Below are positions 1 to 64,000 of a stretch of DNA of 64,000 nt, piece by piece. Source of the DNA: an uncultured Alphaproteobacteria bacterium. GTDB taxonomy: Bacteria > Pseudomonadota > Alphaproteobacteria > HIMB59 > GCA-002718135. The translations under genes were made by a program, and so were the position numbers. The notes under the pieces are model-generated. The model was not told where the DNA came from and ran no database searches. It saw only the letters and a list, made by a program, of their open reading frames with translations. The stretch lies in NCBI GenBank assembly GCA_902615625.1, contig CACMPM010000006.1:10173-74172 (forward strand), written 5' to 3'. Each line of letters starts with the position of its first letter. The first letter of the stretch is position 1.

Positions 1-1759
1 CATGATTGGTTAGAGTATTCATATGAACACCTCTAGAACCCATACTCACATCACCCTTATTGTTTAACCAGGCTAGAGAATGAACTAACCAATTATGATC
101 ATCTCTTTCTTTATAATCTTCTCTTGCATGTGCGCCTCTACTTTCAGTTCGATTCAATGCAGAATGAAGAGTGACTTTTGATTGTGCCATTAAATTGTGT
201 AACTCTAAAGCTTCGACCAAGTCTGTATTAAAAATTAATGATTTATCTTTAATATGTATATCATCCATAGAGCTTTCGACTTTTGAATATTCTTCAATAC
301 CTTTTGATATGAGATCATGCGTTCTAAATACTGCACATTTTTGCTGCATTATATGTTGCATGGAAGTGCGAAGTTCTCCAGTTGTTGAATTTCCTTTACT
401 GTTTCTAATCTTATCAAATCTCTCAATAATATTATCTGTTTTTGAATTACTAATTTCAATTTTTTTAGAATTTGGTTTTACTTTTTCTTTACATGTTAGA
501 CTAGCTGCTTTGCCAAAAACAACAAGATCAATTAATGAATTTGTTCCTAATCTATTAGCGCCGTGTACAGAAACACATGCAGCCTCACCAACAGCCATTA
601 AACCTTCGCACACATTATCTGGATTTTCATTTGTTGGTCTAAGAACTTCTGTTCTGTAATTTGTTGGTATACCACCCATATTGTAATGAACCGTTGGGAG
701 AACTGGTATTGGATCTTTAGTTAGATCAACTCCAGCAAATATTTTTGCAGTTTCTGAAATACCAGGCAATCTTTTATGTAGTGTATCAGCATCAATATGT
801 TCAAGATGAAGGAGCACGTGATCGGCATTATCTCCACAACCTCGATTTTCACTAATTTCAATTGTCATTGCTCGGCTTACCACATCTCTTGATGCTAGAT
901 CTTTTGCATTTGGAGCATATCTTTCCATAAATCTTTCACCATCACTATTGGTTAAATATCCACCTTCTCCTCTTGCTCCCTCAGTGATTAACACCCCTGC
1001 ACCGTAAACACCAGTTGGATGAAACTGAATAAATTCCATATCTGAAAGAGGTAAGTTCTGTCTTAAAGCCATTGCACTACCATCACCAGTACATATGTGA
1101 GCACTCGTAGATGAGAAGTAAGCTCTTCCATATCCACCAGTAGCTAAAATTGTTTGATGAGATAAAAATCGATGGATTGATCCGTCTTCTAAGCACCATG
1201 TTACCACACCAATACAATTACCTTGATCATCAGAAATTAAATCTAAAACAAAATATTCAATATAAAATTCTACATCATTTTTAAGTGATTGCTGATAGAG
1301 TGTATGAAGTAAAGCATGTCCCGTCCTATCAGCTGCCGCACAAGCTCTCATAGCAGGAGCTCCCTCGCCATTATTGGTTAAATGTCCGCCAAAAGGTCTT
1401 TGATAGATCTTGCCATCATCTGTTCTACTAAAGGGCATACCATATTCTTCAAGTTCGATTACTGCTTCAGGGGCTTTAGAACATAAGTATTCAATTGCAT
1501 CTTGATCACCAAGCCAGTCTGAACCCTTAACTGTATCATACATGTGCCACTTCCAATTATCTTCACCCATATTACCTAAAGCAGCTCCAATTCCACCTTG
1601 TGCTGCAACGGTATGACTTCTTGTTGGAAACACTTTTGATATACAGGCTGTTTTTAATCCAGCTTCAGCACATCCAAGCGTAGCTCTGAGTCCTGATCCT
1701 CCAGCTCCAACAACTACAACGTCGTAATGGTGATCAATAATTTTGTATGAATTAGTCAT
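1..1759 (-). CDS. sdhA: Succinate dehydrogenase flavoprotein subunit; about the first 586 codons, with the 3' end running off the left edge of the window
   Basis: Absent from the ORF track because there is no in-window stop. My reverse translation from ATG 1759-1757 gives [26 protein letters not shown] (FAD GxGxxG), then [13 protein letters not shown] (covalent-FAD His motif), then HYNMGGIPT. The start abuts the sdhD stop at 1760. Confidence 0.95.
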
Positions 1760-2089
1760 CTAAAACACTATTCTCACTAAATTTACAGTAATTAAAATCA
1801 TGATAAAATAAATAAGAAAATTAATTGATACTTTAATAAATTTGGCTGTCTTTTTCGATGTGACATAATCTTCAATAATTGTTTGCAATCCCAATTTTGA
1901 ATGCAGAAGCATAGATTGCATCATAACGAAAAATAAGAATGCATTAAAATAAGATTGAAAAAAAATTTCTATTTCAGAATAGGTCATCTTTGATAATGAT
2001 ATTGCAGAATATATAAACCAAAACGTCAAAGGTATTAAAATAGAAGCAGTGATTCTTTGAGTTAACCATTTAAGAGCATAATTTTTCAT
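1760..2089 (-). CDS. sdhD: Succinate dehydrogenase hydrophobic membrane anchor subunit
   Basis: 109 aa and hydrophobic (about 3 TM helices). It has an ATGA overlap with sdhC and lies directly upstream of sdhA, the canonical sdhCDA order. Confidence 0.8.
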   Translation of the reverse strand: MKNYALKWLTQRITASILIPLTFWFIYSAISLSKMTYSEIEIFFQSYFNAFLFFVMMQSMLLHSKLGLQTIIEDYVTSKKTAKFIKVSINFLIYFIMILITVNLVRIVF

Positions 2090-2466
2090 GCAAAATACCA
2101 GACAATTAAACTAGAAATTAAAGTTAAACATATAACAACGTAACCAGATTTATATACTTGAGATAATTCCATTCCAATACCGAATGACCAATATAATTTT
2201 CTACATCCATTAAATAGATGATAAAAAATACCAACAGTCCAGATCATTAGAACTATTTTAAACAAAATACTCTTAGAAAAACTTTCAAAATAAATATAAA
2301 ATTCAGGACCAAAACTAATCAAAAAAAACCAAATTGAAATTAATAGTGCTCCTACACTTAATCCTATTCCAGATATCCTGTGAAAAATTGAAAATACTGC
2401 TGTTAGTACTCTTTTATGAATAGATAGGTGAGGTGATAATGGTCTATTATCAGTCATTTTTTTCAT
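2086..2466 (-). CDS. sdhC: Succinate dehydrogenase cytochrome b556 subunit
   Basis: 126 aa with the RPLSPHLSIHK motif typical of SdhC, plus three hydrophobic helices. It is the first gene of the sdhCDA block. Confidence 0.85.
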   Translation of the reverse strand: MKKMTDNRPLSPHLSIHKRVLTAVFSIFHRISGIGLSVGALLISIWFFLISFGPEFYIYFESFSKSILFKIVLMIWTVGIFYHLFNGCRKLYWSFGIGMELSQVYKSGYVVICLTLISSLIVWYFA

Positions 2467-2574
2467 ATTTTTTATGCTTCATAAGTAAGTATTTTTCTTA
2501 AAATTTCAAAATATTAATGGTTTAGTTATATTTTCTTACTATCATGGAAGTTTGTAAAATGTTGATAAAAAGTG

Positions 2575-2617
2575 CCAAATTTTATGAAAATCAACCAAAT
2601 TTTATACCAAATTTAAC
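2575..2617. repeat. Three direct copies of CCAAATTT(T)A in the sdhC upstream spacer
   Basis: CCAAATTTTAT occurs at 2575-2585 and again at 2595-2605. A degenerate third copy, CCAAATTTAAC, is at 2607-2617. Read directly from the sequence. Confidence 0.8.
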
Positions 2618-2660
2618 TAAAAATCTTGAATTTTAAATAGATAGATATTACTCTTAATAA

Positions 2661-2796
2661 GCCGGATAATACTCGTTTCTTAGCTTCGGAGGAACGCCAA
2701 GAATTTTAATTATCTTACCCGCCGTTTGATAATTAGTTGAGTTTCTTATTCTAGAGAGGTGTCTGCCAAGGTACAAACTAGTTTTAGAGTCCGGCC
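2661..2796 (+). ncRNA. Candidate structured RNA of unknown family (G/C-enriched island in an AT-rich spacer)
   Basis: Hand fold. The closing helix is GCCGG(2661-65)/CCGGC(2791-95) plus ACUC(2671-74)/GAGU(2787-90). One hairpin, CGUUUC/GGAACG, carries a C(UUCG)G tetraloop at 2684-89. A 9-bp hairpin (2706-14/2728-36) presents a C-rich 13-nt loop. G-U pairs and the UUCG loop favour the + strand. No family match was recognised by eye. Confidence 0.3.
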
Positions 2797-3782
2797 TACT
2801 TTAAATTTTTATTAAAAAATTCCTCCATCTTTTTAGAATATACTTCTGGATATTTAAACATAGCATCTACATGATAAGAGTTTTCAACTAACCAAAACTC
2901 AGCATTAATTTTATTTTGATTTGTATAATCTTTAAAATAGTTAAAGTGTCTTGTTAAGATTCTTGTATCAGAATCGCCATGAGTAAAAAAATAGTATTGT
3001 TTATTTGATAATTTTTTAGCTGGAGATAATTCTCTTGGATCAGTTCCGGTTAAGATTCTTCCAGCTAAACTTACTACTGGCCCAAATTCTATAGTAAGAC
3101 CATATCTTGCTATTTCATCTTTTAAAATCATATTAAATTCAGCAAGTGAACTATCGGCCCACACTGCACGTATTTCCGGTTCAGCATGTGCTGCAAAAAT
3201 AGATGTGCTTGCTCCAAGAGATATTCCATGTAATCCAATGCTATTAGACTTGAAACCAATTTCCTTTAAAAAATCAAATGCACCAAGAATATCATTAAAT
3301 GACTTTAAACCTAAATCATCATAACTACTTACAGTATCACTTTGGCCGTAGTTTCTTAAATCTATCGTAAGAACATTAAATTTTTTATTAACTAAAAAAC
3401 TTGCAATAAGATTGGCTTCAGACTTACATTTACCGTTAGGACTTATACCATGAGTAACAATTATAATTGGTCTATTTGGAAAATAATTAAACAGCCATCC
3501 ATTAATCTTAATATCTGAGTCACGAGATTGAAAGTATACATCTTGCCATTCATCTAAATAATAATCTTTAAAGTTAAAATTTTCTCTTACTTTTTGTCGT
3601 GCAAGAATTGAGTATTCATGTGAATCAACTGTTGTACTCCATGTATTAGGAAGGGATCCTTCATGCAAACCACAAGTTGGATCTATTTTTAAAATTTGAA
3701 AAGCAACATAAAAACCTGCAGTAAAATAAACCACTATTAATAAAACTACTGTACTGACTAAAAATCTGATTATGTATTTCAT
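2796..3782 (-). CDS. Membrane-anchored alpha/beta-fold hydrolase
   Basis: N-terminal TM helix. Nucleophile elbow HGISLGAS (GxSxG), with later HGDSD and NSYHVD consistent with a Ser-Asp-His triad. I prefer ATG at 3782 (1-nt TGATG overlap with the zapE stop) over the TTG at 3785 used by the track. Confidence 0.75.
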   Translation of the reverse strand: MKYIIRFLVSTVVLLIVVYFTAGFYVAFQILKIDPTCGLHEGSLPNTWSTTVDSHEYSILARQKVRENFNFKDYYLDEWQDVYFQSRDSDIKINGWLFNYFPNRPIIIVTHGISPNGKCKSEANLIASFLVNKKFNVLTIDLRNYGQSDTVSSYDDLGLKSFNDILGAFDFLKEIGFKSNSIGLHGISLGASTSIFAAHAEPEIRAVWADSSLAEFNMILKDEIARYGLTIEFGPVVSLAGRILTGTDPRELSPAKKLSNKQYYFFTHGDSDTRILTRHFNYFKDYTNQNKINAEFWLVENSYHVDAMFKYPEVYSKKMEEFFNKNLK

Positions 3783-4816
3783 CAATCTGGTTTTACTATA
3801 GTCATTTCATATAATCTGCTAGCAGTTCTTTTAAATTCTTCCGCTAGAGTATTTATATTATTTAATGAATTTATAGGTTTTGATGCTAAAATTACAATTG
3901 AACAATTATTTTCATATAACATATCGATTAATCCAATAAATCTTCTGCACGAATCTTTTTTTTGATTATCAAATTCAGGAACATTTTTTAAAAATAACAA
4001 CTTAAATTTATCTGCAATACTTTTATAATCTTCATTACCAAAATTTACTTCACAAAGATTTTCAAAATTTATCATCATTAGATTTGATGTGCATTTATCA
4101 AACTCTAGTTCACGACTTTTAGATTTTATTTTTACAGTTGTTAAATGTGAGGGATCAACAAAGCGATTAAATAATTTTTCAAATTCATTTGACGTTTCAG
4201 TTGTTATAGGTGTGAAATATGTTTTTGATTGATTTAATGTTTGTCGGCGAAAATCTGTTTTAATACTAATATCATAAAGGAAGAAATTTTCTTTAATTAA
4301 ATCAATAAATGGTAGAAAATCGTTTCTCTGCAAACCATCTTTATATAAATCATCTGGATGAAAATTTGATGAAAGTAATATAAATATTTTATACTTTGAA
4401 AAATAATTAAATATTTTTTTAATGATCAATGCGTCAACAATATTAAAAATATGTAACTCATCAATAAATATTATTTTGAAATCTCTACTTAAATTCTTGA
4501 CATAATTTTCAATTGCAAGTTCTTTATTATCTGAGTTTTTTACTTGATCATGAATTTCATTCATCAAGTTATTAAAATGAATTTTTTTTCCAATTTTGCT
4601 ATTTTGATAAAACAAATTTAATAAAAATGTTTTTCCCGTTCCTACTTGACCATAAAGATAAATTCCTTCAAAAATTTTATCCTTAAAAAAAAGTTTAGTT
4701 TTACTATAAGAAGACCATACATTATTAGCTTGTTTTAAAAATTTAATTTGATCAACATTCTTTCTAATAAAATTATTTTCTACAAAACTATTGTACTGGT
4801 CGATAACATTAAACAT
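3782..4816 (-). CDS. zapE: AFG1-family ATPase (ZapE-like)
   Basis: 344 aa. Walker A is GQVGTGKTFL and Walker B-like is IIFIDELH. Overall AFG1/ZapE architecture. Confidence 0.85.
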   Translation of the reverse strand: MFNVIDQYNSFVENNFIRKNVDQIKFLKQANNVWSSYSKTKLFFKDKIFEGIYLYGQVGTGKTFLLNLFYQNSKIGKKIHFNNLMNEIHDQVKNSDNKELAIENYVKNLSRDFKIIFIDELHIFNIVDALIIKKIFNYFSKYKIFILLSSNFHPDDLYKDGLQRNDFLPFIDLIKENFFLYDISIKTDFRRQTLNQSKTYFTPITTETSNEFEKLFNRFVDPSHLTTVKIKSKSRELEFDKCTSNLMMINFENLCEVNFGNEDYKSIADKFKLLFLKNVPEFDNQKKDSCRRFIGLIDMLYENNCSIVILASKPINSLNNINTLAEEFKRTASRLYEMTIVKPD

Positions 4817-4941
4817 TATTTTTTACCTAAATATTGTTCTAACTTTTTGAATGTCTCAAGTTCACCACTTGTAAGTTTATTTTTTTCTTTTTTCTTTTTC
4901 AAACGCTTATATTCTTCTATAAGATAATTTAAACTTTCCAT
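4816..4941 (-). CDS. Small hypothetical protein, 41 aa, charged and helical (MESLNYLIEEYKRLKKKKEKNKLTSGELETFKKLEQYLGKK)
   Basis: Below the ORF-track size cut-off. It exactly fills the 132-nt gap between the MFS gene and zapE. Its ATG is 7 nt after the MFS stop and its TAA overlaps the zapE ATG by 1 nt (TAATG). Coding status rests on packing only. Confidence 0.35.
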   Translation of the reverse strand: MESLNYLIEEYKRLKKKKEKNKLTSGELETFKKLEQYLGKK

Positions 4942-4948
4942 TATTTTT

Positions 4949-6142
4949 TTACTCATGTTTATAAACTATAGGTAAAACTGCAGATACAATAATCATAATT
5001 GAGCTAATTAAAAAGATTGCTACGATTCCAAAACCCCAATCTATTGCATATCCAAAAATTACAGGAGATAACGCACTTGCAAATACTCCGACTCCATGAA
5101 GTAATGCCTTCGCAGTACCAATACTTTTTACTCCATAAATTTCTGCCCAAAGAGAGCCCATAAAGGGAGCAGATAAGCCAAGGTTAAAACCAAAAAGTGA
5201 CATATAAATTACAAATGCAAAATAATTATTAAAAAAGAAGAGAATAAAAACACTGATAAGTAAAGGTGCTAAAACAAATGGTATTGCTCTTTTAGTATTT
5301 ATTTTGTCAATCAAAGGACCACCAATTATCAATCCAATAATTGAACACAAACCAAATATTAAATATCCATCTCCAAGCATTTCAATTGACCATCCTTTAG
5401 AGTCAAAAATAAAAATCTGATGAAAAATTAAACCAGTTCCAATAAATGGGGAACTTAAAGCTAAAGGAAAATAAATGAAAAAAATTCTATCAGTGAGGAT
5501 TTGAGTAATAGTCCAGTGCTTGTGTACTTGTTGATTTTTTATTTTTTTTAGAAGAGTCAAATCTCTTTTCTTTTGATCAAAAAGTAAAATAGACATTAAA
5601 GGTATTAACAAAAGCAAGCTTAAAGCTGAATAAAACCATATACTTTTGAAATCTAAAAAAGTTTGTAAACTAACCACTAATTTAGGTATAAGCATTATTC
5701 CTAACATTCCCCCTAAAGTAGCTACAGATATTGCCTTACCCCTATCAACAGAAAAATATCTCGCCATAGATGTAGAACCTGCATGTGTCATTGCACCCTG
5801 CCCAAAAAATCTCAGTAAAAATAGAATTATAAAAAGATGAATAATATTATCAAAAATAAAATTAAAACCAATGCATGCTAATGCTAAACCAATTATTATT
5901 AAAGTGGAATAAATTCTTAATTCAATTTTATCTATTAGCTTAGCAAAATTAATAAATAAAAAGGAACTAACAAGTGTAGCTACGGCATATACAAATCCAA
6001 ATTGACCATCAGTTAAATTATAAAAATTACGAATATCTTCATTGAATAGCGCGATATAGAAAGTTTGCCCGTAACTTCCAAAAAATACTATTACAAAGCC
6101 ATAAATTAATAGATAAGGATCATGAAAAAAAAATCTTTTCAT
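4949..6142 (-). CDS. Major facilitator superfamily transporter
   Basis: 397 aa with about 12 hydrophobic helices and a basic central loop (QKKRDLTLLKKIKNQQVHKH). Confidence 0.8.
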   Translation of the reverse strand: MKRFFFHDPYLLIYGFVIVFFGSYGQTFYIALFNEDIRNFYNLTDGQFGFVYAVATLVSSFLFINFAKLIDKIELRIYSTLIIIGLALACIGFNFIFDNIIHLFIILFLLRFFGQGAMTHAGSTSMARYFSVDRGKAISVATLGGMLGIMLIPKLVVSLQTFLDFKSIWFYSALSLLLLIPLMSILLFDQKKRDLTLLKKIKNQQVHKHWTITQILTDRIFFIYFPLALSSPFIGTGLIFHQIFIFDSKGWSIEMLGDGYLIFGLCSIIGLIIGGPLIDKINTKRAIPFVLAPLLISVFILFFFNNYFAFVIYMSLFGFNLGLSAPFMGSLWAEIYGVKSIGTAKALLHGVGVFASALSPVIFGYAIDWGFGIVAIFLISSIMIIVSAVLPIVYKHE

Positions 6143-6148
6143 ATATAC

Positions 6149-6820
6149 TCAAAGGATTTCTTTTATACTATTTAAAAGTTTCACCATTTTATTTTGATTT
6201 ATTCTTCCTGTATTTACATTTCTTGGGCTTGGGTGATAACTGCCAATTAATAATTTATTATCTGGCAAGATATTTTTTGTGCCATGTGAAAAAATAAAGT
6301 CTTTATTTTTTATTTCATAGTATTGTTTATAATAATTTAAACACGCATCATAACCAATTTTTCCAAGGGCAACTATAATGCTTACATTTTTTAAATAACT
6401 TATTTCTTCGTTAAAGTAATTAAAACAAGTTTTTAATTCTTTAGAGGTAGGTTTATCTTCTGGTGGAACACACTTAAGGGCAGTAGTTAAATACATATTT
6501 TTTAATACTAAACCATCATTTTTGTTTGTAGAGTTAGGTTGATTTGCAAATCCAGTTTTATATAAACAAGAAAATAAAAAATCTGCAGATTTATCACCTG
6601 TAAAAACACGACCTGTTCTATTGCCACCGTGAGCAGCAGGTGCAAGACCTACCATTAATAATTTTGCTTTTTGATCACCATATCCAGTAATTGGCTTACC
6701 CCAATATATTTGATCGATGTATTGTTTTCTTTTTTCCTTTGCAATTTTTTCACGGAAATTAACTAAACGTTCACACTTAGTACAATGAGTTATAGTTTTA
6801 TTTAAATTACTTAATGTCAT
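6149..6820 (-). CDS. Uracil-DNA glycosylase superfamily protein (family 4/5 type)
   Basis: N-terminal CTKCERL and the motif GLAPAAHGGNRTGRVFTGD, characteristic of family-5 (UdgB-like) and family-4 UDGs. C-terminal HPSPRN motif. Confidence 0.85.
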   Translation of the reverse strand: MTLSNLNKTITHCTKCERLVNFREKIAKEKRKQYIDQIYWGKPITGYGDQKAKLLMVGLAPAAHGGNRTGRVFTGDKSADFLFSCLYKTGFANQPNSTNKNDGLVLKNMYLTTALKCVPPEDKPTSKELKTCFNYFNEEISYLKNVSIIVALGKIGYDACLNYYKQYYEIKNKDFIFSHGTKNILPDNKLLIGSYHPSPRNVNTGRINQNKMVKLLNSIKEIL

Positions 6821-6850
6821 TTGGAAGATATATATCTATATTACAGCTAA

Positions 6851-7414
6851 GTGATTAATGAAAGAGCTAAAGCGATCTTAGAATTTTGTTTTATCAAAAC
6901 TCAACTTGAACAATGGTTTCAAAAAAGTGAAAAATTTGACAAAATTTTGAAGAATAATTTTATGACTGATTATATGAAAGCGATAAATAATGAATATGAT
7001 AGTTGGTCTAATAATCCCGAAGAATGTGTTGCACTAATTATGTTGCTTGATCAATTATCAAGGAATTTTTTTAGAAATAGTTCAAAAGCGTATGGTCAAG
7101 ATGCTAAGTGCATATCAATAGTAAGAAATGCAATAAGTAAAAGATTTGTAGAAAAATTAAATGATGACAAAATTCATTTTTTATTATTACCTTTAATTCA
7201 TAGTGAAAATATGGATGATCATATTCTTGGACATAAACTAGTTGATCAATACTTAAATAAACATGCAGAATTCGATAATATAAAAAAAGTTTGGAATTAT
7301 CATACTGTAGCGATTAAAAAGTTTGGAAGATATCCTCATAGAAATAAGATATTAAAGAGAGAAAGCACAATAGAAGAAATAGATTTCTTAAAACAACCTA
7401 ATTCTTCTTGGTAG
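6851..7414 (+). CDS. DUF924 family protein
   Basis: 187 aa. The C-terminal FGRYPHRNKILKRESTIEEIDFL matches the hallmark (R/Y)PHRN..LGR.ST.EE..FL motif of DUF924. GTG start. Confidence 0.8.
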   Translation: MINERAKAILEFCFIKTQLEQWFQKSEKFDKILKNNFMTDYMKAINNEYDSWSNNPEECVALIMLLDQLSRNFFRNSSKAYGQDAKCISIVRNAISKRFVEKLNDDKIHFLLLPLIHSENMDDHILGHKLVDQYLNKHAEFDNIKKVWNYHTVAIKKFGRYPHRNKILKRESTIEEIDFLKQPNSSW

Positions 7415-7423
7415 TTGTTTAAA

Positions 7424-8263
7424 TTATTTTTGTTCTACTCCAGTTAGTGCACTAACAAATTGTTTCTGAAACATATAAATAAATACTAAGGGAAGAAATC
7501 CTGCAATTGAGGATGCAGCAAATTGCTGATTCCATATCATTTCATATTCAGTTGAAAATCTTCCAAGTGTAACTTGAATAAGATGGAGTTCAGGTGAAGG
7601 TGCTGCTATTAAGGGCCAAAGGTAAGATTCCCATTGAAAGACAAATAGAAGTAATCCAGCACCAAGAGTGACTGGTACTGAAAGAGGAAGACATATTCTC
7701 CAAAATACACCAAACCAACTTAATCCATCAACTCTTGCCGCCTCAATAAGCTCTTTTGGAATACCTAAAAAAAATTGTCGATATAAGAAAATAATTAATC
7801 CATTTGCTAACATAGGAATTATTAATGCATAGAAAGTATCAAACCATCCTATTTGCCTCATCATTTTAAACAAAGGAATTGCAATTGCATCCGCTGGTAC
7901 TGCAAAAGATAGAAGAACAAAGCCAAAAATTATATTATCACCTTTAAATCTAAATTGTGCGAATGCAAACCCGGCCATGGAGTTAATTAATAAACCACCA
8001 GCAACAGAGGTTATAGAAACAAAAAAAGTGTTTAACATAGATCGACCAAAATCATTTTCAAAAATTGCAAAATATGAATCTAATGAAAATCCTGGAAGGA
8101 ATGCTTTATGGCTTATAGGAGCAAGATCTCTAAAAATTTGAGAGTTACTTTTAAATGAAGCTGCTACTCCCCACCAAAAAGGGAGAATAGTTATAATTAA
8201 TCCAATAAATATAATTAAGTACCATAAATAAACAGACCATTGTCTTTTAAAATGCATTATCAT
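7424..8263 (-). CDS. Carbohydrate-type (CUT1) ABC transporter permease
   Basis: 279 aa, 6 TM helices, EAA loop EAARVDGLSWFGVFWRICLP. ATGA overlap with the upstream permease. Confidence 0.9.
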   Translation of the reverse strand: MIMHFKRQWSVYLWYLIIFIGLIITILPFWWGVAASFKSNSQIFRDLAPISHKAFLPGFSLDSYFAIFENDFGRSMLNTFFVSITSVAGGLLINSMAGFAFAQFRFKGDNIIFGFVLLSFAVPADAIAIPLFKMMRQIGWFDTFYALIIPMLANGLIIFLYRQFFLGIPKELIEAARVDGLSWFGVFWRICLPLSVPVTLGAGLLLFVFQWESYLWPLIAAPSPELHLIQVTLGRFSTEYEMIWNQQFAASSIAGFLPLVFIYMFQKQFVSALTGVEQK

Positions 8264-9153
8264 TTGACTTTTATTCCTTCATTTTTTTCACTTAAAAATA
8301 ATAGCTGAAGACCTATAACTATAAGAGTTATAACAGTTAGAATAGTTATGATTGAAAGAGATCTTCCCCAATCTTGATAATAAAATCCACTTCTGTAACC
8401 TTCATAAATTAAAACATTAGTTGATTGTAATGGACCACCTTTAGTTAAAATAATCATGGGCACCATTAAGACAAAATTTGCTGCTGTATCTGCTACGAAG
8501 ACAAAAAGTATTGTTCTTTTTAATTGTGGGATCGTAACATATCTAAATTTTTGAAAAGGTGTTGCACCATCAATCTCTGCAGCCTCGTAGTATTGTTTAG
8601 GAATGTCTTCCAGTCCTGCCAATAAGAACAGCATCCAAAACGCCACACCTTTCCAAGTAGCAATTGCAATTATGCACCATAAGGCTTGATTTTCACTAAC
8701 CAAGAAAGGTTGTGGAGGAATTCCAAAAACTCCAATTAGACCATTAATTAATCCTTGGTTTGGATCTAACATTAGACCCCAGATAATTGTAGCGATAGGA
8801 AGTGCTATCCCAATTGGTAATAGATAGAGTGATCTAATAATTCTAATAAATTTTGATTTCCTCATCAATAATAATGCTAATCCCAATGACATAGCTATTT
8901 GAAGAGGGTTAATAATAATTGTTAAAAAAGCAGTTATTTCTAGAGATTTCCAAAATATTTTATCGTCAAATAAATATTGATAATTTTCAAACCAAACAAA
9001 AATTCTTTTTTCAGCACCACCACTAAAGCTTGTGTAGATAAGGCTTTCCCAGAAGCCAATAAAAATAGGGTAAAGTTTAAAAGCAATAGTTCCAATAAGA
9101 GCTGGTGCTAAAAACAGGTATGGAACCATCCATTGTCTTTTAAAAAAATTCAT
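8260..9153 (-). CDS. Carbohydrate-type (CUT1) ABC transporter permease
   Basis: 297 aa with EAA loop YEAAEIDGATPFQKFRYVTIP. MalF/UgpA-like topology. Confidence 0.9.
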   Translation of the reverse strand: MNFFKRQWMVPYLFLAPALIGTIAFKLYPIFIGFWESLIYTSFSGGAEKRIFVWFENYQYLFDDKIFWKSLEITAFLTIIINPLQIAMSLGLALLLMRKSKFIRIIRSLYLLPIGIALPIATIIWGLMLDPNQGLINGLIGVFGIPPQPFLVSENQALWCIIAIATWKGVAFWMLFLLAGLEDIPKQYYEAAEIDGATPFQKFRYVTIPQLKRTILFVFVADTAANFVLMVPMIILTKGGPLQSTNVLIYEGYRSGFYYQDWGRSLSIITILTVITLIVIGLQLLFLSEKNEGIKVK

Positions 9154-9159
9154 ACTTTA

Positions 9160-9194
9160 AGATAAAAGAAATCACGCGGTAAAAACCGCGTGAT
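9160..9194 (-). terminator. Intercistronic hairpin plus U-rich tract between the binding-protein gene and the permease genes (attenuator / mRNA 3'-end stabiliser)
   Basis: The minus-strand RNA reads AUCACGCGG-UUUUUA-CCGCGUGAU (9-bp GC-rich stem, 9194-9171) followed by UUCUUUUAUCUU. Confidence 0.5.
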
Positions 9195-9204
9195 AAAATA
9201 TACA

Positions 9205-10464
9205 TTACTTATAACGTCTCATAGAAGATTCAATTCTAGATTCAGCATCTGCTAAAACAGAAGCTGGATCACCACCATTTCTTATATCTTCAAAACTAGT
9301 GTTAACTATTTCTTCAAACTCTAAGAAACCAGGTGTTCTTCCTCTAGTAGCGCAATGATTTGCTGACTCATATGTAGCTAAGTTCATAACAATTCCAGGG
9401 AAGTTGTTGAATTTTGGATCCTCAGCAACATGAAGTATTGCAGAGTTATGTGCTGGTAAAGAATTATGTTCTTCAACATAATGAATTGCTACTTCTGGGC
9501 TTGCAGTTAAATATCTAACAAGCTTAGCAGCATCATCTTTTTGTTTTGAATAATTCCAAACACCTATGTGCCAACTGTTACAGCCAGTAACAACTTTTCC
9601 GCCTTCAAAATAAGGATGTAGAGCTACACCATAATTAAGATCTGTATCAGCCCATCTTCCATTATTCCAAGATCCACCAACAAATATTCCAATTTTACCT
9701 AAACCAAATAACTCATGAGTTTGATCAGGTCCTACTCCTTTTGGTGAAATATTAGATGTGTTGTGAATGTCATAATAAAACTGACCAGCTTTCATCCATC
9801 CATCATTTGTTAAACATCCCTTAACAGATAGTCCACCCTCACAAACTCCAGATCCGCCACCAGCAGATTCAGGTAGTGCTTGTAACTGATAATATCTACT
9901 AATTTGATCAAAAATAAATCCATGGATACCATTTGCTTCATCAGTTATTTTTTTTGCACAATCAACTATTTCCTCCCAAGTTACTCTTTCTGCTTCAATC
10001 ATTGAAGGCTCAGCGCAACCTGCTTTAGCGAGTAAATCTTTATTATAATAAGTTAGCTGACCAGAGTTATTTAGAGGAGGAGCATACATTTCTCCATTCC
10101 ATGAAGCTGCAGCGATACCAGCAGGTGCAAATATTGCATTAACACTAGTGTCTGCAAAATATTGATCCATTGGACCTATCATACCTCTTACTGCATAAGA
10201 TGGAACTAAAGGTGCATCAACAAATATTACATCAACATCATCAGCTTGTGCATTGCCTCTTACTTCAATAGTTGCCAGTAAATCTCTAAATGGAAATGTT
10301 TGGATATTTACCTCAATGCCTGTTTCTTTTTCAAACGCTTCAACAAAAGGTGTAAGAGGTTCCTCTGCCCACGTTCCAATAAGAAAATTAATTTCAGCTT
10401 TTGCACTAGTAACTATGTTACTAAATAAAAATATAGTGCATAGGCTTGCTAATATTTTTTTCAT
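9205..10464 (-). CDS. ABC transporter periplasmic substrate-binding protein, family 1 (sugar-type)
   Basis: 419 aa. Signal peptide MKKILASLCTIFLFSNIVTSAKA. Family-1 SBP-like sequence. First gene of the SBP-permease-permease unit. Confidence 0.9.
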   Translation of the reverse strand: MKKILASLCTIFLFSNIVTSAKAEINFLIGTWAEEPLTPFVEAFEKETGIEVNIQTFPFRDLLATIEVRGNAQADDVDVIFVDAPLVPSYAVRGMIGPMDQYFADTSVNAIFAPAGIAAASWNGEMYAPPLNNSGQLTYYNKDLLAKAGCAEPSMIEAERVTWEEIVDCAKKITDEANGIHGFIFDQISRYYQLQALPESAGGGSGVCEGGLSVKGCLTNDGWMKAGQFYYDIHNTSNISPKGVGPDQTHELFGLGKIGIFVGGSWNNGRWADTDLNYGVALHPYFEGGKVVTGCNSWHIGVWNYSKQKDDAAKLVRYLTASPEVAIHYVEEHNSLPAHNSAILHVAEDPKFNNFPGIVMNLATYESANHCATRGRTPGFLEFEEIVNTSFEDIRNGGDPASVLADAESRIESSMRRYK

Positions 10465-10607
10465 TTTATCCTCCCAGATAATTTCTTAATAGATAACATC
10501 ATAAAACTGGGAATTTTAGAAGGAAAAAAGAAAAATATTAAGAATATTTTATAATTCTAGGAAAAATACTAATATTAATAATTAATAATTACTGATACAA
10601 ATTAAGT

Positions 10608-11552
10608 ATGGGGCATTTTGAAAAATCATTCTACCACGAAAGAGATGACACTAATATTTTGAAGTTACTTAAGCCAAGAAAAGGCAAAGTAAGAGCCGTT
10701 TTAGATACAGACACTTATAATGAAATAGACGATCAGTTTGCACTTGTGCAAATGATGCTTTCACCGGATAGAATTAAAGTTGAAGCTATATATCCAGCTC
10801 CCTTCTCAATGAATGATAGATCAGATCATCCAGGTAAAGGTATGGAATTAAGCTATGATGAAATACTAAGATGCCTTGAAAGAATTAATATATCACCGGA
10901 AGGATTAGTCCATAAAGGTGTAACGGGGTACATTGGTGCTAAAAAGGAATCCATAGATGCACCTGCGGTTGATGACTTAATCAATAAAGCTAATGCAGGT
11001 AGTAAAGAAGATCCACTCTATGTAATTGCCATAGGAGCAATTAGTAATGTGTCTTCAGCCCTATTAAAAGCTCCAGAGATAAAAGATAAAATTGTTGTTG
11101 TTTGGCTTGGTGGTAATGCTTTGTATTGGCCTCATTCCTATGATTATAATTTAAAACAAGATGTAGGTGGAACTCAAGTTTTATTTGATTGTGGTGTACC
11201 TCTTGTAATGGTTCCATGTGCAGGCGTTACTACACATCTAACTTCTACTGTACCAGAAGTTGAGAAGTATATTGAGCCTCATGGTGAAATAGGAAAGTTT
11301 TTAGCAATGCGATTTAAAGAGTATAGTGATGATCATAAATGTTGGTCAAAAGAATTATGGGATATGGCAGCAGTAGCTTGGGTTTTAGATGAAAAATTGA
11401 CTCCAACCAATCTAATTCCTTCTCCTGTGCTATCTGATAACATGACTTGGAGTGTTGATCAAAGAAGACATCCAATTAAAATTGTATCTATGTTAAACAG
11501 AGATGCAATTTTAAAAGATTTTGTGGAGAAGTTAGAAAAATTTAATAGCTAA
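10608..11552 (+). CDS. Nucleoside hydrolase-like protein (IUNH family, variant Asp cluster)
   Basis: 314 aa. The N-terminal Asp cluster VLDTDTYNEIDDQFAL resembles the DxDxxxDD Ca/ribose-binding motif of inosine-uridine-preferring nucleoside hydrolases, but with longer spacing. Confidence 0.75.
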   Translation: MGHFEKSFYHERDDTNILKLLKPRKGKVRAVLDTDTYNEIDDQFALVQMMLSPDRIKVEAIYPAPFSMNDRSDHPGKGMELSYDEILRCLERINISPEGLVHKGVTGYIGAKKESIDAPAVDDLINKANAGSKEDPLYVIAIGAISNVSSALLKAPEIKDKIVVVWLGGNALYWPHSYDYNLKQDVGGTQVLFDCGVPLVMVPCAGVTTHLTSTVPEVEKYIEPHGEIGKFLAMRFKEYSDDHKCWSKELWDMAAVAWVLDEKLTPTNLIPSPVLSDNMTWSVDQRRHPIKIVSMLNRDAILKDFVEKLEKFNS

Positions 11553-12827
11553 TTATAATTTTACTTTCATATTTTCATTGATCTTTGCTGCTTTTATTAA
11601 ATCATTAATAGATTTGAAAGAATTTGTGTTCTTCAGCATTTCAATTGCAAGACTAGATGCTTTATATTCACAGTTTGCTCTAACTTTTGTATTTTCTATC
11701 CATTCAAAATCTATGTTGTGAGCAAAACCATAGATTCTTCGAATTATTTTAGCGCCTGCGTATGAAATAGTTTCCTCAAAAAGATTTTGCATATATATTT
11801 TTTTTTCTAAAATCATTTTTTTGCTATTTTTTTTAAAAAGTACTTTGGGATATGCATCACCATAATTTTCAGTTTCCCACAATTTTAAAAATTTCTTCTC
11901 AAATTTAATCCAAATAGTTTTAATTATTTCAAGTAACCATTTCTTATATTTTTTTCTTTCTCCAAATTTTTTTTCGTGCCCAGTTTGGGAGAAAAAACTC
12001 ATTAATAGATTTGCAATTAGTGCACCAGTGTCAAATCCCATTGGACCATAAAAAGCAAATTCTGGATCAATTACCTTTGTGTCTTTTGTTGTAACCATAA
12101 TTGAACCCGTATGAAGATCTCCATGCAAAAGAGCATCAGTGTTTTTCATAAATTTCAATTTTAAATGACTTATAATAATCTTTAGTTTTTCATCTTTTTC
12201 TATCTTTTTTTTCATTTTATTTAAATAAGGCTTAGTCCATCTATTGTTCTTGTTTACAGCATATGGATCAGTAAATATCAAGTCCTCTGTAATTTTACAA
12301 AGTTCAGTATTTGAAATAAATTTTGAAATTAAATTTTTTTTTGATGCTGCTGTCAAATAAAGATCAGATGTGTAAAACAACGTTTTTGCTAAGTAGGTAG
12401 AAATAGACTCAGCAAAATTATTATATTTTATTCCCTTTATTAACCCATGTCTCATAATTATATGTGGAGATAGCTTTTCCATAGTTATAGAACGTAAAAC
12501 TTCGTCATAATCGTATATTTTTGGAAAATGATTTTTTACATATTTTTTATGAGTATTAAAATACTCATACTCATAATATGAGCGTTTTAGAGTAAGGGGC
12601 CAATCTTTTAAAACTCTCAAATAAGGTAGAGGTTGTTTTAAGCAAATTGAATTATGCTTATTTTCAATGAAAAAAACTAAATTCAAATTTCCATCACCTA
12701 CTTCTTTGACCTCTAAGTTTGAAGTATTCTTAAAAAGTTTTTTTAAATTCCTTTTAGAGATGATAAATTTTTTTAATTCATTTATTTTTAATGGTTTATA
12801 TTTATTTGGTTTGAATCTGGTTACCAT
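11553..12827 (-). CDS. mtnK: 5-methylthioribose kinase
   Basis: 424 aa. EVGDGNLNLVF and LLHGDLHTGSIMV match the MtnK signatures GDGNLN and HGDLHTGS. Confidence 0.85.
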   Translation of the reverse strand: MVTRFKPNKYKPLKINELKKFIISKRNLKKLFKNTSNLEVKEVGDGNLNLVFFIENKHNSICLKQPLPYLRVLKDWPLTLKRSYYEYEYFNTHKKYVKNHFPKIYDYDEVLRSITMEKLSPHIIMRHGLIKGIKYNNFAESISTYLAKTLFYTSDLYLTAASKKNLISKFISNTELCKITEDLIFTDPYAVNKNNRWTKPYLNKMKKKIEKDEKLKIIISHLKLKFMKNTDALLHGDLHTGSIMVTTKDTKVIDPEFAFYGPMGFDTGALIANLLMSFFSQTGHEKKFGERKKYKKWLLEIIKTIWIKFEKKFLKLWETENYGDAYPKVLFKKNSKKMILEKKIYMQNLFEETISYAGAKIIRRIYGFAHNIDFEWIENTKVRANCEYKASSLAIEMLKNTNSFKSINDLIKAAKINENMKVKL

Positions 12828-12880
12828 AGTGATTTATATCAACAAAAGACTTAAAATAGAATAAATAGTAAAAATTAATA

Positions 12881-12955
12881 GGTCTCGTGGTGAAATGGAT
12901 ATCACACGTGTCTTCGGAACATGGATTTGGGGTTCGAGTCCCTACGAGACCGCCA
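12881..12955 (+). tRNA. tRNA-Arg (anticodon UCG), CCA encoded
   Basis: Hand-folded cloverleaf. Acceptor is GGTCTCG/CGAGACC, D arm GTGA/TCAC, anticodon stem CGTGT/ACATG with loop CTTCGGA (U33, anticodon TCG). T arm is TGGGG/CCCTA with loop TTCGAGT, followed by discriminator G plus CCA. It ends 1 nt before the asd stop codon. Confidence 0.9.
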
Positions 12956-12956
12956 A

Positions 12957-14000
12957 TTAAATAGTTATTTTTTCAGAGTATTTAGAAATTACTAGCTCAG
13001 CAATTTGAACAGCATTAAGTGCTGCTCCTTTTCTCAAATTATCTGAAACCACCCATAGACTTAAACCATTATCTATAGATTGATCATTTCTTATTCTGCT
13101 AATATAAACTTTATCTTCTCCTGCAATTTCTACTGGAGTCACATAACCTTCATCTTTTCGGTGATCAATTACAGAAATACCTTCAGAGTTAGATAATATT
13201 TCATTAGCTTCTTTTTCATCTAATGGTGAGTCAAACTCTATATTTAATGCTTCTGAATGACCGATAAAAACAGCCGTTCTAACACAAGTTGCAGAAACAT
13301 TAATTCCTTCGTCTAGAATTTTTTTTGTTTCATCAATCATTTTTTGCTCTTCTTCTGTATTGCCATTTTCTAAAAAAGCTCCAATGTGTGGAATGGCATT
13401 AAAAGCAATTTGTTTTGTAAACTTTTCTTTTTTTAATTCTTGGTTTGCATAAACATTTTGAGTCTGATTAAACAATTCATCCATACCTGTTTTGCCTGCC
13501 CCTGATACAGCTTGGTATGTTGATACAACAACTCTGTTGATAATTGCTTTTTCATGAAGTGGTTTTAATGCAACAACCATTTGTATTGTTGAACAGTTAG
13601 GGTTTGAAATAATATTAGTTCTGTTTTCATCATCAAAAAATTCATCAAGTGCATTAGCGTTTACTTCAGGTACGATTAAAGGAATATTTTTATGCATTCG
13701 AAAATGAGAGGTATTGTCTATAACGATACATCCTGCTTTAGCTGCTTTTGGTGCATATTCCGCAGAAATTTTACCTCCGGGTGAAAATAAACCAATATGA
13801 GCTTTTGAAAAATCAAATTCTGATAAATCTTCTACAACAATTTCTTTATCTTTAAACTCTACTTTTTTGCCTTTTGATTTTGATGATGCGAGTAAATATA
13901 AATTGTCTATTGGAAAATCCCTTTGCTCTAATATTTGAACTATTTCTGTTCCTACCGCACCTGTTGCTCCTGCTACCGCTATATTATATTTTTGAGTCAT
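12957..14000 (-). CDS. asd: Aspartate-semialdehyde dehydrogenase
   Basis: 347 aa. NAD-binding N-terminus is VAGATGAVG. The active-site region SNPNCSTIQ carries the catalytic Cys. Confidence 0.95.
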   Translation of the reverse strand: MTQKYNIAVAGATGAVGTEIVQILEQRDFPIDNLYLLASSKSKGKKVEFKDKEIVVEDLSEFDFSKAHIGLFSPGGKISAEYAPKAAKAGCIVIDNTSHFRMHKNIPLIVPEVNANALDEFFDDENRTNIISNPNCSTIQMVVALKPLHEKAIINRVVVSTYQAVSGAGKTGMDELFNQTQNVYANQELKKEKFTKQIAFNAIPHIGAFLENGNTEEEQKMIDETKKILDEGINVSATCVRTAVFIGHSEALNIEFDSPLDEKEANEILSNSEGISVIDHRKDEGYVTPVEIAGEDKVYISRIRNDQSIDNGLSLWVVSDNLRKGAALNAVQIAELVISKYSEKITI

Positions 14001-15113
14001 TTAATTCCCAGATAGAATTTTTAATTCTTCAATAACAGCATTTCCCATTTCTTGAGTAGAAATAATTTTTTCTGCTCCATCTTTAATATCAGCTGTTCTT
14101 AAACCTTTTAGTAACACATTCTGTACTGCTTTCTCAATTATTTGACTATCTTCTTGCAGATCAAAACTATATTTCAACATCATAGCAAAGCTCATGATCA
14201 TTGCTAAAGGATTTGCTTTAGATTGACCAGCTATGTCTGGTGCACTACCATGAACTGGCTCATACATTGCCGCTCTAGTTCCATTTTCTTTCACTGGTCC
14301 AAGAGCTGCTGAAGGGAGCATTCCTAAAGATCCTGTTAGCATAGCTGCAGTATCACTTAAAAGATCACCAAATAAGTTATCTGTAAGTATGACATCAAAT
14401 TGTTTTGGATAACGAACTAATTGCATTGCACAATTATCTGCGAGCATATGTTCTAAATTAACATCAGAATATTCCTTTTTGTGCAAATCTGTTACAGTTT
14501 GTTTCCAAAATAAACCTGTTTCCATTACATTAGATTTTTCTACTGATGTAACTTTATTATTACGCAACTTTGCTAAATCAAATGCCACTCGTGAAACTCT
14601 ATTGACTTCTGATGTGGTATACAGTTGAGTATCAACTGCCTTACTTTCAGTCTCACTAATTTTTGATATACCTCTTGGTTGTCCAAAATATACACCGCTT
14701 GTTAATTCTCTTATTATCAAAATATCCAATCCTTTAACAAGATCAGATTTTAAAGATGATGAATCTGAAAGAGCATCTAAAACAACCGCTGGTCTTAGAT
14801 TAGCAAAGAGATCAAGGTCTTTTCTTAATCTTAATAAGGCTGCTTCAGGTCTTTTATCTCTTTCTACATTGTCCCATTTAGCACCTCCTACCGCACCAAA
14901 TAATACTGCATCACAATTCATAGCTACTTGCATTGTTTCATCACTTATAGAATTGCCTTCTTTATCGTATGCTGTACCCCCAACTAATCTTTCAGAAATA
15001 TCAAAAGATAAAGATTTAGTTTTTTCCATCCAATCAATTATTTTTAATACCTCAGCCATAACTTCATTGCCAATGCCGTCACCAGGTAAAATTAAAATTT
15101 TTTTATTACTCAT
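14001..15113 (-). CDS. leuB: 3-isopropylmalate dehydrogenase
   Basis: 370 aa with [11 protein letters not shown] and the NLFGDLLSD motif. Follows leuCD. Confidence 0.95.
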
Positions 15114-15119
15114 TTTTGA

Positions 15120-15722
15120 CTACACTATCCAAGGTTGGATACTGTGTATTTTTTCTTCGTGAACATCAATTTTTTTATTTTTTTGGAGCGTCAAACCAAT
15201 ATCGTCCAAACCCTCTAGCAAACATTTTTTTCGAAATGCATCAATTTCAAATTCTATTGTTTTATCATTTTGATAAGTGATTTTTTGATTTTCTAAATCA
15301 ACTGAAACATCATTTTTATTTTCTGCTTCGTTAATTAATATATCTACCTTTTGTTGATCTAACTTAATTGGCAGTATTCCATTTTTAAAACAATTATTAT
15401 AGAAAATATCTGCGAAGCTTGGTGCAATTATTGACTTAAAACCAAAATCTAAAAGTGACCATGGTGCATGCTCTCTACTTGATCCACAACCAAAATTTGC
15501 CCCAGCAATTAAAATTTTTGAAGTTTTATAAGGGTCCCAATTTAGAACAAAATCATTCTTTATGTTACCTTGAATATCGTATCTTAATTCATGAAATAAG
15601 TTTTTTCCTAAACCAGATCTCTTTATTGTTTTCAAAAATTGTTTTGGAATAATCATATCAGTATCGACATTAATCATTGGTAGTGGTGCAGGTATACTAA
15701 TTATTGTTTTAAATGATTCCAT
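15120..15722 (-). CDS. leuD: 3-isopropylmalate dehydratase small subunit
   Basis: 200 aa with GANFGCGSSREHAPW (aconitase swivel-domain motif). Confidence 0.95.
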   Translation of the reverse strand: MESFKTIISIPAPLPMINVDTDMIIPKQFLKTIKRSGLGKNLFHELRYDIQGNIKNDFVLNWDPYKTSKILIAGANFGCGSSREHAPWSLLDFGFKSIIAPSFADIFYNNCFKNGILPIKLDQQKVDILINEAENKNDVSVDLENQKITYQNDKTIEFEIDAFRKKCLLEGLDDIGLTLQKNKKIDVHEEKIHSIQPWIV

Positions 15723-17126
15723 TTATAAATCCTCTGCCGTTGCAAAAGAACCTTTGATCGCAGAGGCAGCAGCTATTGCGGGACTAACAAGATGTGTTCT
15801 ACCTTCTCTACCTTGTCTGCCTTCAAAATTTCTATTTGATGTTGATGCACATCTTTCTTGCGGTTTTAATTGATCTGGATTCATAGCTAAACACATGGAA
15901 CAACCTGGCTCTCTCCAATCAAATCCTGCTTCAATAAAAATTTTATCTAAACCTTCTTCTTCAGCCTGTTTTTTAACTAGACCTGAACCAGGAACGATCA
16001 TTGAGTCTACAGAAACTTTTTTGCCTTCTACAACTTTAGCAACTTCTCTTAAATCCTCAATTCTTCCATTAGTGCAAGAGCCAATAAACACTTTATCAAT
16101 TTTAATTTTTTGTATTTCTTGTTTGGGTTCTAAACCCATATATTCAAGAGAACGCTCCATAGCCTTTTTTCTATTTGGATTACTCTCTTCTTGAGGATTT
16201 GGTACTATACCATTTATAGCAACAACGTCTTGTGGGCTTGTGCCCCAAGTAATTTGTGGTGAAATATCTTCAGCATTAATTAAAATTTCTTCATCATATT
16301 TTGCACCCTCATCAGAAGGAAGAGATTTCCAAAATTCTACCGCTTTGTCCCAATTATCTCCTGATGGAGCGTACGGTCTACCTTTAATATATTCAAAAGT
16401 TTTTTCGTCAGGAGCGATTAAACCAGCTCTAGCACCTGCTTCAATACTCATATTACAGATTGTCATTCTTCCTTCCATAGAAAGAGAGGAAATTGCACTA
16501 CCACCATATTCAATAACATAACCAGTTCCACCAGCTGTTCCTATCTTTCCTATTATATGAAGGATAATATCTTTTGCTGTAACACCTAAGTTTAATTTAC
16601 CTTCAACAGAAATTTGCATATTCTTTGCAGGTTTTTGAATTAAGGTCTGAGTAGCTAATACATGTTCAACTTCACTTGTGCCAATACCAAAAGCTAAGGC
16701 ACCAAATGCTCCGTGTGTTGCTGTATGACTATCACCACAAACTATTGTCATACCTGGCTGAGTAATACCCTGTTCTGGTCCAACTATATGAACTATACCT
16801 TGTCTACTATCTAATAATGGAAAAAGTGTAACATCAAAATCTTTGCAATTTTTTTCTAGTGTTTCAACCTGAATTCTACTTTCTTTATTTTCTATACCTT
16901 TAGATCTATCTGAAGTTGGGACATTATGATCAGCTACAGCAAAAGTACTTTCGGGTCTTCTAACTTTACGATTATTATTTCTCAAACCTTCAAATGCTTG
17001 AGGACTTGTAACTTCATGAACAAGGTGTCTATCAATATATATAAGACAAGTTCCATCTTCTTGTCTATCGACAAGATGATGTTCCCAAATTTTATCAAAA
17101 AGAGTTTTAGGATTATTTATTGTCAT
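15723..17126 (-). CDS. leuC: 3-isopropylmalate dehydratase large subunit
   Basis: [12 protein letters not shown]-terminus and Fe-S cluster cysteines ([15 protein letters not shown]). I place the start at ATG 17126 ([14 protein letters not shown]) rather than the track's 17171. It still overlaps the end of rplS by 14 nt. Confidence 0.95.
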
Positions 17127-17718
17127 CCGATTTATTTTCGGCTGCTTTTTCCTCTTCTTTACTAGATTCATCTGCAGCTTCTGCTTTAGATTCTTCTGCT
17201 GGTTTGGCTTCTGCTTCTTCTGCTTTTGTCTCTGCTTGTTTTGCTTCTACCTCTTCAGCTTTTGGTTCCTCTGCAGCATTTGTATTAGTATCTTTAGTTT
17301 TTGTTTCTTCTACCGGAGGAGCCTCCTCTATATATTCATATTGATCAGCTTCATCGCCCCTATCTTTATCTGCGATCCTTGCTTTCTTTCCAGATAATTC
17401 TCTTAGATAATATAGCTTAGCTCTTCTTACATCACCTTTTCTAACAACTTCAATTTTTTCTACTAATGGACTGAATAAAGGGAATACTCTTTCAACACCC
17501 TCTCCATGAGATATTTTTCTCACAGTAAAGTTAGAGTTTACTGAATTATTTTTTCTTGCAATACAAATACCTTCAAATGCTTGAAGTCTCGACTTACTTC
17601 CCTCTGTAATTCTTACAGTAACTTTTAGAGTATCGCCTGGACGAAAAGCAGGAACTCTTTTTTTTAAAGTTAACTTTTCAATCTGTTGTTTTTCAAATGT
17701 CTCTAATAAATTACTCAT
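17113..17718 (-). CDS. rplS: 50S ribosomal protein L19 with an ~80-aa acidic Ala/Glu/Lys-rich C-terminal extension
   Basis: The core is RPGDTLKV...[10 protein letters not shown]...[18 protein letters not shown]. The tail is [52 protein letters not shown]. Confidence 0.95.
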
Positions 17719-17719
17719 T

Positions 17720-18418
17720 TTATATTTCCTTTTTATAAAGATCTGGTCTTAATTCTTTAGTTTTTTCAACCGATTTTTCTTTTCTCCATTTATAAATTTT
17801 TTCATGATGACCTGATGTTAAAACATCTGGAACTTCATGTTTATTTCCCTGAATATCTTCCCAGGTTTGTGGTCTGGTATAATGAGGATATTCAAGCAGA
17901 TTATTAGAAAAAGATTCTTCTAATAAACTTTGTGGCTGCCCTAATACTCCAGGAATGAGACGAATACAACCTTCAACTAACACCTGGGCAGCAATCTCAC
18001 CACCAGAAAGGACGTAATCACCGATACTTATTTCCTGAAAATCAAGAATTTCTATAGCTCTTTGGTCAACCCCTTCAAATCTACCGCATAAAATAAGCAT
18101 TTCATCATGTTTTGATAGATTATTAAGTTTGGCTTGAGATAATTTCTGACCTGACGGTGTTAGAAAAATTTTGCAGTAATTATCGGTTTTGAAAGTGATT
18201 GAATTTAATGCTTTTTCTATCACATCTGGACGAATAACCATTCCAGGGCCTCCCCCAAAAGGTTCATCATCAACACTTCCTCTTTTGTCAATTCCAAAAT
18301 TATGTAAATTGACTATCTCGAGAGAAAATTTTTTATTGTTTAATGCATTTCCGATTACAGAATATCCTAGTGAACCAGGGAACATCTCAGGATAACAAGT
18401 TAAAATTACTACTCTCAT
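17720..18418 (-). CDS. trmD: tRNA (guanine37-N1)-methyltransferase
   Basis: [16 protein letters not shown]-terminus and GRFEGVDQR / [11 protein letters not shown] motifs. I prefer ATG 18418, one nt after the rimM stop, over the upstream TTG at 18427. Confidence 0.95.
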
Positions 18419-18419
18419 T

Positions 18420-18926
18420 TTAATCAAGAATACCAGGTATTGGATCAGCTATAATTTCTTTTTTATTAATATTAACTGATAAAATATTTGTTTTATCAAA
18501 AGGTATAAGAATAAGTTTGGTATTATATTTGACTTCTAATAAATCACCTGCTCCAAAATTTTGAACACTTAAAACTTTTCCAACACTAGTATTGTCTTTC
18601 AAGAAAATCATGCATTCGATTAGATCGTTTATGTAAAACTCATTATCTTTTGTTTTTGGAAAAAATTTCTTATTTGAAAAAATTTTTTGACCTTTAAGCT
18701 CTAAAGCATCTTCTCTAGAAAAGTAATTTTCAACCTGAACAACACACTTATTATTTTTGAATAAAATATTTTTAAAATTCCAAGCAACTGAACCATCAAA
18801 ATTATAATAGTTTTTTAAATTTTTAAAAACTTCAAACGAGGTAGTCATCATATTTACTTTTATTTCACCTTTTAATCCTACAGGAGATCCAAACTGACCA
18901 ACAAGAATAATATCTTTATTACTCAA
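18420..18926 (-). CDS. rimM: 16S rRNA processing protein RimM
   Basis: 168 aa with GSPVGLKGEIKV N-terminus, positioned between rpsP and trmD. It appears to use a TTG start. Confidence 0.9.
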   Translation of the reverse strand: MSNKDIILVGQFGSPVGLKGEIKVNMMTTSFEVFKNLKNYYNFDGSVAWNFKNILFKNNKCVVQVENYFSREDALELKGQKIFSNKKFFPKTKDNEFYINDLIECMIFLKDNTSVGKVLSVQNFGAGDLLEVKYNTKLILIPFDKTNILSVNINKKEIIADPIPGILD

Positions 18927-18940
18927 AGCAAAAATTGATT

Positions 18941-19396
18941 TTATTCTTTTTTAGCTTCTGCTTCTTCTGCTTTTGGTTCTTCAGCAGGTTGTGCATCTTC
19001 AGCTGGCTTAGCTTCTGCTTCTTCTGCTTTTGGTTCTTCTGCTGCAGCTTTCGCAGCTTCTTCTTTTTCTTTAGCAGCAGCTAAACGTTCCTGAGCTTTT
19101 TTCTTAGGTAGATGTTTTTTTGTTTTTTCAGTAATAACTGGTTTTTCCATCACACCAAGATTGCTAAGAAAAATAGAAATTCTATCTGATGGTTTTGCTC
19201 CTTTTGCAATCCATTCCTTAGCTTTATCTAAATCCATTTTAACTCTATCAGCGCTATCCTTTGGAAGCATTGGGTTATAAGTTCCAATTTGATCTATAAA
19301 TTTTCCATCTCTAGCTCTTCTAGAATCAGCAACTACTATTCTATAAAATGGTCTTTTCTTTGCACCACCTCTTGATAATCTTATTCTTACTGGCAT
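18941..19396 (-). CDS. rpsP: 30S ribosomal protein S16 with an Ala/Glu/Lys/Pro-rich C-terminal extension
   Basis: The core is [26 protein letters not shown]. The tail contains [11 protein letters not shown] twice. Confidence 0.95.
18951..19039. repeat. 32-nt perfect direct repeat (period 57 nt) inside the rpsP tail; 22 nt of it recur in the rplS tail at 17207-17228
   Basis: TTAGCTTCTGCTTCTTCTGCTTTTGGTTCTTC occurs at about 18951-18982 and 19008-19039. GCTTCTGCTTCTTCTGCTTTTG also occurs at 17207-17228. Confidence 0.85.
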
Positions 19397-19408
19397 TTTA
19401 TTTCCTTT

Positions 19409-20773
19409 CTAATTTATGTTTGGAGGAAAATTTCCTTGTAATTTTTGCATTAAATCACTGGGAATTCCTCCTTTGCCCATTGATTTCATTCTCTTCATCA
19501 TTTTTTGTGATTGGAGAAACTGTTTTAATAACCTGTTAACGTCTTGAACTTTTGTTCCAGATCCTTTTGAAATTCTAATTTTACGTGAAGCCTTTATAAT
19601 ATCTGGATCAGCCCTTTCTTTTTTTGTCATTGAACTGATTATAGCTATTTGTTTATCAATCATTGAATTAGAAATTTTATTTTCTGCCATTAACTTCTGT
19701 GCCTTTGAAACACCTGGCATCATAGAAAGTAAACCGGAGACTCCACCCATTTTACCCATTTGCTTTAATTGATTGGCAAAATCTTCAAGGTCAAATTTTC
19801 CTTTAGCGATCTTTTTTGCCATATCTTCCATTTCTTCTTTATCAATATTTTCAGCAGCTTTTTCGACAAGAGATACAATATCTCCCATACCTAAAATTCT
19901 TTGTGCAATTCTTTCAGGATGGAAAGGTTCAAAATTTTCTACTTTTTCACCTAGTCCTATAAATTTTATAGGAGAGTTTGTTATCGATTTAATTGATAGT
20001 GCTGCACCACCTCTGCTATCACCATCTATTCGAGTTAAAATTGATCCAGTGATATTTATTGCATCACTAAAACTTTTAGCTACATTTGCTGCGTCTTGTC
20101 CTGTTAGAGCATCTGCTACTAATAATGTTTCGTCAGGTTTAAACTTATTTTCAATTTCAATTAATTCACTCATTAACTTTTTATCTACAACTTGTCGTCC
20201 AGCAGTATCTAAAATAAGAATATCAAATAAATTTTTTTGAGCATAGTCTATAGAATCATCAACAATCTTACTGGCTGATGATAGATTATGACTAAAGAAA
20301 TCTGAGCCGGTTTCTTCAGCTAATACTTTTAATTGTTCTTGTGCTGCTGGTCGATAAATGTCTGCTGATGCTAATAAAATTTTTTTCTTTGAAGACTTCT
20401 TTAACAAATAGGAAAGTTTGGCAATTGATGTTGTTTTCCCAGATCCTTGTAATCCACAAAATAATATTTTAGTTAATTGAGAAGAAGATAAATTTAGAGA
20501 TTTATTTTCTGATCCAAGAATTTTTACAAGCTCATCTTGCACAAGCTTTATGATCATTTGATCTGGCTTGACAGATTTGAGAATTTCTTTTCCCAAAATG
20601 TTTGACTTGATGGAATTTATAAATTCTTTTACTACAACTAAGGAAACATCTGCCTCTAAGAGAGCAATTCTAATTTCACGTAATGTAACTTCAAGATCTG
20701 TTTCTGATATAACAGCCTTACCCCGAATACTTTGAACAATTTTTTCAAATTTTGTGTTCAGTGTATCAAACAT
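19409..20773 (-). CDS. ffh: Signal recognition particle protein Ffh
   Basis: GLQGSGKTTS P-loop, DTAGR, the SRP54 G domain and a Met-rich M domain (MGKMGG...MMPG). I place the start at ATG 20773 (MFDTLNTKFEKI), preceded by GGAG. The track's upstream extension covers a leader hairpin. Confidence 0.95.
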   Translation of the reverse strand: MFDTLNTKFEKIVQSIRGKAVISETDLEVTLREIRIALLEADVSLVVVKEFINSIKSNILGKEILKSVKPDQMIIKLVQDELVKILGSENKSLNLSSSQLTKILFCGLQGSGKTTSIAKLSYLLKKSSKKKILLASADIYRPAAQEQLKVLAEETGSDFFSHNLSSASKIVDDSIDYAQKNLFDILILDTAGRQVVDKKLMSELIEIENKFKPDETLLVADALTGQDAANVAKSFSDAINITGSILTRIDGDSRGGAALSIKSITNSPIKFIGLGEKVENFEPFHPERIAQRILGMGDIVSLVEKAAENIDKEEMEDMAKKIAKGKFDLEDFANQLKQMGKMGGVSGLLSMMPGVSKAQKLMAENKISNSMIDKQIAIISSMTKKERADPDIIKASRKIRISKGSGTKVQDVNRLLKQFLQSQKMMKRMKSMGKGGIPSDLMQKLQGNFPPNIN

Positions 20774-20794
20774 AAATCTCCAATAGCCTTTTAA

Positions 20795-20823
20795 CTCCAG
20801 GGCACGAAACTCGTGGGCTAGAG
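20795..20823 (-). promoter_or_regulatory. 5'-leader stem-loop of ffh
   Basis: The minus-strand RNA reads CUCUAG-CC-CACGA-GUU-UCGUG-CC-CUGGAG. That is 6+5 bp with a symmetric CC/CC internal loop, ending about 22 nt upstream of the ffh ATG. Confidence 0.3.
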
Positions 20824-20970
20824 TACCTATCACAATTGTAACAAGCTCAATTCATTTACAAATATAGGATTTCTTCTTGACCCTCTATTAGCTGAATAAT
20901 TGAAAGTCAAGTATTCTTAAATTTCCTATATTTACTGAGATTTATTGATAAATTAGGTTATAAAACAAAT

Positions 20971-21789
20971 ATGCAAAAAGTAGACTTTATAAAGATGCAT
21001 GGGCTTGGGAACGATTTTGTTATCATAGATAAAAGGTCTAACAATATAGTAATTACTGAAGATATTATTAAAAGACTTAGTGACAGAAGAACTGGAGCAG
21101 GATGTGATCAATTAATCACAATTAATAATACAAGTAATCAAAGTGCTGATGCTGAAATTGAAATTTTTAATCCTGGTGGTGATAGAGCCGAAGCTTGTGG
21201 TAATGGAACACGCTGTGTGGCAAAAATACTATTTGATGAAGATTCAAATAAAGAGATTTTAAAAATTCAATCTGATGCAGGTATATTAGAATCAAAAAAA
21301 ATAGATAACAATATAAGTGTCAACATGGGTTCAATAAAAAATACTTGGGATAAAATTCCTTTAAGTAAAGAAGTCGATACAATGAATATACCAATTTCAA
21401 TTGATGGATATAGTAATGGGGTTGCTGTTAATGTAGGTAATCCACATGTAGTTTTTTTTGGGAAATCGATCAAAGATACAGATCTTGAAAGTATAGGTCC
21501 TAAAATAGAAACTCATGAGCTCTTTCCAAAAAAAACTAATGTTGAAATAGTTGAAGTTATTAATTCAAATTTAATTGAAATGAGAGTTTGGGAACGTGGA
21601 GTTGGAATCACGTTAGCTTGTGGTAGTGGTGCCTGTGCAGCTGTATATGCGGCGTGGAAAAAAGGATTAATTGAAAATAACGCTGAAGTGAAACTTGAAA
21701 AAGGATCACTGCACATAAATATAGTTAATAATGAATCTATTATGACAGGACCTGCAGAAATAAGTTATCGAGGTAGTTTAGAAATATAA
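20971..21789 (+). CDS. dapF: Diaminopimelate epimerase
   Basis: 272 aa. KMHGLGNDFVIID N-terminus and two catalytic Cys contexts (ACGNGTRC, LACGSGACA). Confidence 0.95.
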   Translation: MQKVDFIKMHGLGNDFVIIDKRSNNIVITEDIIKRLSDRRTGAGCDQLITINNTSNQSADAEIEIFNPGGDRAEACGNGTRCVAKILFDEDSNKEILKIQSDAGILESKKIDNNISVNMGSIKNTWDKIPLSKEVDTMNIPISIDGYSNGVAVNVGNPHVVFFGKSIKDTDLESIGPKIETHELFPKKTNVEIVEVINSNLIEMRVWERGVGITLACGSGACAAVYAAWKKGLIENNAEVKLEKGSLHINIVNNESIMTGPAEISYRGSLEI

Positions 21790-21792
21790 TTT

Positions 21793-23052
21793 ATGAAAAA
21801 TAAAAACTACGTAGTCAATCTAGGTTGTAGATTGAATATTTATGAAGGTGAAATTATTAAAAACCATCTTAAAACAAATAATTTAAATAATGTTACAGTC
21901 ATAAATTCATGTGCAGTAACTGAAGAAGCTGAGAAAAAAGTTTCTTATGAAATTAGAAAGGCAAAAAAAAATTTTCCTAATAATAAAATAGTAGTTACAG
22001 GATGTGCGGCTCAAATCAATCCATTAAAATATAAAGATTTAAAAGAAGTAGACTCAGTAATTGGTAACACAGAAAAATTAGAAACTTTAACATGGAAAAA
22101 TATCGATCAGTCTAAAAATCTTAAAGTAGGAAATATATTAGAAGAAAGTAAAACAGTACCTAATTCAATTGAAAAATTTGAAGGAAAATCGAGAGCTTAT
22201 ATTGAAATACAACAAGGTTGTAACCATCGCTGTACTTTTTGTATTATTCCATTTGGCAGGGGCAATAATAGAAGTGTACCTGCTGGAGAGATAGTAAATA
22301 GAATAAAAAAAATTGTTAGCAATGGATATAATGAAGTAGTCTTAACAGGAGTAGATATAACTGATTATGGAAAAGATCTTCCAGCAAAACCTACTTTTTC
22401 TAATTTAATTAAAAGAATTCTAAAATTAGTACCTGAGTTAAGACAGCTGCGTTTGTCTTCAATTGACTGCGCTGAAATAGACGAAGATTTTTGGAATATT
22501 TTAAAGGACGAAAGATTGATGCCTCATTTTCATATAAGTTTACAAGCTGGAAACAATTTAATTTTGAAAAGAATGAAAAGAAGACATTCAAGGGAAATGG
22601 CAATTAATTTTTGTAAGAAAGTTTTATCTATTAGGAAAGATGCAACATTTGGTGCTGATATAATTGCCGGTTTTCCAACAGAAACAGAAGCGATGTTTCA
22701 AGATTCAATTAAACTAGTTGATGAGTGTAATTTAACTCATCTTCATATTTTTCCTTATTCACCAAGAGAAAACACTCCTGCATCTAGAATGCCTCAAGTT
22801 CAAAAAAATATTATCAAAGATAGAGCAAGAAGACTTAGAGAAAGAGGTATGGAAAAATTAAAACAACATTTAAAAAAAAATATTGGAAACAAGGAACAAA
22901 TTTTAATTGAAAGTAGAAAAGAAAATTTTTCACTTGGAAAAGATCAGCATTTTTTAAAAGTAAAACTTGAAGAAGAGTTTAAAGAGGGAAATATAATTTC
23001 CTGTATATACACAGGCGTAGAAAATGATACGTTATTAGCAAGAATAGCATGA
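21793..23052 (+). CDS. mtaB: Radical-SAM methylthiotransferase, MtaB-like (MiaB/RimO family)
   Basis: 419 aa. N-terminal Cys triad region (NLGCRLN...SCAVT...TGCAAQ) and radical SAM CNHRCTFCIIP. dapF-mtaB-ftsY synteny. Confidence 0.8.
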   Translation: MKNKNYVVNLGCRLNIYEGEIIKNHLKTNNLNNVTVINSCAVTEEAEKKVSYEIRKAKKNFPNNKIVVTGCAAQINPLKYKDLKEVDSVIGNTEKLETLTWKNIDQSKNLKVGNILEESKTVPNSIEKFEGKSRAYIEIQQGCNHRCTFCIIPFGRGNNRSVPAGEIVNRIKKIVSNGYNEVVLTGVDITDYGKDLPAKPTFSNLIKRILKLVPELRQLRLSSIDCAEIDEDFWNILKDERLMPHFHISLQAGNNLILKRMKRRHSREMAINFCKKVLSIRKDATFGADIIAGFPTETEAMFQDSIKLVDECNLTHLHIFPYSPRENTPASRMPQVQKNIIKDRARRLRERGMEKLKQHLKKNIGNKEQILIESRKENFSLGKDQHFLKVKLEEEFKEGNIISCIYTGVENDTLLARIA

Positions 23053-23969
23053 GTTTGTTCTCAATTTTTAAAGATAAGTTAAGTAAAACTTCAAATATAC
23101 TTTCTTTTAATATTTTAGAGATTTTAAAAAACAAAAAAATAGACGATTTAACTTTAGAAGAATTAGAAAATGTTCTTATTTCATCTGATATTAGCTTGGA
23201 TGTTGTAAATCAGCTAATAGATTCTATAAAAAAAATAAAAATTTCAAATGATGATGGAATAAAAAATGTATTGGAAATCTTAGCTCAAAATATAGAAAAT
23301 ATATTACTTCCAAGAGAACATGTTCTGATAAATGAAAAAAATGATGAAAAAAAAATATTAATATTTGTTGGAGTAAACGGAAGTGGAAAGACAACCACTA
23401 TTGGTAAAATTGCAAATAAAATTTTATCAAATAAAAAAATTCTGATTGCGGCCTGTGATACATTTAGGGCAGCAGCTGTTGAGCAGTTGGAAAATTGGGC
23501 AAAAAAAAACAATAATGGTTTTATCGCTGGAAAAAGTAATCAAGATCCAGCAAGCGTAGCGTATCAGGCAACTGAAGAATTTGGAAAAGAAAATTATGAT
23601 TTTTTACTTATAGATACTGCTGGAAGATTATCAAATAATACCAACCTCATTAATCAGCTAATTAAATTGAAGAATGTTATCTCAAAAGTTAATTCCTCTT
23701 TTAATATTGAAACTGTGTTAGTTTTAGATGGAACAAATGGTTCGAACATGATTAAGCAAGTGGAAATCTTTGGAAATGAACTCAATGTATCAAGTCTTAT
23801 AATAACTAAATTGGATGGAACAGCAAAAGGCGGAGCATTAATTTCAATTGCAAATAAATTTGAAATCCCTATAAGTTATGTTGGTCTTGGAGAAAGTATT
23901 GAGGACCTTATAACCTTTAATTCTCAAAACTTTGCTAGGTCTATTTTAAATCTAGAAGAACAAAAATGA
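23049..23969 (+). CDS. ftsY: Signal recognition particle receptor FtsY
   Basis: 306 aa with GVNGSGKTTT, DTAGR and TKLDGTAKGG motifs. Confidence 0.95.
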   Translation: MSLFSIFKDKLSKTSNILSFNILEILKNKKIDDLTLEELENVLISSDISLDVVNQLIDSIKKIKISNDDGIKNVLEILAQNIENILLPREHVLINEKNDEKKILIFVGVNGSGKTTTIGKIANKILSNKKILIAACDTFRAAAVEQLENWAKKNNNGFIAGKSNQDPASVAYQATEEFGKENYDFLLIDTAGRLSNNTNLINQLIKLKNVISKVNSSFNIETVLVLDGTNGSNMIKQVEIFGNELNVSSLIITKLDGTAKGGALISIANKFEIPISYVGLGESIEDLITFNSQNFARSILNLEEQK

Positions 23970-24505
23970 AGTCAGTTTATAAATTATTAATTGATATAGG
24001 ACCGCTTGCAGTATTCTTTATTTTTTATACAAGAAGTGGTCTTCAAGAAGCAATACTTCCTCTTATGATTGCAACTGTAATTTCAGTAATCATTTCATAT
24101 ATACTTGAGAAAAAAATACCAATTATGCCAACTCTTGGGGCTGCGATTGTATTAATATTTGGAGGTCTAACAATTTATTTTGACAATGAAATTTTTATTA
24201 AAATGAAACCAACAATAATAAATATGGTCTTTGCATTAATTTTATATGGAGGAGTGATTGTTAAAAAACCTCTTTTAAAGTATCTTTTAGGTGCTGCACT
24301 TAAACTAGAAGAAGATGGATGGAAAATATTAACTCAAAGGTGGATTGCTTTTTTTGTTGCACTTGCTGTTTTAAATGAAATTGTTTGGAGAACACAAAGT
24401 ACTGATGTTTGGGTAAATTTTAAAGTTTTTGGTATCTTGCCAATTACGTTTATTTTTACGATGACACAATTCCCTTTAATAAAAAAATATCAAATTGAAG
24501 ATTAA
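23966..24505 (+). CDS. yciB: Intracellular septation protein A family membrane protein
   Basis: 179 aa, 5 TM helices, GPLAVFFIFY N-terminus. Its position after ftsY is as in other alphaproteobacteria. Confidence 0.8.
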   Translation: MKSVYKLLIDIGPLAVFFIFYTRSGLQEAILPLMIATVISVIISYILEKKIPIMPTLGAAIVLIFGGLTIYFDNEIFIKMKPTIINMVFALILYGGVIVKKPLLKYLLGAALKLEEDGWKILTQRWIAFFVALAVLNEIVWRTQSTDVWVNFKVFGILPITFIFTMTQFPLIKKYQIED

Positions 24506-24506
24506 G

Positions 24507-25703
24507 TTAAAAATTGTTTTCTCTTAATGCTATAAATCCTGGTGATTTATTTCCCTCAAGCCATTCTAAAAATGCGCCCCCAGCTGTAGATAAATATTTA
24601 AATGCGTCATTTGCTTTAGCTTTTTTTATTGCTGCGAGTGTATCTCCTCCTCCTGCTAGAGCATCTAATTGAGATTTACTTGAATAATTTTGTATAATAT
24701 TTGCAACTGAAATTGTACTTTTATCAAATGGACTATACTCAAATGCGCCTAAAGGTCCATTCCATAAAATTGATTTAGATTTTAATATTTTATCTGAAAT
24801 TAGTTTTGTTGTTTGCTCACCAACATCTAATATCATTTGGTCATTTGGAATATTATTAATTGAATAAGTCTTAACATTTACTCTATCTTTTATTGTTTTT
24901 GAGCAAACACCATCAATTGGTAAAAGTATTTTGCAATTTTTTGACTCTGCTTTTTTTTGTATTTTTTTTGACAGTTCAATAAAATCATTTTCTACTAAAG
25001 AAGAACCAACGTTATAATTATTTGATAGCAAAAAGGTATTAGCCATTGCACCACCAATCACTAAAGAGTCAAAAATTTCAACTATATTTTCTAAAACTTT
25101 TATTTTTGTTGAAACCTTTGAGCCGCCTATAATTGCTAAATTTGGTTTATTTGAATTTTCTAAAAATTTATCTAAATTTTCAATTTCTTTTGAGAAACTT
25201 AATCCAGCGTATGAAGGTAAGTATTTAGTAATACCTACTATAGATGCATGATTGCGATGAGATGCAGAAAACGCGTCATTAATATATATGTCAAAACTAG
25301 AAGCTAATACTTTTGAAAAATTAAGATCATTTTTTTCTTCTTCAGCATTAAAACGAATATTTTCTAATAGACAAATTTCCCCCATGTTCATTTCATCAAT
25401 TTTTGTCTCAACTATTTTTTTTTCACAGTTAGCTACAAAATGAATTGTGTTTAAATTTAAAAATTTTTTTAATTCTGAACATAAAAACTCAATGGAATAT
25501 GTTTTATTAACTTGACCTTTAGGTCGGCCAAAATGAGCAATTAAGAATATCTTATTTTTATTATTAATTAGTTTTTCTAGTGTTGGTAAAATAGCATGAA
25601 TTCTTGAATGATCTGTAATTTTCCCTTCCAAAACTGGTACGTTTAAATCTACTCGAACAATAATTTTTTTATTTTTACAGTCTAGATCTCTTAATTCTTT
25701 CAT
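24507..25703 (-). CDS. pgk: Phosphoglycerate kinase
   Basis: 398 aa with RVDLNVP, AHFGRPKG and GGGDT motifs. Confidence 0.95.
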   Translation of the reverse strand: MKELRDLDCKNKKIIVRVDLNVPVLEGKITDHSRIHAILPTLEKLINNKNKIFLIAHFGRPKGQVNKTYSIEFLCSELKKFLNLNTIHFVANCEKKIVETKIDEMNMGEICLLENIRFNAEEEKNDLNFSKVLASSFDIYINDAFSASHRNHASIVGITKYLPSYAGLSFSKEIENLDKFLENSNKPNLAIIGGSKVSTKIKVLENIVEIFDSLVIGGAMANTFLLSNNYNVGSSLVENDFIELSKKIQKKAESKNCKILLPIDGVCSKTIKDRVNVKTYSINNIPNDQMILDVGEQTTKLISDKILKSKSILWNGPLGAFEYSPFDKSTISVANIIQNYSSKSQLDALAGGGDTLAAIKKAKANDAFKYLSTAGGAFLEWLEGNKSPGFIALRENNF

Positions 25704-25841
25704 TTCTATTCACATGTATATAAAAAAAATGCTGGAAATCATTGATTTTTTTTAAAAATTTGCAGTTTTATCTTTTTTAATACATATATTTAGTATATTA
25801 AACCTTTTTTAAGCTACTAAATGTAGTAATGGAGTTTGATT

Positions 25842-26312
25842 ATGCCTTGGGATGATAATAATGTAGCAAAACTTAGAGATTTATGGGACCAAGGTCTACC
25901 AACAGCTCAAATTGGAAAATTATTAGGCTTCACCAAAAACGCAGTGGTTGGAAAAGCTCATAGAATTGGACTTGAAAGAAGACCATCACCTATAAGAAGA
26001 ACAGCTGTTAAGCCAGATCGAAAAAAAGCTAGATCTCCAGTGATGCCAAAATTAAATTTTGAAAGCACTAAAGAACCAGAGATTATCTCTACAGAGCCTG
26101 TTGTTTTCCAACCGGTTGTTAAAAATATATTCACTGCAGCTCAAAAGAGAGGTTGTGAATGGCCTGAAGGTCATCCTGATGAAGCTGACTTTCGTTTTTG
26201 TGGTAAAGATAGATTTGAAGATAAGCCTTATTGTTTAGATCATTGTGCTGTTGCATATGTTGTTCCTGAAAAAGAAGAAAACGAAAAGACAGAATTAAAT
26301 AACACGATTTAA
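25842..26312 (+). CDS. gcrA: GcrA-family cell-cycle regulator
   Basis: MPWDDNNVAKLRDLWDQGLPTAQIGKLLGFTKNAVVGKAHRIGL and the C-terminal YCLDHCAVAY are typical of GcrA. GGAG lies 8 nt upstream of ATG 25842. Confidence 0.85.
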   Translation: MPWDDNNVAKLRDLWDQGLPTAQIGKLLGFTKNAVVGKAHRIGLERRPSPIRRTAVKPDRKKARSPVMPKLNFESTKEPEIISTEPVVFQPVVKNIFTAAQKRGCEWPEGHPDEADFRFCGKDRFEDKPYCLDHCAVAYVVPEKEENEKTELNNTI

Positions 26313-26362
26313 TAATAATAAAAATTCTAGAAATAAAAATTCTTCCTGTTATCTAATAAAAT

Positions 26363-27616
26363 ATGAAAGATGAGAGAATTAATTCTGTATTTACTCCTAT
26401 TCTAATTGGTGGAAGCTTAATTCTTCTAATAAGTTTTGCAATTCGTTCTACATTTGGTCTATTTCAAATTCCTATTGCGTCTGATTTTTTATGGAACCGT
26501 TCAGAATTTTCTCTTGCCATTGCTATTCAAAATTTAGCTTGGGGTGTAGGCACTCCACTATTTAGTGCTTTTGCCGAAAAATATGGTGATAGAAAAGCAA
26601 TAGCGCTAGGCTTAATTCTTTATGCAATTGGAATTTTTATAAGTAGTACTGCTACAACTCCAGAGGCGCATCAAACTTTAAACCTATTAATTGGTTTTGG
26701 TATAGCTGGTAGTGGTTTTGGTCCAATTTTAGCAGTAGTTGGAAGAGCCACATCTCCAGAAAAAAGATCTTTAGCACTAGGTATTACAACTGCTGCAGGA
26801 TCGGCTGGACAAGTAGTTGGCCCGCCACTTGCTTCAATTTTATTATCTTTTTTGCCTTGGTCTTCAGTGTTTGAAATCTTTTCAATTATATTATTAATAA
26901 CACTGGTTCTTGTTCCAATTTTAAAAACAGAATTATCAAATACAAATTTTAATAATGAAAATGAAAAAATTACTGATGCTGTATTTGTTGCATTAAAAGA
27001 TCCAACATACTTAATGTTGTTTTTTGGTTTTTTTTCTTGCGGCTTTCAATTAGCATTTATTACTGCACATTTTCCAGCATTTATTGTTGAATCTAGTAGT
27101 CCAATTATAGAGGGAAGTTTAATAAGTTTGGTTTGCAGTTCTGTAGAAGGTTTAGGGGCATTATCTATGGCTCTTATAGGTTTGTTTAATATAATTGGTT
27201 GTTTGATTGCTGGAGCCTTAGGAAAGGGACATTATAAGAAATATCTTTTATCTTTAATTTATACTGGAAGAACTGTTGCAGCAATTTTATTTATTTTACT
27301 TCCTATTACACCAACTTCTATTGCTATATTTTCAATAGTTATGGGTGCTTTATGGTTAGCAACTGTTCCCTTAACTTCAGGAATTATAGGCCATATTTAT
27401 GGATTAAAATTTATGGGTACATTATATGGCATTGTATTTTTTTCTCATCAGCTAGGATCTTTTGTAGGTGTTTGGTTAGGTGGTCTATTTTATGATATCT
27501 ATGGAAGTTATGATATTGTATGGTGGGTTGGCATAGGGGTAGGTGCCTTTTCTGCAATAATCCATTTACCAATTAGAGAAAAACCATTATCTAATACAAA
27601 TATACAAACAGCGTAA
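26363..27616 (+). CDS. Major facilitator superfamily transporter
   Basis: 417 aa with about 12 TM helices. Confidence 0.8.
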   Translation: MKDERINSVFTPILIGGSLILLISFAIRSTFGLFQIPIASDFLWNRSEFSLAIAIQNLAWGVGTPLFSAFAEKYGDRKAIALGLILYAIGIFISSTATTPEAHQTLNLLIGFGIAGSGFGPILAVVGRATSPEKRSLALGITTAAGSAGQVVGPPLASILLSFLPWSSVFEIFSIILLITLVLVPILKTELSNTNFNNENEKITDAVFVALKDPTYLMLFFGFFSCGFQLAFITAHFPAFIVESSSPIIEGSLISLVCSSVEGLGALSMALIGLFNIIGCLIAGALGKGHYKKYLLSLIYTGRTVAAILFILLPITPTSIAIFSIVMGALWLATVPLTSGIIGHIYGLKFMGTLYGIVFFSHQLGSFVGVWLGGLFYDIYGSYDIVWWVGIGVGAFSAIIHLPIREKPLSNTNIQTA

Positions 27617-27620
27617 TTTT

Positions 27621-27743
27621 ATGGATGAAAAAAAGATTATACGAAACTTAATTATAGTAATTTTTTTCTTAGTTATTATTTATTCATTAGCTAGAGTTGG
27701 TGTAGGTTTAGATCTTAGCTTTGGACCTTATTTAAAAGAATAG
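27621..27743 (+). CDS. Possible 40-aa single-TM small protein (MDEKKIIRNLIIVIFFLVIIYSLARVGVGLDLSFGPYLKE)
   Basis: Below the track cut-off. It starts 4 nt after the MFS stop, fills the whole gap to the convergent aminopeptidase gene, and has one clear hydrophobic helix. There is no other support. Confidence 0.25.
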   Translation: MDEKKIIRNLIIVIFFLVIIYSLARVGVGLDLSFGPYLKE

Positions 27744-27748
27744 TAGAA

Positions 27749-28987
27749 TTAGTTACACCATTCTCCTTGTTTAAATATTGGCGTTACAACTCCATCCTTA
27801 TCAACACCGTCAACATCAATTTTGCCTGAACCAATCATCCAATCAATGTGTATCATACTTGAATTACCACCTCTTTGAGTAATTTCATCTTTCGACAAGT
27901 CTTTTTTGGATTTAAAACATTTTGAGTAACACTGTCCTAAAGCAATATGAGAGGCAGCATTTTCATCAAATAGAGTGTTATAAAAAGTTATTCCTAATTG
28001 CGAAATCGGTGAACTATTAGGAACTAAGGCTACTTCACCAAGTCTTCTTGAGCCTTCATCTGAATCAAGAACTTTTAATAAAACATCTTGTCCTTTAGAG
28101 GATTTTGCATCAATAATTTTACCATTTTCAAAGCGAACGTTGATATCTTCAATTAGTGTTCCTTGATAAGATAGAGGTTTAGTTGAACAAACTTCACCAC
28201 TTACACGAGAAGCGTGAGGGGTTGTGAATACTTCTTCAGATGGAATATTTGGATTACAAATAATACCATTTTGAGCTTCTGAAGCACCGCCCATCCACTC
28301 ATGATCATCAGCAAGACCCACGGTTAAGGATGTTCCAGGACCAGAGTATTTTAAAGAATGAAAATTTTTTGTATTTAGCCAATCTGTTTTATCTCTTAAA
28401 TTTTTATTATGTTGATCCCATTCAGCTACAGGATCATCATTGCTTACTCTAGAAGCATGAAATATTGCATCTCCTAATTTTTTAATTGCTTCACTATCAT
28501 TAAGATCTGGGAAGACTCTTTTTGCCCATGCTTTTCCTGGCCATGAAATTATATTCCAGTTAATTTTAAATTCAGTAATTCTTTCTCTAGCTGGTTTATA
28601 TGCAACAGCATTAGCTTTATTTGCACGCGAAACTTTATCAGGATCAATTTCAGATAATAGCATGGGATCATCACCAGCAATAGCCATTCTAGCTGTATTG
28701 TTATCAAAAGCTTCACCCATCCCATTATAAAGCCAATTTGCTGCAACATTGAAAGATTCATCATTTCCATATTTAAATCGAGATAATGTAATATCAGAAT
28801 CATTGAAAAGTGGGGTCACAAGTCCAGCTCCTTCTTTGTAAGCATATTCGGCTATTTTTCTAACTAAAGGTAAAGATTCTAACGGTGCTGTTAATAAAAG
28901 GTTTTGACCTTTTTGAAGTGCGACTCCTCTTTTAATGGATAGATATGCGAGTTTATCAAGATTATTTGAATCTACTTCGTAAAACAT
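27749..28987 (-). CDS. M29-family aminopeptidase (AmpS/PepS-like)
   Basis: 412 aa. The N-terminus LAYLSIKRGVALQKGQNLLL and overall length and pattern match thermophilic-metalloprotease M29 aminopeptidases. Confidence 0.8.
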   Translation of the reverse strand: MFYEVDSNNLDKLAYLSIKRGVALQKGQNLLLTAPLESLPLVRKIAEYAYKEGAGLVTPLFNDSDITLSRFKYGNDESFNVAANWLYNGMGEAFDNNTARMAIAGDDPMLLSEIDPDKVSRANKANAVAYKPARERITEFKINWNIISWPGKAWAKRVFPDLNDSEAIKKLGDAIFHASRVSNDDPVAEWDQHNKNLRDKTDWLNTKNFHSLKYSGPGTSLTVGLADDHEWMGGASEAQNGIICNPNIPSEEVFTTPHASRVSGEVCSTKPLSYQGTLIEDINVRFENGKIIDAKSSKGQDVLLKVLDSDEGSRRLGEVALVPNSSPISQLGITFYNTLFDENAASHIALGQCYSKCFKSKKDLSKDEITQRGGNSSMIHIDWMIGSGKIDVDGVDKDGVVTPIFKQGEWCN

Positions 28988-29139
28988 TAATGTTATAATT
29001 AGTTTTTATATTCTAAAAAGTCTAGGGATTTTGAATTTAAAATTTATCTTTAATAATTTTAGCGAAAATCTTTCCACAAACTCTTGTTTTTTTCTAGATA
29101 TAAAAATATCAAATCTAGTCAAAAATAGTAAACTAAATT

Positions 29140-31056
29140 ATGGATTATGAACTTTTAGATAAAATTAATTTTCCATCTGACTTAAGAGAATTTAAAAAGA
29201 AAGATCTAAAGCAAATCTCAGAAGAATTAAGAGCTAAAACAATTGAGACTGTTTCAAAAACTGGTGGTCATCTTGGTGCTGGATTAGGAGTTGTTGAATT
29301 AACTGTAGCAATTCACTATGTCTTTAACACTCCACACGACAAGTTAATTTGGGATGTAGGACATCAAGCGTATCCTCATAAAATCATAACGGGTAGAAAA
29401 AAAAATATTGAGACACTAAGAAAAAAAGATGGTATTTATGGCTTTGTTAGAAGATCAGAAAGTGAATATGATCCATTTGGTACAGCTCATAGTTCAACAG
29501 CAGTTTCAGCAGGTTTGGGAATAAAAGCTGCAAAAGATATAAATAAAGATAATTCAAAAGTTATATGTGTTGTTGGGGATGGGGCCTTAAGTGCTGGCTT
29601 GGCATTTGAGGGACTCAATAATGCCGGTGCTCAAAAAAAAGGTTTAATTGTTATCCTTAATGATAATAAAATGTCAATTGATAAGCCAGTTGGTGCTATG
29701 AGCACATACCTTACAAAGTTGCTATCATCTAAATCTTATTCAAGTTTAAGAAATATTATAAAAAAAATTAGTAAAACTTTTCCAAAAAATATTACAGAAA
29801 CTCTTTATCGAACTGAAGAATATTCTAAGGGACTTATTTCTGGTGGTACTTTATTTGAAGAATTAGGTTTTTATTATCTTGGTCCAATAGATGGGCATAA
29901 TGTTAATAACTTGGTAAATGTTTTAGAAAATATAAAAGATAATAAATTTGATAAACCAGTGTTTCTTCATTGCATAACTAGAAAGGGTAAAGGATACAGT
30001 CCAGCAGAAAAATCTGAAGATAAATTTCATGGTGTAGAAAAGTTTGATATTAATACTGGTAACTCAGTTAAAAAAACAAATTTAAAATCTTACTCAAATG
30101 TCTTTGGAGAAAAACTAGTAAAACTTGCCGAAAATGATGAAAAAATTGTAGCAATAACAGCTGCTATGATGTCTGGCACTGGCTTAAAATTATTCCAACA
30201 AAAATTTGAAAAAAGATTTTTCGATGTGGGTATTGCCGAACAACATGCTGTTACTATGGCAGCTGGATTGGCTACAGAGGGTTTTAAACCATTTGTTGCA
30301 ATTTATTCAACATTTCTACAAAGAGCATATGATCAAATCGTACATGATGTAGCTATTCAAAAATTGCCTGTTAGATTTGCAATTGATAGGGCGGGATTAG
30401 TTGGTTCAGATGGTCCGACTCATGCTGGCTCATTTGATATTACCTATTTAGCTACACTTCCAAATTTTATCGTTATGGCACCTAGCAATCAAAGAGAATT
30501 ATCAAAAATGATAGAGTTATCTTGTGCAATAAATGACACACCATCTGCTTTTAGATTTCCAAGAGGAACGGGATCAGATGAACTATTTAACAATCAACCC
30601 ACAGATATTGATATAGGTAAGGGATATGTTCTAATTGAAGGTAATGATGTTGCTATCTTAAATTTAGGAACGAGACTTGAAAAATGCATTGAAGCTAGTA
30701 AGTTTCTTAATCAAAATAATATTTATCCTACTATTGCAGATGCAAGATTTGCAAAACCATTAGACACACAATTAATAGATAACTTATTAAATAATCATAA
30801 GTATATTTTAACCATCGAAGAAGGTTCTATTGGTGGATTTTCATCACACTTTTTACATTATGTTCATAATATCAGATCAAAGAACAATGGTGTTGTGATA
30901 AAAAATTTAATTTTTCCAGACCGATTTGTAGAACATATGACCCCAGACGAACAATATGAAGATATTAAAATGAATACGGAATCAATAATCAGAAAAATTA
31001 ATAGTTTTTATGACAATAAAATTGTTGATATAAAAAATTTTAAATTAAAAGTTTAA
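29140..31056 (+). CDS. dxs: 1-deoxy-D-xylulose-5-phosphate synthase
   Basis: 638 aa with GGHLGAGLGVVEL, DVGHQAYPHKIITGR and the TPP-binding GDGALSAG. Confidence 0.95.
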   Translation: MDYELLDKINFPSDLREFKKKDLKQISEELRAKTIETVSKTGGHLGAGLGVVELTVAIHYVFNTPHDKLIWDVGHQAYPHKIITGRKKNIETLRKKDGIYGFVRRSESEYDPFGTAHSSTAVSAGLGIKAAKDINKDNSKVICVVGDGALSAGLAFEGLNNAGAQKKGLIVILNDNKMSIDKPVGAMSTYLTKLLSSKSYSSLRNIIKKISKTFPKNITETLYRTEEYSKGLISGGTLFEELGFYYLGPIDGHNVNNLVNVLENIKDNKFDKPVFLHCITRKGKGYSPAEKSEDKFHGVEKFDINTGNSVKKTNLKSYSNVFGEKLVKLAENDEKIVAITAAMMSGTGLKLFQQKFEKRFFDVGIAEQHAVTMAAGLATEGFKPFVAIYSTFLQRAYDQIVHDVAIQKLPVRFAIDRAGLVGSDGPTHAGSFDITYLATLPNFIVMAPSNQRELSKMIELSCAINDTPSAFRFPRGTGSDELFNNQPTDIDIGKGYVLIEGNDVAILNLGTRLEKCIEASKFLNQNNIYPTIADARFAKPLDTQLIDNLLNNHKYILTIEEGSIGGFSSHFLHYVHNIRSKNNGVVIKNLIFPDRFVEHMTPDEQYEDIKMNTESIIRKINSFYDNKIVDIKNFKLKV

Positions 31057-31074
31057 TTTTTATAAAATTTATTA

Positions 31075-31860
31075 ATGAAGAAATTAAATCTTTTACATAA
31101 AAGTTTTTCCAAACCGATAAGCTGTTTAACTGCGTATTCTCCATCAATTGCAAAGATTTTAGATGGAAAAATTGATTTAATTCTAGTTGGAGATTCTCTA
31201 GGTTCAACACTCTATGGGATGAAGAATACTCAAGGAGTAACTATAGAAATGATGAAAAATCATGGTGCAGCTGTTAATAAGGAAATTAAGAGAAGTTTAA
31301 AAGTTTTAGATATGCCTTATAAAACATATGATAACAAAATTGATGCATATAAAAATGCTAAATTACTTTTAAATCACTGTAAACCTGATTTACTAAAAAT
31401 AGAAATTAGTAAAAAAAAATTAGTTGTTTTGAAACATTTAGTGGATAAAAAAATAAATGTCATTTCTCATATTGGAGTAACACCACAAAGTTATAAAAAT
31501 TTTAATAAAATTAAAGTTTTGGGAAAAACTAATAAAGAAAAACAAAAATTATTAAAGTTAGCAAAAGAATCTGAAACTCTTGGAGCAAAAGCTGTATTGT
31601 TAGAATGTATAACAGCCGATACAGCTAAACTAATTACAGAAAATATTTCGATACCTACAATAGGTATAGGTGCTTCAAGATATTGTGATGGTCAAGTTTT
31701 AGTATTTGATGATTTAATAAATCTAAGTACAAATGATAAAAAACCAAGATTTGTAAAAAATTTTTTTAATTTTAAAAAAATTGCCAGTAATGTGGTCAAG
31801 AATTATAATCGAGAAGTTAAGCTTAAAAAATTTCCTAGTACTAAATTTACATATAATTAA
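31075..31860 (+). CDS. panB: 3-methyl-2-oxobutanoate hydroxymethyltransferase
   Basis: 261 aa with CLTAYS...LVGDSLG and HIGVTPQS motifs. Confidence 0.9.
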   Translation: MKKLNLLHKSFSKPISCLTAYSPSIAKILDGKIDLILVGDSLGSTLYGMKNTQGVTIEMMKNHGAAVNKEIKRSLKVLDMPYKTYDNKIDAYKNAKLLLNHCKPDLLKIEISKKKLVVLKHLVDKKINVISHIGVTPQSYKNFNKIKVLGKTNKEKQKLLKLAKESETLGAKAVLLECITADTAKLITENISIPTIGIGASRYCDGQVLVFDDLINLSTNDKKPRFVKNFFNFKKIASNVVKNYNREVKLKKFPSTKFTYN

Positions 31861-32489
31861 TCTAAATCTATAAAATTATTATTATTATCTAGAAACTTGA
31901 TTAAACCGGAATTTATTTGATACCACAAACCAATTACATTAAGTTTATTTTCTTTAATTAATTTATCTATAAAATTATATTCACGTAAATTTTTTATTGA
32001 TTGTTTTATATTTTCCTGCTCAAAAAAAGTTATTTTTTCAGTTTCTGTAAAATTATCAGGGATATTGTTATAAGAATTTTGTAAACAACTTACCCATTGA
32101 TTTATGTACTCAAAATCATTTATATTTTTTTTATCTAATAATGTTTTGTAAGAATAGGCAACTCCACCACAATTTGAGTGACCTAAAATAATTAAGTTTG
32201 GAATTTTTAGAACTTTTAATGCGTATTCTATAGCAGATAATGTTTGTATATTTTGATCCTTATCATTTTTGGAAGGTACAATATTAGCAATATTTCTATG
32301 TATAAAATAATCTCCAACACTTCCACCAAATATCGTATTTTCAAGAATTCTAGAATCACAACAAGTAATAATCATAGCAATTGGTTTTTGTGGAGTTTGA
32401 GAAGCTTGCAGGTATATTTCTTTAAAATCTTCAAAGGTATTCTTTTTCCAGAATTGATATCTTTCAGTTAAAAATTTTGGTATTTCCAT
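31857..32489 (-). CDS. Beta-class carbonic anhydrase
   Basis: 210 aa. CCDSR and GHSNCGG are the zinc-ligand motifs. Confidence 0.9.
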   Translation of the reverse strand: MEIPKFLTERYQFWKKNTFEDFKEIYLQASQTPQKPIAMIITCCDSRILENTIFGGSVGDYFIHRNIANIVPSKNDKDQNIQTLSAIEYALKVLKIPNLIILGHSNCGGVAYSYKTLLDKKNINDFEYINQWVSCLQNSYNNIPDNFTETEKITFFEQENIKQSIKNLREYNFIDKLIKENKLNVIGLWYQINSGLIKFLDNNNNFIDLD

Positions 32490-32529
32490 AATATTATTTA
32501 TTTAGAAATTATTTATATAACAAAATTTA

Positions 32530-33504
32530 ATGAAAAAGGAAATTAGTAGAAAATTCTGTGTAGCTCCAATGATGGGGTATACAACACCATATGCAAGGAA
32601 ACTTTATAGAATTTTATCAAAAAATAGTTTTTTATTTAGTGAAATGATAGCAACAAAATCTCTGATTTATTCAAAGAGTAAAGATAATATTATTGATAAT
32701 GACTTTAACAACCCTGTTGCTCTTCAGGTAGGTGGTTCTGAAATAGACGAATTAACAAAAGCATCAAAAATAGCAGTAGATTACAATTATGATGAAATTA
32801 ATTTAAACGTTGGATGTCCTAGCAAAGCAGTACAAAAGGGAAGTTTTGGTGCATGTCTTATGAGAGATAAAATTCTTGTTAGAAATTGTATTGAAGCTTT
32901 ACAAAATGATAAAATTGAAGCAACATTAAAATGTAGATTGGGACTAGGTAAAGAATTAAATTATGAATTCTTTGAAGAGTTTATTGATGAAATATCAAAA
33001 ACTGGAATTAAATTTATTTATGTACATGCAAGAAATGCGATTCTAAGCGGTATTAGTCCGCAAGGTAATAGAACAATACCTCCCCTTAATTATAATTTTG
33101 TAAAAGAAATCAAAAATAAATACCCCAGTATAACATTTATTCTCAACGGAGGTATAAATGATCTTGATGAAGCAGAGAATCTATTAAAAGAATTTGATGG
33201 TATAATGCTTGGAAGATTAATTAAAAACAATCCTTTCATATTAAAAGAGGTTGATAAAAAAATTTTTAAAGAAAAAGATAAATTAATTGATGAATCAATA
33301 ATTGTTAATTATTTTGAGTATATAAAACCTAAATTAGGTTTTGAGTCAATATTTAGGTTATTAAGCCCTCTACTTAGTATTTTTTTTTCAGTTCCTCATA
33401 GCAAGTCTTATAAATCTAAAATAAATGATTACATGAAAGATCAAAGGATTCATTTAATTGAGGACTTATTAATAAAATTTGTTAGTGAAAGAAATCTTAG
33501 TTAA
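32530..33504 (+). CDS. dusA: tRNA-dihydrouridine synthase A
   Basis: 324 aa with VAPMMGYTTPYAR, INLNVGCPS and the DusA-type C-terminal region. Confidence 0.9.
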   Translation: MKKEISRKFCVAPMMGYTTPYARKLYRILSKNSFLFSEMIATKSLIYSKSKDNIIDNDFNNPVALQVGGSEIDELTKASKIAVDYNYDEINLNVGCPSKAVQKGSFGACLMRDKILVRNCIEALQNDKIEATLKCRLGLGKELNYEFFEEFIDEISKTGIKFIYVHARNAILSGISPQGNRTIPPLNYNFVKEIKNKYPSITFILNGGINDLDEAENLLKEFDGIMLGRLIKNNPFILKEVDKKIFKEKDKLIDESIIVNYFEYIKPKLGFESIFRLLSPLLSIFFSVPHSKSYKSKINDYMKDQRIHLIEDLLIKFVSERNLS

Positions 33505-33508
33505 ATTT

Positions 33509-34039
33509 TTAATAAGGTATATGGTAAGAAAAACTTAAAATTTCAACTCCTGGATTTTTATCAGCTAAATTAGCATTTGAAATGTGACTAAATGAAATAC
33601 CAATTCTATTTTTATTCTTTAATTCATAGCTTAATTCAAGTGAAGTTCTAAACTGCAGATCGTTTCCTAATTTTTTTCCAGAACCATCATCATAAATACC
33701 TGCTCCAAAACTTGGTGTAAAAAAAAATTTACTTTCATCTCCTTCAAATAATTCACCTAGGTTATCCTCTAAATAAATTCCGGTTAAAAAATAAGATGCG
33801 GAGTCGTTAGTAAATTCAACACCAAAGAAAGGTTTTAAGAAAAAAAAATTATCTTCTTCTGGTCCAATATCTAGTAAAGATTTATCACTTCTATATTCAT
33901 ATCTAAAATCTGTAGCTTGATTTTTTTCAGAACCATCAAATTTTATATCATAAATTCCTAAACCAAAAACATTAGTCCCTTTACTAGCTATAGAATTTGA
34001 GAAAAAAATAATTGATGCTAAGATAAATATTCTGATCAC
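33509..34039 (-). CDS. Small outer-membrane beta-barrel protein, PagL/acyloxyacyl-hydrolase-like
   Basis: 176 aa with a signal peptide and an alternating beta-strand pattern. The SFSHISNA motif (His/Ser spacing as in the lipid A deacylase family) is present, and the C-terminus is aromatic (...HIPY). GTG start. Confidence 0.5.
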   Translation of the reverse strand: MIRIFILASIIFFSNSIASKGTNVFGLGIYDIKFDGSEKNQATDFRYEYRSDKSLLDIGPEEDNFFFLKPFFGVEFTNDSASYFLTGIYLEDNLGELFEGDESKFFFTPSFGAGIYDDGSGKKLGNDLQFRTSLELSYELKNKNRIGISFSHISNANLADKNPGVEILSFSYHIPY

Positions 34040-34070
34040 GATATTATCTTATAATTATTTGGCTAAGCTA

Positions 34071-34937
34071 TCAAATAAAAAATTCTTTATTTTGTTGAGA
34101 TATATCTAATATAGCTTTTCTTAATTTATCTAATGCTTTAGTTTCTATTTGCCTTACTCTTTCTTTGCTTATTTTTAATTTTTGTCCTAGCTCATCTAAG
34201 GTTATGCTTTTTTCTCGAAATTTTCTAAGATGAATAATCGTTTTCTCTCTCTCATTTAAAGTATCAATAGCTTTATTGATATAATCTTTTTTTATATTTT
34301 TATCATTAAAATCTTCATATGTTTCTTCAGGGTTTTGACGTTCATCTGCTAGAAGGCTCATGAGATCATTTTCAGTTTCGTTATCAACTTTTTGATTAAG
34401 ATGTAAATCGCCTCCAGTAAGTCTTGACTCCATGTTTTGAACTTCTATAGATTTAACATTGAGCATATTTGATACTTTATTAAGCTCTTCCTGACCCATA
34501 AATTCCCTTGAAACATCATTTATTTGTTGTTTAATCTTTTTAAGATTGAAAAATAAAGCTTTCTGAGAGGCGGTGGAACCAGTTCTTACTACTGACCAGT
34601 TTTTTAAGATATAATCCTGAATTGAAGCTCTAATCCACCATGAGGCATAAGTTGAAAGTCTAAAATCTTTAGAGGTATCAAATTTTTCTAAAGCATGCAT
34701 AATTCCTAAAACACCTTCGTGTATTAAATCATCAATTGGTAATCCGTAACTAGAATATTTTCTTGCATATGAAACAGCTAGCCGTAGATAAGAGTTAAGG
34801 ATTTTTTGAAGTGATTTTGGGGTTTTGTTATCTCTCCAATCATTAATTAAATAAAATTCTTCATCTTTTTCGAGAATAGCTGCTTTCTTTGAAAGCTCTA
34901 TAAGATTATTGGAAAAGAAAAAATTTTTAGCAACCAT
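34071..34937 (-). CDS. rpoH: RNA polymerase sigma-32 (heat-shock sigma factor)
   Basis: 288 aa. It has sigma-70 regions 2-4 and an RpoH-box-like SQKALFFNLKKIK. Confidence 0.9.
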   Translation of the reverse strand: MVAKNFFFSNNLIELSKKAAILEKDEEFYLINDWRDNKTPKSLQKILNSYLRLAVSYARKYSSYGLPIDDLIHEGVLGIMHALEKFDTSKDFRLSTYASWWIRASIQDYILKNWSVVRTGSTASQKALFFNLKKIKQQINDVSREFMGQEELNKVSNMLNVKSIEVQNMESRLTGGDLHLNQKVDNETENDLMSLLADERQNPEETYEDFNDKNIKKDYINKAIDTLNEREKTIIHLRKFREKSITLDELGQKLKISKERVRQIETKALDKLRKAILDISQQNKEFFI

Positions 34938-34968
34938 ACAATATTATACGTAGCATATCTAAATTGGA

Positions 34969-35781
34969 TCATTTATTTTCAAATAAATCTAAAATTTCCC
35001 CATTTTCTGAAAAAATACCGCACAAAACACTATTATTGGACAAAGGTTGTTTGAATAAAGTACAAACAATATCATTTTTTGAAATTTCCTTTTGATTTAA
35101 GTGCTCAGATTCATAACCTCTTACAATTCTTGAAAATGTTTTGTATGGTCTGTCTATTGAAGAAAAATTTTGAAAACCCCACCAAAAACAATCATTTTGT
35201 GCAGATAAAGGTCTAGTTATATCTACACCTCTATTAACAAATAATATTTTTTTTGTATTTGAATAAGCAGCGTGTTTCAAACTTAAAAAGTATTGTGTAT
35301 GGCCTAAATTGTTCTGAAGAGTTTTATTAAGATTTGTCGTCCATTTTGATATATTCATGGTTCCTGATGAGGCTATGCGTCTGACTTCACTCTCAGAAAA
35401 ACCATATGATTTTATTGTTTCATTTACACCGTGATCAAACATCCATTCAATTATCTCAGTCGGGTTGGGAGCAATTTGAAGTTGTAATAATTTACTAAAC
35501 ATTTCTTCTTGCGCTCCTCTTAAAAATACTATGGACTCAGGCTTTAATTTAAACTTTGCCATCAATTTAAATCTTAAATCTATAACGCTACTGAGAGTTT
35601 CTTTCGAGTTATTACCTAGTCCAATAACGTTACCAAGAAAGATTAATTTATCAAATGCTGCAAAATTATTTAATAGGAATTTTTTTATAGAAGTAAAAGA
35701 TTTTAGATTTGAATGAATAGAGCCTATTGCCCATATTTTATTGGTTTTTTTTAATTCTACAAAGTTACTTTTTTTATCCAA
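34969..35781 (-). CDS. Calcineurin-like metallophosphoesterase homolog with all metal-binding motifs substituted (probable pseudo-enzyme)
   Basis: 270 aa. It aligns by eye to the ApaH/PrpE/lambda-phosphatase layout. GDxHG becomes GSIHS, GDxxDRG becomes GNVIGLG, GNHE becomes GAQE and HxG becomes NRG. TTG start 4 nt after the carD stop. Confidence 0.6.
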   Translation of the reverse strand: MDKKSNFVELKKTNKIWAIGSIHSNLKSFTSIKKFLLNNFAAFDKLIFLGNVIGLGNNSKETLSSVIDLRFKLMAKFKLKPESIVFLRGAQEEMFSKLLQLQIAPNPTEIIEWMFDHGVNETIKSYGFSESEVRRIASSGTMNISKWTTNLNKTLQNNLGHTQYFLSLKHAAYSNTKKILFVNRGVDITRPLSAQNDCFWWGFQNFSSIDRPYKTFSRIVRGYESEHLNQKEISKNDIVCTLFKQPLSNNSVLCGIFSENGEILDLFENK

Positions 35782-35785
35782 AATA

Positions 35786-36289
35786 TTATTTGTTAATCAA
35801 AATTTGTTCTATTTTTTCTGTCGTTTGAAAATAATCAGTTTTTTCAACTGCAGCAACTTCTCTTGCTAAACGCTCAATTGCAACTTGAAACATCTGTCTT
35901 TCACTGTAAGATTGTTCAGCTTGACTGCTTTTTCTGAATAAGTCTCTAACTACTTCGGAGATTTTTATAGGATCACCTGAAAAAATCTTTGTTTCATATT
36001 CTTGAGCTCTTCTGCTCCACATAATTCTTCTAATTCTTGGTTTAAGTTTTAATGTAGAATAAACCTCGTCTATAGTTTTTTTTGAGGAAATTTTTCTGAG
36101 ACCAACCTCATCTTTTTTATCAAGAGGTACTCTTATTATAAGTTTAGACTGCTCCATTTTGACAACATAAAAATTCGTTTTGATATTGGTCACTTCCATG
36201 TTTTCTATTTTTATGATTTCACCTACTCCATGTTTAGGGTAAACTACAATCTCACCAATTTTAAATTCAGAACTTTTTTTTGTTTTCAT
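35786..36289 (-). CDS. carD: CarD/CdnL-family transcriptional regulator
   Basis: 167 aa with FKIGEIVVYPKHGVGEI (the RNAP-interacting Tudor-like N-terminus). Confidence 0.9.
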   Translation of the reverse strand: MKTKKSSEFKIGEIVVYPKHGVGEIIKIENMEVTNIKTNFYVVKMEQSKLIIRVPLDKKDEVGLRKISSKKTIDEVYSTLKLKPRIRRIMWSRRAQEYETKIFSGDPIKISEVVRDLFRKSSQAEQSYSERQMFQVAIERLAREVAAVEKTDYFQTTEKIEQILINK

Positions 36290-36622
36290 TTACCTTCCTG
36301 GTTTTTCACTAAAGTGCTTATTAAACTTATCATCAATATTTTGCCACTTTTCTGCATCAACTGGAGGTTCTTTTTTTTCAGAAATATTAGGCCAAATTTC
36401 AGAGTATTTTCTATTAATTTCTGCCCATTTTTCTATACCATCTTCTGTATCTGATAAAATTGCCTCAACAGGACATTCTGGTTCACAAACACCGCAATCT
36501 ATACATTCATCTGGATGTATAACTAGCATATTTTCCCCTTCATAGAAACAATCTACAGGGCAAACTTCTACACAATCCATATGCTTACATTTAATACATT
36601 TTTCATCAACAACGTATGTCAT
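36290..36622 (-). CDS. fdxA: 7Fe ferredoxin (FdxA type)
   Basis: 110 aa with [18 protein letters not shown] and [12 protein letters not shown] cluster motifs. Confidence 0.9.
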
Positions 36623-36623
36623 A

Positions 36624-37070
36624 TTACTTATAATTTTTATCTAGAGCTCTTTTCTTTGCATTTCCAGAGTCTACATCAGAAATGTAAAGTAATCCAGCAA
36701 GTCTTCTTATAAGATTTGATTCAAAATCATGAATCTCTCCATCAGATAATACAATTTCCCATAAAATTTCGATCAAAAGAATTTTCTTTTTATCGTCAAA
36801 ATTTTTATTAATAAAGGAAGTATAATGATGAAGGGATCTAGAATTATTTTTATTTTCCTTTGCTTTTTCAAGAACTAAATCAACTTCTTTTGGATCCTCA
36901 GAAAAAATATTAATTAAACTTAGTTTTATTTTATTTAATTCACTTGCATCGATTTGACCATCTGTATATGCAGCTTCGATCATTAATCCACAAAGTAATT
37001 CTAAATCTTTGTTATTATTATCTTCTTTAGAATTTTGACTATTTAAAATATTTTTTAATAAGTTTAGCAA
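36624..37070 (-). CDS. TerB-like / DjlA N-terminal-domain-like protein
   Basis: 148 aa. Two DG(Q/E)I repeats ([20 protein letters not shown]) match the TerB fold family. TTG start. Confidence 0.55.
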
Positions 37071-37090
37071 TTTATACCTATAATATATAT

Positions 37091-39640
37091 TTAAAGAAGT
37101 TTTTCCAAAACTGCAAAAGGAGAATTAGGGTCTCTCTTAATTTTATCTTTTTTAATTGTTTTGTTTATTTTTTTATTAGGTTTATTGTTTACTACCTGTT
37201 TTCTATACTTTTTTTTATTGGAAAGAAAGAATAGTTTCTTCTCATCAGAAATAGTTACATATTGATATCCACAAAAAATCATTATGTCTTTTAGTTGATT
37301 ACTATTACAGCCTATTGGGTTCATAAGATCAGATGATTCTAAAAATGGACCTTTTTTTAATTTTTGTCTTGCAATAAAAAAAACTTTTTCAAAAACATCT
37401 ATTCTGAATATAAAATTTTTTATATTTATGTAACCAATGGATTGCCAATAATTGTCAGGCATTTTGGTTTCAGATGTAAAAGACACTCTGCCATTTAATG
37501 GTAGCGGTAAAAATTCATCATCACTATTTTGATAATATGTTTTCCATAATATCGCACTAAGCTCTAAAGGTTTTTTCTTTAATAAATTTGGCATGAAAAA
37601 ATACTTTGCACCAATTCTTATACCTAACTTTGAAAGTTGGGTTTTGCTTTCTTGAGAAATTGTCTTTAGGGTATCTTTAAATTTTTCAATTGGGTAATTT
37701 CCAAAATTTTCAAAGCAATTAAATGCAATTGCTCTTACTTCTGAATTTATATTTTCATCTAATTTTTTGCTAAGAGGATGAAGGGTATCATTTATTTCTT
37801 TATCTAGCCATTTCTGAAGTTTTGCAGAAACCAATAATTTATTTTCTGACGATAAATATTCAGAATTTAAAGCATCAGCAATTGGCTTGTATATTGAATT
37901 GCCTTTTTTAAATTTTCCTATCGGCTCATCACCCCAGTAAATAAAAGTATCGTCTTTTATTTTAGAATTACTAATGTCACTAAGATTTATTGATTCAAAA
38001 GGTGAGTTCAAAAAATTTTCTACTTTATCATTAATCATATTTCTTACTGATTTTTTTATATTACTAATCGAAAAAAAAGATTGTGAATATATATTTTTAT
38101 CTTCAATTAGATCAAAACCTTTAATAATTCCATATTTATTCTTGTCTAGAAATATTTCATTGTTATTTTTTACAAAATTATCTTCAATATTTAGAAATTC
38201 TTTTTCTCCAATAAAAATTTTTGAGGAATAATCTATAAATTTATTTGTAAGACTTTTATGTAATTGATCAGATAATTCATTTTCTATTTTCTGTGTTATT
38301 TCTTGCCAATAGTATGTATTTTTAAGCCAGCTGTGATTATTTGAAATATATGTCCAAGTTCTGATTTGGGAAATTTTAATTGAAAGCTCAGGTATACCCC
38401 CTCCAAAGTTGTTAAGCTTACTTATCTTAGTGTTGATCCATTCTTCAGGTATAAGGTAATTATTTTTGATTAAGACTAAATAAATTTCTTTTAATAGTAA
38501 TAAGTAATTATCATTAAATAGTTTTTCAAAATCTGGAATTTGGCAAATATCCCACAGTAACTTTAAATTTTTTTTTGATTTAAGAAATTTTTGAATATCA
38601 TTGTCGTTAATTAAATTACGAAAATTAATTTCATCCAAAGCATTTTTTTTATGAATGAAATAATTATTAATTGGATATTTTTTTAATGAAGATAATAATG
38701 TTTCCGTAGAATTGAAATCTAAATCGCTATTTCTCCAATAAAATTTCTGAATATTATCAAAGTTATGGCTCTCTATTTGTTGAATGATTAATGGATCTAA
38801 ATTACCTGCTTCTTTTGTATGACTAAATGTGCCATCCTGTGTATATCTACCTGCTCTTCCAGCAATTTGACCTAATTCATTAGGAGCTAGATTTCGATTA
38901 TATCTACCATCAAATTTCTCTAGCGAAGAGAAACTCACATGATTAATATTTAAATTTAGACCCATCCCAATGGCATCTGTAGCTACAAGATAATCAACAT
39001 TTTTATTTTCATATACCTCAACTTGTGCATTTCTAGTTCTTGGACTAAGTGATCCTAATACAACCGCAGTACCACCCTTATAAGTTCTTATATTTTCTGC
39101 AATTTCATAAACTTTATTAATATTAAATGCTATTATTGCGGATCTAGGTTCAAGTTTTGAAAAATTCTGTTTCTTTAAAAAAGTAAGTTGAGAAAATCTA
39201 TTTTTTTTTTCAATAATAATATTTGGGTAAATTTTTTTTAGTATATTTTCAACATTCATTGATCCTAAAAAAATGGTTTGAAAGTTACCTTTTGAATTTA
39301 GAATTCTATCTGTAAAAATATGCCCACGTTCATAATCAGCAGCTAATTGAATTTCATCAATAATGACACAATCTACGGGAATATCATTTGGCATTGACTC
39401 AACAGTGCAGAAAAAATATTTGGCTTCTTTGGGTAATATTTTTTCCTCTCCAGTAACTAAAGCTACTTTACTTAGTCCAATTCTTTTTACTGCTTTGTCG
39501 TAATTTTCTCTGGCAAGTAACCTTAAGGGAAAACCAAATATTCCAGAAGAGTAAGAAAGTAATTTTTCAAATGCTGCATAGGTTTTACCTGTATTTGTAG
39601 GCCCAAGTATGGCTAATAGGTTTTCATCTGTATTAGACAT
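37091..39640 (-). CDS. Suv3-like superfamily-2 helicase with a long uncharacterised C-terminal region
   Basis: 849 aa. ILGPTNTGKTY (Walker A, as in SUV3 GPTNSGKTY), IIDEIQ (motif II) and the QIAGRAGR motif define a helicase core of about 330 aa. About 500 further residues have no motif I recognise. Confidence 0.8.
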   Translation of the reverse strand: MSNTDENLLAILGPTNTGKTYAAFEKLLSYSSGIFGFPLRLLARENYDKAVKRIGLSKVALVTGEEKILPKEAKYFFCTVESMPNDIPVDCVIIDEIQLAADYERGHIFTDRILNSKGNFQTIFLGSMNVENILKKIYPNIIIEKKNRFSQLTFLKKQNFSKLEPRSAIIAFNINKVYEIAENIRTYKGGTAVVLGSLSPRTRNAQVEVYENKNVDYLVATDAIGMGLNLNINHVSFSSLEKFDGRYNRNLAPNELGQIAGRAGRYTQDGTFSHTKEAGNLDPLIIQQIESHNFDNIQKFYWRNSDLDFNSTETLLSSLKKYPINNYFIHKKNALDEINFRNLINDNDIQKFLKSKKNLKLLWDICQIPDFEKLFNDNYLLLLKEIYLVLIKNNYLIPEEWINTKISKLNNFGGGIPELSIKISQIRTWTYISNNHSWLKNTYYWQEITQKIENELSDQLHKSLTNKFIDYSSKIFIGEKEFLNIEDNFVKNNNEIFLDKNKYGIIKGFDLIEDKNIYSQSFFSISNIKKSVRNMINDKVENFLNSPFESINLSDISNSKIKDDTFIYWGDEPIGKFKKGNSIYKPIADALNSEYLSSENKLLVSAKLQKWLDKEINDTLHPLSKKLDENINSEVRAIAFNCFENFGNYPIEKFKDTLKTISQESKTQLSKLGIRIGAKYFFMPNLLKKKPLELSAILWKTYYQNSDDEFLPLPLNGRVSFTSETKMPDNYWQSIGYINIKNFIFRIDVFEKVFFIARQKLKKGPFLESSDLMNPIGCNSNQLKDIMIFCGYQYVTISDEKKLFFLSNKKKYRKQVVNNKPNKKINKTIKKDKIKRDPNSPFAVLEKLL

Positions 39641-39644
39641 TGAT

Positions 39645-42287
39645 TTAAGCAGCTTCTGAAATTATTTCATTTAATACGTAATTTAAAATTCCTCCTGCTT
39701 TGTAATATTCTAGTTCTTTATTTGTATCTATTCTGCACTTTAATTTTATATCGTTAATTTCTTTAGAATTTATTTTACAATTAAGTGCGATACCTGGTTT
39801 TAAATCTGACAAACCAGTTATGGATATAAATTCTTCACCTTTAATATTGAGGTTTATTCTGTTTTCATTATTCATAAATTCAAGAGGCAAAACACCCATT
39901 CCAATTAAATTAGATCTATGAATCCTCTCAAAGCTTTCAGCAATAACTGCTCTAACTCCTAAAAGTCTTGTTCCTTTTGCCGCCCAATCTCTTGATGAAC
40001 CTGTACCATATTCTTTTCCAGCAATTATTACAGTATCAATATTGCTTTTTATATATTCTTGAGCAGCATCATAAATTGACATTTGTTTATTAGAGAGAAA
40101 AGATTTCGTGTACCCTCCTTCTACATTATCTAAGATCTGATTCTTGATTCTTATATTTGCAAAAGTTCCTCTCATCATAATTTCATGATTGCCTCTTCTA
40201 GATCCATAGGAATTAAAGTTTCTAGAATTAATCTGTCTGTCTGTTAAATAGAGACCTGCGGGACTATCTTCTTTAATATTTCCCGCAGGTGAAATATGGT
40301 CAGTTGTAACGCTATCACCAAGTAATGCTAGTATTCTTGCATTTTCTATATCTCTTAGTTCAAATTTATTTTTTATATCAAAAAAAGGTGGGTGCTTTAT
40401 GTAAGTACTAGTATCGTTCCAATCATAAGTTGTGTTTTTAGAATTGTTAATTGATTTCCAGTTATCATCTCCTTTGTAAATTTCTTTGTATCTTTCTTTA
40501 AACATCTCTGGAGTTAAACACAAACTAAGTGTCTCATTAATTTCTTTATTTGATGGCCATAAATCTTTTAGATATATTTTTTTTCCAGATTTAGATTTAC
40601 CTATAGATTCAGTTGTAAGGTTAACATTAATATTTCCTGCAATAGCATAAGCGACAACAAGAGGGGGTGAGGCAAGAAAATTCGCTTTTACTTCTTGATG
40701 AACTCTACCCTCGAAGTTTCTATTTCCAGATAAAACTGAACAAACAGTTAAATTATTTTTTTTGATTTCATTAGACACCCATTCATCTAAGGGTCCAGAA
40801 TTACCGATACAGGTTGTACATCCATAGCCAACGGTATTGAAACCTAAAAGATCAAGATATTCTGTTAATCCGGCTTTATCAAGATAATCACTAACTACTT
40901 TACTGCCTGGTGCTAAACTTGTCTTCACCCAAGGCTTTACTTCTAAACCTAAACTAATTGCCTTTTTTGCAACTAACCCTGCTGCGATCATAACATTAGG
41001 ATTGGATGTATTTGTACAACTAGTAATGGCTGCGATTACAACATCACCTGTATTTAATCTGTTTTTATTTGTAATTTTTTTGTTGTCCATCTTACTAAAT
41101 TCATTTGGTACTTCTTTTAAAAGAATTTTGTCTTGAGGTCTTTTTGGGCCTGCGAGAGTAGGTTCGACTGTTTCTAAATCTAATAATATTTTGTCAGAAA
41201 AATCTGGTGAATAATTATCGTCTGCCCAAAGTGTTTGTTTTTTTGAATATTCTTTGACTATATTTAAGTGCTCAGTTTGTTTGCCAGTTAATTTAAGATA
41301 ATTAATTGTTTCTTCATCTGTTGGAAAAAATCCACAAGTTGCTCCGTACTCTGGAGCCATGTTAGAAATTGTTGCTCTGTCAGCTAATGATAAATTGTTT
41401 AAGCCTTTACCATAAAATTCTACAAACTTTCCGACAACGCCTTTTTCTCTCAGCATTTTAGTAATAGATAAAACTAAATCAGTAGCTGTTATACCTTCCT
41501 TCAAAGATCCTTTAAGTTCGAAACCAATGACCTCTGGAATATTCATGGAAATTGCTTGTCCTAACATCGCAGCTTCAGCTTCTATTCCTCCAACTCCCCA
41601 TCCTAAAACAGAAAGAGAGTTCACCATTGTAGTATGGCTGTCTGTTCCTACAACAGAATCTGGGAATAAATAATTTTGATTATTGATTTCCTTTAACCAT
41701 ATAGTCTTGGCTATGTTTTCTAAATTTACTTGATGACAAATTCCTGCTCCTGGGGGCACAAGATAAAAGTTATCGAATGAGTTTTGTCCCCATTTAAGAA
41801 ATTCATATCTTTCTTTATTTCTATCAAATTCTTTTCTAACATTTTCTTTCAAAGCATTATTATCTTTATATTTATCAACCATAACAGAGTGGTCTATAAC
41901 AAGATCTACTCTTGATAACGGGTTTATTTTTTTTGGCTCAATGCCTTTTGATTTCAATGCATTTCGCATTGCGGCAAGATCGGCAACAGCAGGTACTCCT
42001 GTAAAATCCTGCATTAAAACTCTCGTAGGGAAAAAGGCTATTTCAATTTTTTCATCTTTCTTATTAATTTCTTTTAAAGAATTGAAAACTTTAAAGAGCA
42101 TATCTTTATTAATATTCTCACCATCCTCGTTTCTAAGTAAATTTTCAATTATTATTTTTATAGTAATTGGGATTTTACTTAGATCAGTATCAAAATATTC
42201 AGCTGCTTTATTTAAATTAAAATACTTGAATTTTTGATCGTTTATTTCAATTGTATCTTCTGAATTGAAGGAATTTCTATTTTTCAT
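39645..42287 (-). CDS. acnA: Aconitate hydratase A
   Basis: 880 aa with MQDFTGVPAVADLAAMR, TDSHTTM, Fe-S Cys motifs (ITSCTN, GCTTCIGNSG) and GSSRDWAAKG. Confidence 0.95.
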   Translation of the reverse strand: MKNRNSFNSEDTIEINDQKFKYFNLNKAAEYFDTDLSKIPITIKIIIENLLRNEDGENINKDMLFKVFNSLKEINKKDEKIEIAFFPTRVLMQDFTGVPAVADLAAMRNALKSKGIEPKKINPLSRVDLVIDHSVMVDKYKDNNALKENVRKEFDRNKERYEFLKWGQNSFDNFYLVPPGAGICHQVNLENIAKTIWLKEINNQNYLFPDSVVGTDSHTTMVNSLSVLGWGVGGIEAEAAMLGQAISMNIPEVIGFELKGSLKEGITATDLVLSITKMLREKGVVGKFVEFYGKGLNNLSLADRATISNMAPEYGATCGFFPTDEETINYLKLTGKQTEHLNIVKEYSKKQTLWADDNYSPDFSDKILLDLETVEPTLAGPKRPQDKILLKEVPNEFSKMDNKKITNKNRLNTGDVVIAAITSCTNTSNPNVMIAAGLVAKKAISLGLEVKPWVKTSLAPGSKVVSDYLDKAGLTEYLDLLGFNTVGYGCTTCIGNSGPLDEWVSNEIKKNNLTVCSVLSGNRNFEGRVHQEVKANFLASPPLVVAYAIAGNINVNLTTESIGKSKSGKKIYLKDLWPSNKEINETLSLCLTPEMFKERYKEIYKGDDNWKSINNSKNTTYDWNDTSTYIKHPPFFDIKNKFELRDIENARILALLGDSVTTDHISPAGNIKEDSPAGLYLTDRQINSRNFNSYGSRRGNHEIMMRGTFANIRIKNQILDNVEGGYTKSFLSNKQMSIYDAAQEYIKSNIDTVIIAGKEYGTGSSRDWAAKGTRLLGVRAVIAESFERIHRSNLIGMGVLPLEFMNNENRINLNIKGEEFISITGLSDLKPGIALNCKINSKEINDIKLKCRIDTNKELEYYKAGGILNYVLNEIISEAA

Positions 42288-42492
42288 GCTAAAGTTGATA
42301 AATAATTATAATAATTAAATAGTATGAAGATAAATTTTTGTATAGCAAAATGTTTATTTATTATAAGTTTTCTGCGAAAAATAAAAAGTAAAGTTGGTTT
42401 TTTTATATTAAGTTTTTGTAAAAATAATAATTTGAATCAATAATAAGATAAATTTTAAAATACTGGTATATTGTTGACTTTAATCGTAAGTT

Positions 42493-42521
42493 TTGGGAAT
42501 AAATGCTTAGCCTTTTATAAT
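42493..42521 (+). promoter_or_regulatory. Putative sigma-70 promoter of the poly-Lys gene (TTGGGA-17 nt-TATAAT)
   Basis: TTGGGA is at 42493-98 and a perfect TATAAT is at 42516-21. This predicts a leader of about 55 nt. Confidence 0.4.
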
Positions 42522-42582
42522 TATCACTACTTTGATAATGGAGGGAGGTTCCTCCGGGGTAACAAAATACAAGGAGTATTTT

Positions 42583-42759
42583 ATGGCTAAGAAGAAAAAG
42601 AAAGCTGCTCCAAAGAAAAAGAAAAAAGCAGCTCCTAAGAAAAAGAAAAAAGCAGCTCCTAAGAAGAAAAAGAAAAAAGCTGCTCCTAAGAAAAAGAAAA
42701 AAGCAGCTCCTAAGAAGAAAAAGAAAAAAGCTGCTAAAAAGAAGAAAAAGAGAAGATAG
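42583..42759 (+). CDS. 58-aa poly-lysine tandem-repeat protein, (K5-6 A A P)x6, histone-H1-tail-like
   Basis: MAKKKKKAAPKKKKKAAPKKKKKAAPKKKKKKAAPKKKKKAAPKKKKKKAAKKKKKRR. It has 37 K plus 2 R out of 58 residues and no acidic residues. The AAGGAG SD at 42571-76 lies 6 nt before the ATG. It has its own promoter-like boxes and a canonical terminator. Confidence 0.7.
   Translation: MAKKKKKAAPKKKKKAAPKKKKKAAPKKKKKKAAPKKKKKAAPKKKKKKAAKKKKKRR
42589..42753 (+). repeat. In-frame 24/27-nt tandem DNA repeat encoding the KKKKK(K)AAP units
   Basis: Unit AAGAAAAAGAAAAAAGCAGCTCCT occurs three times identically and alternates with the 27-nt unit AAGAAGAAAAAGAAAAAAGCTGCTCC(T). Confidence 0.9.
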
Positions 42760-42777
42760 TTATACTTCTATTTCTCG

Positions 42778-42828
42778 AGAAAACTTTAATTTAAAGTTTT
42801 CTTTTTCTTATCTTTTTCAAAAAGATAA
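42778..42828. repeat. Two adjacent perfect A/T-rich palindromes
   Basis: AGAAAACTTTAA-T-TTAAAGTTTTCT is at 42778-42802. TTATCTTTTT-C-AAAAAGATAA is at 42808-42828. Confidence 0.85.
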
Positions 42829-42853
42829 AACGGGGTTCTGCCCCGTTTTTTTT
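42827..42853 (+). terminator. Rho-independent terminator of the poly-Lys gene
   Basis: ACGGGG-UUCUG-CCCCGU stem-loop followed by a run of 8 U. Confidence 0.85.
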
Positions 42854-42888
42854 ATTGTTTTATATCAAAAAGTAATTAGGTTTTAATA

Positions 42889-43494
42889 ATGTTAATTGTT
42901 AAGGATTTGTCGGTACAAAGATTAGATAAAGCAATATTTGAAAATATTAGCTTATCTCTTTCACCTAGAAATATTACAATTTTAAAAGGGAAAAATGGAT
43001 CAGGCAAAACTACCTTACTAAAAGCAATTTTGAATATTATAGAGCCCTCTTTTGGATCAATATATTGGAAAGGAAAATTGTTAAAAAAAAATCTATATGA
43101 TTTCTATAATCATGTTACTTATATTCCTGACACAACAACAAGTTTAAAAAAATTAACCATCAGAGATAATATAAATATTTGGAAAAAATTTTTTATTTCA
43201 GATATTAATAATGCACAAATTGAAACAGCATTAAAAACCTTAAAACTGGATAATAATTTAAATAAAAAAGTTGGAACATTATCTTTTGGTGAAACAAAAA
43301 AATTAGAATTTTTAAGATTAATTATAGAAAACAAAAATGTTTGGATTTTAGATGAGCCTTTTTCAAATCTGGATGACGATTCAATTGAATTGATGAAACA
43401 AACTTTTGAAGATCATTGTGCTAATGAAGGTTCTATAATTTTTAGCTCACATCAAAATCCAGGAATTTATGTAACAGAAGAAATGGAATTATAA
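42889..43494 (+). CDS. ccmA: Heme exporter ATP-binding protein CcmA
   Basis: 201 aa with GKNGSGKTTL Walker A, the LSFGETKK signature and ILDEP Walker B. First gene of the ccm cluster. Confidence 0.9.
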   Translation: MLIVKDLSVQRLDKAIFENISLSLSPRNITILKGKNGSGKTTLLKAILNIIEPSFGSIYWKGKLLKKNLYDFYNHVTYIPDTTTSLKKLTIRDNINIWKKFFISDINNAQIETALKTLKLDNNLNKKVGTLSFGETKKLEFLRLIIENKNVWILDEPFSNLDDDSIELMKQTFEDHCANEGSIIFSSHQNPGIYVTEEMEL

Positions 43495-43499
43495 AAATA

Positions 43500-44171
43500 A
43501 TGAAATTTTTAAATAAAATAATTTTCTTTTATTTTAGAGAATACAAATTAAATATGAGTGGTGTTCAAGATATTTTAACAAATATTATTTTCTTTTTCGT
43601 ATCAATATTTATATTTATTTTCTCTATTGGACCAGATAAGGAAACAATTTCTTTGATAGGAGTGGGTATAGTGTGGACACTATTATTATTAAGTTCAACT
43701 TTGTCTCTAAGAAAATTTTATCAAGATGATTTTGAGAATGGCAATCTATTGATTATACATTTAAATGGGTTGAGTTTTGGTTTTATTGCTATTTTAAAAA
43801 CTTTTTCACATTTTTTATTCGTACAAGTACCTTTTCTATTATCAATACCAATCGCTTGTGTATTACTAAATATTGCAAATGATAAACTCTTCTACCTCCT
43901 TACAAGTTTTGGCATAGCATCACTTACACTATCATGTTTAGGTTCAATTTCATCTTCAATGAACCTTATGAATCAAAGAAACTATCTTCTGGGTAGTGTC
44001 ATAGTTATGATATTTAGTGTTCCAATAATTATTTTTTCAGTAAGTATTATAAATATGGAAGAAAACTTTAATTCTCTTATAAATATATTATTTGGAATAT
44101 TATTAATAGTTTTTGCCATAAACCCCTGGGCAAGTGGGTTATGCCTCAAACTTTCATTAGAAAATAATTAA
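43500..44171 (+). CDS. ccmB: Heme exporter membrane protein CcmB
   Basis: 223 aa, 6 TM helices, positioned between ccmA and ccmC. Confidence 0.85.
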   Translation: MKFLNKIIFFYFREYKLNMSGVQDILTNIIFFFVSIFIFIFSIGPDKETISLIGVGIVWTLLLLSSTLSLRKFYQDDFENGNLLIIHLNGLSFGFIAILKTFSHFLFVQVPFLLSIPIACVLLNIANDKLFYLLTSFGIASLTLSCLGSISSSMNLMNQRNYLLGSVIVMIFSVPIIIFSVSIINMEENFNSLINILFGILLIVFAINPWASGLCLKLSLENN

Positions 44172-44172
44172 A

Positions 44173-44871
44173 ATGAAGTTCTTAGTTAATCCTGGTAAAT
44201 TTAATGAGATAGCTGATTATATATTTAAACCATTACTGTTCTTATCATTCATATTCTTTGCTTTAGGATTATTGTTTTCTTTTTATCTATCGCCAGATGA
44301 TTATCAGCAAGGATCTACGGTAAGAATAATGTATGTACATGTTCCAAGTGCATGGTTAGCTTTACTAACTTATGCAATAATGACTTTTTATAGCATTATG
44401 GCACTTGCTTTTAGAATACCCTTCGGCTTTATTTTTAATACAGCAGTTGCTCCAATAGGCGCAGTTTTTACTTTGATATGTATAATAAGTGGATCTTTAT
44501 GGGGAAAACCAATGTGGGGCACTTGGTGGGTGTGGGATGCTCGTCTAACTTCAGTTGCAATACTTTTTATTATTTATCTAATTATTATTTTTATGAATTA
44601 TTCTTTTGAAAATAGGATTGTAAGAGAAAAAGTTATTGCTATCTTTATTCTTGTAGGATCAGTAAATCTACCAATAGTGAAATTTTCTGTAGATTGGTGG
44701 AATACCCTACATCAACCTGCAACAATTAGTAAATTATCAAAACCAAGCATTGATTCTTCAATGATGACACCTTTAATAATTATGACACTAGCTTTTATAA
44801 TGATTGGAATAGCAATAGCTATTTTAAGAATAAAAACAGAGATCATTTCAAGAAAGTCAAATCTAAGTTAA
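44173..44871 (+). CDS. ccmC: Heme exporter protein CcmC
   Basis: 232 aa with the Trp-rich motif WGTWWVWDARLTS. Confidence 0.95.
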   Translation: MKFLVNPGKFNEIADYIFKPLLFLSFIFFALGLLFSFYLSPDDYQQGSTVRIMYVHVPSAWLALLTYAIMTFYSIMALAFRIPFGFIFNTAVAPIGAVFTLICIISGSLWGKPMWGTWWVWDARLTSVAILFIIYLIIIFMNYSFENRIVREKVIAIFILVGSVNLPIVKFSVDWWNTLHQPATISKLSKPSIDSSMMTPLIIMTLAFIMIGIAIAILRIKTEIISRKSNLS

Positions 44872-44932
44872 TTTGTGACTTTTAGTCCATTGGATTAAGT
44901 TTCAATCCTAATTATTTTTGTTATTAGATATT

Positions 44933-45037
44933 ATGTATTTTTGGTATATTTTAGGTTCTTATATTACAGCATTTCTTTTAATATTTTTATTATTATTTTT
45001 TAGTTACTTAAAATTTAGAAGAATTAGAAATAAATGA
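44933..45037 (+). CDS. ccmD: Heme exporter protein CcmD (minimal, 34 aa)
   Basis: Not in the ORF track. The sequence MYFWYILGSYITAFLLIFLLLFFSYLKFRRIRNK has one TM helix and a basic tail. Its stop overlaps the ccmE start (ATGA), and it occupies the canonical ccmC-ccmD-ccmE position. Confidence 0.6.
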   Translation: MYFWYILGSYITAFLLIFLLLFFSYLKFRRIRNK

Positions 45038-45474
45038 GTTTACGCTTTCAAAGACTACTTCTTATAATGCTTACGTTGGTAATAATACTAAGTGCTGTTT
45101 TGCTAATTTTATATAATGCCAGAGAAAATGTATCATATTTTTATACACCATCTGAAATTGATAAATCAGAAATTACAATTAATAAAATAATTAGGATAGG
45201 AGGTTTCGTAGAAAATGATAGTTTTAATAAGATCTCGTCAAGTAAATTTAAATTTAGAATTACAGATGAAAAAGCATCAATACTTGTTACGTTTAATGGA
45301 ATTCTTCCTGATTTATTTAGAGAAGGACAAGGTGCTGTGATAGAGGGTGCTTTTGTTGATAATGATATTTTTAATGCAACTAATGTTTTTGCAAAACATG
45401 ATGAAAATTATATGCCAGCATCAATTAAAGAAGATCTAAAAGGTACAGGTTATTGGAATAAAAAATATAAATGA
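45034..45474 (+). CDS. ccmE: Cytochrome c-type biogenesis heme chaperone CcmE
   Basis: 146 aa with an N-terminal anchor and the heme-binding FAKHDENYMP motif. Confidence 0.95.
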   Translation: MSLRFQRLLLIMLTLVIILSAVLLILYNARENVSYFYTPSEIDKSEITINKIIRIGGFVENDSFNKISSSKFKFRITDEKASILVTFNGILPDLFREGQGAVIEGAFVDNDIFNATNVFAKHDENYMPASIKEDLKGTGYWNKKYK

Positions 45475-47333
45475 GTTCATTAGTTGGTTTTTTAAGCTTA
45501 GTTTTTGCCATAGGTATTAATTTTTACTTATTTTTATCTAGATACATATTTAAATTTCAAAAACATAAATTTAATTTATTTGTCCGTTTTTCATCATTAT
45601 TAACTTTGTTATCTTTTTTTTCATTAATGTATGCCTATGTGGTATCCGATTTCTCAAATTATAATGTCTTTCAAAACTCTCACTCAAATAAACCATTAAT
45701 ATATAAAATTTCAGGTACTTGGGGAAATCATGAAGGTTCGATGCTTTTGTGGCTAAGTATTTTATCTATTTTTAGTTTCTTTTTTTCTTTTACAAAAAAT
45801 ATAGAAGAAAGCTTTCAAAGATTAACTTTAATTATCCAATCTTTACTTCATATTTTATTTGGTCTCTTTATCGTGTTTACATCTAATCCATTTCTAGTTA
45901 ATTCAATTTTAGTAAATGAAGGTTTGGGTTTAAATCCAATTTTACAAGATCCAGGTTTAGCTGTACACCCTCCAATCTTATATGGAGGCTATGTTGGCTA
46001 TTCCATAGTTTTCAGTATTGCTATTGCAGGATTATTTCAAGATAGAGATGATGAATGGCTTTATGTTGCAAAGAAATGGTCATTGATTAGTTGGACTTTT
46101 TTAACTGGGGGAATAGCTCTGGGTTCATATTGGGCATATTATGAATTAGGATGGGGTGGTTGGTGGTTTTGGGATCCAGTCGAAAATATTTCACTGATGC
46201 CTTGGATTGCTGGGCTTGCGTTAGTTCATTCTCTCATGATGGTAAGAGGTGAGCAAGCTATTAAAAAGTGGATAGTGTTTTTATCAATTCTATGCTTTTC
46301 ATTAAGTGTTTTTGGAACATTTTTGGTAAGATCTGGAATTTTAACAAGTGTGCATTCATTTGCAGCAGATGCATCTAGAGGCATATTTATATTACTAATT
46401 TTTTTTATTGTAACTGGATTTGGTTTTTTAGTTTTCTTATTAAAAGAGCCAAAAAAATCAAATACTTTAAACTTGTTATTTATCAATAAGGTTTCAGCAA
46501 TTGTAATAAATAATATTTTGATGATTATAGCAACCTTAACTATCCTTTTAGGAACTATATACCCAATTATTATTGAGGTTTTATATAATAAGAGAATATC
46601 AGTTGGGGGCCCTTATTTTAATGCAACAGTAATTCCTATAATGATCCCTGGTTTTTTATTAATGAGCATTGCACCAATTTTATCCTGGCAGACAAACAAA
46701 ATACAAAATTCAAAAAAATATGTAATAGGTTTTTTTATCTTAAGTATTATGGTTCTGATTCAATCATATTTTTTAGATTTTAATACATGGGGCTTTATTG
46801 GAATACTACTTGGTTTTTGGATAATATTCGCCTCAATTATTGCAATCTTTTCTTCATACAAAGTTAAATTTACGATTAAGTTTTTCCAAATAGTTAATCC
46901 TCATATAGCTCATATTGGAGTTGGTATTGCCATAATTGGTATCACTTGTTCTAGTGTTTTTCAAAATGAACTAGATTTTAATATTAATGAAGGAGATAAA
47001 TTTAATGTAAATGGAAAAACAGTTTTGTTTGAAAAAATAGAAACAACTAATCAAATTAACTTCCAAGCTTTGAGAGCAAAATTTTTGTTTGATATTGAAA
47101 AAAATCAATCAAAAAAAATAGAGGCTGGAAAAAATTATTATCCTGTTTCTAAGATGATTACGTCTGAAGCTGGTATTTTACATCAGTGGAATAAAGATAT
47201 ATATTTTATACTTGGTGATCAAAAAAATGATGAGTGGTTTGTAAAAGTTTTAATTAATCCATTTGTTAGTTTTATATGGCTTGGAGTGATAATAATGATG
47301 TATTCAGGTTTAATAGCAGTTACAAGAAGATGA
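45471..47333 (+). CDS. ccmF: Cytochrome c heme lyase subunit CcmF
   Basis: 620 aa, polytopic, with the WGGWWFWDPVEN Trp-rich motif. Confidence 0.95.
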   Translation: MSSLVGFLSLVFAIGINFYLFLSRYIFKFQKHKFNLFVRFSSLLTLLSFFSLMYAYVVSDFSNYNVFQNSHSNKPLIYKISGTWGNHEGSMLLWLSILSIFSFFFSFTKNIEESFQRLTLIIQSLLHILFGLFIVFTSNPFLVNSILVNEGLGLNPILQDPGLAVHPPILYGGYVGYSIVFSIAIAGLFQDRDDEWLYVAKKWSLISWTFLTGGIALGSYWAYYELGWGGWWFWDPVENISLMPWIAGLALVHSLMMVRGEQAIKKWIVFLSILCFSLSVFGTFLVRSGILTSVHSFAADASRGIFILLIFFIVTGFGFLVFLLKEPKKSNTLNLLFINKVSAIVINNILMIIATLTILLGTIYPIIIEVLYNKRISVGGPYFNATVIPIMIPGFLLMSIAPILSWQTNKIQNSKKYVIGFFILSIMVLIQSYFLDFNTWGFIGILLGFWIIFASIIAIFSSYKVKFTIKFFQIVNPHIAHIGVGIAIIGITCSSVFQNELDFNINEGDKFNVNGKTVLFEKIETTNQINFQALRAKFLFDIEKNQSKKIEAGKNYYPVSKMITSEAGILHQWNKDIYFILGDQKNDEWFVKVLINPFVSFIWLGVIIMMYSGLIAVTRR

Positions 47334-47854
47334 GAAGAATATTTATTTTAACACCACTAATAGTACTTTTAATAATATGTACTTTTTTACTAACTTATTT
47401 ATTAAGCGGTAAAGATCCAAATAAACCACCAAGTGCACTCTTAAATAAAGATGTTCCTATTTTTGAAAGCAGTTCTTTGTACAATTCTATGGAGATAATT
47501 AAAACAATAGACATAAAAAATAAAAAAACCTTGATTAATTTTTTTGCTTCTTGGTGTAGTCCTTGTAAAATAGAGCATCCACTTTTTTTTGAAATTCGGA
47601 AAAAATACCCAGAATTATATTTGCTGGGATTTAATCATAAAGATCCAACTGCAGACGCCAAAGAATATTTGGAAAACGATGGAAATCCATATGATTTTGT
47701 TGGTGTAGATGCAGATGGATTAATTGCTTTAGAATTTGGTGTTTTTGGACTGCCAGAGACGTATTTAATTAATGATGATGGTAAGATTATCTTTAAATTT
47801 ATGGGTCCAATAACGAAGGATGTTTTAAAAAATGAAATCGAGCCACTTCTTTAG
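47330..47854 (+). CDS. ccmG: Thiol:disulfide oxidoreductase CcmG/DsbE
   Basis: WCSPC active site and a GVFGLPETYLI motif. I place the start at ATG 47330 (MRRIFILTPL), overlapping the ccmF stop, rather than the track's 47276. Confidence 0.9.
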   Translation: MRRIFILTPLIVLLIICTFLLTYLLSGKDPNKPPSALLNKDVPIFESSSLYNSMEIIKTIDIKNKKTLINFFASWCSPCKIEHPLFFEIRKKYPELYLLGFNHKDPTADAKEYLENDGNPYDFVGVDADGLIALEFGVFGLPETYLINDDGKIIFKFMGPITKDVLKNEIEPLL

Positions 47855-48218
47855 AAACTTACAAATAATAATTTTAAGTTGTATGTTTTTTTGTTTTAAA
47901 ACTTTTGCAAATGAAAATATTGATGAAAGAGTAAAAAGTTTAACCTTAGAGTTGCGATGTATGACTTGTCAAAACCAAAGTATTTATGATTCTGATGCTG
48001 AATTCTCGAATGATATTAAAAAAATAGTTAAACAAAAATTACAGAAAGGTGAAAGTGATAGAGATATCAAGAAATTTTTAGTTGAAAGATATGGTGAATA
48101 CATTCTTTTTCGACCACTTGTAAATTATAATAATATTTTCCTGTGGAGTTTTCCTTTTATATTATTGATATTTGGCGTATTTTTCATATTAATTAAGATT
48201 AAAAGAAAGAAGGTTTAA
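47832..48218 (+). CDS. ccmH: Cytochrome c-type biogenesis protein CcmH (CycL-type)
   Basis: 128 aa with a signal peptide, the LRCMTCQNQSI (LRCxxCQ) motif and a C-terminal TM helix. Confidence 0.85.
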   Translation: MKSSHFFRNLQIIILSCMFFCFKTFANENIDERVKSLTLELRCMTCQNQSIYDSDAEFSNDIKKIVKQKLQKGESDRDIKKFLVERYGEYILFRPLVNYNNIFLWSFPFILLIFGVFFILIKIKRKKV

Positions 48219-48294
48219 ACAATTTATTTTGTTTTTTTTTATTTAGCTTATATTATTCAACTATAATTTAGAATTACTTCTTTAAGGAGGAAAT

Positions 48295-49128
48295 GTGAAA
48301 AAAATTTTAATATACTTATTATCAATTGGTGTTTTTGGATTTGCTTCAATTGCAAATTCACAAAAAATTAGAATTGGTACAGAAGGTGCTTATCCACCAT
48401 GGAATAATCTCAATTCTGCAGGTGAACTAGAAGGCGCTGAAATAGATTTTGGAAATGAAGCTTGTAAGCGCATGGGAGTTACTTGTGAATGGGTAACTCA
48501 AGATTGGGATGGAATAATACCTGCTCTTCTTCAAGGCAAATATGACATTATTATTGCTGGAATGTCTATTACTGAAGAAAGAAAAGAAAAAGTTAACTTT
48601 ACTAATGGATATATGACCGATGGTGCAAGATTTGCTGTTTTAAAAAATAGTGGTTTAGCAAATTTAAATATTGCTGGTATGGCTAAAGTTAATCTTAATA
48701 ATGCAGGCGGAAAAGAACAGGCTGCAATAGGTCAACTAATTGCTTCAATGGACGGTAAAACTGTATGTGTGCAATCTTCTACAATTCATCAGAATTTTTT
48801 AGAAAAACACATGTCTGGTGCAGTAGAGGTAAAACTTTATCAAGCGGTTGACGATCATAATTTAGATTTAGCTGCTGGAAGATGTGATGCAGTTCTTGCT
48901 GATGTTGGTTCAATCATTGATTTTATGGAATCTGATGGTGGTATTGATGTTGCATTTACTGGCCCAACATTTTCTGGTGGAGTCTTCGGTGATGGTGTTG
49001 GTGGAGCAGTTAGAAAAGAAGATACAGATATCTTAAAGATGTGGAATGCGGCTATTGCAGAAATGTCAAAAGATGGAACAACTGCTGAAATTACTAAAGA
49101 GTGGTTTGGTAGAGACATTTCTATGTAA
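48295..49128 (+). CDS. Polar amino acid / opine-type ABC transporter substrate-binding protein (orphan)
   Basis: 277 aa with a signal peptide and a family-3 SBP pattern (IRIGTEGAYPPWN..., IIAGMSITEERK). GTG start after AAGGAGG. No permease or ATPase gene is adjacent. Confidence 0.85.
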   Translation: MKKILIYLLSIGVFGFASIANSQKIRIGTEGAYPPWNNLNSAGELEGAEIDFGNEACKRMGVTCEWVTQDWDGIIPALLQGKYDIIIAGMSITEERKEKVNFTNGYMTDGARFAVLKNSGLANLNIAGMAKVNLNNAGGKEQAAIGQLIASMDGKTVCVQSSTIHQNFLEKHMSGAVEVKLYQAVDDHNLDLAAGRCDAVLADVGSIIDFMESDGGIDVAFTGPTFSGGVFGDGVGGAVRKEDTDILKMWNAAIAEMSKDGTTAEITKEWFGRDISM

Positions 49129-49147
49129 ATACATCGCATATTAGTTG

Positions 49148-49176
49148 AAAAGCGGTCTACAAGACCGCTTTTTTTT
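49148..49176 (+). terminator. Rho-independent terminator after the orphan binding-protein gene
   Basis: AAGCGGUCU-ACA-AGACCGCUU 9-bp stem followed by a U run. Confidence 0.85.
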
Positions 49177-49224
49177 AATAAAATTATAGTAATAATGATT
49201 AAATAAAATTAAACAAAAATTATA

Positions 49225-49506
49225 ATGAATTCTCTTTTGTATTTAATCATCCAAATAATAAACCTATTTCAATTTGTTCTCATAATTTACATAATTCTAA
49301 CATGGTTAGTAAACTTTAATATAATTAATACAGGTAATAGATTAGTTTATAGCATCCTCGATGCTTTATATCGATTATGTGAACCAAGCTTAAATTTTGT
49401 TAGAAGATACTTACCTAATTTTGGATCTATAGATTTGTCTCCTATAGTTGTTTATCTAGGTTTGTGGTTTATTAAAAGTTTATTAATTGAGTATTGGCCT
49501 AGATAG
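49225..49506 (+). CDS. yggT: YggT family membrane protein
   Basis: 93 aa with two TM helices and YggT-like sequence (ILTWLV...FN..N...). Confidence 0.75.
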   Translation: MNSLLYLIIQIINLFQFVLIIYIILTWLVNFNIINTGNRLVYSILDALYRLCEPSLNFVRRYLPNFGSIDLSPIVVYLGLWFIKSLLIEYWPR

Positions 49507-49508
49507 TT

Positions 49509-50387
49509 ATGCCACAAATCTTAGATGGAAAAAAAGTAGCGCAAAAATTGAAAGATGAGCTAAAAATAGAAATTGATAATTTAAAGTCAAAATTTAATTG
49601 TGTTCCAGGATTAGCTGTAATTCAAGTAGGAAATGTTTCTGCAAGTAGTGTGTATGTTAAAGCTAAAACAAAAGCTGCTAAAGAAGTTGGGATTAATGTT
49701 TTTGATCATCATCTAGAGGAGACAACTAACCAAGATAAGTTAATCAATTTAATTAATCAGTTAAATATTGATAAAAATATAAATGGCATACTTGTACAAT
49801 TACCTCTCCCAAAAACTATAAATGAAGAGATTGTCCTAAATAGTATAATTCCAGAAAAAGATGCAGATGGCTTTCATCCGTTAAATGTTGGCAAACTTTC
49901 TATCAGCCAAAAAAATGATGAAAAATTATTGATTCCATGCACTCCTTATGGTTGTCTTTTACTTTTAAGAGAACTTAATATTAATTTAGCTGGTAAAAAT
50001 GCTGTGGTGATTGGAAGATCAAATATAGTTGGAAAACCTATGTCTCAATTATTACTCAAGGAATCTTGTACTATAACAACAGTTCATTCAAAAACTGTAA
50101 ATATTGAAAGTATTTGTAAAAATGCTGATATTTTAGTAGCTGCTATAGGTAAGCCTGAGTTTGTAAAAAAAAACTGGGTAAAAGAGGGCGCAATTGTTAT
50201 TGATGTAGGTATAAATAGAATCAAAATAAATGAAGAGAAATCTAAATTAGTTGGTGATGTTCTATTTAGTGAAGTGGAAAATATTGTAAGTGCAATAACT
50301 CCGGTTCCTGGAGGAGTAGGGCCAATGACTATTGCTTGTCTTCTAAGAAACACGACTATAGCCTTTAAAAATTCAAATAACGTATGA
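49509..50387 (+). CDS. folD: Bifunctional methylenetetrahydrofolate dehydrogenase/cyclohydrolase
   Basis: 292 aa with ILDGKKVA, VGNVSASSVYVKAK, ILVQLPLP and PVPGGVGPMT motifs. Confidence 0.95.
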   Translation: MPQILDGKKVAQKLKDELKIEIDNLKSKFNCVPGLAVIQVGNVSASSVYVKAKTKAAKEVGINVFDHHLEETTNQDKLINLINQLNIDKNINGILVQLPLPKTINEEIVLNSIIPEKDADGFHPLNVGKLSISQKNDEKLLIPCTPYGCLLLLRELNINLAGKNAVVIGRSNIVGKPMSQLLLKESCTITTVHSKTVNIESICKNADILVAAIGKPEFVKKNWVKEGAIVIDVGINRIKINEEKSKLVGDVLFSEVENIVSAITPVPGGVGPMTIACLLRNTTIAFKNSNNV

Positions 50388-50476
50388 AAATTAGCTATAA
50401 AGCAAAAGAGATTTAAAAAATAAAAATAGAAAAAAATTGAAATTAAAGATTTAAGGTTGTTAACTAACTAAATTTT

Positions 50477-51220
50477 TTATTTGTTCCCTTTTTTATGCTT
50501 TATATATTTGTTAATAAAGTTATCATGATCCATTACGTCTAAATCTTGTTTTATTGACCAATTACCAAGTATTTTTTCTTCATAATTGGAATGCTCTTGA
50601 GTATAATTTTTTAAAAACATAAACCGTGATCTAGTTGCATCAAGAGCATGACAATCAGTAAATGCAGGTAAACTATATATTAAGTCGTAAATATAATAGC
50701 TAGTATATTGAGTAAAAAAAATATCTAATAATTTTTGGTTTTTTTTATTTAGAAGAAGATTATTAAAACCAATAAACCCCGATTCTGTATAATAGCCAAT
50801 CCTATCATAAATTGATAACAAAGTATTTTCAGGTAAACATTTATTAAACCATGTATTAGGAATCTTACTAAGAAATTCAGTATCTGCATCAATATAGAAA
50901 AATTGTTCGGAGTATTTTCTTGCATCACTCTGAGCAAAAACCTTATAAGAAAATCTTACAGGATCTAATAAATAAGATACTTTTGAATTAATTTTAGACT
51001 TTTCTTTATTTCTCTCAATAAATTTGTAACATAAAGGCTGTTCTGTAAATAAGTTTAGATAAACTATATTTTTATTTTTAGGATATAAGTCTACATTATC
51101 TTCTACATAACAATAAAGTTTGAGACTTTGATCTGTTTTTATAAAACTATCAATAAGTTTGTTTGCGTATTTTTCAAATAGTGAAAAATTAAAAGTTGTA
51201 ACAAAAATTTTTTTAATCAT
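50477..51220 (-). CDS. Hypothetical protein, possibly a GT-A-fold (DxD) glycosyltransferase
   Basis: 247 aa. The only recognisable feature is YIDADTEF (DxD-like) after a Rossmann-like N-terminus. The functional call is weak. Confidence 0.4.
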   Translation of the reverse strand: MIKKIFVTTFNFSLFEKYANKLIDSFIKTDQSLKLYCYVEDNVDLYPKNKNIVYLNLFTEQPLCYKFIERNKEKSKINSKVSYLLDPVRFSYKVFAQSDARKYSEQFFYIDADTEFLSKIPNTWFNKCLPENTLLSIYDRIGYYTESGFIGFNNLLLNKKNQKLLDIFFTQYTSYYIYDLIYSLPAFTDCHALDATRSRFMFLKNYTQEHSNYEEKILGNWSIKQDLDVMDHDNFINKYIKHKKGNK

Positions 51221-51232
51221 TTAATATTAAGT

Positions 51233-52414
51233 CTAATTTTTTAATCTTAATGAAGAAATCTTTATAAAACCTTCTGCATCTTTTTGATTATAATCTCCTA
51301 CTTCATCAAATGATACCAAAGATAATTTATATTTGCTTAAAGGAGATTTACGTCCACTTATAATTATGTTTCCTTTATAAAGTTTTAATTTGACGTCACC
51401 AGTTACATTTTTTTGGGTTGAATCTATTAAATTTTGCATAGCAATTCTTTCTGAAGAAAACCAAAAACCGTTATATATAGTTTCAGCATACTTTGGCATA
51501 ATTTCATCTTTTAAATGAGCTTCCCCTCTATCAAGAGTTATACTTTCAATGGCTCTATGAGCTTTTAGTAATATTGATCCACCAGGAGTTTCATAAATAC
51601 CTCTAGACTTCATTCCTACAAATCGATTCTCTACAATATCCTCTCTTCCTATTCCGTGTTCAAAGCCATATTTATTTAATTCAGTAAGTATTTCATGAGG
51701 TTTTAATTCTTTTTGATTGATAGCCACTACATCTCCACCTTTAAAACTTAAAATAATTTCATCAGGTGAATTTTTAGAATCGTCTATTGATTTAGTTCTT
51801 GAAAAAACATACTCGGGCGCTTCTATCCATGGGTCCTCTAAAATCTTACCCTCAGAAGATGTATGCAGTAAGTTAGCATCAGTACTGAATGGCGCCTCTC
51901 CTCTTTTGTCTTTTGGAATAGAAATTTGGTTTTTTTCTGCAAAATTAATTAGATCTTTTCTTGAATTCAAATCCCATTCTCTCCATGGAGATATTACGTT
52001 TATTTTTGAATTATTTGCATAGTAGCCTAATTCAAATCTAACTTGATCATTCCCTTTACCTGTTGCTCCATGAGCTACAGTATCTGCACCTACTTCTTCA
52101 GCAATTTCAATTTGTCTTTTAGCTATTAAAGGTCGTGCTATTGCAGTTCCTAAGTAATAGGATCCCTCATAAATAGCGTTTGCTCTAAACATAGGAAATA
52201 CATAATTTTTAACAAATTCTTCTTTTAAGTCTTCTATAAAAATTTCTTTCACCCCTAGAGACTCTGCTTTTTTTCTTACTGGAGATAACTCTTCACCTTG
52301 ACCAAGATCTGCTGTGAATGTAACAACAGGACATTCATATTTATTTTGGAGCCACTTTAGTATAACACTAGTATCAAGTCCGCCAGAGTAAGCTAAAACA
52401 ATTTTTTTAGGCAT
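51233..52414 (-). CDS. argG: Argininosuccinate synthase
   Basis: 393 aa with AYSGGLDTS and the [13 protein letters not shown] motif. Confidence 0.95.
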
Positions 52415-52885
52415 TTAACACTCTTCAGTTAATTTATTATAAGCTGCAGTGAATCCATTAAGTGTATATGTATCAACAGTAACTGTACCTCTAGAAGACT
52501 CGCCTGTAACTTTAAGTTCAAGCCCTTTTTTCATAGCAAAAATTACTTTAGCATCTTCTTCTGTCCAAGCGGCGGTTGGCAAATCTTCGGTTGTATAAAA
52601 TTTGTATTCTCCTTTATCTATACTTATAATAATGTCAGAAGGAACTTTGTAACTATAACCAGCCTCTATTTGAACTACAGTGTCTGGGTTGCCTATATTT
52701 TTATAGACTAAAACGTAGAAGTCTCCTCTTTTCTTATCACTTGGTAAATCTGTTTCTGTTGCTAAACTACCAATGTAGCAATACTCATCAGCTTTCTCAA
52801 AAGACCATTTACCTTCTTCCAAAGCAATTAGAGTACTAGGAAGTGCTACATATAGTACAAGTAATAACTTAAGAATAATTTTCAT
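52415..52885 (-). CDS. Exported hypothetical protein (possibly IalB-like)
   Basis: About 156 aa with a signal peptide. Cys residues lie near the N-terminus of the mature part and at the extreme C-terminus, and the end ...LNGFTAAYNKL resembles IalB-family C-termini (weak). The stop abuts the argG start. Confidence 0.5.
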   Translation of the reverse strand: MKIILKLLLVLYVALPSTLIALEEGKWSFEKADEYCYIGSLATETDLPSDKKRGDFYVLVYKNIGNPDTVVQIEAGYSYKVPSDIIISIDKGEYKFYTTEDLPTAAWTEEDAKVIFAMKKGLELKVTGESSRGTVTVDTYTLNGFTAAYNKLTEEC

Positions 52886-52957
52886 CAATTGCTTCTTTTA
52901 GTATATCTTATGCAATTAGTTAAGAGTGATTAACCAATGTTAGAGTCTTTTTAAAAT

Positions 52958-53494
52958 ATGGAAAAAACAAGCCTAAATAACTTGATGAAAAAGATTCAAA
53001 AAGACCGCGACGAAATGGCTTTTTCTCAAATATTCGATTTTTTTGCCCCAAAAATAAATGCTTATTTTATTCAAAATAGAATCAAAATTGAGAGTTCTGA
53101 GGAATTAACTCAAGAGGTTTTAAGTACTGTTTGGGTAAAATCAAACCTGTATAACTCAAAAAAATCAGCTCTTTCAACGTGGATATTTACTATTGCCAGA
53201 AACAAAAAAATAGACTTTTTCAGGAAAAATTCCAAAACAAATTTCAAAGAAGAGGATATACGAGAATTTTTATACCAAGATAGAGAAGTTGATTTAATTG
53301 AAGAAAATGAGGCAAAAAAACAAATAGAAAGAATAAATAATGAGCTCGATGAACAGCAAAAAATAATGATAAAAATGAACTTTTTTGAAAATAAAAGTCA
53401 TAAAAAAATTGCGGATGAACTTGAAATTCCTTTGGGGACAGTTAAATCAAGAATAAGGCATATTTTAACTAAAATGCAGGGATTTTTAAGATGA
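52958..53494 (+). CDS. ECF-type RNA polymerase sigma factor (RpoE of the RpoE-ChrR type)
   Basis: 178 aa. Region 2 is STWIFTIARNKKIDFFRK and region 4 is HKKIADELEIPLGTVKSRI. ATGA-coupled to the anti-sigma gene. Confidence 0.9.
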   Translation: MEKTSLNNLMKKIQKDRDEMAFSQIFDFFAPKINAYFIQNRIKIESSEELTQEVLSTVWVKSNLYNSKKSALSTWIFTIARNKKIDFFRKNSKTNFKEEDIREFLYQDREVDLIEENEAKKQIERINNELDEQQKIMIKMNFFENKSHKKIADELEIPLGTVKSRIRHILTKMQGFLR

Positions 53495-54120
53495 ATGGAA
53501 CAGTAGTAAAAAACCAGCTTATATTTGATTTTGCATCAGGAATATTAGGTCCAGCAAAGTCTTTATTTGCTTCAACATACTTACAATTAAATTCTAATGC
53601 TTCTAAAATTGGAAGCACATTTGAAAATTTGTTGGGTGAAAATCTAATGGATAACGAAAACATTCATCCTAAAAATTTGAAGTATACAGACTGCATTGAT
53701 AGTGAAAATAGTAAACCTACTTCGAATATTAATGATCCATTAACTAGCTTCTTTGGAAACCTTAATAATTTAAATTGGAAACAAGTTTATAAAGGTTTCA
53801 AAGAGTATACAGCATCGATTGATGATAAAGATGAATTAAAATTAATACAAATGGACCCCGGAGTTTCCGTCCCACTTCACTCCCATGGTGGAAAAGAGTA
53901 TATATTAGTTTTAGAAGGCAGTTTCTGCGATGAATATGGTGAATATTCTAAAGGGGATATTCAGATAAATGATCAGAAAATAAAACATACTCCAATCGCG
54001 TCAAGAGATACTGGCTGTATATGTTTAAGTATTACTGAAAAAGATGTGATTTTCTTTGGTAAATATGGATCTTTCTTAAATTTATTTACATTTATTAAAT
54101 CTTTTTTTAAGCCAAAATAA
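53491..54120 (+). CDS. ChrR-like anti-sigma factor with a C-terminal cupin domain; the N-terminal domain lacks the zinc (HxxxCxxC) motif
   Basis: 209 aa. The cupin is HSHGGKEYILVLEGSF.DEYGEY..GD...KH. There is no His or Cys in the first ~57 residues. Confidence 0.7.
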   Translation: MNGTVVKNQLIFDFASGILGPAKSLFASTYLQLNSNASKIGSTFENLLGENLMDNENIHPKNLKYTDCIDSENSKPTSNINDPLTSFFGNLNNLNWKQVYKGFKEYTASIDDKDELKLIQMDPGVSVPLHSHGGKEYILVLEGSFCDEYGEYSKGDIQINDQKIKHTPIASRDTGCICLSITEKDVIFFGKYGSFLNLFTFIKSFFKPK

Positions 54121-54144
54121 ATTCATTATTGTATAACTCTAAGA

Positions 54145-55140
54145 GTGACCAAAATTCACGTCGATTTTATTAGAGGTAAAGAAATTGAAAGCACTCATCA
54201 AGTTAAAGCATTGGTAACAAATATTGATGGTAGAATTTTGTTATCTACAAATAATGATGATGATTTTTTTTTCCCTCGATCTTCAATTAAAGTATTTCAA
54301 GCAATTCCTTTCGTAATTTCAGGTGCAATCAAAAAATATAAGTTAAACGGTAAACACGTAGCTTTAGCTTGTGCTTCGCACAAAGGAGAGGGGTTTCATA
54401 TAAGTGAACTAAAAAAATGGATTTCAAAAATAAAATTAAAAACAAAAAATTTACAATGTGGTATTCATGGACCATTAGATAAAACAGCTTCAGAAAAAAT
54501 AATATATTCTAGAAATAAATTTAACGAGTTGCATAACAATTGTGCTGGTAAACACTTAGCTATGTTAACAAGCTGTCTATGTAATAACCATAGCATTACA
54601 AATTATTTAGATTTCAATCATCCACATCAAAAAAATATTAGAACAGTTTTCAATAAGTTCACAGAGACAAAATTATCAAAAAAAAATTTCTCTTTAGATG
54701 GTTGTAGCGCTCCACAATATTCATTCCGAATAAAATCAATATCTAAAGCCTTAAATAATTTAATTAAATGCTATAATAGTAATCTTGAATATTCAATAGC
54801 AGCAAGAATACTAATTGATTCAACTTTAAAATATCCAAAATATATTGGAGGAACAAAAAGCTTTGATACAAAAGTAATTGATTCTTCAAAAAGTAAAATA
54901 TTTTGTAAACATGGGGCAGAAGGTGTTTTTTTGTTTGCTCATTTGAAAAAGGGAATAAGTGGAGTAATTAAAGTAAAAGATGGTAATGAAAGAGCGATAC
55001 CAATCACCATAATGAATATTTTTAAAAAATTAAAAATTATGAATAAAAGTGAATTAAGAAACTTACAAAGAAAGGAAGAGTTTTATCTTAAGAACCATGC
55101 AGAAAAGAAGATTGGGTATATTAACTTTAAGATAATATAA
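54145..55140 (+). CDS. Asparaginase II family protein (Rhizobium-type L-asparaginase fold)
   Basis: 331 aa with PRSSIKVFQA, ACASHKGE and NNCAGKH motifs. GTG start. Confidence 0.75.
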   Translation: MTKIHVDFIRGKEIESTHQVKALVTNIDGRILLSTNNDDDFFFPRSSIKVFQAIPFVISGAIKKYKLNGKHVALACASHKGEGFHISELKKWISKIKLKTKNLQCGIHGPLDKTASEKIIYSRNKFNELHNNCAGKHLAMLTSCLCNNHSITNYLDFNHPHQKNIRTVFNKFTETKLSKKNFSLDGCSAPQYSFRIKSISKALNNLIKCYNSNLEYSIAARILIDSTLKYPKYIGGTKSFDTKVIDSSKSKIFCKHGAEGVFLFAHLKKGISGVIKVKDGNERAIPITIMNIFKKLKIMNKSELRNLQRKEEFYLKNHAEKKIGYINFKII

Positions 55141-55558
55141 TTAACATAAATATACCAATCAATATTGTTAATGGCAATCTTAGAAAATAAAAGGCGCTTT
55201 TATTTAATTCGTTAGAAAATATAATAATGTAGTCAAAAAATAATTGTGTTAACAAAAGCAGGATTATTAAGATAAAAATTATTAAAATATTAATATTATA
55301 AAGATTTAATATTATAATAATAACTGAGAACAGGCTTGGTAGAAAACCATAAATTACAATATGTATAGGTGGATTATTTTTTAAATTCCAGTTAATTGAT
55401 CCGATAAAAACTATAATTATTAAACTGTAATAAGTGATAAAATTTAATAAAATCTCTTCTTTAATTTTCAAAAAATAATATTTATCTAAAAATACTATAG
55501 CGTATGGTATTAATCCAAAATATGAAATTAGGAATTGTATATTAATTTTTTTGAACAT
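55127..55558 (-). CDS. Small polytopic membrane protein (DUF3429-like)
   Basis: 143 aa with 4 hydrophobic helices. The family assignment is tentative. Confidence 0.55.
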   Translation of the reverse strand: MFKKINIQFLISYFGLIPYAIVFLDKYYFLKIKEEILLNFITYYSLIIIVFIGSINWNLKNNPPIHIVIYGFLPSLFSVIIIILNLYNINILIIFILIILLLLTQLFFDYIIIFSNELNKSAFYFLRLPLTILIGIFMLIILS

Positions 55559-55563
55559 TTATT

Positions 55564-56439
55564 ATGGTTAAAAATAGTATCATTTTAGAAATAGAGAAAC
55601 TTTTAGATAATAAAAAAATTTTAGATTACAACATTTTATCTAACTCTTTTGGAATAAATTGTTTGAAAATTGATACAGACAATAAAGAAAGATACATTGT
55701 AAAATATTATTACAAAAAACAGGGTAGATTCAATGCAATAAAATCTGAAGCTGATAATATTCATTTTTTAAATAGTCATAAGTTCAATTTTTTTCCAAAA
55801 ATCATTAAAAATAATAATAAATTTCTTATAATGTCATTCATAGATAACAATAATAATCTGCCAATTAAGACTGATGATGATTTAATAGGTGCTATAATTT
55901 CACTTCATTCTAAAAGGAGTGATAATTATGGATTTAATTTTGATACTCAAATTGGTGGATTAAAGCAGTCAAATTCTACCTCAAAAAATTGGGTAGAATT
56001 CTACAGAGACAAAAGATTGCATTACATATTTGATTTAATTAATAAAAATCAACCAATGGATAAAACTATAAATACTAAAATTGAACTATTATTAAAAAAA
56101 ATAGATAATTTCATTCCCGACAAACCAAAACCATCACTGCTACATGGTGATTTATGGGAAGGAAATATGCTTTTCAAAAATAAAAAGTTTTCAGGTTTTA
56201 TTGACCCAGGATCTTTTTATGGTCATAATGAGTTAGAAGTATCCTATTTGAGATGGTTTAATCCTAAATTTATTGATAGGAATTTTTTAGATAAATATAA
56301 TGATCATATTAGTATTGATAAGTATTACGTAAATTATGAACCAATTTATCAATTGTATTATTCATTATTAAACGTCTATTTATGGGACAGAAGCTATATT
56401 GAAAATGTTCGAGGGTTATTAGATAAAATTAAAATATAA
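55564..56439 (+). CDS. Fructosamine/ketosamine-3-kinase family protein
   Basis: 291 aa with LLHGDLWEGNM and the DPGSFYGHNE motif of the fructosamine kinase family. Confidence 0.85.
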   Translation: MVKNSIILEIEKLLDNKKILDYNILSNSFGINCLKIDTDNKERYIVKYYYKKQGRFNAIKSEADNIHFLNSHKFNFFPKIIKNNNKFLIMSFIDNNNNLPIKTDDDLIGAIISLHSKRSDNYGFNFDTQIGGLKQSNSTSKNWVEFYRDKRLHYIFDLINKNQPMDKTINTKIELLLKKIDNFIPDKPKPSLLHGDLWEGNMLFKNKKFSGFIDPGSFYGHNELEVSYLRWFNPKFIDRNFLDKYNDHISIDKYYVNYEPIYQLYYSLLNVYLWDRSYIENVRGLLDKIKI

Positions 56440-56443
56440 AAGA

Positions 56444-57496
56444 TTACACACAAGGGTTGGGATCAGATAAGTGTATGTCTTCAATTTCTTTTAATAATTC
56501 ATTTGACAGTGAAATATCGATGCTATCTATATTCTCTTTAAGTTGATCCATTGTTGTAGCGCCAATTATATTACTCGTAACAAATGGACGATCATTCACA
56601 AAAGCATTCGCGAAAGTGGAAGGGGCGATATTATGTTTTTGAGCAAGTTTAAAATATTTTACAATTGCTCTTTCTCCTCTTTCGGTATGATGTCTAGAAA
56701 ATCTTCGTGGCCAAAGGGTGTATCTAGCTTTTTGAGGATTTTTTCCGCCAATATATTTACCGCTTAATCTACCGCCTGCTAAAGGTGAGTAAGCAAGTAA
56801 ACCACAACATTCTCGGATAGAAACTTCCGAATTATGAATATCAAATACACGGTTAACCAGACTATAAACATTCTGTATTGACACCATACGAGGAAGATTT
56901 TTTTCCTTAGAAATTTGGAGATATTTCATAACACCCCAAGGCGTTTCGTTTGACAAGCCGGCGTATCTAATCTTACCTGCCTTAACAAGCTGATCTAGAT
57001 TATATAAAACCTCTTCTACTGTAGTCCAATCATTATCACTAGCATCATACTCAAAGTCTAAAACTCCAAACTTTGGTACTTTTCTTTCAGGCCAATGAAG
57101 TTGGTATAAATCAATATAATCAGTCTTTAATCTTTTAAGACTTTCATCCACTGCAGCACTCATATTCTTTTTATCAAAACCAAGATTTTTAGCTCCTTCT
57201 CTAATCCACTCTAGACCATCTGATTTTGATGCGATTTTTGATGCTAAAATTATTTTATCTCTATTTTTTTTTTCATGAAACCAGTTGCCAACTATTTCTT
57301 CAGTTTTTCCATAAGTTTCTTTGCGGGGCATTACAGCATACAATTCTGCGGTGTCAAAAAAATTTACTCCTCTTTCAACAGCATAATTCATTTGATCAAA
57401 ACCATCTTGTTGGCTATTTTGTTCACCAAATGTCATGGTGCCTAAACAAATCACGCTTACATCAATATCTGTATTTCCTAGTTTTCTATATTTCAT
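56444..57496 (-). CDS. Aldo/keto reductase (Tas-like, NADP-dependent)
   Basis: 350 aa with LGTMTFG, FDTAELY and IDLYQLHWP motifs. Confidence 0.9.
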   Translation of the reverse strand: MKYRKLGNTDIDVSVICLGTMTFGEQNSQQDGFDQMNYAVERGVNFFDTAELYAVMPRKETYGKTEEIVGNWFHEKKNRDKIILASKIASKSDGLEWIREGAKNLGFDKKNMSAAVDESLKRLKTDYIDLYQLHWPERKVPKFGVLDFEYDASDNDWTTVEEVLYNLDQLVKAGKIRYAGLSNETPWGVMKYLQISKEKNLPRMVSIQNVYSLVNRVFDIHNSEVSIRECCGLLAYSPLAGGRLSGKYIGGKNPQKARYTLWPRRFSRHHTERGERAIVKYFKLAQKHNIAPSTFANAFVNDRPFVTSNIIGATTMDQLKENIDSIDISLSNELLKEIEDIHLSDPNPCV

Positions 57497-57566
57497 ACTA
57501 TTTTTATAAAATGCCTTGAAATTGTCGGATTTATAGCGATATTAATAATAATTAAAAGGAGAAATT

Positions 57567-58319
57567 ATGGCTTTAGACTTTAATCAACGATCTTATACTA
57601 AATCAGTAGATCAAGCGGCAATTGATGAAGGCTTGAGAGCGTATATGCTTAAAGTTTACAATTATATGACAATTGGCTTATTGCTTACTGGTTTTATTGC
57701 TTACTTTTTTGGAAAAGCATCAATAGTTACTAATGAGATGGGGCAAATTGTTGGAGTAACTCAGGTAGGAGCATTACTTTTTGGGTCTCCTCTTAAATGG
57801 GTGGTTATGCTAGCACCTTTAGGATTCGTTTTTTATTTAAGTGCGAGAATTAACAAAATGTCAGTTTCAGCCGCACAAATTACTTTTTGGCTTTTTGCAA
57901 GTATAATGGGTTTATCTCTTGCATCAGTATTTATAGAATTTACTCAAACTTCTATAGCAAGAGTGTTTTTCATTACTGCAAGTACTTTCGGAGCAATGAG
58001 CTTATACGGCTATACTACAAAAAGAGATCTAACAAAACTTGGGGGTTTTTTGTTCATGGGTCTAATTGGTATTATTATAGCAAGTGTAGTAAATATTTTC
58101 GTTGGATCAACAGCCTTACAATTTGCAATCTCAGTTATTGGTGTTTTAGTATTTGTTGGTTTAACAGCCTACGATACTCAAAATATCAAAAATATGTATT
58201 ATGGTGGTGATAGCGAGGAAATAGGTTCTAAAAAAGCATTAATGGGTGCCTTAAAGTTATACCTAGATTTCATTAATCTATTCATTTTATTGCTACAATT
58301 ATTTGGCCAAAGAAGATAA
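57567..58319 (+). CDS. Bax inhibitor-1 / YccA family membrane protein
   Basis: 250 aa with 7 TM helices. It has an LRAYMLKVYNYM N-terminal motif and the C-terminal LYLDFINLF. Confidence 0.9.
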   Translation: MALDFNQRSYTKSVDQAAIDEGLRAYMLKVYNYMTIGLLLTGFIAYFFGKASIVTNEMGQIVGVTQVGALLFGSPLKWVVMLAPLGFVFYLSARINKMSVSAAQITFWLFASIMGLSLASVFIEFTQTSIARVFFITASTFGAMSLYGYTTKRDLTKLGGFLFMGLIGIIIASVVNIFVGSTALQFAISVIGVLVFVGLTAYDTQNIKNMYYGGDSEEIGSKKALMGALKLYLDFINLFILLLQLFGQRR

Positions 58320-58350
58320 TTCTTTTAAATCCAAAATATCTTTTTATTAT

Positions 58351-58379
58351 ACCCAGTCTATAAAAGACTGGGTTTTTTT
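58351..58379 (+). terminator. Rho-independent terminator-like hairpin whose U tract runs directly into the next start codon
   Basis: ACCCAGUCU-AUAAA-AGACUGGGU followed by U7, then A of the ATG at 58380. Confidence 0.75.
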
Positions 58380-60185
58380 ATGTCTAACTTAGAAAATAAA
58401 CTTAAGAAAGTAGTTAACACCTTTAACAACATAAATAAGGAACAAGGCTATAGAGATATAAAAAAATTATCTGAAAAATATAAGAAGAATATAAAAGTTC
58501 TAAATGTATTATCACAGATATCCCAAAAGATGGGTGATATAGATACAGCATTAAATTCTTTAAAAAAAATTTTATTAATTGAAAATGATAATGTCGCTTT
58601 TCTTTCTAAAATTTATAAATTATTTTTAATCAAATCTTCATGGAATGAAGCTTTAGACTATATTGATACAATTTTAAGAATAGATAAGGAACATTATGAA
58701 GCAATGCGCGATAAAGCTTATATTTATTTTTTAAAAAATGATTTTGTTAATGCAAAAAAATACATAGATGAAATTTCAAAAATAAAAAATGATGATTTCT
58801 TTGCCTATAATATTAAAGGGTTAATATATTTAAAAAATAATATTTTGTATGAAGCAAAAGATTATTTTGAGCACGCAATTGAAATAAATAATAAACATGT
58901 TGATAGTTACAATAATTTAGGTGTTTGTTTGCTCGAATCAGAGAAATTAAATGAAGCGTACAAAATATTTAAAGACGCTTATGAAATAGACCCCAATAAT
59001 ACTAAAACTCTTTTAAATTTAGGTAATGTTTTAAGTCTTCAAGATAATATTTTAGAAGCTATAGAAATTTACAGTAATGCTTTAAATTTGTCTCCTAATA
59101 ATCAAGAAATTTTATCTAATATAGCAATATGTTATTGCAGAGAAAATAAAGAAAAAGAAGCTAAAATTTACTATGATAAAGCTATAAAAATTAATCCATA
59201 TGATTATAAATTAAAATATGCCTATTGTACTTTACAGTTAAAAATAAATAATTTTACCAGATCATGGGACTTGTTTGATTCAAGATTATTGATTGAAAAA
59301 AATAAGGCTAAATTAAATAATTTTGAATTAGTTAAGAATAATCTATTTGAGAATTTAAAAATTAATCCAGAAAATAAAATACTAATTTTAAGAGAGCAAG
59401 GAATTGGTGAAGAAATTTTATTTAGCTCTGTGTATCAAGAGTCCATCGATAAATTTAAAGATATTAAAATTGAAGCTGATAAAAGACTGGTATCGGTATT
59501 TAATCGATCATTTAAAAAAAATATATTTGTTGAAGATGGATATTATTCAAAAAATTCAAAGATATCTGAATTTGATAATGTAGTATATGCTGGAAGTATA
59601 ATCAAATTTTTTAGAAAAAGAAAAAGTGATTTTACTAATAGTAATTATTTAATAGCTAGAGATGATATTATTGATAAATACAAAGAAAAATTATCTAATT
59701 ACAAAGAAAAACTAAAAGTAGGTATTTCATGGAAAAGTATAATAAATATTTATGGAAATTTAAAATCATTATCTATCAAAGATTTTGAGCCATTATTTAC
59801 TAGTGACAGACTTATTATAAACTTACAATATGGAAATGTTGAAAAAGACAAAGAATATTTATCAAGTCAGAATAAAAATTTGAAAATTTTTAATGAATTA
59901 GACTTATACAATGATATTGAGGCTTGTATGGGTTTACTAAAAAACTTAGATTTATTTATAACAGTTAGTAACTCTACAGCTCATTTTGCTGGAGCTCTAG
60001 GCGTACCCACGATATTAATATGTCCTAAAAAATCATCTACGTATTACTATTGGAATACTAATAGTGGATCATCAATATGGTATAAAAATATAAAAGTTTT
60101 AGGAGTAGATAGTTCAATAAATAAAACTGTAGAGCAAATAAACAACATTGTAGAAAAGAATGATGAATTTAATTTCTCAAATTAA
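58380..60185 (+). CDS. TPR-repeat / GT9-like (heptosyltransferase-fold) glycosyltransferase fusion protein, paralog 1
   Basis: 601 aa. The N-terminal ~290 aa are TPR repeats. The C-terminal half carries ILREQGIGEEILFSS and VSNSTAHFAGALGVPT, which resemble GT9 signatures. Confidence 0.7.
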   Translation: MSNLENKLKKVVNTFNNINKEQGYRDIKKLSEKYKKNIKVLNVLSQISQKMGDIDTALNSLKKILLIENDNVAFLSKIYKLFLIKSSWNEALDYIDTILRIDKEHYEAMRDKAYIYFLKNDFVNAKKYIDEISKIKNDDFFAYNIKGLIYLKNNILYEAKDYFEHAIEINNKHVDSYNNLGVCLLESEKLNEAYKIFKDAYEIDPNNTKTLLNLGNVLSLQDNILEAIEIYSNALNLSPNNQEILSNIAICYCRENKEKEAKIYYDKAIKINPYDYKLKYAYCTLQLKINNFTRSWDLFDSRLLIEKNKAKLNNFELVKNNLFENLKINPENKILILREQGIGEEILFSSVYQESIDKFKDIKIEADKRLVSVFNRSFKKNIFVEDGYYSKNSKISEFDNVVYAGSIIKFFRKRKSDFTNSNYLIARDDIIDKYKEKLSNYKEKLKVGISWKSIINIYGNLKSLSIKDFEPLFTSDRLIINLQYGNVEKDKEYLSSQNKNLKIFNELDLYNDIEACMGLLKNLDLFITVSNSTAHFAGALGVPTILICPKKSSTYYYWNTNSGSSIWYKNIKVLGVDSSINKTVEQINNIVEKNDEFNFSN

Positions 60186-61950
60186 TGTTATACTTAAAAA
60201 ATTTGAAACTGGTGATAAATTAGAAAGTTATAAAGAGCTTCACAAAATTTTTAAAAAAAACAAAGATAATAATTTATTACGATATAACCTAGCAGTTATT
60301 CAACAAAGTCTAAACATGAATAAAGAGGCTAGAATAAATTATAACCATCTAATAAAAAATGAAAAGAATCTGAAAGCAATGATTAATCTTTATAATTTGG
60401 ATATTACAGAAGCAAATTATTATGAAGCATTTAATACAATAGAAAGTATTTTAAAAATAAAGACAATTGAAAACGTAGTTAAAGATAAAGCTTTTGTTCT
60501 TTATAAATTAAATAGAATTGAAGAAGCAAAAGAAATTTGCATATTTTACCTAAATAAAAATAATAAAGATTTAGGTTTTCTTACTGTAATAGGTCAGTGC
60601 TTATTCCATGAAAGAAAATATGATGAAGCAATTAAAATATTTGAAAATATACTACAAATAGACTCAAAGAATCTCTCAGCATTAAACTCTTTAGCAAGAA
60701 CATATAATGAAAAAAACGAAAAAGGAAAAGCAGAAGAATACTATCTAAAAGCTCTAAAGATTGACGGTTCATCTTTTTATTTATTAAATAATATTGCAGG
60801 TTTTTATCGAGAGAATTCATCTTACGATAAAGCTATTGATTATTACAAACAAGCACTTTTAGTAAATCCAAATAATCCGTATATCTATAATAATTTGGGT
60901 AAAATCTATTTCGATTTAAACAATCATAAAAAAGCTATGGAAAATAGTTTTAAAGCTTTGAAAATGAGAAGGAATGATGGTGATATTCAAAAAACTATTT
61001 CCTTCATATATCTAAAAGATTATGATTTTGAAAATGGTTGGAGCTACTATGATGGAAGATTGGATATAGAGGATTTTAAAGAGAAAAATAATTTCATAAA
61101 GAAATTAAATAAAAAATTATACAGATCACGTAGTCTTAATAATAAAAAAGGTAAATTTCTAATTGTACGTGAACAGGGTGTAGGAGATGAAATACTATAT
61201 AGTTCTATGTATGAAGATTTTTTAAGTGATTTTGATAATACAATTATAGAGTGCGATCCTCGTTTATTAAATTTCTACAAAAGATCATTCCCAAAATATA
61301 GTACAAAATTTGTTAGACTTGGAACTATTACAAATGATGATGATGAGTTTAAAAAAATTGACAATGTAATTTATGCTGGAAGCCTAGGAAGATATTACCG
61401 TAATGATATTAAAGATTTTAAAAATAATTCTTATTTAAAAGTAGACGAAAAAAAATTAGAAGAAATGAAAAGACAATTGTCAATTTATAAGAAAAAATAC
61501 AAGATTGGACTATCATGGAAAAGTTTTAGTGATAAATTTGCCACAGATAAATCTTTAAACCTTAAAGATCTTAAAAAAATTTTTAGTCTTACTAACTGTG
61601 ATATTTTTAATTTACAATATGGTGTTCTTGAGGATGAAATAAATAGTTTCAATAATACAACTAAAAATAAACTACTTAGTATAGAGGGTTTGGATTTGAA
61701 AAATGATTTTGAAGGTATTGCTTCATTATTAAAGTCACTTGATGTTTTTATATCTGTTAGTAACAGTACTGCCCATCTTGCAGGAGCATTGGGTGTGAAA
61801 ACAATTTTGATTAAGCCAGAAAATTTTGCTGTTTTTCATTACTGGAATCAAAAAACAGAGAATACTCCATGGTATCCTTCAGTTAGACTGATTAACAAAA
61901 AAAAATTTTTAATTGATTCTAAATTTTTAAAAAATATTTTAGATACTTGA
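60160..61950 (+). CDS. TPR-repeat / GT9-like glycosyltransferase fusion protein, paralog 2
   Basis: 596 aa with the same architecture (IVREQGVGDEILYSS, VSNSTAHLAGALGVKT). It overlaps paralog 1 by 26 nt. Confidence 0.7.
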   Translation: MMNLISQINVILKKFETGDKLESYKELHKIFKKNKDNNLLRYNLAVIQQSLNMNKEARINYNHLIKNEKNLKAMINLYNLDITEANYYEAFNTIESILKIKTIENVVKDKAFVLYKLNRIEEAKEICIFYLNKNNKDLGFLTVIGQCLFHERKYDEAIKIFENILQIDSKNLSALNSLARTYNEKNEKGKAEEYYLKALKIDGSSFYLLNNIAGFYRENSSYDKAIDYYKQALLVNPNNPYIYNNLGKIYFDLNNHKKAMENSFKALKMRRNDGDIQKTISFIYLKDYDFENGWSYYDGRLDIEDFKEKNNFIKKLNKKLYRSRSLNNKKGKFLIVREQGVGDEILYSSMYEDFLSDFDNTIIECDPRLLNFYKRSFPKYSTKFVRLGTITNDDDEFKKIDNVIYAGSLGRYYRNDIKDFKNNSYLKVDEKKLEEMKRQLSIYKKKYKIGLSWKSFSDKFATDKSLNLKDLKKIFSLTNCDIFNLQYGVLEDEINSFNNTTKNKLLSIEGLDLKNDFEGIASLLKSLDVFISVSNSTAHLAGALGVKTILIKPENFAVFHYWNQKTENTPWYPSVRLINKKKFLIDSKFLKNILDT

Positions 61951-62640
61951 GTTAAATTTATTTGAAAGATATTCATCTCTTTCCAATATCCATTCTTTTG
62001 CAAATTCAACATCTTGCCATTCAGAAAACCAGGGTCCGCCTCGTGTATAATGGACTGCATAGGGCTTTTTATTATTGTGATCTGAGGTCCAACCCTCCAA
62101 CCAGTTCCATCTTTCATCTAGTGAGCCAATCTCATCATCTTGACACCATTTGAATTGATGAAGATATGCACCAGTTTCATTATTTACTTTCTCAACTGTA
62201 AGATTCTTTGTGCTTGGATGAGAACAATTGTATAGAATAAAACTAGACCAATTTTTTCTTGGATAGATTGTTTGTTTTTGTCCATCCATCTTATGTTTTT
62301 CTTTAGGGGTATAATCATGTTGAACACAATAAGCAGCTTTAGTTTCGTCAAGATTGTTTAGCAAATTTGCAACATCTCCTAAAAAAATAAAATCACAATC
62401 ACAAAAAACTGCCCACCCTTCATAATTCATAAGTTTAGGAACTAAAAATCTAGAATAGGTAAATTCTGTAGAAGCTAATGGGTCGACATTTCTAGTATAT
62501 AATTTTTTAGCTATAAGCTCCTCAAGCTTTAAAGACACAACATTTACTTTAATGCTAGATTGTTTTAAAAGTGAATGTTTACATACTCTATAGGCAATAT
62601 CTTCTTTAGAATCATACCCTATGAAGAAATTTAGTTTCAT
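61939..62640 (-). CDS. GT8-like (retaining, DxD) glycosyltransferase
   Basis: 233 aa with VFCDCDFIFLGD (DxD) and HYTRGGPWF (GT8-like H..G..KPW region). It has a convergent 12-nt overlap with TPR-GT paralog 2. Confidence 0.6.
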   Translation of the reverse strand: MKLNFFIGYDSKEDIAYRVCKHSLLKQSSIKVNVVSLKLEELIAKKLYTRNVDPLASTEFTYSRFLVPKLMNYEGWAVFCDCDFIFLGDVANLLNNLDETKAAYCVQHDYTPKEKHKMDGQKQTIYPRKNWSSFILYNCSHPSTKNLTVEKVNNETGAYLHQFKWCQDDEIGSLDERWNWLEGWTSDHNNKKPYAVHYTRGGPWFSEWQDVEFAKEWILERDEYLSNKFNSSI

Positions 62641-62641
62641 A

Positions 62642-63943
62642 TTAATAATTACTATTTCTTAACATTTTATGTGATGCCCAAACAAGCGAATTATAATTTC
62701 CAGAATTAGATAAACTACTCCACTCATCTTGAGTTTGATTAGTAATTCTGCAAATCCATGTATCTTCCACATTTGCATTTTCAGCTCTCATAATCCATGC
62801 ATCACTTTTCTGTTTATCATTATTTTCTCCAAGTTCTATCTCTGACATAAAGAAACAGATTTCTTTTGATGGATTAGCTCCAATCATACCTGAAATATTT
62901 TCCCTGGCCAAATCCCAATTTAGATTTTTTATAGCAAAATACACTAAAAGTTTTTTAGACTCCTCTGAGTTTAAATTGTTTTTAACCAAATCATTTATAA
63001 ATTTTATATCACTTAGATCATTCTGAATTAATATTTTTGTTATAATAGATCTCAGTAAAGAACTTTGATTTAAGTGCCAATACTTCTTAATTTGTTTACT
63101 TAAATTTCTTTTATCATTTAAATTTGCAAGGATCTCTAAGTGTAATTTTATATATGGAGCAAAGCTTTTCTTTAATTCAATTGCTTTAAGAATATTTTTT
63201 AAAGCATCATTTATTTCACTGTCAGATTTAATTTTTGCTATCTCGTAATATCCAATTGATTTATTTTCATTAAGATCATTTTTATTTATAATTTTATTTG
63301 AGAAGGCTTTATCTGATAATGAAATTAGTTGATTCCAATTCTTTGTTTTGGCAGCAATAAATATTAATGTTTCATAAAGCTTTTCAATATTAGGATTTAA
63401 AGAGAATAATTTTTCTCCATATAAAAAAGCATGGTGATAATCATGGTTTTTTAAGTTTTGTTCCATTAAACCCCTATAACCTAGTGTTTCTGTCTTTTTT
63501 GATTTAATCATATCTTCATAGACATTGTTAAGTTCTGGAAATTTTTTCTCTATCTTTAATACCTCAGATTTTAATAAAAGAGATAAAGACGGGTCATCTT
63601 TTAAATAAGAAGTCATTTTTTTATGGAATTTTATTGCAGATTTATTATCTTTATTCGCTACAGCAATCATTGCGTCAACAAAATGTAAGTAACCCTTTTC
63701 AATTTTATTATATTTATTTTTTAAGAAATATTTACCGATTGAAAGTCTTGATCGGAAAAATAAATAAAGCGCCAAATATAATAAAAAAACAAAAGATATA
63801 AAAACAACGGCAAATAAATTTGAAGAAAAAGAATATTTTAAATTTCCTATATCTAAGGATACAATAAATGGATTGGTAAAAATAAAAGTGAGCGCTATGA
63901 TTAATAGTAAAAACTGCAATATAAAAATTGAAAATCTATACAT
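62642..63943 (-). CDS. HemY-like (HemY N-terminal domain) membrane protein with TPR-like helical repeats
   Basis: 433 aa with two N-terminal TM helices, a long helical-repeat region and a W-rich C-terminus (WICRITNQTQDEW...LVW), as in alphaproteobacterial hemY-like genes. Confidence 0.7.
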   Translation of the reverse strand: MYRFSIFILQFLLLIIALTFIFTNPFIVSLDIGNLKYSFSSNLFAVVFISFVFLLYLALYLFFRSRLSIGKYFLKNKYNKIEKGYLHFVDAMIAVANKDNKSAIKFHKKMTSYLKDDPSLSLLLKSEVLKIEKKFPELNNVYEDMIKSKKTETLGYRGLMEQNLKNHDYHHAFLYGEKLFSLNPNIEKLYETLIFIAAKTKNWNQLISLSDKAFSNKIINKNDLNENKSIGYYEIAKIKSDSEINDALKNILKAIELKKSFAPYIKLHLEILANLNDKRNLSKQIKKYWHLNQSSLLRSIITKILIQNDLSDIKFINDLVKNNLNSEESKKLLVYFAIKNLNWDLARENISGMIGANPSKEICFFMSEIELGENNDKQKSDAWIMRAENANVEDTWICRITNQTQDEWSSLSNSGNYNSLVWASHKMLRNSNY

Positions 63944-64000
63944 TATTTAATTTTGATATTTCTGTTATAAAATTATTATAGTTATTCATTTCATTTAAAG
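63936..64000 (-). CDS. 3' end of an upstream gene (last ~20 codons only), unidentified
   Basis: The only open minus-strand frame is ...LNEMNNYNNFITEISKLNNV*, whose stop overlaps the hemY-like start by 8 nt. It is too short to identify. Confidence 0.2.
   Translation of the reverse strand, partial: LNEMNNYNNFITEISKLNNV

What the first reader, a model, noticed from the sequence alone, without database searches (positions are those of the whole stretch)
58380..62640. Tandem TPR-glycosyltransferase fusion paralogs plus a GT8-like enzyme: candidate protein- or envelope-glycosylation module
Seen: two adjacent, 26-nt-overlapping genes (601 and 596 aa) share one architecture. The first ~290 aa are TPR repeats. 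The C-terminal domain carries (I/V)REQG(I/V)G(E/D)EIL(F/Y)SS and VSNSTAH(F/L)AGALGV, which resemble GT9 (heptosyltransferase-fold) signatures. They are clearly paralogous but strongly diverged. A 233-aa DxD/H..GGPW GT8-like gene converges on them with a 12-nt overlap. This block is even more AT-rich than its surroundings. Established: TPR-plus-glycosyltransferase fusions are the design of protein glycosyltransferases (OGT/GT41; the Caulobacter flagellin glycosyltransferase FlmG is described as TPR plus GT), where the TPR selects the protein substrate. GT9 enzymes normally act on LPS cores. Inference: these may glycosylate specific proteins (pilins, abundant periplasmic binding proteins, surface proteins) or envelope glycans, with the two paralogs having different targets or sugars. 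SAR11-type cells are non-flagellated, so the target is not obvious.
Basis: partly seen in the sequence, partly recalled or inferred. Interest (0 to 1): 0.6.

Follow-up and report, generated by a model that had tools for sequence, protein, structure and literature searches.

The report
SAR11 FlmG-like protein glycosylation module
Two adjacent SAR11 genes encode TPR-guided sugar-transferring enzymes of a kind that other bacteria keep beside their flagellin genes, next to a small GT8-type enzyme that is also their partner in many phages; this points to an unrecognised protein-glycosylation system in the ocean's most abundant, non-flagellated bacterium.

Summary
Two overlapping paralogs (601 and 596 aa, 31% identical) each carry N-terminal TPR repeats and a ~310-aa C-terminal domain. 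A 233-aa gene converges on them.

No Pfam or PDB sequence search recognises the C-terminal domain. A confident AlphaFold model is a GT-B fold whose best solved matches are GT9 heptosyltransferases. Some distant relatives pass the Pfam GT9 threshold. The domain defines a very large family (31,560 cluster representatives) with its own EQGxG(D/E) motif. It often occurs as giant (TPR-GT)n proteins.

Five of seven informative bacterial contexts of distant members lie in flagellin or flagellar-filament loci, and one lies in a type II secretion pseudopilin cluster. This is the FlmG design: TPR binds the protein and GT-B transfers the sugar.

The 233-aa gene is a divergent GT8. It recurs next to the TPR-GT gene in 51 phage loci, one flagellar island and the pseudopilin cluster, so the two genes form a real pair.

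In SAR11 the locus is core, syntenic and intact, with one or two TPR-GT copies.

Best reading: a cytoplasmic protein O-glycosylation module whose SAR11 target is unknown. An LPS-core role is the main rival.

The parts
58380..60185 (+). X1: TPR plus GT9-like GT-B glycosyltransferase, 601 aa
   Evidence: ORF. TPR Pfam hits at aa ~86-274. The C-domain model is GT-B and most like GT9. Orthologs in ~60 SAR11-type genomes are intact at 591-607 aa.
58380..59249 (+). X1 N-terminal TPR region (proposed acceptor-binding domain)
   Evidence: TPR_1/2/8/19 and related families, E down to 5e-28. No signal peptide or membrane segment is apparent by eye in the translation; no prediction was run.
59250..60185 (+). 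X1 C-terminal GT-B domain
   Evidence: AF2 pLDDT 85.8, pTM 0.87. Foldseek PDB best hits are 3tov, 1psw (WaaF) and WaaC. No Pfam or PDB sequence hit.
59394..59414 (+). X1 EQGIGEE motif (proposed catalytic-base loop, equivalent to GT9 'xxxGD')
   Evidence: E, Q, G, G and D/E are each kept in 185-190 of 190 family domain instances. The motif aligns to WaaF SWVGD (not significant on its own). Coordinates.
59964..60002 (+). X1 VSNSTAHFAGALG motif (proposed nucleotide-sugar binding loop)
   Evidence: Aligns to WaaF TNDSGLMHVAAALN. The family position is S95/D40/G27 followed by N133/T42. Coordinates.
60160..61950 (+). X2: paralogous TPR plus GT9-like glycosyltransferase, 596 aa; its start overlaps the X1 stop by 26 nt
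   Evidence: The EQGVGDE motif is at 61171-61191 and VSNSTAHLAGALG at 61756-61794. X2 is absent from some SAR11 lineages, while others keep only an X2-like copy.
61939..62640 (-). GT8L: small divergent GT8 (GT-A, DxD) glycosyltransferase, 233 aa
   Evidence: PF01501 scores 23.7 bits against a cut-off of 24.3, and 8 of 8 diverse homologs match. A profile hit to the WbbM GT8 domain falls at the DxD. phrog_28018 matches at E 1e-56. GT8L is paired with the TPR-GT gene in phages and bacteria.
62392..62400 (-). GT8L D81-C-D83 (DxD metal and nucleotide-sugar binding motif)
   Evidence: Invariant in the alignment of SAR11, phage, Paracoccus and Sinorhizobium homologs. Coordinates.
62642..63943 (-). 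HemY-like TPR membrane protein immediately upstream of GT8L (1-nt gap); probably the same transcription unit; not shown to belong to the module
   Evidence: PF07219 HemY_N and TIGR00540. Syntenic in all complete loci.

Best explanation
X1 and X2 are most likely soluble cytoplasmic enzymes built like Caulobacter FlmG. An N-terminal TPR superhelix binds a specific protein acceptor. A C-terminal GT-B domain transfers a nucleotide-activated sugar onto that protein before it is exported. By analogy with GT9, this would be an inverting transfer in which the Asp/Glu of the EQGxG(D/E) loop acts as the base and the H(F/L)AGALG loop holds the donor. The GT-B domain belongs to a very large, uncharacterised sister family of the GT9 heptosyltransferases. 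The GT8-like enzyme (GT-A fold, DxD, presumably metal-dependent and retaining) is its conserved partner and probably adds a second sugar. X1 and X2 together are the split equivalent of the multi-module (TPR-GT)n proteins found elsewhere. They probably serve different sites, sugars or acceptors. SAR11 lacks flagella, so the target must be another protein, for example a pilin or pseudopilin-type subunit or another surface or secreted protein. Shown here: the architecture, the fold, motif conservation, core status in SAR11, the gene pairing, and the flagellin, pseudopilin and capsid neighbourhoods of relatives. Inferred: catalytic roles of the residues, a protein acceptor in SAR11, the order of action, and the donor sugar.
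For: GT-B fold with GT9 as the best solved match. PF01075 is passed by distant members. The family-wide EQGxG(D/E), H-AGA-G and PWY motifs are strictly conserved, which argues for active enzymes. Five of seven informative contexts of distant members lie in flagellin or flagellar-filament loci, namely L253, L256, L257, L258 and L259; one (L254) lies in a T2SS pseudopilin cluster with seven TPR-GT genes. In Ralstonia a member is in an operon with an autotransporter and a TPR-sulfotransferase. GT8L is adjacent to or near the TPR-GT gene in 51 phage loci, all on the same strand, with a median gap of 542 bp and 14 lineages below 50% identity. GT8L is also present in L258 and L254. In several phages the pair sits between the major capsid and adaptor genes. 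FlmG has the same size and domain boundary and a proven division of labour between TPR and GT-B (PMC7591256). FlmG residues 301-315, deduced from published primers, match the family motif just upstream of EQGxGD: score 43 against a maximum of 36 in 3000 random windows. The SAR11 genes are intact and syntenic in ~60 species-level genomes.
Against: There is no experiment, and no acceptor gene lies in the SAR11 neighbourhood; no prepilin-motif gene is in the window. X1 and X2 themselves do not hit PF01075 even at E<=10. Profile-to-PDB matches to GT9 are not significant. GT9 and GT8 are classical LPS-core families. GT8L homologs in Paracoccus and Sinorhizobium lie beside kdsB, kpsF and other envelope-glycan genes with no TPR-GT nearby. 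In SAR11 the adjacency could simply reflect the very conserved synteny of the whole region. In about half of the phage cases inspected the pair sits in the replication region rather than the structural region. The full FlmG sequence could not be obtained, so homology to FlmG is inferred rather than shown.
Confidence: 0.55

Rival explanations
1. The three enzymes build or decorate the LPS core or another envelope glycan. The GT9-like enzymes would add a sugar to a Kdo-containing core and the GT8-like enzyme would extend it. The TPR domain would dock the enzyme to envelope-assembly proteins rather than to a protein substrate.
For: The nearest solved folds are the LPS heptosyltransferases WaaF and WaaC. 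JGI names some homologs 'ADP-heptose:LPS heptosyltransferase' and 'lipopolysaccharide biosynthesis glycosyltransferase'. GT8L homologs in Paracoccus and S. meliloti pSymB lie beside kdsB, kpsF, GT39 and other GTs. The Azospirillum member is near nucleotide-sugar, sulfation and ABC-transporter genes. Glycosyltransferases of pelagimyophages have been read as LPS modification (PMC9599517).
Against: The TPR fusion and the multi-module giants are not features of known LPS-core enzymes. Most informative contexts are flagellin, pseudopilin, autotransporter or capsid rather than LPS. The GT9 'D(T/S)G' sugar-binding Asp is replaced by S-N-S. Copy number varies between 1 and 2, and the genes diverge faster than GT8L.
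Confidence: 0.25
2. The pair modifies a non-protein, non-LPS acceptor, for example DNA bases or a small metabolite. The SAR11 copies would serve a similar housekeeping modification.
For: In five of the ten longer phage loci whose gene order was listed, the pair lies between DUF3310 and methyltransferase genes on one side and DNA polymerase, exonuclease and helicase genes on the other. Methyltransferases accompany the pair.
Against: TPR domains are protein-binding modules. The same pair sits between capsid and adaptor genes in other phages and in flagellar and pseudopilin clusters in bacteria. No DNA-modification genes flank the SAR11 locus.
Confidence: 0.07
3. X1 and X2 are catalytically dead TPR scaffolds that merely retain a GT-B shaped domain.
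For: No Pfam glycosyltransferase hit. Some family members, such as the phage MW202512.1 protein and one P0124 domain, have lost the His of the H-AGA-G motif.
Against: In X1, X2 and their SAR11 orthologs every family-wide motif is invariant. Family-wide, the EQGxG(D/E) residues are kept in 185-190 of 190 domain instances. The genes are under clear purifying selection for length and motifs.
Confidence: 0.05

Closest known systems
FlmG flagellin O-glycosyltransferase of Caulobacter crescentus / Brevundimonas (PMC7591256; bioRxiv 10.1101/2022.03.25.485807)
   Same: FlmG is a ~600-aa soluble protein (596 aa) with TPR at 1-313 and GT-B at 309-596. The TPR binds the protein acceptor and the GT-B domain sets donor specificity. 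Distant members of the SAR11 family sit in flagellin loci. FlmG residues 301-315 fit the family motif.
   Different: SAR11 has no flagellin. No nonulosonic-acid genes are linked to the locus. The donor is unknown; the flagellar islands of relatives carry GDP-sugar-type genes and methyltransferases, so the family is not tied to Pse/Leg. Full-length homology to FlmG is untested. The published view is that FlmG is confined to Caulobacterales.
GT9 ADP-heptose:LPS heptosyltransferases (WaaC, WaaF; PF01075)
   Same: GT-B fold, and the best Foldseek PDB hits (3tov, 1psw, 2gt1, 6dfe). The N-terminal 'G-D' loop and C-terminal 'H-(L)-A-A-A-(L)-x-x-P' loop correspond. Some relatives pass PF01075.
   Different: Only 11-12% identity and TM 0.5-0.57. 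X1 and X2 get no PF01075 hit. The family has its own EQGxG(D/E), W..(F/Y)D.R, GxSW, LQ and PWY motifs. The Asp of 'D(T/S)G' is S-N in SAR11. The domain is nearly always fused to TPR (one 310-aa phage copy lacks it). Contexts point to protein acceptors rather than Kdo-lipid A.
Autotransporter heptosyltransferases TibC/AAH (BAHT family; own knowledge, cited in PMC7591256 ref. 52)
   Same: GT9-related GT-B enzymes that glycosylate a secreted protein in the cytoplasm. The Ralstonia family member lies directly after an autotransporter gene. Depositors annotated one phage homolog 'tibC', and BFVD lists an Aah/TibC protein among the fold matches.
   Different: No TPR in TibC/AAH. TibC structures are not among the 50 best PDB fold matches. 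The donor there is ADP-heptose.
OGT / GT41 (TPR plus GT-B O-GlcNAc transferases)
   Same: The same design principle: a TPR superhelix feeding a GT-B catalytic domain.
   Different: No match to the GT41 Pfam model, and no OGT structure among the listed fold matches. This is convergent architecture, not membership.
GT8 retaining glycosyltransferases (LgtC, WbbM C-domain, GlyE, glycogenin; PF01501), for the 233-aa gene
   Same: DxD motif. PF01501 matches in all 8 diverse homologs. The WbbM GT8 domain is the only PDB profile hit. GT8 structures head the fold matches.
   Different: Shorter (233 aa). The window protein scores just under the Pfam cut-off (23.7 against 24.3). It forms its own widespread clade (phrog_28018) shared by alphaproteobacteria and many phages.

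Membership tests
GT9 (PF01075, heptosyltransferase family) | GT-B two-Rossmann fold most similar to solved GT9 enzymes | tested here: met
   AF2 model pLDDT 85.8. Foldseek PDB ranks 1-3 and 5-7 are 3tov, 1psw and WaaC, E 5e-7 to 2e-5, TM 0.5-0.57.
GT9 (PF01075, heptosyltransferase family) | Score at or above the Pfam gathering threshold for PF01075 | tested here: not met
   No PF01075 hit for X1, X2 or their isolated C-domains even at E<=10. It is met only by distant relatives (24.1, 22.2, 24.6 and 74.9 bits).
GT9 (PF01075, heptosyltransferase family) | Acidic residue in the N-terminal Gly-Asp loop (WaaC Asp13, own knowledge) | tested here: inconclusive
   D/E is invariant in EQGxG(D/E) and aligns to the WaaF 'WVGD', but that alignment is not significant (E 0.24).
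GT9 (PF01075, heptosyltransferase family) | Asp of the C-terminal 'D(T/S)G' sugar-binding motif (WaaC Asp261, own knowledge) | tested here: not met
   X1 and X2 have V-S-N-S. Family-wide the position is S95/D40/G27.
GT9 (PF01075, heptosyltransferase family) | ADP-heptose donor and Kdo/LPS-core acceptor | not testable with these tools
   This needs biochemistry. Whether heptose-pathway genes exist in the genome could not be checked from a 64-kb window.
FlmG-class flagellin glycosyltransferases | N-terminal TPR plus C-terminal GT-B in one ~600-aa soluble protein | tested here: met
   FlmG is 596 aa with TPR at 1-313 and GT at 309-596.
FlmG-class flagellin glycosyltransferases | Sequence homology to FlmG | tested here: inconclusive
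   The FlmG sequence is not retrievable. The 15 residues deduced from primers align to the family's P.W.G..L.GK motif just before EQGxGD: score 43 against a random maximum of 36. The same peptide is not significant by HMM.
FlmG-class flagellin glycosyltransferases | Genetic link to flagellin or flagellar genes | tested here: not met
   No flagellar genes flank the SAR11 locus. The link is met for distant family members in five loci.
FlmG-class flagellin glycosyltransferases | Transfers CMP-pseudaminic or CMP-legionaminic acid | not testable with these tools
   No linked donor-synthesis genes. Relatives sit next to GDP-sugar-type genes and methyltransferases.
OGT / GT41 | Match to the GT41 catalytic domain model or structures | tested here: not met
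   No GT41 Pfam hit. No OGT among the 50 best PDB fold matches.
GT8 (PF01501), for the 233-aa protein | Pfam PF01501 match | tested here: inconclusive
   The window protein scores 23.7 bits against a cut-off of 24.3. All 8 diverse homologs match, best E 4.9e-9. Several close orthologs carry PF01501 in precomputed annotation.
GT8 (PF01501), for the 233-aa protein | DxD motif in a GT-A fold | tested here: met
   D81-C-D83 is invariant and aligns to the WbbM GT8 'DSD'. Fold matches are led by GT8 structures, although the model is weak (pLDDT 59.8).

The most novel reading that the evidence does not exclude
SAR11, which has no flagellum, keeps as core genes a FlmG-type protein O-glycosylation module: two TPR-GT9-like enzymes plus a GT8-like extender. 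The module has been re-targeted to another abundant surface or secreted protein. Many podophages have captured the same two-enzyme module, often with a methyltransferase, and frequently place it beside the capsid gene to glycosylate virion or host proteins. The underlying GT9-like family (tens of thousands of clusters, mostly annotated only as 'TPR protein') would then be a major, unrecognised class of bacterial and viral protein glycosyltransferases.
Probability: 0.35. Interest if true: 0.8.

Novelty: new variant of a known kind. Interest (0 to 1): 0.62.

Why it matters
If the reading is right, the most abundant heterotroph in the ocean glycosylates specific proteins with a dedicated, conserved cytoplasmic system. 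That bears on phage adsorption, grazing resistance and the origin of marine glycoprotein-derived organic matter; surface phosphonoglycoproteins have been hypothesised for SAR11, PMC8931226. It would also give a function to a very large family now labelled only 'tetratricopeptide repeat protein'. It would extend the FlmG class far beyond Caulobacterales. And it would reveal a two-enzyme glycosylation cassette shared by bacteria and phages. The hypothesis can be tested directly with Pelagibacter cultures, or by heterologous co-expression.

Tried and rejected
1. Single-sequence and SAR11-profile searches of the C-domain against Pfam, NCBIfam and PDB sequences found nothing except TPR carry-over. 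A broad-family profile reached WaaF and 3tov only at E 0.24 and 0.41.

3. The FlmG sequence could not be retrieved. The 1998 paper is not held. An exact and a degenerate primer-derived pattern found nothing in metagenome contigs. A 40-aa bait in the protein index found no candidate and cost one search. HMM scoring of the 15-aa peptide alone was not significant.

4. The AF2 model of the GT8-like protein was poor (pLDDT 59.8) because only close homologs (78% identity or more) were allowed into the alignment. Its fold matches are used only as weak support.

5. OGT/GT41 membership is rejected.

6. Horizontal acquisition as the cause of the low GC is not favoured. The locus is syntenic and core in all SAR11-type genomes examined, and other fast-evolving neighbours are equally AT-rich.

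7. The Burkholderia and Granulicella contexts and the P0167 context were uninformative. The P0176 and P0210 contigs were too short.

8. Literature searches for a description of a TPR-GT9 family or of SAR11 protein glycosylation found none.

Full report
**Observation.** The window holds the genes as described. X1 is 58380..60185 +, 601 aa. X2 is 60160..61950 +, 596 aa, overlapping X1 by 26 nt. A convergent 233-aa gene (61939..62640 -) overlaps the X2 stop by 12 nt. X1 and X2 are colinear paralogs, 31% identical, E 4e-73, aligned from residue 1. Pfam and NCBIfam find only TPR families, at about aa 80-290 in both. The quoted motifs are present. The X1-X2 block is the most AT-rich 3.6-kb stretch of the window (23.4% against 29.0% GC), but the 233-aa gene is not AT-rich (32.1%).

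**What the C-terminal domain is.**
- Neither the full proteins nor the isolated C-domains hit any Pfam glycosyltransferase model, even at E<=10.
- phmmer and a SAR11 profile find no solved relative.
- An AlphaFold model built on 26 homologs is confident (pLDDT 85.8, pTM 0.87). It has two Rossmann-like halves.
- Foldseek against the PDB puts GT9 enzymes first: 3tov, WaaF 1psw, and WaaC 2gt1/6dfe, at E 5e-7 to 2e-5, TM 0.5-0.57 and 11-12% identity. UDP-GlcNAc 2-epimerases and other GT-B enzymes follow.
- A profile search of 1.84 billion cluster representatives shows a very large family: 31,560 hits at E<=1e-3 and 4,528 at E<=1e-30. Many are 1,000-3,100-aa proteins with two to five copies of the domain separated by TPR blocks.
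- Some of these distant members pass the PF01075 (Glyco_transf_9) threshold (24.1, 22.2, 24.6 and 74.9 bits).
- A broad-family profile has WaaF and 3tov as its best, though non-significant, PDB sequence matches. It aligns EQGiGD to WaaF SWVGD, and LDlvitvdnataHLAGALGvP to CKAIVTNDSGLMHVAAALNRP.
- Family-wide conserved positions are W..(F/Y).R, EQGxG(D/E), GxxW, LQ, LD, H-AGA-G and PWY. The canonical GT9 'D(T/S)G' is kept in a minority. SAR11 and most phage copies have S-N instead.
- Conclusion: this is a divergent sister family of GT9. It is not a member by the Pfam criterion, and it probably does not use ADP-heptose.

**Status in SAR11.** A scan of species-representative genomes found 149 relatives, all in SAR11-type single-cell or metagenome genomes plus MarineAlpha5 bins.
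- The order Bax1-I/YccA -> X1 -> X2 <- GT8-like <- HemY-like is conserved throughout.
- Orthologs are intact at 591-607 aa; the short ones lie at contig ends.
- Eleven complete loci have a single TPR-GT gene, either X1-type or X2-like.
- One genome has an extra X1-like copy elsewhere, convergent with a SAM methyltransferase.
- Between SAR11 subclades the X C-domains fall to 40-55% identity while the GT8-like protein stays at 72-98%.
- The locus is therefore core, under purifying selection, moderately fast-evolving and not hypervariable.

**The 233-aa gene.**
- It scores 23.7 bits on PF01501 against a cut-off of 24.3. All eight diverse homologs match PF01501, best E 4.9e-9.
- The invariant D81-C-D83 aligns with the DxD of the WbbM GT8 domain.
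- A weak AF2 model (pLDDT 59.8) still finds GT8 structures first.
- The family is extremely abundant, with at least 7,964 relatives.
- It has 45-61% identical homologs in Paracoccus, Rhizobium and Sinorhizobium pSymB, beside kdsB, kpsF, GT39 and other glycosyltransferase genes.
- It matches phrog_28018 at E 1e-56. It occurs in Pelagibacter phage Mosig (in a cluster with two methyltransferases, a sulfotransferase and another GT), in a Synechococcus phage, in a Stenotrophomonas phage and in Caulobacter giant phages.

**The two gene kinds are a real pair.**
- A Manatee Spring podophage (MW202512.1) encodes a TPR-GT9-like protein, an FkbM methyltransferase and a GT8-like protein (44% identical to the SAR11 one), just downstream of its major capsid gene.
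- In IMG/VR, 40 of 80 loci centred on the GT9-like domain also encode the GT8-like protein within 10 kb. Of 80 loci centred on the GT8-like protein, 16 encode the GT9-like domain.
- In the 51 pair loci both genes are always on the same strand. The order is GT9-like then GT8-like in 44. The median gap is 542 bp, and 43 lie within 1.5 kb. They represent 36, 29 and 14 lineages at 90%, 70% and 50% identity.
- These are genuine phages, with SU10-type capsid and adaptor, DNA polymerase A and DUF3310. FkbM, Methyltransf_24 or Methyltransf_23 genes ride with the pair.
- Gene order was listed for ten of the longer pair loci. The pair sits between the capsid and adaptor genes in three of them (and in MW202512.1). 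In five others it sits between DUF3310 and the DNA polymerase.
- BFVD fold matches include TPR proteins of cyanophage S-SRM01 and uncultured phages.

**What relatives do.** Nine distant bacterial family members were chosen for sequence diversity without knowledge of their neighbourhoods and looked up; seven contigs were informative.
- P0157 lies beside a 749-aa flagellin and FlbT.
- P0203 follows FliW-CsrA-flagellin and another two-module TPR-GT.
- P0160 is next to two methyltransferases, FliT, FliS and FliD.
- P0121 lies in FlgK-FlgL-FliW-CsrA-flagellin-[P0121]-TPR-GT-FliD-FliS-GT8-GT4.
- P0241 lies in flagellin x2-FlaG-FliD-[P0241]-epimerase-ManC-Methyltransf_24-TPR-GT-FliS-FliT-FleQ.
- P0126 lies in a type II secretion cluster (GspE, GspF, four prepilin-type N-methyl proteins) with six further TPR-GT genes.
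- HMM checks show that the 244-aa GT8 of the P0121 island (E 6e-72) and the 224-aa gene directly after P0126 (E 3e-94) are orthologs of the SAR11 GT8-like protein.
- The seventh context (P0167) was uninformative, and two further contigs (P0176, P0210) were too short.
- A Ralstonia member forms an operon with an autotransporter, a TPR-sulfotransferase and an APS kinase.
- The recurring theme is a filament-forming or secreted protein.

**Relation to FlmG.** FlmG is 596 aa, with TPR at 1-313 and GT-B at 309-596. Its TPR binds flagellins and its GT-B domain sets Pse-versus-Leg specificity (PMC7591256; 10.1101/2022.03.25.485807). The authors consider the class confined to Caulobacterales. The sequence could not be fetched. 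Published primers give residues 301-315 as FQIPGVRWSGQDLRG. This peptide matches the family's P.W.G..L.GK motif just upstream of EQGxGD. The best match is PRWSGESLRGK in the P0121 flagellar protein, with score 43 against a random mean of 13.7 and maximum of 36. I take FlmG to be a probable member, but this is inference.

**Mechanism proposed.** See the best explanation. The TPR selects a protein. The GT-B domain transfers the first sugar, using the acidic residue of EQGxG(D/E) as the base. GT8L extends the glycan. X1 and X2 are a split two-module enzyme. The donor is unknown, and the neighbourhoods of relatives suggest it varies. The SAR11 acceptor is also unknown, and no prepilin-motif gene lies in the window.

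**Rivals.** The main rival is an LPS or envelope-glycan role. It rests on the GT9 and GT8 family precedents and on the kdsB/kpsF neighbourhoods of GT8L homologs. Modification of DNA or a small molecule is suggested only by the replication-region placement in some phages. A pseudoenzyme role is unlikely given the motif conservation.

**Novelty.** The design (TPR plus GT-B protein glycosyltransferase) is known. Three things appear to be undescribed in the literature searched: the GT9-like family as a class, its presence as a core gene pair in a non-flagellated lineage, and the conserved partnership with a GT8-like enzyme in bacteria and phages.

Noticed in passing
window 62642-63943 (-) and 61939-62640 (-): The HemY-like TPR membrane protein ends 1 nt before the GT8-like start codon. 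The GT8-like gene is therefore probably the last gene of the hemY transcription unit, not part of the X1-X2 operon.
   Followed up: partly
L080 (Ralstonia solanacearum PSI07 megaplasmid) 3435-11369: Apparent operon: autotransporter (1015 aa), TPR-sulfotransferase (700 aa), GT9-like (387 aa), hydrolase, APS kinase. This suggests combined glycosylation and sulfation of an autotransporter. TPR-sulfotransferases use the same 'TPR plus modifying enzyme' design.
   Followed up: partly
L254 (MAG GCA_947482685.1) 937-20052: A type II secretion gene cluster (GspE, GspF, four pseudopilin-like N_methyl proteins) contains seven TPR-GT9-like genes (nine domains in all) plus one GT8-like gene.
   Followed up: partly
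L085 (Pelagibacter phage Mosig) 2952-8786: A SAR11 myophage carries the GT8-like gene (46% identical) in a cluster with two methyltransferases, a sulfotransferase and a second glycosyltransferase. No TPR-GT9-like gene is present.
   Followed up: partly
L001 5809-7614; many loci, e.g. L007, L014, L025: In one single-cell genome X1 is split into a 60-aa ORF and a 537-aa ORF; this may be a frameshift or a sequencing error. Many SAR11 genomes have two tandem aldo-keto reductase genes upstream where this window has one.
   Followed up: no
L052 5131-7737 (AH-321-J05): An extra X1-like TPR-GT copy (598 aa) lies outside the canonical locus, between BipA/TypA and a convergent class I SAM methyltransferase. 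The same genome keeps an X2-like copy at the canonical site (L078).
   Followed up: partly
window 57226-57519 (+) and 57887-58210 (+): A 97-aa ORF antisense to the aldo-keto reductase gene and a 107-aa ORF in another reading frame inside the Bax1-I gene look like chance ORFs of AT-rich sequence.
   Followed up: no
X1 C-domain model, PDB fold matches: Accessory subunits of the spinach NDH-PSI supercomplex (9grx) and of Tetrahymena complex I (8b6f, 8gym, 7tgh) appear among the GT-B fold matches.
   Followed up: no
window 55127-55558 (-): A DUF3429 membrane protein gene has only 18.5% GC, the most AT-rich of the twelve genes and gene segments measured (all between 55127 and 63943).
   Followed up: no
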